Positions 1 to 16,460 of a DNA stretch of 16,460 bases are shown piece after piece. This stretch comes from Planctomycetota bacterium (lineage in GTDB: Bacteria > Planctomycetota > JAJSAM01). Position 1 is the first letter of the stretch, and every line of letters begins with the position of its first letter. The notes beneath the pieces were generated by a model. That model was not told where the DNA came from. It saw only the letters and a program-made list of their open reading frames with translations, and did not search any database. Location of the stretch: assembly GCA_024274785.1 (NCBI GenBank), contig JAJSAM010000020.1:1-16460 (forward strand). The letters run 5' to 3'. A program made the position numbers and the translations under genes.

Positions 1-2199
1 CAGCATCTCCTTCGTTCCCGAACCGCTCCGTAGCGGGCTGCCCTTCGACAACTCCGATTTCGCGACCAGCGTCTGGAAGGCCCGGAGCGTCTCCGGCCGG
101 TACGCATAGCCTCTCCCCAGGTCCGGGGCGGTGCGCCGGGTCACCGTGCGATTCACCTCCGCGGTATTTCCCGCCCGGTCGGTGGCCGTCACCTTGATCT
201 CGTAGCTCCCGTCCTTCGCAAAGCTCACCGTCCGCTCAAAGCGGCCACCCCGCAACGCGGTGTCCCGGTCGCAGACCCTCACCGTGCAGTCCGGCTCGTT
301 CACTCTTCCGCTGATCCGCAGACTGCTCGTCTTGATCGTCTGAGGCAGCGCGTCCAGGGTGATCACCGGTCTCTTCGTGTCCAGCGTCACCGTCCGCGTC
401 TTCCGGGTGCGGCGGCCCAACCCGTCGGTGGCGATCACCTCGATCTCGTTTCGCCCCTCCCCCAACCGCACCGCGGCCGTGAACCGCCCGCCCACCGCCC
501 GCACCGGGTCACCGTTCACCGTCAGCAGCTTCAGGGTCGCATCCTCCACCGTTCCCTTCACGGTGAGGTCCTGAGCTCTGGTCAGGTGACCTTCTGCCGG
601 CTGCTCCACCCGGAGCGTTGGCGCGGCGGTGTCGCACTCCATCTCCCGCGATGTCTCGGATCGATTCCCGGCCCGGTCGGTGGCCTCGATTCGAATCCGG
701 TTCTTCCCCTCCGCGAGGTCCAACGTGGTGCTGAAGCTGCCGTCCTCTTTCAGCGTCACCGCGTTTCCGGAGACCTCCACCTGCTCGAGGTGCGGGTCCC
801 GCGCCCGGCCCGAGACGGTCACCCTCCGGGTGGCGCAAAGCGCATCCGCGGCCGGCGCCTCGAGCTCGATCGCCGGCTTCGTCGTGTCGAGAATCACCGT
901 GAAGGTCAGCGGCTCGTGGCGGGTGCCCGCCCCGTCCACCGCCCATACCTCAAGCGTGGTCTCCCCCTCCGAGAGGTTGATCGGCACCTCGAAGTTCCCC
1001 TGCGAGGTGGGGCGATACCGCTCGCCATCCACAAAGACCCGGCCCCGCTCGCAGTCGGTCAGCGTCCCGCTGACCTTGAACCTCCGATCCCCGGTGATGG
1101 TCACCGCTTCAGAGGGGCTGCTGACCACCAGCTTGCCCATGAATACCGGTGCGGGAGGCGGCTTCGGATCCTCAGTGGGGGGAGGCGGCCTCTGCTCGGG
1201 AATCGTCGGCGCCGGTTTCGTTGCCTTCACCACCAGCGATTCCCGGCCCGGCCGAGGATCATCACCCTTCCGGCTGGCCAGCAACGCGATCCCACCGCCC
1301 ACCAGAAGCAGCAGCAGCGCCAGGATCAGCCCTACCCGCCGCTTGCCCTCTCTCGGCGGATCCTTCGCGTCGGGCGCTTCCCCGCGAATCAGACCCCCGC
1401 AGGATGCCGGACGGTCCCCGGCATCCTTCGAGAGACCCCGCAGGATCGATCGCCCAAGCCTCGACGGTGCATCCGGCAGGGGGGGAGGCTCGTTGTTTTC
1501 GATCTGGTGGGCGATCTCGCCCCGGTAGAACGGAGGGTGCCCCGCCAGGCACTCGTACATCGTCGCCGCCAGGCCATAGATGTCCTGGGACGGGGAAGGC
1601 AACTCCCCGTTCAACTGCTCCGGAGACATGTACGGCAACGTCCCCGAAGTGCTCTCTCCGGTCAGACGGGTCAGGCTCTCCTTCATCTCCCGGGCGATAC
1701 CGAAGTCGGCGATCAGCGGCGTGCCATCCTCGTGCAGCAGGATATTGCTCGGCTTGATGTCCCGATGGACCACCTTCTTCCCGTGGGCGTAGTCCAACGC
1801 CTCGGCCAGAGGAGTGAAGAGCGCCACCACCTGCTCCTCCGTCAGGGGGCCGTCCCGCGCCAACCTCTCCTCCAGCGTCTCGCCGGGGATGAAGTCCATC
1901 ACCAGAAAGACCCCGTCGCTGCTCTCCTTGAAATCGCGCAGGGTGACGATGTTGGTGTGAGTGAGAGTCATCCCCCGAAGAGCTTCCTGGCGGAGCTGCT
2001 GCACCGCCTTCCTGTTTCGGGCCAGCAACGCCGGAGGCAGCTTGATGGCCACCTCGTGATCCTTGTCCGCGGCCAGGTGCACCGTCCCCATCCCCCCGCT
2101 GCCCAGCTCCCGAATCACCCGGTAACGGCCCGCGAAGATGATCTCCTCAGCAGGTTTCTCGGTGCCTTCAGGGATGGGGTCGTGAGGATCGGCCGGCAA
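1..2199 (-). CDS. Hanks-type Ser/Thr protein kinase, membrane-anchored. It has a cytoplasmic N-terminal kinase domain, a single TM helix, a Pro-rich linker and at least four tandem Ig-like beta-sandwich repeats as ectodomain. The C-terminus lies beyond the window start (partial). The probable start is TTG at 2197-2199.
   Basis: Minus-strand translation gives the Gly-loop LGSGGMGTV, the VAIK lysine, [16 protein letters not shown] and [11 protein letters not shown] hydrophobic stretch follows ([21 protein letters not shown], about nt 1270-1330). Then come repeated ~85-aa modules, each ending T-x-TV-x-LDT-x-KP (for example [15 protein letters not shown] and [16 protein letters not shown]). The reading frame is open from 2199 to nt 1. 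There is no in-frame ATG upstream of the Gly-loop. TTG is preceded by GGGGAGAGAG about 7 nt upstream. The gene is absent from the ORF track because no stop codon falls inside the window. Confidence 0.85.
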
Positions 2200-2461
2200 G
2201 GTGTCTCTCTCCCCTCGATGGATGCCCGCTCCAAGGATATCGGATACGGGTGGTCCGATTCAATGAGGACGCACGGTGGAGGCGTTGTTTTTTGCGCCGT
2301 GGGTGTGCAGGCGCCGCGGTGGTTTCTTGTGCGGGCGCTCGGAGGGCGCCGGTCCCTCGGCGCCCTTGGTGGGGCGCGGACGAGACGGAGCTCGTCCCTC
2401 CTGGGCGCGTGCATCAGTGCTCTCGGTCCTGCGAACCAACTCTTGCGCGAGCCCCAAGGGG

Positions 2462-2495
2462 TTGGCAAACGTCCTGGTATGCCGTATGGTCATAC
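2462..2495 (+). promoter_or_regulatory. Putative sigma70 promoter of the toxin-antitoxin pair. It reads TTGGCA-N17-TATGGT and is overlapped by a direct/inverted GTATG repeat set (GTATG-cc-GTATG-gt-CATAC, 2477-2495). This is a candidate autoregulatory operator.
   Basis: The -35 TTGGCA lies at 2462-2467, followed by a 17-nt spacer and the -10 TATGGT at 2485-2490. GGAGGTG (2497-2503) sits 7 nt before the ATG at 2509. The repeats overlap the -10 and the transcription start region, as is typical for RHH antitoxin operators. Confidence 0.45.
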
Positions 2496-2508
2496 TGGAG
2501 GTGGTCCT

Positions 2509-2751
2509 ATGGGTGCGGCGAAAATCGCAATCAGCCTGGATAAAGCGCTGCTGAAGAAGCTTGACCGGCTGGTCAGGTCAAGTGTCTTTCCGAGCAGAAG
2601 TCGCGCCATTCAAGATGCGCTCACCGAGAAACTGGCGCGTCTGGAGCGAACCCGTCTCGCTCGGGAGTGCGCGAAACTCGATCCGGCAGACGAAAAAGCG
2701 TTGGCTGAAGAAGGCATGGCTGCGGAGATTGCCGAGTGGCCCGAATACTGA
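2509..2751 (+). CDS. Type II antitoxin of the ribbon-helix-helix (CopG family), cognate to the downstream MazF/PemK toxin.
   Basis: The 80-aa product has an N-terminal beta-strand ([17 protein letters not shown]) followed by two helices. There is a strong SD (GGAGGTG). The stop overlaps the start of the toxin gene by 16 nt. The track placed this segment at the tail of a spurious 721-aa ORF. Confidence 0.8.
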
Positions 2752-3074
2752 GGGGAGAAGTGCGATGGGCGGACCTGGCACCCACGCGAGGCCGCGAGCA
2801 GTCGGGGCGACGTCCGGTCCTGGTCATCAGCCAGGACGTATTCAACGCCCGCTCGGGAACAGTGATTGCGCTGGCGATCACGAGTCAGCCCCAGAAAGCA
2901 GGGTTCCCACTGACGCTCGAGCTTGCTTCGACGAAGCTGCCGAAGCGCTCATGGGTGAAGATCGGACAGATCCGAACTCTCTCAGTAGAGCGAATCGGCC
3001 GGAAGCTTGGCACGGTGGCTCCGGAAGAACTGGTTGCCTCGCTCGAGGGGCTGCATGAGATTGTGGGAACCTGA
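2736..3074 (+). CDS. mazF: Type II toxin of the MazF/PemK endoribonuclease family.
   Basis: The 112-aa product reads [32 protein letters not shown]...[10 protein letters not shown], the canonical PemK/MazF fold signature. The start is GTG, with GGAGA 8 nt upstream. It overlaps the antitoxin gene, the usual TA organisation. Confidence 0.9.
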
Positions 3075-3239
3075 CCAGCCGTTGCAGCCGACCAGCTTCT
3101 CCGGCGGCTGATCGGGCACCGCGGTCTACAGCTCGCCCATGTATTGCATGCTGTTGATGGCGACCATGAACCTTCTGGTGCCGAACTTCACCGACGCGGC
3201 GTCCACCAGCGGGACATACCGCTCCGGCTTCACCGTGAC

Positions 3240-4577
3240 TCAGTTCACCACGGTTCTCGCGGTGGGGGAGAGGGATGTTACGAACCACTCGCCGTGGTGG
3301 AAGACGATCGAGGCGTGCCTCGTCTCGATGCCCTCGCCGCTCAAGCGGATCGCCGCGTCTCGGGAACCCACTGCCGCCTTGCGGAACACCTGGATGTAGG
3401 TGTGCTGCGGCGTGTTGTCCAGGCGCTCGAGCCGAAGCGCATCGGCCGCGTGGGGATGCTCCGAGCCGACGCTCAGGCTGTCTTTCGGCCCCTCCGCCAG
3501 CGGATAGCCGAGCTTCAGGACCCGGCCGGGTTCGGACGGATAGAAGATCCTGCCGCCCAGGGTCAGCACCTTCTCGGTCCTGGTCAGGCGCAGCTTGAAG
3601 TTCTCGAAGAGCGGGATCCACTCCTTCACGGGAACCGGCTTGCCGTCGAGCAGCATGCCGTTCGTGCTGCCGGGATCCTGCACGCAGACGACATGGTCGC
3701 GCAGGCGAAAGGAGCCGTGGAATCTGGAGATCTGGCGGCTCAACGTGAGATTCCGATGATCCTGACGCTCGGAGCGGCAGGGAAGACATCGCAATACCAG
3801 CGGAATGGCGATATCCTCCTCGCGCAACTTGTCGAAGGTCGTCGGCTTCACTCCAAAGCGCAGCTCCCGCCTGGCGAACAGGAAGTAGCGCCGTTCCCTC
3901 CCCGCACCGGACGTCCGCTCCAGCAGGACGAGTTGCCGGACGCCCTCGTCCCGCCGCAGGCCGGGCTCCACCCAGCCGTCCGGTCGCGGGATGAGTTCCA
4001 GGGGAGCCCAGTTCCCTCTTTTCCCATTCCCGCGGTCCTTGTCCTGACTCTTGACCAGGTCCGAGATCTTCACGTCGCCGGTGTGGTTGTGGAACTTGAA
4101 CTTCGCACCGCTGACATCGGCGTTGAGTCCCTCGACCAGGTCGGCGATCGAAACATCCCCGACGTGCTCGTCAAACTCGAAGGTAACGCCCCGGAGGTCG
4201 ACTTCCCCACCCGCCTCTCCCGGATGGGCCACCTGAAACACCACCGAGTGATCCAGGACGTGGAGCAAGCGGGGGGACCTCTCTCCGGTGATCTGCAACT
4301 GAACGAGGATGGACGAGACCATCTCCTCCCCGGGCGTGTCGGGAGTGAACTGAAACCGGATGTCCTTCGCCTCGCGGGGAGTGAGCTGGATAGTCGCCGT
4401 CGTCTTCGCGAGCTCGATCCCCGGTACGTCGATGGACATGGTCAGCCGACCGCTGGTGTCGGTCAGATTCCGCACCTTGAAGTGCAACAGGCAGTGGTCG
4501 CCGACCCGGTAGCGCCGGGCCTGGTCGATCTCGACGAGGATGCCACTCTGAGCGAGGATTCTTGGATCTATGGACAC
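3240..4577 (-). CDS. Tandem FHA-domain protein. The N-terminal region contains an internally duplicated 27-aa module. The first FHA domain is complete, with GSTNG. The second FHA domain is terminated by an in-frame TGA.
   Basis: FHA1 reads ISRFHGSFRLRDHVVCVQDPGSTNGMLLDGKPV. FHA2 reads AIRLSGEGIETRHASIVFHHGEWFVTSLSPTARTVVN followed by a stop. I prefer the start GTG at 4577, 13 nt after the upstream stop and with AGGGAAG upstream. The track's longer GTG start at 4643 would overlap the upstream gene by 53 nt and has no SD. If the TGA at 3240-3242 is read through, the frame continues to TAG at 3126-3128. Confidence 0.75.
   Translation of the reverse strand: MSIDPRILAQSGILVEIDQARRYRVGDHCLLHFKVRNLTDTSGRLTMSIDVPGIELAKTTATIQLTPREAKDIRFQFTPDTPGEEMVSSILVQLQITGERSPRLLHVLDHSVVFQVAHPGEAGGEVDLRGVTFEFDEHVGDVSIADLVEGLNADVSGAKFKFHNHTGDVKISDLVKSQDKDRGNGKRGNWAPLELIPRPDGWVEPGLRRDEGVRQLVLLERTSGAGRERRYFLFARRELRFGVKPTTFDKLREEDIAIPLVLRCLPCRSERQDHRNLTLSRQISRFHGSFRLRDHVVCVQDPGSTNGMLLDGKPVPVKEWIPLFENFKLRLTRTEKVLTLGGRIFYPSEPGRVLKLGYPLAEGPKDSLSVGSEHPHAADALRLERLDNTPQHTYIQVFRKAAVGSRDAAIRLSGEGIETRHASIVFHHGEWFVTSLSPTARTVVN
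4053..4214 (-). repeat. Tandem in-frame duplication (2 x 81 nt) inside the FHA-protein gene. It encodes two copies of a 27-aa module (G-x-x-F-x-F-x-x-H-x-G-D-V-x-I-x-D-L-V).
   Basis: The plus-strand units gaccaggtccgagatcttcacgtcgccggtgtgg... (4053-4133) and gaccaggtcggcgatcgaaacatccccgacgtgc... (4134-4214) have a period of exactly 81 nt. The protein copies are GVTFEFDEHVGDVSIADLVEGLNADVS and GAKFKFHNHTGDVKISDLVKSQDKDRG. Confidence 0.6.
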
Positions 4578-4590
4578 GCGTTGTTCTTCC

Positions 4591-6456
4591 CTAAGTACCC
4601 GGAGGGGGACCGCAGAACGGGCAGGCCCTGCCCGTGTAATCACAGCCGCAGGAGTGGCACTTTTTCACCACCTCCGGCTTCTCCTCTTCCTTCTTTTTCG
4701 CGCCGACCACATCCCGGATCGCCTCCGCTTCGCGATCACCCGCCGTCGCCCGGGTCTCGACGGCCTTTGCCATGGCGTCGAAGGAGCGGTCCACCATCTT
4801 GTGGAGCAGCACGTCGTCCTTGTCCGCAGTGTCCCGCCGCACCGAGTCGAGTCGCTCCCGGAACTCCTTCTCCTTCGCCGCGGTCTCCTCGGCGTGTGTC
4901 TTTGAGAAGTACTCCTTCATCACCTCCTGCATACCGGCGTCCCCCTCGGCGCCGAGCGCGATGACGAGCTCCGGCGCCATGTCTTTGCCGGCCTGAAGGA
5001 CCGTGGCCTTCGCGCCGGCGCCGGTCAGTTTCTCCTCCCGCGCCAGCCGGGACTTCAACTCCTTCATGGTGGAGTAGAGGTCCACTCTCAGGCGCTTGTT
5101 CGTCGCCTCGAGCTGGTCCGCCCGCTCCTTCACGTCGAGTTCGCCCATGGCCCGGCGCTTCCACGAATCGTCTTCGAGCTGCCTGGTGTAAGCCCCGAAG
5201 TCGACCTCGGCCGTACGATTCGCAATGTCGGCGACCGCCTTCTTGCGGTCCTCTTCGATCAACTGCTCCAGCTTCATCAGCCGGTTCTCGCCGCTTTTCA
5301 GCACCTCCGCCCGGTCCAGCTCGAAGCGCTGCTCCAACTCGATTTTCCGCACCAGGAAGTCCCGAGCCCGGTGGCGGTCGTCCTGCTCGTAGGAGAGCTG
5401 GTCGGTCAAGGCATCCAGGTCGCTCTCGCCGATCAGCTTCTTCTCGAGCTGTTCCTGCGCGGTGCTCCGCAGGAACTCCTTCATGGAGGACTCGTCCTTG
5501 ACCTCCTCCATCCGGGCGTGCTGCATGCTCTTTCTCAGGTCGGCCCACGCCTCGGCCTTCTTCGCGTGCCACTCGGCATCCTGCTTCGCCAGCGCGTGCT
5601 CTTCCTTCTCCTTCTCGAGGAGCAGCGCCCGCTCCTTCATGATCTCGCGAATGTCGTCGAGATCCGGCACATGCACGTCGAGGGTCTCCACGCGGTGCAT
5701 CACCAGGCCGTAGCCCTCCAGCGTGGTCCGCATGTGGGCCCGGATCGTCCCGTTCAGCTTCTCCTTGAAATCCTCGTTGCCGATCACCTCGCTGGCGATC
5801 CACCCGCCGGCGGCATCCTCCACGGCGTTCCGGACCACGTCCTGGAGGCGGTGGCCGATGGCCTTCGTGGTCAGGGAGACGGCACTCTTCATCAGGTTGG
5901 TGAGCAGACGCTCGGGGTTGTTGATCTCGAGAACCACCCTCGTATCGATATCCATCGGGATGCCGTCACTCGAGCGCACCGAGTGGAAGGTGTAGCGCAG
6001 CGGGAACTCCGAGAGGTCGAAGTAGACGACCTCCTTGCGCCGGGCACCCTCCGCCCCGACCTGGAGATCCCGGAAGGTGCTCTCGATGGCGTGCGAGCCG
6101 GGGTCGAGCGTCTTGAGAAACGCCCCATCCCCGAGAAGCATCGCGCCGTGGCCGAAACGCACGGTGATCTGTCCGCTGACGGCGTGCTCCTTCGTGTCCA
6201 CCCGGTATTTCCGGGAGAGCTCCCCGGCATCGGGATCCCACAGGAAATCGAAGGAGATCTCCCGCTCGATCGGCGGAAGCTCCATCCCGCACCGATGGCA
6301 GATCTTGTCGGTCGGTGTGGCGATGCCGTCACAACCCTCCTTGGTGCACACGCGGTACACGTTGGGCCCCGGGGCGCCGCAGTTCGGGCAGAACCGGCAC
6401 TCCTCCGGCAGCGGCTTCCGGCAGCTCGTGCACTTGTCTTTCTTGTCGAAGATCAT
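4591..6456 (-). CDS. Flotillin-like SPFH (band-7) domain protein. It has two N-terminal and one C-terminal Cys4 zinc-ribbon motifs and a long E/K/R-rich coiled coil.
   Basis: The 621-aa product has these parts. N-term: CTSCRKPLPEECRFCPNCG and CTKEGCDG...CHRCG. SPFH core: ITVRFGHGAMLLGDGAFLKTLDPGSHAIES...IPMDIDTRVVLEINNPERLL. Coiled coil: about 330 aa of heptad-like charged sequence. C-term: CHSCGCDYTGRACPFCG. The gaps to the flanking genes are 11 and 13 nt. Confidence 0.8.
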   Translation of the reverse strand: MIFDKKDKCTSCRKPLPEECRFCPNCGAPGPNVYRVCTKEGCDGIATPTDKICHRCGMELPPIEREISFDFLWDPDAGELSRKYRVDTKEHAVSGQITVRFGHGAMLLGDGAFLKTLDPGSHAIESTFRDLQVGAEGARRKEVVYFDLSEFPLRYTFHSVRSSDGIPMDIDTRVVLEINNPERLLTNLMKSAVSLTTKAIGHRLQDVVRNAVEDAAGGWIASEVIGNEDFKEKLNGTIRAHMRTTLEGYGLVMHRVETLDVHVPDLDDIREIMKERALLLEKEKEEHALAKQDAEWHAKKAEAWADLRKSMQHARMEEVKDESSMKEFLRSTAQEQLEKKLIGESDLDALTDQLSYEQDDRHRARDFLVRKIELEQRFELDRAEVLKSGENRLMKLEQLIEEDRKKAVADIANRTAEVDFGAYTRQLEDDSWKRRAMGELDVKERADQLEATNKRLRVDLYSTMKELKSRLAREEKLTGAGAKATVLQAGKDMAPELVIALGAEGDAGMQEVMKEYFSKTHAEETAAKEKEFRERLDSVRRDTADKDDVLLHKMVDRSFDAMAKAVETRATAGDREAEAIRDVVGAKKKEEEKPEVVKKCHSCGCDYTGRACPFCGPPPGT

Positions 6457-6467
6457 CGCTTTTCCTT

Positions 6468-8060
6468 CTACGCCGTCGTGCCGAAGTAACTCTTGCGTTC
6501 ATCGAGCTTGCCGTCGATCTCGAGGGCCATCGCCCGCATCAGCTTCAGGTGCTTTTCGGGGTTGCCGCCGGCGACGACCGAGTCACAGGCCGCCTTCGCC
6601 TCGCGCGTCAGCTCCTTGATCTGTCCGCTCACCGCGGTCTGGAACGACACCAGCCTGTCCAGGTTCTCCTTCGGAAGCTTGCCCTTCAGGAAGTCCTGGG
6701 CCTCTCCGTCCGCGGCGAACTTCACCTGGTTCTGCAACTCCTCGATCCGCTCACTCGCCGAGAGGATACTCCTGGCCGAATCGGCGTTCCCGGCTTCACG
6801 CGCCTGGTGGTGCGCCTCGGCCAGGGCCTTCTTCGAACTCTTCAGCTCGCGAAGGAGCAGGGCCCGGAGATCCTTGTCTTGCTGCAACACCTCGCGAACA
6901 TGGTCGGCCTCGTTGGCTTCCGTCCCGGCCGCGGTGATGCCTCGCTCGCGACGCCGGACCGGCTCCCGCTTCTTCATCGCCCGGCGGATCACCAGGCCGA
7001 GGAACAGGACCGCGATGAGCCCGAAGCCGATGTAGAGGACGATCGGGTTGTCCCTGAGGAAGGACCATGCCTTCGCCTCCCTGCTGTCCCCGGGCGCGCC
7101 CGGAATGAGGTTTCTGATCCGCTGGCACTCCGCCTTCAACCATTGGTCGCCCTGGTGCCCGCTCTCGAGCTCCTCGACCAGAGCGATCACGCGGTCGCGA
7201 TCGACCTTCCCGGCGAGCACCGCTTCCCAGGCCGGCGTCGTCAGCATCCGCCGGACGTCGTTCAGGAAGTCGCTGAGGGCCGGGCGGACGCTCGGATCGG
7301 CCTCACTGTACAGGTCGTTGATCAGGCGATAGGCCTCGTCCGCATTCCCGAGGTCGATCTGTCCCTGGATCTTCGCCAGGGCGGTGGCCTGGGATCGGAG
7401 GGTCTCCGCCCGGTTCTTCAGCAGGCCGAGCTCGGTGCCGAGCTCCGGATTCGACGCCACCGCGTCGGCGATCCGGGCCAGGCATTCGTCGATCTTCCCG
7501 GCGGCGAGCAGGCGGTTCAGGTTCTCGAGGACGGCGAGGTCCACGATGTCGGAGAGGTCGCTCCCCCAGACCTTCTCGGCGGTCTTCGCCACCCAGAGGG
7601 AGAGGTCCACGGTCGGCTTGAACTTGCCTCCGCCGAGGTCTTCCACGCCATACCGGACGAACAGCAGCCCCTGCGCCGCCTTGAATTTCCAGCCCAGCTC
7701 GTCGTAGGTCGCCGGGTTGTAGCGGATCTCCTCGGGATTCATGAACGCCTGGTCCACGAACTCCTTCACTCCCTCGTACGGCCAGACCTCGGTCAGACCA
7801 TCCACCCGGGCGATGGCGTTGCTCAGGGGTTTCTTGAGATCTTCCGCCAGCGGACCGTCGGGGCCCACGAACAGCGCAAGGTGCTCGATGCCGGCCTTCC
7901 CCAGCTCACCCGAGGAGACCAGGTCCTGCTCGATCTGCCGGACCGCCCAGTCCCTGAGCTTCTCCAGCGCGATGCGCTCTTCGGCGACGCCCGCCATCAG
8001 GGGGGCCGCCGTGGCGATCAGCACGGCCAGCGCGATCGTGATGATCCTTGCGGTTTTCAT
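6468..8060 (-). CDS. Bitopic membrane protein of unknown function. It has a signal peptide, a periplasmic domain of about 290 aa, one TM helix and a cytoplasmic coiled-coil tail of about 190 aa.
   Basis: The start ATG at 8060 is preceded by AGGAGAG. The signal peptide is MKTARIITIALAVLIATAAPLMAG and the TM helix is IVLYIGFGLIAVLFLGLVI. The C-terminal region is charged and helical. The track's longer MCKERT start lacks an SD. Confidence 0.7.
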   Translation of the reverse strand: MKTARIITIALAVLIATAAPLMAGVAEERIALEKLRDWAVRQIEQDLVSSGELGKAGIEHLALFVGPDGPLAEDLKKPLSNAIARVDGLTEVWPYEGVKEFVDQAFMNPEEIRYNPATYDELGWKFKAAQGLLFVRYGVEDLGGGKFKPTVDLSLWVAKTAEKVWGSDLSDIVDLAVLENLNRLLAAGKIDECLARIADAVASNPELGTELGLLKNRAETLRSQATALAKIQGQIDLGNADEAYRLINDLYSEADPSVRPALSDFLNDVRRMLTTPAWEAVLAGKVDRDRVIALVEELESGHQGDQWLKAECQRIRNLIPGAPGDSREAKAWSFLRDNPIVLYIGFGLIAVLFLGLVIRRAMKKREPVRRRERGITAAGTEANEADHVREVLQQDKDLRALLLRELKSSKKALAEAHHQAREAGNADSARSILSASERIEELQNQVKFAADGEAQDFLKGKLPKENLDRLVSFQTAVSGQIKELTREAKAACDSVVAGGNPEKHLKLMRAMALEIDGKLDERKSYFGTTA

Positions 8061-8082
8061 GGTTCTCTCCTTGCACATCCCA

Positions 8083-8997
8083 CTAGCGGTTGGTGTTCAC
8101 TTCGACTTCGGTCCGGTTGTCCGTACCGCTCTGCTCGAGTCTCTTTTCGAGGAGCGAGGCGAGGTCGCCCTCGTAGTCCCGGGCGAGCCACAGCGTGAAG
8201 GTCGCGGACGAATCTGCCGGGTCCTTGATCAGGTCGGCCAGCACCACGCCCTCCTCGTCGCCGATGGCGCCCTCGATCGCATCGCACCACGCGTCGAGGT
8301 CGACCTCCCCGGATTCGGTGGAAAGGGAGACGACCTTCACGCGGGTCTCAACCGCGTACTCGCTCACCTTTTCGTGGACGAGGTCGGCGGCGGTGGTGCA
8401 CATCCGGTCGAGCACCTGCCGCGTGGCGCGGGCCTCGGTGAGGTCGGCTCCGCTCTCAGCCGAGAGGGGAGCGCGGTAGAGTGGCCGCCCATCCGACCTG
8501 CGATCCACCGCCACGTCCCCGTCCCCGTGTACCTGGACGCGCCCGGCGCCGAGTTCCATGACCTTCCACGCCTTCAGGTTCAGGCGGATGAGGACCTGCG
8601 CGGCGGCGTGGCCCGTCGTCCCGGGTGCGGCGAGGCGAAGGCCCCGGTCGAGGAGATGCTGCTCGAAGAGTACCCGGATCGCCCCGGTCTCGTCGCTGCC
8701 GTCCTTCTTCGCCTGGATCTCGAGTTGAAGCGCGTATTCCTCAAGCGCCGGGTTCTTCGTCGTCTCCGGGACGTGGAGGTTCACCACCGGGGCGCTCTTT
8801 TTCACCTCGAGCTTCATTCTGGCCTGACGCAGGGTCGGCTGTGGCTCGGCCCCGGGCCCGGCTTCGGCTTCGTGCTCGAGTCGGGGCGGAGGGGCCTTCT
8901 CGACGGGATCCGGAACCGCGGTGCATCCCGAGGCCAGCACCGCCACTCCGAGGATCATCGCCCCGAGCAGCGAATTGCGAATGCGGTCAGCCATCAT
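8083..8997 (-). CDS. Lipoprotein of unknown function (signal peptide with lipobox L-A-S-G-C).
   Basis: The product begins MMADRIRNSLLGAMILGVAVLASGCTAV. There is a very strong SD (GAGGAGGAAGAG) directly upstream. It is the first gene of the four-gene minus-strand operon. Gene gaps are 22, 11 and 13 nt. Confidence 0.8.
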   Translation of the reverse strand: MMADRIRNSLLGAMILGVAVLASGCTAVPDPVEKAPPPRLEHEAEAGPGAEPQPTLRQARMKLEVKKSAPVVNLHVPETTKNPALEEYALQLEIQAKKDGSDETGAIRVLFEQHLLDRGLRLAAPGTTGHAAAQVLIRLNLKAWKVMELGAGRVQVHGDGDVAVDRRSDGRPLYRAPLSAESGADLTEARATRQVLDRMCTTAADLVHEKVSEYAVETRVKVVSLSTESGEVDLDAWCDAIEGAIGDEEGVVLADLIKDPADSSATFTLWLARDYEGDLASLLEKRLEQSGTDNRTEVEVNTNR

Positions 8998-9031
8998 GTC
9001 TCTTCCTCCTCGATATCACACTGCGGGAGAA

Positions 9032-9047
9032 AGCAAGGAACAGGCCA
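9032..9047 (-). promoter_or_regulatory. Sigma54 (RpoN) -24/-12 promoter element TGGCCTGTTCCTTGCT in front of the four-gene operon.
   Basis: The minus strand reads a-TTTGGCCTGTTCCTTGCTT. This gives GG-N10-GC spacing against the consensus TGGCACG-N4-TTGCW, with the -12 element TTGCT perfect. The predicted transcription start is near 9021, about 24 nt upstream of the ATG at 8997. The transcript includes the SD. Confidence 0.55.
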
Positions 9048-9151
9048 AATGAGAATACGAAAGGCCACGGCCGGAAAGCGGCGAAGACGGCGAAATGCGT
9101 GAACCCGCAATCCCTCCCGTGAGCGACGGCTCACATGGCCCGATCCTGAAT

Positions 9152-10213
9152 TTAGCCCGCCTCGCCCTGGCGGTCAACGCCGTCTGTGCCGAGATCGGGG
9201 CGTCGCGGGAGGACCATGGTCAGCCTCGCGCCGCCATGGGGGAGATTTGTCGCCTCGATGCGGCCGAAATGCTCCTTCGCGGCTTCCATGATCAGGGAGA
9301 TGCCTTCCCCGCTGCCGGAAGTGGAGATGCCGCGCTCGCCGAAGTGCTTCAGAACCTCCTCGGTGAACCCGTCGCCGTCATCCGTGACGGTGATCAGGGT
9401 GTCGGTGGAGGGCGGTCGGGCCTCCTCGACGCGCACCGTGACCCGCGTGGCCTGTCCGCCGTGGCGCACCACGTTGCGCAGGAGTTCCGCCACCGCGTCG
9501 GCGATGCGGGGTTCATCGAGGAACAGGCGCGCGCCGCCGTCGGTCTCGTCGTCGTACTCGAGGGTGATCCCCGCTTCGGTCAGCATCGGCTCGAGGGCCC
9601 GGACAGCCTGCTCCACCGGCCGGCTGAGAGGCGCCTTGCGGCTGTCGAGCCAGGTGCGCAGCGAGGAGAGGGACTCGGTCAGGAGGTCCACCTTCTCGGT
9701 GACCGCGTTCCCGGTGAGCTTCTTCGTGTCCAGCTTGTAGATCTCGCACAGCTTCAGCACGCCCTTCGTGGCGCCGAGAGCGGCCTTGCAGGAGAGCGGC
9801 AGAAGGTCTTTCAGGCTGACGCCCATCACGAGTGGCCGGGAGAAGAACGAGACGACCTGGTCGGCGACGCTGGGGATGAGGGCGACCTGTTTTCCGAGGC
9901 TCTTCAGCAGGCCGGCGTCCTCCGGGCAATCGTTCATGGCCTGGCCGAAACTCTTCAGGTTCATCAGGCATGATTCGACCACGGAGTGCCGCAGTGCGGA
10001 GTCCAGCCGGGCGAGCACGTGGAGGGCGCGCACGTCGAGATCCTCGGGCCGTTTCGGGGGCGTTTCCGGCGGGGGGAGAACCTGCGTGATCGCCTCGACT
10101 CTCCGGACGAATCGCGCGGATCGTTCCCGATCCTCGGGCGTCAGCATGCGATCGAGGCTGGCGAGGATGCGTTTCTCCTCCACCTTCACCGCCGCGCGGG
10201 CGGCCGCCTCCAT
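9152..10213 (-). CDS. Soluble (non-membrane) sensor histidine kinase with a C-terminal HATPase_c domain. The start is uncertain.
   Basis: N-box ELLRNVVRHG, G1 VTDDGDGF and G2 GSGEGISLI are present near the C-terminus. No TM segment is seen and the N-terminal part is coiled-coil-like. The ATG at 10213 has GGAGGAG 5 nt upstream. Alternative starts are ATG 10246 and the track's TTG 10366. The gene is divergent from the sigma54 activator gene. Confidence 0.65.
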   Translation of the reverse strand: MEAAARAAVKVEEKRILASLDRMLTPEDRERSARFVRRVEAITQVLPPPETPPKRPEDLDVRALHVLARLDSALRHSVVESCLMNLKSFGQAMNDCPEDAGLLKSLGKQVALIPSVADQVVSFFSRPLVMGVSLKDLLPLSCKAALGATKGVLKLCEIYKLDTKKLTGNAVTEKVDLLTESLSSLRTWLDSRKAPLSRPVEQAVRALEPMLTEAGITLEYDDETDGGARLFLDEPRIADAVAELLRNVVRHGGQATRVTVRVEEARPPSTDTLITVTDDGDGFTEEVLKHFGERGISTSGSGEGISLIMEAAKEHFGRIEATNLPHGGARLTMVLPRRPDLGTDGVDRQGEAG

Positions 10214-10427
10214 GTTCTCCTCCTGCCGGCGGTAGCTCTCCTCCATCTTCTCGATGCGTTTCCGGTAGGCGCTGCCAGGGTCGTCGTTGCTCAATGGACT
10301 CTCTCCCGGTGGGTGTTCCGCGGGGTCTGACACAATCAACGTGCCAAAGCGGGAGGGAGTGTGCAAGGGCGTGGCGGCGAACTCCTTCCTCGACTACGAT
10401 GAGCGGTGGCGGGCGCGGAGGGCAAAC

Positions 10428-11921
10428 ATGCATCGCATTCTGATCGTGGATGACAAGGCGGACGAGTTCGAGCCGGGGCTTCGGGCCATCTTTCCCCGGG
10501 ATCATCTCGTCCTCGTCCACTCCGGAAAAGAGGCGCTCGCGGTGCTTTCCGAGGACGAGGTGTTCGACGTCGTGCTGCTCGACATCCGGATGCCCGCCGA
10601 AATGGGCTCCTGCGACGAGGAGGAGGGGCTCGCGGTGCTGGTCCGGCTCTGTGACGAGTGGCCGGAGCTGCCGGTGATCCTCCTCTCCGTGCTCTCCGAC
10701 GTGGAGACGGTGGTCCGGGGCATGAAGCACGGCGCGTTCTACTACGTCCAGAAGCCGCCGGACCGGGGGAAGCTCCGCCACCTCGTCGCGAAGGCCGCGG
10801 AGCGCAGCCGCAGCGCCGCGGAGCGGCAGACCTTGAAGGAGATCATCGACCTGCGCGACGTCGCGGCCACCGGCTCCATCACCTCCGGGACGAGAACCGG
10901 GCTGGGCAGCCTGGTGGGCCGGAGCGCCCCGATGCAGGCTCTCTTCGGTCTCATCGAGCGGGTGGCGCGCGCGAACGCCACGGTCCTCATCCTCGGGGAG
11001 ACGGGCACCGGCAAGGAGCTGGTGGCGAAGGAGATCCACCGGCTGAGCCCGAGGTCGGGCAAGGCCCTCAGGGTGGTCGGTTGCCCGAACATCGCGAGGG
11101 AGCTGCTCGAGTCCACGCTCTTCGGGCATCGGCGGGGGGCCTTCACCGGCGCGGAAGTGGATCGCGAGGGCGAATTCGTGCTGGCCGATGGCGGAACGCT
11201 GTTTCTCGACGAGGTCGGCGAGCTGGAATCGACTCTCCAGGCCAAGCTTCTGCGCGCCCTCGAGACCGGTGAGGTTCACCCGCTCGGCTCCCGCGACCCG
11301 GTGAAGGTGGATGCCCGGATTGTCTCCGCCACGCATCGCGATCTCCGTGAGCTGGTGGGGGAGGGCACCTTCCGGGAGGATCTCCAGTACCGCCTGAATG
11401 TCCTCCGCGTGGAGCTGCCGCCGCTGCGGGATCGCCTGGACGATCTCCCGTTCCTGGCCCCGGCGCTCCTCGGGAAGATCGCCCCGGATCGCCCCGGCCT
11501 GCATCTCTCCGCCGAGGCTCTCGGCCGGCTCGAGACCCACTCCTGGCCGGGCAATGTGCGGGAACTGAGAAACGTCCTCGAGCGCGCCGCGGCTCTCACC
11601 GATGGCGACGAGATCACGCCGGACGCGATCCAGATCGACCGGGACGCCGAGCCGGGGACGACGAATCCCGCCGAGGCCGCTTTCGCCCGGGCGCTGGCCG
11701 GCCGGCCGTTTGAGGGTGGGATCAGGAGGTTTCGTGACCAGCACGGCGAGGTGGCCTTGAAGGACCTCCTGATCCGGGCGCTGCGCACCACGACGAATGT
11801 CCGCCGGGCGGGGGAGCTGCTGGGTTTCATCGGCGCGGAGGACCCGAAGCGGGACTACGACAACCTCCGCCAGTGGATGCGGAAGCTCGAGGTGTCGAAG
11901 CGAAGCGCGCTGGGGGGGTGA
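10428..11921 (+). CDS. Sigma54-dependent response regulator of the NtrC family (REC + AAA+ sigma54-interaction domain + C-terminal HTH).
   Basis: The REC domain has acidic residues and VVLLDIRMP. The Walker A motif is GETGTGKE. The GAFTGA motif is intact in [10 protein letters not shown]. The Walker B motif is [10 protein letters not shown]. The C-terminal HTH reads [25 protein letters not shown]. The start ATG at 10428 has GGAGGG upstream. The track's longer TTG extension is unlikely. Confidence 0.9.
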
Positions 11922-11946
11922 GGAGTCCCCCGGAGGGTCGGGGTGA

Positions 11947-13674
11947 TCAGAGGTCCGGCACCGGGTGAGCTCGCTCCCACGCGAGGTGCCGGCGCAACTG
12001 GAGGAGCTGCCCCAGGGGGAACACCAGGGGCCAGATGGGTATCAGGAGCAGCCTGCTGATGAGTCCGGGGCCTCTCCATTCCTCCGCGATCCGGGCGCGC
12101 TCCTCCGTGAGCCACTCGGGATCCTGCCGGGTGAAGGCGATCACCTCGGCCTCTTCACGGCGATGCCGGCGCAGGACGACTTCGAAGAGGACCCAGCAGG
12201 TGATCAGCAGCCCGAACTGCAGAAACAGGGATGGAAAGTAGAGGATGATCCCGAGATCCGCGTCGTCCAGCTCGTCGAAGAATCCGTTGAAGTCTTCCAG
12301 CAGAAGGATCAGCAGTCCGAAGGCCGACGCCGCCGCGAGGACGATCATCGCCCGGCGCAGGAGCCGCAGTTTCGCCGGGGGGGGAACTCTCCCTGCAAGG
12401 CCCGGTTTCGGCTCTCCCGATCCGGCGGTTGAGAGAACCCGGGAGAGTTCGATCTGGCGGCGTCGGATGTGGTCGATGAGGGCATAGATCATCAGCAGCG
12501 CGCAGATCGGCGCCAGGCTCGGATAGAAGGGGAGCAGGAGGGCCTGCAGCGAGCCGAGGAGGATGCAGAGCGTGGTCAGCGAATCGATGGACCATCCCGT
12601 GGCGGGCTCGGTCCGGGCCGGTGGGTTCGCGGGCGGTTCGGGGGAGGTCGGGGCCGGGGCGGGGGCCGGGGCGCTGCATTCCGATCGGTCGGAGGGCTCG
12701 TCCGGCGGCGGGATTCGTTCGGGCGCCGGCAGGGGTGGCGGCGCGGGTGATGGGAGGGGCGGGAGAGGTGGTGGCGGCCGGGAGGGCGGCGCGGCGGGCG
12801 GCCCTTGCGGCCTGGTGGGTGGCTTCGGCGGCACCGGGGGCGATTCGAGGATCGCCTTGCAGCTCGCCGGTCGATCAGCGGGATCCTTCGAGAGCGCTTC
12901 CATGATTCGCGTGACCAGCAAGGAGCCGGAGGTATTGGGCGCCCTGGGCTCCTTCTGCGCGATCTGCACCGCGATCTCGCCCCGATGGAACGGGGGGCTT
13001 CCGGCGAGGCATTCGTACATGGTCGCGGCGAGGGAGTAGATGTCCTGGGCCGCGGTGGGCGGTTCGCCGAAGAGCTGTTCCGGGGACATGTAGGGCAGGG
13101 TCCCGGAGGAGCTCTGACCGGTGATCCGGGTCAGGCTGTCCTTCAGCTCCCGGGCGATGCCGAAGTCGGTGAGGAAGGGGCGGCCATCCTCCCGGACGAG
13201 GATGTTGCTCGGCTTGATGTCGCGGTGGATCACCTTTTCGCTGTGTGCGTAGTCGAGGGCCAGGGCGAGCGGCGTGAAGAACTCCACCACCTCTTCCTCG
13301 GTGAGTGTCTCCCGCTCGCCGAGGACGTCCTGGAGGGTCTCCCCCGGAACAAAGTCCATGACCAGGAAGACGTCGCCCTCGCTCTGCTCGATGGTGCGCA
13401 GGGTCACGATGTTGGGATGGGAGAGCCGCCGCGCCAGCAGGGCCTCCTGCTGCATACGCCGCACCACCTTGACGTCCTGTGCGAGGAGGATCGCCGGCAC
13501 CTTGATCGCCACCAGGAGGTCGTCGAGCTGGGTGTCCGCGGCGAGCAGCACTTTCCCCATGGCCCCCTGCCCGAGTTCGCGCAGGACCCGGTAGCGCCCC
13601 AGCAGAACCAGTGGTCCTGCCCCTTCGCAGGTATCCTCGTCGCCACTCAGCGGATCGATGAACTCGCCACTCAT
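11947..13674 (-). CDS. Hanks-type Ser/Thr protein kinase with a Pro/Ala-rich linker and a C-terminal polytopic (about 4 TM) membrane domain. It is a paralogue of the kinase at 1-2199.
   Basis: Motifs seen are [28 protein letters not shown] and [10 protein letters not shown]. The Pro-rich segment reads PPVPPKPPTRPQGPPAAPP...APAPAPTSPEPP. Four hydrophobic helices follow. The start ATG (MSGEFIDP) at 13674 has GAGG 7 nt upstream. Confidence 0.85.
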   Translation of the reverse strand: MSGEFIDPLSGDEDTCEGAGPLVLLGRYRVLRELGQGAMGKVLLAADTQLDDLLVAIKVPAILLAQDVKVVRRMQQEALLARRLSHPNIVTLRTIEQSEGDVFLVMDFVPGETLQDVLGERETLTEEEVVEFFTPLALALDYAHSEKVIHRDIKPSNILVREDGRPFLTDFGIARELKDSLTRITGQSSSGTLPYMSPEQLFGEPPTAAQDIYSLAATMYECLAGSPPFHRGEIAVQIAQKEPRAPNTSGSLLVTRIMEALSKDPADRPASCKAILESPPVPPKPPTRPQGPPAAPPSRPPPPLPPLPSPAPPPLPAPERIPPPDEPSDRSECSAPAPAPAPTSPEPPANPPARTEPATGWSIDSLTTLCILLGSLQALLLPFYPSLAPICALLMIYALIDHIRRRQIELSRVLSTAGSGEPKPGLAGRVPPPAKLRLLRRAMIVLAAASAFGLLILLLEDFNGFFDELDDADLGIILYFPSLFLQFGLLITCWVLFEVVLRRHRREEAEVIAFTRQDPEWLTEERARIAEEWRGPGLISRLLLIPIWPLVFPLGQLLQLRRHLAWERAHPVPDL

Positions 13675-13778
13675 GGTCAACCTCGGCCCGGTGAACACCC
13701 GGGACCGCCAGAGGATAGATCCCCTCCGCCCCCGGAGACAAGGGGTCAGGTCTGACTTTTGTCCGTATCCCGACATTT

Positions 13779-14732
13779 TCAGCCGCCGGAAGCCCACTCC
13801 AGGTTGCCGCCGGAGAGGACGATGCCGACTCTCCGAGTGCCCTCGAGAGCCTGGAACTCACCGGTCAGTACCGCGGCCAGGGTTGTTGCCGCGCTCGGCT
13901 CGATCACGATTTTCATGCGGGTCATCACGAGGTGCAGGGCGGTTCGGATCTCGTCGTCGGTGACTCGCACCACGCGCTCGAGATGATCCCGGAGGATCGG
14001 CCAGGTCAGGTCGCCGAGGCTCGTCAGGAGGCCGTCGGCAATGGTGTCCGGTGCGGTCTGGGGGATCAGGCGGCCGGCGGCCAGGGAACGCCAGGCGTCG
14101 TCCGCGCCGTGGGGCTCGGCGGCGATCAGGTGGAGATCCGGGTTCATCCCACGGGCGGCCACGCAGATGCCCGACATCAGCCCGCCACCACCCACCGGCG
14201 CCACGATGGCGTCGAGATCCGGCACATCCTCGAGCAGTTCCAGCGCCACGGTGCCCTGGCCGGCGATGACGTCCTGGTGGTTGAACGGGTGCAGCAGCGT
14301 CGCCCCCGTCGCCGCGACGACTTCCGCGGAGCGCTCCTCCCGCGCGGCCAGGGTCGGTTCGCAGTCGTAGACGGTCGCTCCATAGCCGATTGTTGCCGCC
14401 CGTTTCACCGCCGGGGCCGACGTCGGCATCACGACGTGAGCGGGAATCCCCCGCGCCCGGGCGGCGAGCGCGAGCGCCTGGGCGAAGTTGCCGGAGGAGT
14501 GGGTGGCGACGCCCCGCCCCGCCTCCGCGGCGGCGAGCGCGAACACCGCACTCGCCGCGCCGCGCATCTTGAACGCGCCGCCCCGCTGGAAGTTCTCGCA
14601 CTTGAAGAAGAGCTCGCGCCCGGCCAGTTCGTCGATCAGGCGGGAGGTCAGCACCGGGGTGCGGTGGATGTGGGGCCGGATGCGCTCGGCGGCCATACGC
14701 ACCGCCCTCAGGTCCGTGGCATCGTTGTTCAT
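13779..14732 (-). CDS. PLP-dependent threonine/serine dehydratase family enzyme (fold-type II; catabolic-type, no ACT domain).
   Basis: The 317-aa product has FKCENFQRGGAFKMRGA (the PLP-lysine motif), HSSGNFAQA and the glycine-rich GGGGL loop. It lies 100 nt upstream of, and co-oriented with, kinase 2. Confidence 0.85.
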   Translation of the reverse strand: MNNDATDLRAVRMAAERIRPHIHRTPVLTSRLIDELAGRELFFKCENFQRGGAFKMRGAASAVFALAAAEAGRGVATHSSGNFAQALALAARARGIPAHVVMPTSAPAVKRAATIGYGATVYDCEPTLAAREERSAEVVAATGATLLHPFNHQDVIAGQGTVALELLEDVPDLDAIVAPVGGGGLMSGICVAARGMNPDLHLIAAEPHGADDAWRSLAAGRLIPQTAPDTIADGLLTSLGDLTWPILRDHLERVVRVTDDEIRTALHLVMTRMKIVIEPSAATTLAAVLTGEFQALEGTRRVGIVLSGGNLEWASGG

Positions 14733-14781
14733 GGCTGGATTTCCAGCGCCTGGCAGGCCGACTCAAAGGAAAAATCGCTTC

Positions 14782-14976
14782 TCAGTGGACCCGGTGGACC
14801 CGCGTGCCGGCCGCGAAACTCTTCTCGAACCAGCTCCCGTGCTCGCGGCAGACGTCGAGGAGGAGTTCGCCGCAGTCGCGTTCCTCTCGGGGTTGCCGGC
14901 GAGTGGGGCATCGGCGCGACGGATTCGACGGATCAGACACGATGATCTCCTCGGCGACATCGTAACGCACGCGCAA
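14782..14976 (-). CDS. Possible small ORF (52-64 aa) with a degenerate zinc-ribbon-like motif. It is hypothetical and low confidence.
   Basis: The sequence is ...RRCPTRRQPREERDCGELLLDVCREHGSWFEKS.... It resembles the C-P...C-G-x-x-L...D-x-C-x-x-C-x-G-x-W-L-D pattern of TFIIB-type zinc ribbons, with His replacing one Cys. GC3 is high, which is coding-like. Only TTG/GTG starts are available, with no clear SD. It sits in the 314-nt gap upstream of the dehydratase. Confidence 0.25.
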   Translation of the reverse strand: MRVRYDVAEEIIVSDPSNPSRRCPTRRQPREERDCGELLLDVCREHGSWFEKSFAAGTRVHRVH

Positions 14977-15046
14977 CCAGCGAGGGCAGGCGGTTTATCT
15001 TCCCAGACTTCGCGTCAGATCTGATCATGGAGCGGGAGCCAGATCC

Positions 15047-15907
15047 GTGAGCCTCGACCGTCCGATCTTCATCGTCAGCCCGGCCCGCACCGGTACCTCG
15101 CTGCTCTACCGGTGCATCGGAGACCACCCTCTCGTCGGCTACCTCGCCTCCGCCGACATGACGTTTCCGGCCTACCCCCGCCTGGCGCGTTTCCTCACGA
15201 GAGTCGGGATCTGCAAGGACTCCAAGCGCGAAGCCCGCAGAGTCTGGATCCCGTTCCACAATATCTCGTGCGTGAAGCTTGGCGTGCCCGCCGCGGCCCG
15301 GAAGTTCTCCCGGCGAATCGAGGCGATGCTCCAATCGAAGGGCGCCACCCGCTTCGTGGCGAAGCTGCCGGAGTTCTGCCGGAAGATCCCCTGGCTCGAC
15401 GAGTGTTTTCCCGACGCTCTCTTCCTTCAAACCGCTCGCGACTGGCGTCCGACGGTCAGTTCGATGCTCGTCAAGGGCGAGATGATGTTCGGAGGGGGCA
15501 TCTTCGGAACCCGGCGCCGCGGATTCGTGCCGCGGGCGGGGGAACCGGAAGAGGTGACCGCGGCGAGGCAGCTTCTCGAGGTGAACGCCCTCCTCAAGGC
15601 GGAACGGGACCGGCTGGGTTCCCGATTCCTCGTGCTCTGGTACGAGGATCTCTGCACGGATCCCGCCGCGAAAATCGAGGGTCTCTTCCGGTTCTGTGAC
15701 CTCCCCGCCAGGGCCGGCTTCCTCCGCCTTCCGACGGAAGAGATCCGCCCCTTGTCGGACCAGTGGCGAGCGATTCTGACGCCGGAGAAGACGGCCGCGG
15801 TCCGGACGGCGCTGGGGGACGATCTCCTCGCGCTGGAACATCCCGCCATCAACGCGGGGGGAGAGGGGGGGGGCGGTGCGCACTTCTCACCGGGGCATGC
15901 GTTCTGA
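15047..15907 (+). CDS. Sulfotransferase-family protein (PAPS-binding P-loop-like N-terminus).
   Basis: The N-terminus PIFIVSPARTGTSLL matches the 5'-phosphosulfate binding motif of sulfotransferases. The start is GTG. I prefer this plus-strand frame over the overlapping 316-aa minus-strand ORF, which has no recognisable motifs. The C-terminal tail lies behind a G9 homopolymer (15865-15873). Confidence 0.65.
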   Translation: MSLDRPIFIVSPARTGTSLLYRCIGDHPLVGYLASADMTFPAYPRLARFLTRVGICKDSKREARRVWIPFHNISCVKLGVPAAARKFSRRIEAMLQSKGATRFVAKLPEFCRKIPWLDECFPDALFLQTARDWRPTVSSMLVKGEMMFGGGIFGTRRRGFVPRAGEPEEVTAARQLLEVNALLKAERDRLGSRFLVLWYEDLCTDPAAKIEGLFRFCDLPARAGFLRLPTEEIRPLSDQWRAILTPEKTAAVRTALGDDLLALEHPAINAGGEGGGGAHFSPGHAF

Positions 15908-15931
15908 GGGGCGATCGACCCCGGCCAGAGA

Positions 15932-16381
15932 CTACCCCGCAGTCAACGCCTCGATGACTTCTTCCCCGGTGTCCGCGGTCTCCAGCGCCTCCTTCAGAAC
16001 GGGGTCGTTCAGGATGCTGGAGATGTGGCTCAGCACCAGGACATGGGGGCTCGTGGCGCCAGGATCGGAGACGACCAGGATGAAGATGCGACAGGGCTGG
16101 TGATCGATGGAATCGAACGGAATGGGCTTCCTGGCGATGCCCACAGAGATCATGACGCCATCGACGCAGGCGGTCTTGGCGTGAGGAATCGCCACGCCCC
16201 GGCCGATGCCGGTCGACATGACCTCCTCGCGCTCCAGGACCGCATCAAGGATTTCATCCCGGCCGCCGTTTCCGCCTTCGAGAGGCAGCGCGGAAACCAG
16301 CCGCCGGATGATCTCCTTCTTCGACCCCTTTTTCAGGTCGAGGAGGATGCATTCGGGCTTCAGGAGTTCGTTGAAGTCCAT
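15932..16381 (-). CDS. ptsN: PTS EIIA-Ntr nitrogen regulatory protein (PtsN-like, fructose/mannitol-type EIIA).
   Basis: The 150-aa product (MDFNELLKPECILLDLKKGSKKEIIRRL...) has STGIGRGVAIPHAK (the phosphorylatable His region). The track's TTG-extended start is unlikely. The gene is not next to rpoN/hpf here. Confidence 0.75.
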   Translation of the reverse strand: MDFNELLKPECILLDLKKGSKKEIIRRLVSALPLEGGNGGRDEILDAVLEREEVMSTGIGRGVAIPHAKTACVDGVMISVGIARKPIPFDSIDHQPCRIFILVVSDPGATSPHVLVLSHISSILNDPVLKEALETADTGEEVIEALTAG

Positions 16382-16460
16382 CGGGGGAGTATGTGACGGC
16401 GGGAACCTCGCACCTAGCAAGATTCGCCGGGCAGATCTCGCGGCGCCTCGAAGACGGGGG

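Follow-up and report, generated by a model that had tools for sequence, protein, structure and literature searches.

A premature TGA at a conserved glycine of the second FHA domain of a tandem-FHA protein: a young nonsense allele or a sequencing error?

The stretch of DNA analysed here, 16,460 nucleotides long and referred to below as the window, carries on its minus strand a gene for a protein with two FHA domains, and the reading frame of this gene is closed by a TGA codon that lies inside the second of them (FHA2). The question raised by this locus is whether the TGA is a real mutation, an artefact of sequencing or assembly, or a codon that is not always read as a stop. An initial annotation, made from the sequence alone, placed the TGA where FHA2 has the conserved Gly of its V-N-G turn, with the missing strands of the domain encoded in frame 3' of it, and offered a sequencing error, a recent truncating mutation and translational readthrough as the possible explanations. 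Our analysis leaves the recent mutation and the sequencing error standing and finds readthrough unsupported. The reading that we prefer, at a rough probability of 0.55, is that the TGA is a real and very young nonsense substitution, specific to the lineage of the window genome.

The open frame runs over 3240..4643 of the minus strand in the list of open reading frames, and the deposited protein (P0001, 445 aa, MSIDPRIL...) begins at the GTG at 4577. This protein is identical to the product of the truncated ORF of the window, and the sole contig from which it is known is the same 16,460-base contig. Translation of 3126-4643 on the minus strand reads ...SPTARTVVN*VTVKPERYVPLVDAASVKFGTRRFMVAINSMQYMGEL* and bears out the positions of the TGA and of the following TAG, together with the peptide strings, as they were first given. 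The features of the gene are the following:

3240..4577, minus strand: truncated tandem-FHA ORF, 445 aa, from the GTG start at 4577 to the TGA (ORF list)
3240..3242, minus strand: in-frame TGA where FHA2 has its conserved Gly, residue 446 (translation and orthologue codons)
3129..3239, minus strand: in-frame tail of 37 codons, encoding the last four FHA2 beta-strands and a short C-terminal helix
3126..3128, minus strand: TAG at the ancestral stop position, a C-terminal column common to all three sequences (...GEL/WEL*)
4194..4541, minus strand: N-terminal Ig/PapD-like beta-sandwich, residues ~13-128 (AlphaFold2 model; Foldseek, ASH/PapD-like and MG domains)
3543..3935, minus strand: FHA1, intact, with a canonical GSTNG loop, residues ~215-345 (Pfam stretch 280-330, AlphaFold2 model)
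3156..3440, minus strand: full FHA2 domain, residues 380-474 (Pfam, AlphaFold2 model, Foldseek), of which the part before the stop comprises residues 380-445 only (3243-3440)

The deposited 445-aa protein is a shortened form of a 483-aa protein, and the truncation costs it the C-terminal 8%.

The tail beyond the stop and the completion of FHA2

The claim that the codons downstream of the TGA resemble the end of an FHA domain holds at a significant level by the Pfam profile, by alignment to a solved structure and by comparison with the C-termini of the orthologues. Substituting Gly for the stop lifts the score against the Pfam FHA profile (PF00498, gathering score 20.7) from 49.1 to 63.0 bits, and the best-matching stretch then extends over residues 404-466, which correspond to profile positions 4-67 of 67. 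FHA2 together with the tail, taken alone as a sequence of 92 residues, scores 39.2 bits (E = 9.8e-10). A full-length match of FHA2 to the profile is achieved only with the tail included, the annotated product ending about two-thirds of the way through it. The alignment with the solved FHA domain 1uht likewise crosses the stop position and proceeds into the tail (E = 7.8e-4).

A word-indexed search covering 5.8 billion protein clusters recovered three proteins only, namely the window product and two orthologues, P0002 (484 aa, 87% identity to the window protein) and P0003 (483 aa, 83% identity). Neither orthologue ends at the position of the stop; both have Gly there, both carry the tail and both finish at the shared C-terminal column. 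The codon for this Gly is GGC in the two orthologous contigs, L001 and L002. The stop had first been derived from GGA by a single base change, and of this proposal the glycine stands while the assumed GGA does not. Starting from the GGC of the orthologues, a TGA would take two base changes, or else a synonymous step from GGC to GGA beforehand; that prior step is unobserved and plausible, since it fits the synonymous divergence between the sequences (pS about 0.42). GGA accounts for 12% of the Gly codons in the window. The two base changes from GGC make the stop slightly less parsimonious than had first been supposed, and they count equally against a mutation and against an error as its origin.

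The wider family was gathered with HMMER, in a search that covered 1.84 billion representatives exhaustively and produced 239 hits at E <= 1e-3. In most of these the match is to the FHA1–linker–FHA2 module, which forms the C-terminal end of proteins that differ in their N-termini. When 35 sequences were aligned, Gly occupied the column of the stop in 29 of the 34 relatives; the residues present there are G, D, S, N or R and never C. All 34 relatives continue for at least 37 residues past this column, through an L..G motif whose L457 and G466 are present in 30 and 33 of the 35 aligned sequences, respectively, and the window protein is the sole truncated member. It had also been pointed out, correctly, that FHA2 is degenerate, with SPTART in place of GSTNGT. 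The same S/T-N-G loop columns vary throughout the alignment, so SPTART is a trait of the family and not a sign of decay; among the phosphothreonine-binding columns of FHA2, G404 is invariant, H421 is kept in 30 of 35 sequences and R406 in 10 of 35, and the loop columns 437-441 are variable. Protein-pattern scans of genome contigs and of metagenome contigs yielded no conspecific or further related sequences, and an exact-DNA scan spanning the stop gave no match.

What the truncation would mean for the protein was judged from an AlphaFold2 model of the orthologue P0003, built on the 35-sequence alignment, with a pLDDT of 84 overall and above 90 across FHA2. In this model a disordered linker precedes FHA1, FHA1 has an inserted helix and a short helix follows FHA2. 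Foldseek relates the model to the solved FHA domains of KIF13B, GarA, EmbR and CEP170, and also to PapD/MG-like domains; the N-terminal Ig/PapD-like region matches no Pfam family. Residue 446 falls after the seventh strand of FHA2, and 3' of it the model places strands at residues 447-448, 453-456, 462-465 and 468-474 and a helix at 477-481. The complete sandwich of ~11 strands would be present in the read-through sequence and is incomplete in the 445-aa product. Judged by this model, the truncated FHA2 would be unable to complete its sandwich and fold, the N-terminal domain and FHA1 would be untouched, and the product may keep partial function by way of these two domains. Profile, orthologues and structure are thus in agreement with the original placement of the TGA at the glycine of the turn and of the missing strands in frame beyond it.

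The age of the lesion and the remodelling of the locus

The 37 codons of the tail show how long the lesion can have been in place. At those tail codons that are identical in both orthologues, the changes specific to the window are five synonymous and no nonsynonymous ones. Neutral evolution of the tail along the whole of the window branch would, at the synonymous rate of that branch itself (0.27 per site), have produced about 10.6 nonsynonymous changes, and the probability of observing none is P ≈ 2e-5; at the 95% bound, any period without constraint on the tail takes up less than about 28% of the branch. Over the tail, pairwise dN/dS comes to 0.105 with L001 and 0.144 with L002, as compared with 0.122 and 0.175, respectively, for the sequence before the stop. 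Amino acid replacements specific to the window occur at one of 23 comparable sites in the tail (R477S) and at 17 of 368 upstream, which is an equal rate. The tail is without indels, it has a GC3 of 0.92, like the neighbouring genes, and it retains the ancestral TAG; relaxed selection 3' of the stop, as in older pseudogenes, is not seen in it. The undecayed state of the tail implies that the lesion is recent, or that it is not real. These codon comparisons indicate that translation, or some constraint at the least, acted on the tail until very recently, or acts on it still. An undecayed tail is exactly what a sequencing error would also give.

The surroundings of the gene have changed in the window lineage as well, and involve the following features:

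4591..6456, minus strand: zinc-ribbon SPFH/Band-7 protein, 621 aa, the upstream partner of the FHA gene (Pfam Band_7, E = 4.4e-15)
2509-2751 (mazE) and 2736-3074 (mazF), plus strand: mazEF cassette (Pfam RHH_1; PemK_toxin, E = 3.9e-28; NCBIfam MazF)
1..2199, minus strand: Ser/Thr kinase with Ig-like repeats, running off the end of the contig (Pfam Pkinase)

The FHA gene belongs to a conserved minus-strand cluster of what is probably a Planctomycetota lineage, in which, in the order found in L002, genes for a 304-aa and a 536-aa protein are followed by those for the SPFH/Band-7 protein and the tandem-FHA protein and then by Ser/Thr kinases. The succession of SPFH and FHA genes recurs in L001, in L002 and beside P0007, a distant relative. 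The 304-aa and 536-aa proteins match no family, a PADLOC scan of the cluster proteins found no defence system, and a literature search for an FHA–SPFH–kinase module turned up nothing closer than tangential contexts of archaeal ESCRT.

In each of the two orthologous contigs, the stop of the FHA gene is overlapped by the start of a gene for a kinase of 302 or 325 aa. This kinase gene is absent from the window, where its place is occupied by mazEF, convergent with the FHA gene and lying between it and the orthologue of the second kinase. The latter is the kinase at 1..2199, which has an open frame of 733 codons and 68% identity to kinase 2 of L002 by tblastn. Nucleotide synteny with L002 reaches position 3130 of the window and breaks right after the TAG. 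The GC3 of mazEF is 0.61-0.69, against 0.81-0.92 in the neighbouring genes; the mazEF region has no match among plasmids, and a scan for a terminator between the TGA and mazF found none. The absence of the first kinase, with mazEF in its place, shows that the locus was remodelled in the window lineage, and one may speculate that this remodelling perhaps lowered the cost of losing FHA2. If the loss of the overlapping kinase were functionally linked to the truncation, this would suggest a role for FHA2 as a docking module for the kinase, a weaker variant of the idea that the stop has a functional meaning. The link between kinase loss and the truncation of FHA2 is an association within one genome.

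Put together as a sequence of events, a real and young nonsense allele would have arisen when the Gly codon at residue 446, ancestrally GGN, became TGA in the window genome alone. Normal termination of the RF2 type would then end translation at the TGA, and FHA2 would lose its last four strands; the allele would have lost part of its function, or be a pseudogene in the making. Ordinary leakiness of UGA, with a basal readthrough of 10^-3 to 10^-2 (PMC10057733), would supply traces of the full-length protein at most.

Sequencing error, readthrough and other ways to account for the stop

The best of the competing explanations, which we hold to be possible though doubtful, is a base-call or assembly error, by which the true codon is GGA, the T of the consensus is artefactual and the intact gene encodes 483 aa. 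Such an error could possibly stem from a low-coverage MAG contig, from an oxidative G>T library artefact or from a minor-strain base that entered the consensus. The tail looks like constrained coding sequence, as an error would have it, by the lack of nonsynonymous change, the dN/dS of 0.10-0.14, the GC3 of 0.92 and the ancestral stop, and a single base separates the TGA from a Gly codon. Also in favour of an error, the other genes common to the orthologous contigs are intact and of matching lengths. Against it, the remaining ~9 kb of syntenic sequence runs without a frameshift or a stop, and the contig is to that extent not visibly error-prone. No second copy of the sequence of the contig exists among 15 billion proteins, a circumstance consistent with a metagenome-assembled genome; the loss of the adjacent kinase, on the other hand, is a real change at this very locus. 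On a rough estimate for short-read consensus sequence, a stop made by error in a given 1.4-kb gene is rarer than are young nonsense alleles in bacteria, and this too speaks against an error. A frameshift in a histidine-kinase-like gene (ORFs 9513-11744 and 9152-10366) was considered as a sign of poor assembly and rejected, the HATPase frame being continuous; the 743-aa ORF, rich in Arg, Gly and Pro, is out of frame and an artefact of high GC.

We therefore prefer a real allele to an error on account of the clean contig, the remodelling next to the gene and the estimated frequency of nonsense alleles relative to consensus error rates. These grounds are priors and favour the real allele weakly.

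Functional readthrough, in which the TGA is decoded by a near-cognate tRNA, by a suppressor tRNA or as Sec, with a truncated and a full-length isoform as the outcome, is improbable. The coding constraint 3' of the stop appears intact, as this explanation demands, and UGA is the leakiest of the bacterial stops, with readthrough of up to about 10% under stress (PMC10057733). The kept tail is, however, equally well explained by the youth of the lesion or by an error, and a stop at this position is missing from both orthologues and from the 34 wider members of the family. Around and after the stop, 106 nt hold no stimulatory or SECIS-like fold that is better than those of shuffled sequence (z = -1.15), and there is no Rfam match near it; the only one, a chance match to toga_FSE (E = 0.78; 18.4 bits, with the cut-off at 40), falls past the TAG, some 140 nt 3' of the TGA. 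The tight turn needs Gly, whereas near-cognate decoding of UGA most likely gives Trp, Cys or Arg. Selenocysteine insertion is unsupported, given the lack of a SECIS fold and of an Rfam match and a column free of Cys, and programmed readthrough is likewise unsupported, with an unconserved stop, no downstream structure and a standard code. There is a similarly slender chance that the TGA is real and tolerated, readthrough or a restart at a GTG giving an FHA1-only form with a little full-length or split FHA2; if this were true, readthrough or restart would make of the gene a regulated two-isoform adaptor.

Less probable again is a split gene, in which the tail is translated separately and a peptide of ~35 aa complements the truncated FHA2 non-covalently. 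An in-frame GTG does form the third codon after the stop (GTC ACG GTG), 7 nt past the TGA, and the tail is undecayed, but this GTG is preceded by no convincing ribosome-binding site and the arrangement occurs in no relative in the 35-sequence alignment. Four edge and core strands would, moreover, have to be supplied in trans, and we know of no assembly route of this kind for FHA domains.

Reassignment of TGA to Gly, as in genetic code 25, would suit a TGA at a Gly position and is so improbable as to be negligible, since TGA terminates four genes of the window (the PALP gene, kinase616, mazE and mazF, among which the PALP and mazF products match their Pfam profiles through to the profile end), no other gene of the window contains an internal in-frame TGA, and the contig has a G+C content of 66% and a PALP gene closest to those of Planctomycetota MAGs, code 25 being known from the low-GC Gracilibacteria and SR1. 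The initial annotation had dismissed reassignment on the use of TGA as a stop by neighbouring genes, and was right to do so.

Comparison with known systems

The locus resembles cases of programmed UGA recoding in having an in-frame UGA that is followed by conserved coding sequence. It differs from them in the lack of a SECIS or other stimulatory structure, in a UGA that its relatives do not share and in a residue that in the orthologues is Gly rather than Cys or Sec. It is closer to a young bacterial pseudogene or nonsense allele, with a single in-frame stop set against intact orthologues, no other lesion and undecayed codons downstream. Unlike the typical young pseudogene, it has lost the C-terminal 8% of the protein and nothing more, so that the N-terminal domain and FHA1 may keep a partial function. 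A premature stop of this kind is an ordinary phenomenon, already known, and it tells us nothing new about decoding. Its value lies in annotation, as the 445-aa entry calls for a flag that marks it as possibly a pseudogene or the result of a sequencing error, and is unsuitable as a representative of its family.

That family, which is rare and poorly described, may merit a study of its own, combining as it does an Ig-like domain, tandem FHA domains with a non-canonical FHA2, and SPFH and Ser/Thr-kinase partners. Against the named equivalogs of NCBIfam, the tandem-FHA protein gives scores that are all far below the cut-offs. With GarA/OdhI, EmbR and FhaA/FhaB it shares the FHA beta-sandwich and the position of its gene beside those of Hanks-type kinases. 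It is set apart from these proteins by the arrangement of its FHA domains in tandem after an Ig-like N-terminal domain, by its zinc-ribbon SPFH partner and by an FHA2 that, throughout the family of the window protein, appears to be without the canonical S/T-N-G phosphothreonine loop.

A mazEF cassette beside the tandem-FHA gene

The gene for the tandem-FHA protein is adjoined in the window by a toxin-antitoxin cassette:

2509-3074, forward strand, mazE and mazF

The mazE gene encodes an RHH antitoxin, starts at the ATG at 2509 and is preceded by a GGAGG ribosome-binding site, and mazF encodes a PemK toxin. The GC3 of the cassette is 0.61-0.69, in comparison to 0.81-0.92 for all of the neighbouring genes. 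In both of the contigs carrying close orthologues of the FHA protein, L001 and L002, the exact place of the cassette is taken by a gene that overlaps the FHA stop and encodes a kinase some 300 aa long. The mazEF cassette looks like an acquired insertion with a coupled deletion.

Kinase genes and long reading frames

The window carries two Hanks-type Ser/Thr kinase genes, paralogues within a single 16-kb contig:

1-2199, reverse strand, kinase at the left end of the contig
11947-13797, reverse strand, kinase

Their identity to the second kinase of L002 is 68% and 62%, respectively. The left-end kinase has Ig-like and Glucodextranase-B-like repeats, where its L002 orthologue has an FGE-sulfatase domain instead. 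A further gene relates to this kinase-FGE fusion:

L001 4292-4621, 'FGE-sulfatase' gene, 109 aa

Its product shares the first 24 N-terminal residues of the L002 fusion and then jumps directly into the FGE domain (junction VLAG|KLPN), implying either loss of the kinase domain by internal deletion or a collapse within the Logan assembly.

The two longest entries in the ORF list of the window, 586-2751 (forward strand, 721 aa) and 9513-11744 (reverse strand, 743 aa), were rejected: they are off-frame, their translations are rich in Arg, Gly and Pro, and they arise as artefacts of the high G+C content. The genuine coding sequences there are those of the minus-strand kinase running from 2199 to 1 and of a HATPase_c protein at 9152-10366, respectively.

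FHA motifs and the conserved cluster

The following features were compared with related proteins:

3243-3440, reverse strand, part of FHA2 before the stop (family alignment A4)
3126-4577, reverse strand, tandem-FHA gene
4591-6456, reverse strand, zinc-ribbon SPFH/Band-7 gene preceding it
6468-8078, reverse strand, conserved cluster protein, 536 aa (530 aa in L002)
8083-8997, reverse strand, conserved cluster protein, 304 aa (299 aa in L002)

FHA1, which has an inserted helix at residues 270-280, conserves the L-P-C-R and I-S-R-x-H-G motifs. In FHA2, the G-R Gly and the S-x-x-H His are retained across the family, and the S/T-N-G loop is not conserved; canonical phosphothreonine binding may be absent in FHA2.

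The two cluster proteins gave no match in Pfam, NCBIfam or PADLOC, nor did the SPFH-FHA module in PADLOC, and the tandem-FHA protein scored far under the cut-off of every NCBIfam equivalog. The SPFH-FHA gene pair is also kept around the distant relative P0007 (27% identity), an FHA protein that additionally has an N-terminal double zinc ribbon.

Follow-up and report, generated by a model that had tools for sequence, protein, structure and literature searches.

A stretch of 16,460 nucleotides from a Planctomycetota contig (JAJSAM010000020.1, positions 1 to 16,460; hereafter the window) carries four minus-strand genes packed behind a putative sigma54 promoter, with two-component regulator genes nearby and a Ser/Thr kinase gene on each side. 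What might such a combination of envelope, scaffold and phosphoprotein-reading products do? A first-pass annotation had interpreted the locus as a four-gene module for envelope stress, scaffolding or defence. This interpretation is supported in part: the conserved unit, the conserved sigma54 site and the kinase connection stand, while the four-gene extent needs revision, the phage-shock analogy is weak and the defence idea finds no support.

Operon layout, promoter and regulators

In the order of transcription, the four genes encode a lipoprotein (8083-8997, 304 aa), a type-I (bitopic) membrane protein (6468-8060, 530 aa), a Zn-ribbon/SPFH/coiled-coil protein (4591-6456, 621 aa) and a protein with an Ig-like N-terminal domain and tandem FHA domains (3126-4577, with an in-frame TGA at 3240-3242 and an annotated product at 3240-4577). 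The gaps between them are 22, 11 and 13 nt, and the cluster is a genuine, conserved and tightly packed unit, much as originally described. The same order recurs in contigs L001, L003, L004 and L025. In L001 it is followed by the gene for a 302-aa kinase that overlaps the FHA stop codon and, after a 6-nt gap, by a second kinase gene. Contig L025 has the SPFH gene, an intact FHA gene and one kinase gene plus an FGE-sulfatase fragment; L003 and L004 show partial synteny, and L002 retains the SPFH gene followed by the FHA gene at 38-44% identity. Because L001 and L025 both run from the FHA gene directly into Ser/Thr (Hanks-type) kinase genes, the unit exceeds the four genes first proposed, the window copy being disrupted by a mazEF pair and a premature TGA. 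This close operon subfamily is very rare, with about six contigs in all collections searched and none found in scans of species-representative genomes.

The sigma54 -24/-12 element TGGCCTGTTCCTTGCT (TGGCCTG-TTCC-TTGCT; 9032-9047, minus strand) is the sole strict match to TGGC-N7-TTGCW in the window, and the first ATG follows it 35 nt downstream. The chance expectation for this pattern in the window is 0.14, at least one match occurred in 29 of 200 shuffles (14.5%), and taken alone the match is weak evidence. The element is also conserved, however: L001 has the same GG and GC elements and differs only in the 4-nt spacer (TT vs CC). Both the promoter and an upstream palindrome (TGTGAGC-N4-GCTCACG, 9118-9135) are kept in this 80%-identical contig. 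The palindrome lies in a noncoding block conserved with L001, some 80 bp upstream of the -24 element; it has a single exact copy in the window and is a candidate enhancer (UAS) for the activator described below. A consensus scan also detected a sigma70-like site (TTGACC-17-TAAATT, 9149-9177, minus strand) about 100 bp upstream of the sigma54 site and over the 3' end of the neighboring histidine-kinase gene. Each hexamer falls within a block that is conserved in L001, but the stretch is partly coding; the site is a possible second promoter.

The flanking features listed by the first-pass annotation are all present. A soluble histidine-kinase-like protein (HK; 9152-10366, minus strand, start codon uncertain) has an HATPase_c domain, no HisKA match and no predicted transmembrane (TM) segment, and the 3' end of its gene is also found upstream of the operon in L001. 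Divergent from it is a sigma54 enhancer-binding response regulator (EBP; 10428-11921, plus strand) with a receiver (REC) domain, an AAA+ domain and a C-terminal HTH; it retains GAFTGA (Sigma54_activat), Walker A and the receiver Asp, and has no TM segment. Further out is a PTS_EIIA_2 gene (15932-16420, Pfam). The remaining features, two Ser/Thr kinases and a MazF-type pair, are considered below.

The operon products and the SPFH protein family

The lipoprotein was correctly anticipated, with a signal peptide and a lipobox (L-A-S-G-C). It is 63% identical to its L001 orthologue and has no match in Pfam, NCBIfam, PADLOC or the PDB. The bitopic protein, counted from the ATG behind AAGGAGAG (an alternative ORF start is at 8078), likewise has the topology claimed for it: a signal peptide, a periplasmic domain made partly of TPR-like helices, a single TM segment at residues 340-358 followed by a basic stretch, and a helical cytoplasmic tail of 170 aa. 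An AF2 model is confident at residues 173-320 only, and is helical there. The protein matches no Pfam or other family, and a word-indexed search of 5.8 billion proteins returned only two members. Relatives of both envelope proteins are detectable only in a few near-identical contigs.

The SPFH protein matches Band_7 with 56.6 bits (cut-off 23.6) over residues 103-294, and consists of two Zn ribbons, the SPFH domain, a coiled coil of about 300 aa and a further Zn ribbon, with no TM segment. The alignment shows twelve invariant Cys residues, paired as CxxC or Cx4C, which upholds the claim of three Cys4 ribbons. The label "flotillin" was too specific, in that the protein has neither a Flot-domain match nor a membrane hairpin. 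Profile searches returned 526, 293 and 29 cluster representatives at E<=1e-3, 1e-10 and 1e-30, respectively, and the full-length relatives that were inspected share the layout Zn-ribbon, SPFH, coiled coil, Zn-ribbon. The window protein belongs to a large, little-described family that is habitually flanked by Ser/Thr kinase genes. Kinase ORFs flank the SPFH-family gene in 19 of 24 loci, mostly on the same strand, and often in runs of three to six consecutive genes (six being the most). This kinase link, already suspected and strengthened by the kinase genes inside the operon in close relatives, is the strongest signal in the analysis, and suggests a kinase-controlled membrane scaffold.

The FHA partner also extends beyond the close subfamily. 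A tandem-FHA protein recurs in SPFH-family loci of Smithellaceae and Planctomycetaceae, and hhalign comparisons of the window protein with these homologues gave probabilities of 96% and 95% (E 2.6e-9 and 2e-8), with 180-222 aligned columns covering the linker as well as the two domains. The SPFH-family loci of Anaerolineae and Methanocalculus encode a Cdc48/Vps4-clade ATPase instead of an FHA protein. The closest parallel to the window operon is the Smithellaceae locus L015, in which genes for an FhaA-like protein, a tandem-FHA protein and a kinase with an FGE-sulfatase domain precede those for a bitopic protein, a Zn-ribbon SPFH protein and further kinases. The L015 bitopic protein has a signal peptide, periplasmic domain, TM segment and coiled coil, but hhalign detected no similarity between it and the window bitopic protein, so that the likeness is topological only. 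The Planctomycetaceae locus L023 encodes a tandem-FHA protein, a kinase and an SPFH protein, and in another planctomycete (L022) two kinase genes and an uncharacterised 1157-aa ORF adjoin the SPFH gene.

The FHA gene, the kinases and the 3' end of the operon

The FHA protein begins with a GTG start and has 445 aa as annotated, versus 483-484 aa in intact orthologues. Two stretches match FHA (49.1 bits, cut-off 20.7, Pfam) and also hit Yop-YscD_cpl weakly; there is no TM segment, and the N-terminal Ig-like beta-sandwich comes from a low-confidence structure model. In the first FHA domain, this subfamily has G-V or G-L where the conserved Gly is canonically followed by Arg, and only Gly and His remain of the five signature residues in the second, so that phosphothreonine (pThr) binding is plausible but not assured. 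The first-pass annotation ended the gene at 3240. However, this end is an in-frame TGA (3240-3242) at a position where L001 and L025 have GGC (Gly), and it would cut the second FHA domain; the conserved reading frame runs on to a TAG at 3126. Over the 37 codons beyond the TGA, identity to L001 is 81%, equal to that of the rest of the gene, which argues that no decay has set in past the TGA.

The left kinase (1-2199, minus strand) has a kinase domain, one TM segment and four Ig-like (Glucodextran_B) repeats, and runs off the contig end. Its orthologue is the second kinase of the L001 operon (68% identity), which ends in an FGE-sulfatase domain. The right kinase (11947-13797, minus strand; start probably at 13674) has a kinase domain, a Pro-rich linker and a polytopic membrane C-terminus. 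As claimed earlier, the two are paralogous, with kinase domains that are 61% identical and keep VAIK, HRD and DFG. Convergent with the operon lies the mazEF pair (2509-3074, plus strand), with an RHH antitoxin (2509-2751) and a PemK/MazF toxin (2736-3074) by Pfam match. This pair occupies the position of the short kinase gene (302-325 aa) of L001 and L025, and homology with L001 ends exactly at the FHA stop codon. It had been taken as a hint of an accessory context, but is more plausibly an insertion that disrupted the operon. The 3' end of the operon is damaged in this contig, with the first kinase gene replaced by mazEF, and the module here may be partly non-functional.

Proposed function and alternatives

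We consider the chances about even that the operon specifies an inducible, kinase-controlled (phospho-regulated) SPFH scaffold at the inner membrane, on its cytoplasmic side, a function proposed from sequence. The soluble HK would phosphorylate the REC-AAA+ activator, which would bind the palindrome and open the sigma54 promoter. As in other SPFH proteins, the SPFH domain and the long coiled coil would drive oligomerisation of the SPFH protein. Because this protein has no TM segment, the bitopic protein's helical cytoplasmic tail probably retains it at the membrane, and the periplasmic domain of the bitopic protein would act with the lipoprotein to connect the assembly to the envelope. Membrane kinases whose extracytoplasmic sensors are of the Ig-like or FGE-sulfatase type would phosphorylate a component on Thr, the first FHA domain would dock on this mark, and the FHA protein's Ig-like domain would recruit or cross-link a partner. 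The likely output would be local maintenance or remodelling of the membrane or envelope.

The phage-shock analogy drawn earlier leads to a different model, in which a sigma54/EBP-induced SPFH/Zn-ribbon effector stabilises the damaged inner membrane without PspA and the kinases and FHA protein are incidental. As in E. coli psp, sigma54-dependent envelope-related genes lie next to the gene for an EBP. In the ydj operon of B. subtilis, PspA has Zn-ribbon SPFH partners (PMC11237479), and archaeal ESCRT-III loci encode an SPFH, coiled-coil, Zn-ribbon protein (PMC10936438). As cited in both papers (PMC10936438, PMC11237479), YdjI is a TM-less Zn-ribbon SPFH protein; its gene sits with those for the membrane proteins YdjG and YdjH, and PspA needs it to localise to the membrane. 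On that description, both systems combine a TM-less SPFH protein bearing a C-terminal Zn ribbon with potential membrane-protein anchors, and both have a coiled-coil or low-complexity membrane partner and an envelope context. The window differs, however, in its kinase and FHA partners, its sigma54 regulation, and an SPFH protein with two added N-terminal ribbons and the long coiled coil that scores 20.1 bits against Band_7_1 (YdjI-type), under the cut-off of 24. PspA was rightly reported missing: the window genes scanned against Pfam included no PspA/IM30, PspB or PspC. The EBP is a phosphorylation-controlled response regulator, far under the PspF cut-off (227.7 vs 443.55 bits), and kinases are far too consistently associated with the SPFH family to be incidental. 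We therefore regard this model as very unlikely. Also quite unlikely is a Ser/Thr-kinase and FHA pathway that governs envelope synthesis or division, with the SPFH protein as one phospho-regulated client, on the model of mycobacterial PknA/B with FhaA and FhaB or of the T6SS PpkA-Fha1-TagQR system. M. tuberculosis PknB-FhaA/FhaB and P. aeruginosa PpkA-Fha1-TagQ/R do resemble the window in having sensor-domain membrane kinases beside FHA adaptor genes and a lipoprotein in the cluster, a protein with FhaA_N and FHA adjoins the module in L015, and the Yop-YscD_cpl matches point the same way. In addition, the encoding of a lipoprotein with a kinase bearing an FGE-sulfatase-type extracytoplasmic domain is reminiscent of TagQ/TagR acting on PpkA. 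Yet peptidoglycan-synthesis, division, T6SS and T3SS genes are absent from the window, L001 and L025, and the window has no PP2C phosphatase or secretion genes. What different phyla conserve is a core of SPFH, kinase and FHA rather than a biosynthetic enzyme; the window FHA protein, with its Ig-like N-terminus, represents a separate tandem-FHA family, and an SPFH partner is foreign to those systems.

A defence role was raised by the first-pass annotation; an anti-phage or abortive-infection system, with kinases sensing infection and the SPFH and FHA proteins disrupting the membrane, appears highly improbable. The window kinases resemble PADLOC defence kinases (PD-T4-6, E 1e-66), but these matches reflect generic kinase-domain similarity. 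The adjacent mazEF, an FHA-caspase fusion that adjoins the SPFH gene in L023 and a Peptidase_C14 match in a second ORF in the neighbor census would fit such a role. Against it, none of the four core proteins matches PADLOC or has relatives among viral contigs, the window encodes no known defence protein and no nuclease, protease or pore effector, and dedicated two-component and sigma54 control is unusual among defence genes. An unlikely alternative is that the module is a decaying remnant in this genome, where the early stop in the FHA gene and the missing operon kinase would keep it from working as a unit. At other sites in the window TGA does serve as a true stop codon, and mazEF stands in place of the short kinase gene, but the conserved codons past the TGA, the intact promoter and other three genes, and the two paralogous kinases still nearby all count against decay. 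Furthermore, the contig is metagenome-assembled, and the TGA could reflect misassembly or variation within the population.

The proposed kinase-controlled scaffold can also be compared with flotillins and HflK/C, in which an SPFH domain is likewise followed by a long helical region driving oligomerisation and which are thought to organise membrane patches. The window protein differs in having no N-terminal TM segment, hairpin or Flot-domain match, no NfeD or FtsH partner, and Zn ribbons at both ends. Archaeal "Meth_adaptin" ESCRT loci encode SPFH, coiled-coil, Zn-ribbon proteins (Makarova et al. 2024, PMC10936438) of the same architecture as the window protein. Sequence identity is only about 20-25%, and the window and its close relatives have FHA, lipoprotein and bitopic genes instead of an AAA ATPase or ESCRT-III-like gene. 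The same HMM-defined family nevertheless occurs in the Methanocalculus locus L019 and in many Anaerolineae loci, together with a Cdc48/Vps4-clade AAA ATPase and kinases.

The four-gene operon and its regulatory region

On sequence grounds, the module of four minus-strand genes is real. The window is a complete NCBI contig of 16,460 bp with ~66% G+C, and all four genes described by the first-pass annotation are present in it, separated by intergenic gaps of 22, 11 and 13 nt, with no terminator-like sites found on the minus strand between them. The first gene (8083-8997) encodes a 304-aa lipoprotein, recognizable by its signal peptide and L-A-S-G-C lipobox, and the second (6468-8060) a type-I (bitopic) membrane protein of 530 aa, in which a signal peptide and a single transmembrane segment (residues 340-358) are followed by a basic stretch and then by a helical cytoplasmic tail of 170 aa. 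The third gene (4591-6456) encodes an SPFH protein of 621 aa that lacks any hydrophobic segment, and the fourth (3240-4577) an FHA protein of 445 aa.

Neither the lipoprotein nor the bitopic protein matched Pfam, and the lipoprotein found no match there at a relaxed threshold of E<=10. None of the four core proteins matched NCBIfam or PADLOC, and PDB sequence searches returned nothing usable. The structural model of the bitopic protein (mean pLDDT 58) is confident at residues 173-320 only. Relatives of the lipoprotein and bitopic protein were confined to near-identical contigs; a word-indexed search with the bitopic protein returned the query and one relative, and the same search with the SPFH protein returned four proteins. 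The lipoprotein and the bitopic protein, both without a family, are now placed in a defined genomic setting.

The sequence TGGCCTGTTCCTTGCT at 9032-9047 of the minus strand is the sole strict -24/-12 match in the window. At least one such match arises by chance in 14.5% of shuffles, and the sigma54 match taken alone proves little. Its position and its conservation lend it weight: the distance to the first ATG is 35 nt, with a strong ribosome-binding site shortly downstream, and L001, a contig with a close relative of the module, has the same GG and GC elements and flanking bases around a 4-nt spacer that has changed. The promoter element previously proposed ahead of the operon has the correct spacing, the expected position and a conserved counterpart in the orthologue. 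A conserved palindrome, TGTGAGC-N4-GCTCACG (9118-9135), stands about 80 bp farther upstream than the -24 element; it is followed by a conserved GTTCAC half-site, has no second exact copy in the window and is a candidate enhancer. A second promoter is possible at a sigma70-like site (TTGACC-17-TAAATT, 9177-9149), since this site also falls within the conserved blocks.

The flanking regulatory genes are present as first described. Directly upstream of the operon is the gene for a soluble HATPase_c protein, the 3' end of which is also found in L001. The divergent enhancer-binding protein (EBP) is of the REC-AAA+ type and keeps the GAFTGA motif, the Walker A motif and the receiver aspartate; its Response_reg domain spans residues 51-167 of a 544-aa ORF that begins with TTG at 10287. 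An EIIA(Ntr)-type gene lies at 15932-16420. The soluble protein upstream of the operon (9152-10366) is histidine-kinase-like: it has a clear HATPase_c domain, no HisKA or H-box match and no transmembrane segment, and its N-terminal 280 aa match nothing. As a sensor kinase it may be atypical or degenerate.

The interrupted FHA gene and the kinases beyond it

The assignment of the fourth protein is supported by a Pfam PF00498 match of 49.1 bits over two stretches, and the intact orthologue in L001 scores 70 bits. As read from the alignment, the first FHA domain keeps G242, S284, H287 and N306, with Val/Leu in place of the expected Arg; the more distant relative L002 has Arg at this canonical position. 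In the second domain, Gly and His alone are kept of the five signature residues (G-R, S-x-x-H, N). The region N-terminal to these domains was modelled with a mean pLDDT of 48, with a beta-sandwich at residues 12-116. It gave Foldseek matches to generic Ig-like domains (TM-scores 0.25-0.38) and, in Pfam at E<=10, weak Ig-like hints such as CARDB (E 0.2). No homology was detectable between this N-terminal domain and the Ig region of the PQQ-TPR proteins encoded near relatives of the SPFH gene in Anaerolineae.

The FHA reading frame is interrupted in the window, which reads AAC TGA GTC where both L001 and a further contig with a close relative, L025, read AAC GGC GTA. The in-frame TGA at 3240-3242 replaces a GGC glycine codon, and the frame runs on to a TAG at 3126 (window 3126-3242); the 37 in-frame codons past the TGA match L001 at 81% identity, a level no lower than in the remaining gene. 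The lost glycine is part of an 'NG' turn in the second FHA domain, and truncation at the TGA would take away the last strands of that domain. Recoding of the TGA as glycine or selenocysteine is rejected because TGA is the genuine stop of five other window genes. With recoding excluded and the downstream codons conserved, the TGA either is a nonsense mutation of recent origin or reflects a variant within the population or a fault in the assembly.

The earlier description of a four-gene unit is correct as to the genes and too narrow as to the unit, which continues into kinase genes in L001 and L025. L001 aligns with window positions 9262-3130, from inside the histidine-kinase-like gene to the exact end of the FHA reading frame, at 79.9% identity. 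In L001 the gene for a 302-aa membrane-anchored kinase begins on the FHA stop codon, and 6 nt beyond it comes the gene for a second kinase, which has an FGE-sulfatase domain; in L025 the order is SPFH, an intact 484-aa FHA gene and then a kinase. A convergent RHH/MazF pair (2509-3074) occupies the place of the first kinase in the window, and the left kinase (1-2199, minus strand) is the orthologue of the second L001 kinase, at 68% identity. As judged from its sequence, this copy of the module is partly damaged.

The mazEF-type cassette (2260-3125) fills the exact slot of the short membrane-anchored kinase gene of L001 and L025, has its own sigma70-like promoter at 2462-2490, and parts the remaining left kinase from the operon. 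Compared with its L001 orthologue (L001:7027-8754), the left kinase has four additional Glucodextran_B/Ig-like repeats, inserted between its transmembrane segment and the part that forms an FGE-sulfatase domain in L001; the kinase sensor module has been remodelled between these close relatives. On the other side of the module, the right kinase (11947-13797, minus strand) ends in a Pro-rich linker and then a polytopic membrane region of 4-5 hydrophobic segments without a family match (11947-12700). This kinase probably starts at ATG 13674, because a PLP-dependent (PALP) gene ends within its longest ORF (13779-13797). The PALP and kinase genes are co-directional and may be co-transcribed.

A wide SPFH family and its genomic neighborhoods

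Membership of the third protein in the SPFH/Band 7 superfamily is clear from a Pfam PF01145 match at residues 103-294 (56.6 bits against a cut-off of 23.6). The three Cys4 zinc ribbons attributed to it by the first-pass annotation are borne out by 12 cysteines that are invariant across the alignment. The close subfamily occupies about six contigs: the window, L001, L003, L004, L025 and, more distantly, L002, in which the order of SPFH and then FHA is kept at 38% and 41-44% identity. The close-subfamily alignment found no match in species-representative genomes, a single 1.2-kb fragment in metagenomes and none in viral contigs.

An exhaustive search of 1.84 billion cluster representatives with the subfamily profile yielded 526 matches at E<=1e-3, 293 at E<=1e-10 and 29 at E<=1e-30. 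Many of the representatives at E<=1e-10 were covered from about position 6 to about position 617 of the profile, and many family members are 550-800 aa long and align end to end. The shared layout is a double zinc ribbon, an SPFH domain, a long coiled coil and a C-terminal zinc ribbon, with 5-6 CxxC motifs in most of the full-length members inspected. The window protein has this same architecture, and tblastn with it against 19 loci of the wider family gave E-values down to 1e-38. It is a divergent member of a sizeable, unnamed family, at ~20-25% identity.

Scanning genomes with one subfamily recovered 19 loci, 13 of them from Chloroflexota/Anaerolineae (Levilinea saccharolytica and Leptolinea tardivitalis among them), two from Planctomycetota, and one each from Smithellaceae, Geobacteraceae and the archaeon Methanocalculus taiwanensis. 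When all ORFs were clustered, Hanks-kinase ORFs were found to adjoin the SPFH gene in 19 of 24 loci, which is probably far above genomic background as judged by general kinase density; these kinase ORFs are mostly co-directional with it, and up to six occur in tandem. The suspected link between kinases and the FHA protein is strongly upheld and generalizes to a large SPFH family.

The neighborhoods are of two types, (a) in Anaerolineae and Methanocalculus, and (b) in Smithellaceae and Planctomycetota. Type (a) loci of Anaerolineae encode an HTH protein, a 230-aa coiled-coil protein and a single-domain AAA ATPase of the Cdc48/Vps4 clade, together with a PQQ-TPR-Ig-Zn-ribbon protein, a second SPFH paralogue that lacks ribbons, a VWA-TM-Zn-ribbon protein and kinase arrays. 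The Methanocalculus locus (L019) has only the AAA ATPase (with a Vps4_C match), the Zn-ribbon SPFH protein and three kinases. The conserved Anaerolineae array (L008, L011, L016, L018 and L021, ~0-15 kb each), which occurs in cultured Levilinea and Leptolinea too, also has an unknown 450-aa protein.

In type (b), gene order at the Smithellaceae locus (L015) runs from an FhaA-like protein through a Zn-ribbon and tandem-FHA protein and an FGE-sulfatase-domain kinase to a bitopic protein (signal peptide, CsgG/LpoB-like domain, transmembrane segment and coiled coil), the Zn-ribbon SPFH protein and finally more kinases. One planctomycete locus (L023) encodes a tandem-FHA protein and an LRR kinase along with the SPFH protein and an FHA-caspase fusion; in the other (L022), two kinases and an uncharacterized 1157-aa ORF adjoin the SPFH gene. 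The tandem-FHA unit of the window subfamily aligned with those of L015 and L023 at 95-96% hhalign probability over 180-222 columns that include the inter-domain linker, and the three units are, on this alignment, homologous as a whole. The window adds a third case to type (b), and L015 is the locus most like it, sharing the FGE-sulfatase kinase and a bitopic protein whose cytoplasmic part is a coiled coil. Homology of either the lipoprotein or the bitopic protein to the CsgG/LpoB-like protein of L015 was not detectable, and the likeness between the bitopic proteins is topological only.

Relation to known systems and a proposed function

The phage-shock (Psp) reading offered by the first-pass annotation is not supported. 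That system comprises PspA, PspB, PspC and a PspF-type EBP, whereas the window has none of these: no PspA/IM30 was found among the window genes scanned against Pfam, and the EBP, a REC-type protein with a receiver domain, scores 227.7 bits against a PspF cut-off of 443.55. A defence role fared no better, as the core proteins drew no PADLOC match and the only matches in the window were generic ones to kinase and EBP domains; the module is not a recognized defence system. Threonine phosphorylation of the T6SS kind finds no counterpart either, with no T6SS core genes and no PP2C phosphatase in the 16.5-kb window or related contigs.

Among SPFH proteins, the window protein is strictly speaking no flotillin (FloT/FloA type): it has neither a Pfam Flot match nor a hydrophobic segment. 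With YdjI it has in common a C-terminal zinc ribbon, but it falls short of the YdjI-type family (Band_7_1, PF13421; 20.1 bits against a cut-off of 24), and a search of the scanned window genes for the PspA partner expected for that type gave no PspA_IM30 match. The window protein shares its family with the component, made up of SPFH, coiled-coil and Zn-ribbon parts, that Makarova et al. (PMC10936438) described from the archaeal 'Meth_adaptin' ESCRT loci. No Vps4-like ATPase and no ESCRT-III/Snf7 gene is present in the window, L001 or L025, as would mark an archaeal-type ESCRT locus. The idea that the bitopic tail is ESCRT-III-like or PspA-like was rejected, as no such likeness was detectable (0.4% hhalign probability against the Anaerolineae coiled-coil protein); its Foldseek match to CdvB had E ~1, on a low-confidence model. 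In its working, the module is closest to a YdjGHI-type anchored SPFH scaffold combined with kinase/FHA adaptor modules. No description of a bacterial association of Zn-ribbon SPFH protein, kinase and tandem-FHA protein was found in the literature.

SPFH proteins oligomerize on membranes as rings or cages, and one without a transmembrane segment needs an anchor, as does B. subtilis YdjI, which is encoded alongside YdjG and YdjH. The phosphothreonine made by Hanks kinases is read by FHA domains, and sigma54 promoters are activated from upstream sites by REC-AAA+ EBPs. Putting this knowledge together with the observed gene content, order, conservation and domain composition, we infer a scaffold that would be induced by the two-component system and sigma54. 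The bitopic protein would anchor the SPFH scaffold, its periplasmic domain and the lipoprotein would tie the scaffold to the envelope, and kinase and FHA signalling would switch or target it. The reading is qualified by the incomplete signatures of both FHA domains and by the lack of a phosphatase gene in the window. In the wide SPFH family, a distinctive SPFH protein is consistently linked in genomes with Ser/Thr kinases and an FHA adaptor, which suggests a membrane scaffold whose assembly is controlled by phosphorylation; the module provides a concrete, testable connection between Ser/Thr phosphorylation and SPFH scaffolds.

Because members of the family neighbor Cdc48/Vps4-clade ATPases both in Anaerolineae and in a methanogen, the family may bridge bacterial SPFH biology and archaeal ESCRT-type systems. 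A speculative and rather unlikely extension is that the Zn-ribbon SPFH protein, Hanks kinases and tandem-FHA adaptor form a widespread, undescribed bacterial machine for membrane remodelling or cargo sorting, in evolutionary continuity with the SPFH component found in archaeal loci of the ESCRT type. Threonine phosphorylation would mark sites or cargo, an SPFH cage would enclose them, and the Gram-negative version represented by the window would be coupled to the outer envelope through the lipoprotein and bitopic partner and expressed on demand by way of sigma54.

The Anaerolineae arrays, noted together with L019:139-1344 of Methanocalculus, resemble the 'adaptin' loci of archaeal ESCRT type, which according to recent papers do not occur in bacteria; the 230-aa coiled-coil protein of these arrays has no Snf7 or PspA match. 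A different kind of partner was seen among the planctomycetes, where a fusion of ~1,190 aa adjoining the SPFH gene (L023:11630-15190) joins FHA, caspase-like peptidase C14 and planctomycete cytochrome c domains. The 1157-aa ORF of the second planctomycete locus (L022:4350-7823) is of similar size and in the same position, and Peptidase_C14 and PSCyt1 were matched in two members in the neighbor census, which hints at a proteolytic output in the Planctomycetaceae lineage.

What the first reader, a model, noticed from the sequence alone, without database searches (positions are those of the whole stretch)
9032..9047. Near-consensus sigma54 promoter in front of the operon
Minus strand TGGCCTG-TTCC-TTGCT reproduces the invariant GG (-24) and GC (-12) with the exact 10-nt spacing and a perfect TTGCW -12 box. 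It sits about 35 nt upstream of the first ATG, with the SD inside the predicted leader. A cognate bEBP is encoded nearby. Sigma54 promoters are rare and position-specific, so this is unlikely to be chance.
Basis: seen in the sequence. Interest (0 to 1): 0.6.

Follow-up and report, generated by a model that had tools for sequence, protein, structure and literature searches.

The report
Conserved sigma-54 promoter with upstream activator site
The motif is very probably a real sigma-54 promoter, kept with its upstream activator-binding site in six related metagenomic loci, and it drives a four-gene membrane-associated operon next to its likely regulator: a sound but ordinary finding.

Summary
TGGCCTGTTCCTTGCT lies at 9047..9032 (-), with GG and GC separated by 10 nt and the -12 C 36 nt before the ATG at 8997.

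- **Matrix scores.** A matrix from 87 Desulfovibrio vulgaris sigma-54 promoters gives 22.0 bits, above 98% of those promoters; 0 of 600 random windows reach it. A Salmonella matrix gives only 13-15 bits, because of C and T where enteric promoters have A and C.
- **Conservation.** In five close loci the -24 box (8/8) and -12 box (5/5) are invariant. The 4-nt promoter spacer (1/4) and the 49 nt upstream (4/49) drift. A distant sixth locus keeps GG-N10-GC in place.
- **Activator site.** A dyad GTGAG-N6-CTCAC plus a second imperfect site sit at -105.5 and -85.5. They are conserved in all seven loci, and helical phase is kept in the distant one.
- **Regulator.** The neighbouring regulator has receiver, AAA+ (GAFTGA) and C-terminal domains, and its synteny is conserved.

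It is a new member of a known kind. Transcription start, rpoN dependence and activator binding remain untested.

The parts
9032..9047 (-). Core sigma-54 promoter P_op, TGGCCTG-TTCC-TTGCT. GG is at 9046/9045 and GC at 9034/9033. The 19-mer scored is 9049..9031.
   Evidence: Sequence read. Only TGGC-N7-TTGCW match in the window. Scores 22.0 bits with the D. vulgaris matrix, above 98% of training promoters, and 13-15 bits with the Salmonella matrix. -24 box 8/8 and -12 box 5/5 invariant in five loci.
9021..9022 (-). Predicted transcription start (A9022/G9021), 12 nt downstream of the -12 C. It gives a 24-nt leader.
   Evidence: Inferred from standard sigma-54 promoter geometry. Leader length is 24 nt in five loci and 22 nt in L008. 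Not mapped experimentally.
9119..9134 (.). Candidate upstream activator site 1: perfect dyad GTGAGCCGTCGCTCAC (core GTGAG-N6-CTCAC), centred at -105.5.
   Evidence: Only exact match in the window. 0.01 expected per 16.5 kb, yet present once at the same place in all seven loci. 13/16 positions invariant, including in distant L008. Distance to the start is -105.5, -107.5 or -84.5.
9099..9114 (-). Candidate activator site 2: imperfect repeat GGGATTGCGGGTTCAC (G.GA-N7-TCAC), 20 bp from site 1, centred at -85.5.
   Evidence: GGA and TCAC are invariant in all seven loci, and the 20-nt spacing is invariant.
9026..9033 (-). CT-rich stretch CTTTCTCC in the untranscribed -12..-5 part of the promoter. 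It is complementary to the Shine-Dalgarno sequence and could silence read-through transcripts.
   Evidence: Predicted hairpin of -11.1 kcal/mol. The Shine-Dalgarno sequence is 1% unpaired in a read-through RNA and 49% unpaired in the sigma-54 transcript. Strong in four loci, weak in L006, absent in L008. The mechanism is described by Levy et al., bioRxiv 10.1101/086108.
9001..9011 (-). Shine-Dalgarno sequence GAGGAGGAAGA of the first gene.
   Evidence: Invariant in five close loci.
8083..8997 (-). Gene 1: 304-aa predicted lipoprotein with a signal peptide and LASGC. No family match.
   Evidence: ORF. No Pfam or NCBIfam hit. Only two homologues in the 5.8-billion-protein collection. The lipobox was read by eye.
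6468..8078 (-). Gene 2: 536-aa protein with no family match. Begins 4 nt after gene 1.
   Evidence: 79% identical to the L001 orthologue.
4591..6456 (-). Gene 3: 621-aa protein with zinc ribbons at both ends and an SPFH/Band 7 domain.
   Evidence: Pfam Band_7 at 4.4e-15. Four homologues only.
3240..4577 (-). Gene 4: FHA-domain protein. An in-frame TGA at 3242..3240 cuts off the last 37 codons relative to L001.
   Evidence: Pfam FHA at 8.5e-13. tblastn against the L001 FHA protein covers 4577..3129. L001 has Gly at the stop position.
9149..9177 (-). Sigma-70-like promoter TTGACC-N17-TAAATT, with a predicted start near 9142. Activator site 1 would lie at about +8..+23 of it.
   Evidence: Consensus scan finds 1 site against 0.1 expected. 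Hexamers 6/6 and 5/6 invariant in five close loci while the 17-nt spacer is 6/17; absent in L008.
9152..10294 (-). Histidine-kinase-like gene (380 aa, TTG start). It has a HATPase_c domain and invariant His92/His103 (LRHSVVES), but no HisKA match and no recognised sensor domain.
   Evidence: Start confirmed by alignment of five loci.
10330..10348 (-). Second sigma-54-type promoter P_hk, TTTGGCACGTTGATTGTGT, about 35 nt before the kinase start. Its -12 box is TTGT.
   Evidence: 12.6 bits in the window. Orthologous sites score 17.9, 18.8, 16.3 and 17.1 bits in L006, L007, L008 and L009, each 33-38 nt before the kinase start.
10428..11921 (+). Divergent NtrC-family activator gene: receiver domain, AAA+ sigma-54 interaction domain with GAFTGA, and a conserved C-terminal domain.
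   Evidence: Pfam Sigma54_activat 6.7e-62 and Response_reg 1.2e-15. 62% identical to the L008 orthologue, including the C-terminus. RtcR-type AAA-HTH profiles align to residue ~490.

Best explanation
The site is a sigma-54 (RpoN) dependent promoter, P_op, for a four-gene operon: lipoprotein, a 536-aa protein, a zinc-ribbon SPFH protein and an FHA protein.

Proposed mechanism, step by step:
1. Sigma-54 RNA polymerase binds TGGCCTG-N4-TTGCT as a closed complex.
2. The NtrC-family response regulator encoded divergently 1.4 kb upstream is presumably phosphorylated by the kinase-like protein encoded between the two.
3. The regulator binds two 16-bp sites on the same face of the helix, GTGAG-N6-CTCAC at -105.5 and a weaker copy at -85.5.
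4. It oligomerises, loops the poorly conserved intervening DNA, and uses ATP hydrolysis through its GAFTGA loop to open the promoter.
5. Transcription starts near 9021 and gives a 24-nt leader with an exposed Shine-Dalgarno sequence.

Shown here: the sequence, the matrix score, conservation of the promoter and dyad, conserved spacing and phase, the domains of the regulator, and conserved synteny.

Inferred: sigma-54 binding, the transcription start, which protein binds the dyad, and phosphotransfer.

Secondary proposals, less certain:
- The kinase gene has its own sigma-54 promoter.
- The CT-rich -12..-5 stretch pairs with the Shine-Dalgarno sequence in read-through RNA and keeps gene 1 untranslated unless P_op itself fires.
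For: - **Sequence and geometry.** Exact as described.
- **Matrix score.** The matrix from 87 D. vulgaris promoters (PMC4641369) gives 22.0 bits, above 98% of leave-one-out training scores. No site in 600 random windows reaches it. The set contains DVU1962, which has the same TGGCCTG box.
- **Top site in each close locus.** Orthologous sites are the best hit in L001, L002, L006 and L007, at 19-20 bits.
- **Footprint.** -24 box 8/8 and -12 box 5/5 invariant, against 1/4 in the promoter spacer and 4/49 in the upstream spacer.
- **Distant locus.** L008 (kinase 46% identical) keeps GG-N10-GC at the same distance from the start codon.
- **Dyad.** Expected 0.01 per window, yet present at the same place in seven of seven loci. 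The distance to the start differs by exactly 21 nt in L008.
- **Regulator.** It has a receiver, AAA+ with GAFTGA, and a conserved C-terminal domain. Its synteny is kept in L006 and L008.
- **Promoter position.** The 19-mer begins 52 nt before the ATG, within the range listed for D. vulgaris promoters.
- **Binding to this box type.** A TGGCCTG-type site is predicted under a sigma-54 ChIP-enriched gene (proP) in Salmonella.
Against: - The Salmonella matrix gives only 13-15 bits, below all 29 training sites. 4.3% of random windows reach that score. The A normally contacted at position 5 of the -24 box is a C here.
- The L008 site scores only 5.7 bits.
- rpoN could not be seen; the contig ends 40 nt beyond a PtsN-like gene.
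- A 19.7-bit match sits inside an unrelated coding region (L005). That locus was found by searching for this exact 23-nt pattern, so it only shows that sequence alone does not prove function.
- The regulator's C-terminal domain has no Pfam HTH match, and the structure search gave nothing.
- The dyad is absent near the second promoter P_hk.
- Only seven loci from one narrow uncultured lineage are available.
Confidence: 0.65

Rival explanations
1. The sigma-54 promoter is real, but the neighbouring regulator is not its activator. The dyad would then be an operator for another protein. One candidate role is a repressor of the overlapping sigma-70-like promoter.
For: No tool recognised a DNA-binding fold in the regulator's C-terminus. 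The dyad lies at about +8..+23 of the sigma-70-like promoter. No copy of the dyad lies near P_hk, although that promoter sits next to the regulator gene.
Against: The position (-105/-85), the two sites 20 bp apart, and phase kept over a 21-nt length change are typical of activator sites. Regulator, kinase and operon stay together in L006 and L008. The regulator's C-terminus and the dyad are both conserved in the distant locus. RtcR-type AAA-HTH profiles cover the C-terminus.
Confidence: 0.17
2. The operon is transcribed mainly from the sigma-70-like promoter at 9177..9149, or by read-through from the kinase gene. The -24/-12 element would then bind sigma-54 without promoting transcription, or be inactive.
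For: TTGACC-N17-TA(A/G)ATT is conserved in six of seven loci, while its spacer varies. No terminator-like site follows the kinase gene. Many sigma-54 binding sites in Salmonella are not promoters (PMC3844500).
Against: The sigma-70-like element is missing in L008, where the -24/-12 spacing and the dyad persist. Its TA(A/G) is the kinase stop codon in two loci, and TTGACC lies in coding sequence. Transcripts from it would carry the anti-Shine-Dalgarno stretch and translate gene 1 poorly. The -24/-12 boxes show the base-specific footprint expected of a working sigma-54 promoter.
Confidence: 0.08
3. The conserved block acts at the RNA level, as a leader structure or anti-Shine-Dalgarno element, and only resembles a promoter.
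For: CUUUCUCC pairs with the Shine-Dalgarno sequence at -11 to -14 kcal/mol in four loci.
Against: - No Rfam match, even at E<=1.
- Folding energy equals that of shuffles (z = 0.21).
- The covariation term is unfavourable at +0.81, and the stems are invariant.
- The pairing stretch is the less conserved part of the block (4/10), while TTGGCCTG and TTGCT, which are not needed for pairing, are invariant.
- Pairing is absent in L008.
Confidence: 0.05
4. The motif is a chance match with no function.
For: The 16-nt pattern alone is expected 0.14 times per window. An unrelated coding region carries a 19.7-bit match.
Against: The site is conserved at the same place in six loci whose neighbouring non-coding DNA has diverged to near-random. 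The score exceeds the top score of all 600 random windows.
Confidence: 0.02

Closest known systems
Sigma-54 promoters of Desulfovibrio vulgaris Hildenborough (Kazakov et al. 2015, PMC4641369), e.g. DVU1962 TTTGGCCTGCCTCTTGCTT and DVU2405 TTTGGCCCCTTCCTTGCTT
   Same: Same -24 box variant (TGGCC[T/C]), the same TTGCTT -12 box and a pyrimidine-rich spacer. Similar distance to the start codon, and activator sites mostly within about 100 nt.
   Different: The organism and the genes are different, and no orthology is implied. The D. vulgaris set is itself largely a comparative prediction, supported by 5' RNA-seq.
Enteric sigma-54 promoters (consensus TGGCACG-N4-TTGCW; Salmonella set in PMC3844500)
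   Same: GG/GC spacing, the TTGCT -12 box and the T-rich stretch after GC.
   Different: C and T replace A and C at positions 5 and 6 of the -24 box. The score falls below all 29 Salmonella intergenic sites. In that study TGGCCTG is seen only at a predicted intragenic site (proP) under a ChIP-enriched gene.
Myxococcus xanthus two-component and activator loci with sigma-54 promoters (nla6S-nla6, nla28S-nla28; PMC9765219)
   Same: A sigma-54 promoter stands in front of a kinase gene adjacent to an NtrC-family regulator. Multiple short activator half-sites lie upstream, and the -24 and -12 boxes are degenerate in a GC-rich genome, e.g. TGGCCCA and GTGTT.
   Different: There the kinase and regulator are co-transcribed, whereas here they are divergent. 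The binding motif also differs: CT(C/G)CG(C/G)AG direct repeats against a GTGAG-N6-CTCAC dyad.
Insulated sigma-54 promoters such as E. coli glnKp (Levy et al., bioRxiv 10.1101/086108)
   Same: A CT-rich motif sits in the untranscribed part of the promoter, within 25 nt of the Shine-Dalgarno sequence. It is predicted to sequester that sequence only in read-through RNA.
   Different: Here it is only a prediction. It is not conserved in the most distant locus.
E. coli glnAp1/glnAp2 tandem promoters (textbook knowledge, not checked in a paper here)
   Same: A sigma-70 promoter lies roughly 115-120 nt upstream of a sigma-54 promoter, with activator sites overlapping the upstream promoter. One protein could therefore repress one promoter and activate the other.
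   Different: The sigma-70-like element here is only a 9/12 consensus match, it partly overlaps the kinase stop codon, and it is missing in L008.

Membership tests
Sigma-54 (RpoN) dependent -24/-12 promoter | GG and GC doublets separated by exactly 10 nt | tested here: met
   GG at 9046/9045 and GC at 9034/9033. Kept in all six loci that reach this point.
Sigma-54 (RpoN) dependent -24/-12 promoter | Weight-matrix score within the range of known promoters | tested here: met
   22.0 bits with the D. vulgaris matrix, at the 98th percentile of training scores. Only 13-15 bits with my matrix of 29 Salmonella sites, below all of those sites. For comparison, PMC3844500 reports 10.9-23.6 for confirmed promoters on its own, different matrix.
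Sigma-54 (RpoN) dependent -24/-12 promoter | Intergenic, pointing at a gene, tens to a few hundred nt before the start codon | tested here: met
   Lies in the 154-nt gap between the kinase stop (9152) and the ATG (8997), on the same strand. The -12 C is 36 nt before the ATG.
Sigma-54 (RpoN) dependent -24/-12 promoter | Conservation of the informative positions in orthologous loci | tested here: met
   -24 box 8/8 and -12 box 5/5 invariant, spacer 1/4, flank 4/49.
Sigma-54 (RpoN) dependent -24/-12 promoter | rpoN present in the genome | not testable with these tools
   The contig is 16.5 kb, and no relative was found among the reference genomes. Indirect support comes from an intact GAFTGA activator and a PtsN-like gene at the contig edge.
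Sigma-54 (RpoN) dependent -24/-12 promoter | Transcription start about 12 nt after GC, and expression dependent on rpoN and an activator | not testable with these tools
   Needs 5' end mapping and mutants.
Sigma-54 (RpoN) dependent -24/-12 promoter | Upstream activator sequence roughly 80-150 nt upstream | tested here: met
   Two sites at -105.5 and -85.5, conserved in seven loci with phase preserved. Binding was not tested.
NtrC-family enhancer-binding response regulator | Receiver domain with an acceptor Asp, and AAA+ sigma-54 interaction domain with GAFTGA | tested here: met
   Pfam Response_reg and Sigma54_activat. LLDIRMP and [10 protein letters not shown] are conserved in the L008 orthologue.
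NtrC-family enhancer-binding response regulator | C-terminal Fis-type helix-turn-helix (Pfam HTH_8) | tested here: inconclusive
   No Pfam hit at E<=1, no PDB sequence hit and no fold match for a pLDDT-72 helical model. However, RtcR-type AAA-HTH profiles align through residue ~490.
NtrC-family enhancer-binding response regulator | Membership of a named orthologue group (NtrC, ZraR, AtoC, PspF and others) | tested here: not met
   All 25 listed NCBIfam equivalog matches fall far below their cut-offs, e.g. ntrC 324 bits against 558.6.
Insulated sigma-54 promoter (CT-rich anti-Shine-Dalgarno; Levy et al.) | CT-rich motif in the untranscribed promoter part, within 25 nt of the Shine-Dalgarno sequence and able to pair with it | tested here: met
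   CTTTCTCC at 9033..9026. Hairpins of -11 to -14 kcal/mol in four loci, weak in L006, absent in L008.
Insulated sigma-54 promoter (CT-rich anti-Shine-Dalgarno; Levy et al.) | Reduced translation of read-through transcripts | not testable with these tools
   Needs a reporter with an upstream constitutive promoter, with and without mutation of the CT stretch.
Two-component histidine kinase | HisKA/DHp domain with a phospho-acceptor His, plus a HATPase_c domain | tested here: inconclusive
   HATPase_c at 1.9e-16, no HisKA hit. Invariant His92 and His103 lie in a helix-like LRHSVVES motif.

The most novel reading that the evidence does not exclude
The 180-nt gap may hold a three-layer lock on an uncharacterised envelope module (lipoprotein, SPFH, FHA, Ser/Thr kinase) of an uncultured lineage.

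- One activator dyad would switch on the sigma-54 promoter and, at the same time, block an overlapping sigma-70-type promoter.
- A CT-rich anti-Shine-Dalgarno stretch built into the untranscribed part of the sigma-54 promoter would silence any read-through from the kinase gene.
- The kinase gene itself would be sigma-54 driven.

This would be a natural example of promoter-encoded translational insulation, conserved among the closer relatives of a lineage known only from metagenomes.
Probability: 0.15. Interest if true: 0.5.

Novelty: new member of a known kind. Interest (0 to 1): 0.3.

Why it matters
The finding gives a complete, testable regulatory map for a gene cluster with no characterised relatives. 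Only two to four homologues of the operon proteins searched exist among 5.8 billion proteins. The map comprises a promoter, a start site, an activator site, a likely activator and a likely kinase.

It suggests that the SPFH/FHA module is switched on by a dedicated signal through sigma-54. This agrees with the view, cited in the Levy et al. discussion (Francke et al. 2011), that sigma-54 mostly controls cell-envelope functions.

It also shows a practical point. An enteric sigma-54 matrix under-scores genuine-looking sites in GC-rich bacteria. A taxon-appropriate matrix combined with phylogenetic footprinting resolves the question.

As biology it is an expected kind of element.

Tried and rejected
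- **Metagenome search for the 23-nt promoter pattern.** It gave one hit, L005, inside an unrelated coding region. This is a chance match, not an orthologue.
- **Reference-genome searches.** Searches with the SPFH alignment and the regulator alignment found no relative, only a 38% identical Bacteroidales AAA+ paralogue. The taxon stays unknown.
- **Source look-ups.** Cluster and contig look-ups for the window's own proteins returned no names or records. A paper search for the sample accessions found nothing relevant.
- **L003 and L004.** These SPFH contigs are too short to reach the promoter.
- **RNA element.** No Rfam match, no excess folding energy and no covariation.
- **DNA-binding domain of the regulator.** No Pfam HTH at E<=1 and no PDB sequence match. 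The single-sequence model (pLDDT 72) had no significant fold match.
- **Anti-phage defence profiles.** The operon proteins gave no hit.
- **A copy of the dyad near P_hk.** None within two mismatches.
- **Site at 2610..2592 (-), 13.5 bits.** Judged to be at chance level: about 0.4 sites of 12 bits or more are expected per window. It lies antisense inside an antitoxin gene and has no counterpart in L001.
- **Apparent tandem sigma-54-like site upstream of P_hk in L009.** Not conserved in the other loci, so dismissed.

Full report
**1. The observation**

The minus strand of 9047..9032 reads TGGCCTGTTCCTTGCT. GG (9046/9045) and GC (9034/9033) are separated by exactly 10 nt, and the -12 box is TTGCT. 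The -12 C lies 36 nt before the ATG at 8997. The Shine-Dalgarno sequence GAGGAGGAAGA (9011..9001) falls inside the leader that a start near 9021 would give.

The site lies in the 154-nt gap between the stop of a kinase-like gene (9152) and the first gene of a tightly packed minus-strand operon. That operon encodes:
- a lipoprotein, 8997..8083;
- a 536-aa protein, 8078..6468;
- a zinc-ribbon SPFH protein, 6456..4591;
- an FHA protein, 4577..3240.

As a bare pattern the match is weak evidence. TGGC-N7-TTGCW is expected 0.14 times in the window, and 29 of 200 shuffles contain one. The looser TGG-N9-TGC occurs 21 times, mostly in coding sequence.

**2. Weight matrices**

I built two matrices from published lists.

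| Matrix source | Score of the site | Against training sites | Random windows reaching it |
|---|---|---|---|
| 29 Salmonella intergenic sites under sigma-54 ChIP-enriched genes (Table 3, PMC3844500) | 13-15 bits; best site in the window | Below all 29 (minimum 16.2-16.7) | 4.3% |
| 87 D. vulgaris Hildenborough promoters, 63% G+C (Additional file 6, PMC4641369) | 22.0 bits | Above 98% of leave-one-out scores | 0 of 600 |

The shortfall with the Salmonella matrix comes from C and T at positions 5 and 6 of the -24 box, where enteric promoters have A and C. In the D. vulgaris set 16 of 87 promoters have C at that position. One of them, DVU1962, has the identical TGGCCTG box. With that matrix the per-position rate for scores of 18 bits or more is about 1.5e-7.

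M. xanthus promoters show similar looseness, for example TGGCCCA (PMC9765219). 'Near-consensus' is true only for GC-rich lineages.

**3. Related loci**

The operon proteins are very rare. The lipoprotein has two homologues and the SPFH protein three in the 5.8-billion-protein collection.

Contigs carrying these proteins or the kinase gave six related loci:
- L001, L002, L006, L007 and L009 are close relatives.
- L008 is distant, with the kinase 46% and the regulator 62% identical.

In every close locus that reaches the gap, the orthologous site is the top matrix hit at 19-20 bits. Across the five close loci the alignment gives a textbook footprint:

| Segment | Invariant positions |
|---|---|
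| -24 box | 8/8 |
| -12 box | 5/5 |
| 4-nt promoter spacer | 1/4 |
| 49 nt between the upstream site and the promoter | 4/49 |

L008 keeps CGGCCCG-N4-TTGCG, that is GG-N10-GC, at the same distance from its start codon. Its matrix score is only 5.7 bits.

**4. Upstream activator site**

- The core GTGAG-N6-CTCAC is expected 0.01 times per 16.5 kb. It occurs once, at the same place, in all seven loci, including L008, where it overlaps the kinase stop codon.
- Twenty base pairs downstream lies an imperfect copy, GGGAT-N6-TTCAC (9114..9099). Its G.GA and TCAC positions and its spacing are invariant.
- The two centres lie at -105.5 and -85.5 from the predicted start. In L008 the distance is 21 nt shorter, exactly two helical turns.
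- Changes at the sixth stem position in L007 and L009 are not compensatory. This argues for protein half-sites rather than a hairpin.

**5. The likely activator**

The divergent gene at 10428..11921 encodes three parts:
- a receiver domain;
- an AAA+ sigma-54 interaction domain with [10 protein letters not shown];
- a C-terminal region of about 80 residues that is strongly conserved in L008.

Pfam finds no HTH_8 domain. A single-sequence structure model was helical but matched nothing. RtcR-type AAA-HTH profiles do align through residue ~490.

The regulator, kinase and operon stay together in L006 and L008. The kinase-like protein has a HATPase_c domain and two invariant histidines, but no HisKA match. 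That this regulator binds the dyad is an inference.

**6.

(a) *A second sigma-54-type promoter.* TTTGGCACGTTGATTGTGT (10348..10330, minus strand) lies about 35 nt before the TTG start of the kinase gene. It scores 12.6 bits here and 16.3-18.8 bits in L006, L007, L008 and L009, always 33-38 nt before the start codon.

(b) *A sigma-70-like promoter.* TTGACC-N17-TAAATT (9177..9149) was found by the consensus scan, 1 site against 0.1 expected. Its hexamers are invariant or nearly so in the close loci, while its spacer varies. It is absent in L008, and it partly overlaps the kinase stop codon. If it is active, the dyad lies just downstream of its start. That arrangement resembles glnAp1/glnAp2 (my own knowledge).

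(c) *A CT-rich stretch.* CTTTCTCC (9033..9026) lies in the untranscribed part of the promoter and can pair with the Shine-Dalgarno sequence. In a read-through RNA that sequence is predicted to be 1% unpaired, against 49% in the sigma-54 transcript. No terminator-like site follows the kinase gene. This is the insulation mechanism of Levy et al. (bioRxiv 10.1101/086108). It is strong in four loci, weak in L006 and absent in L008, so it is a secondary and uncertain feature.

**7. Rivals**

- *An RNA element.* No Rfam match, folding energy equal to shuffles and an unfavourable covariation term.
- *Chance.* Excluded by conservation against a diverged background.
- *A silent sigma-54 binding site with transcription from upstream.* This remains possible at low probability.
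- *A real promoter with a different activator.* This is the main residual uncertainty.

**8. Verdict**

This is a well-supported sigma-54 promoter with its activator site and probable two-component regulator, in an uncultured 66% G+C lineage that has no relative among the reference genomes searched.

It is a new member of a known kind. The start site, rpoN dependence and activator binding are untested, and rpoN itself could not be seen because the contig ends 40 nt beyond a PtsN-like gene.

Noticed in passing
window 10330-10348 (-); L006 1274-1292; L007 31-49; L008 2049-2067; L009 88-106: A second conserved sigma-54-type promoter (TGGCACG-N4-TTGT) lies 33-38 nt before the start codon of the kinase-like gene in all five loci that cover it. 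No copy of the GTGAG-N6-CTCAC dyad is nearby, so its activator site is unknown.
   Followed up: partly
window 9149-9177 (-): A sigma-70-like promoter, TTGACC-N17-TA(A/G)ATT, is conserved in six of seven loci while its spacer varies. The TAA or TAG is the kinase stop codon in the window and in L009, but is non-coding in the other four loci.
   Followed up: partly
window 3240-3242 (-): The FHA gene has an in-frame TGA where the L001 orthologue has Gly. The next 37 codons remain conserved, which suggests a recent nonsense mutation, a sequencing error or read-through.
   Followed up: partly
window 2509-3074 (+): A ribbon-helix-helix antitoxin (2509-2751) and a PemK/MazF toxin (2736-3074) lie on the opposite strand between the FHA gene and the next kinase gene. 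L001 has a 302-aa protein kinase gene at this place.
   Followed up: partly
window 1-2259 (-) and 11947-13797 (-): There are two paralogous Ser/Thr kinase genes. The one running off the window start carries four Glucodextran_B / Ig-like repeats after the kinase domain.
   Followed up: no
window 15932-16420 (-): A PtsN-like PTS EIIA gene sits at the contig edge. In many bacteria ptsN follows rpoN and hpf, so rpoN may lie just beyond position 16460.
   Followed up: no
L008 about 2006-2042: A perfect 18-nt-arm palindrome, GGGGTGGAAGAATTGCTC-T-GAGCAATTCTTCCACCCC, ends about 10 nt upstream of the kinase promoter. It is present only in the distant locus.
   Followed up: no
L006 about 1095-1160: Roughly eight tandem copies of an 8-nt unit (CAGTGAAG / CAGTAAAG) lie between the regulator gene and the kinase promoter. 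They are absent from the other loci.
   Followed up: no
L005 384-406 (-): An exact match to the 23-nt promoter pattern, scoring 19.7 bits, lies inside an unrelated coding region of contig RCNH01001472.1. It is a reminder that a high score alone does not make a promoter.
   Followed up: yes
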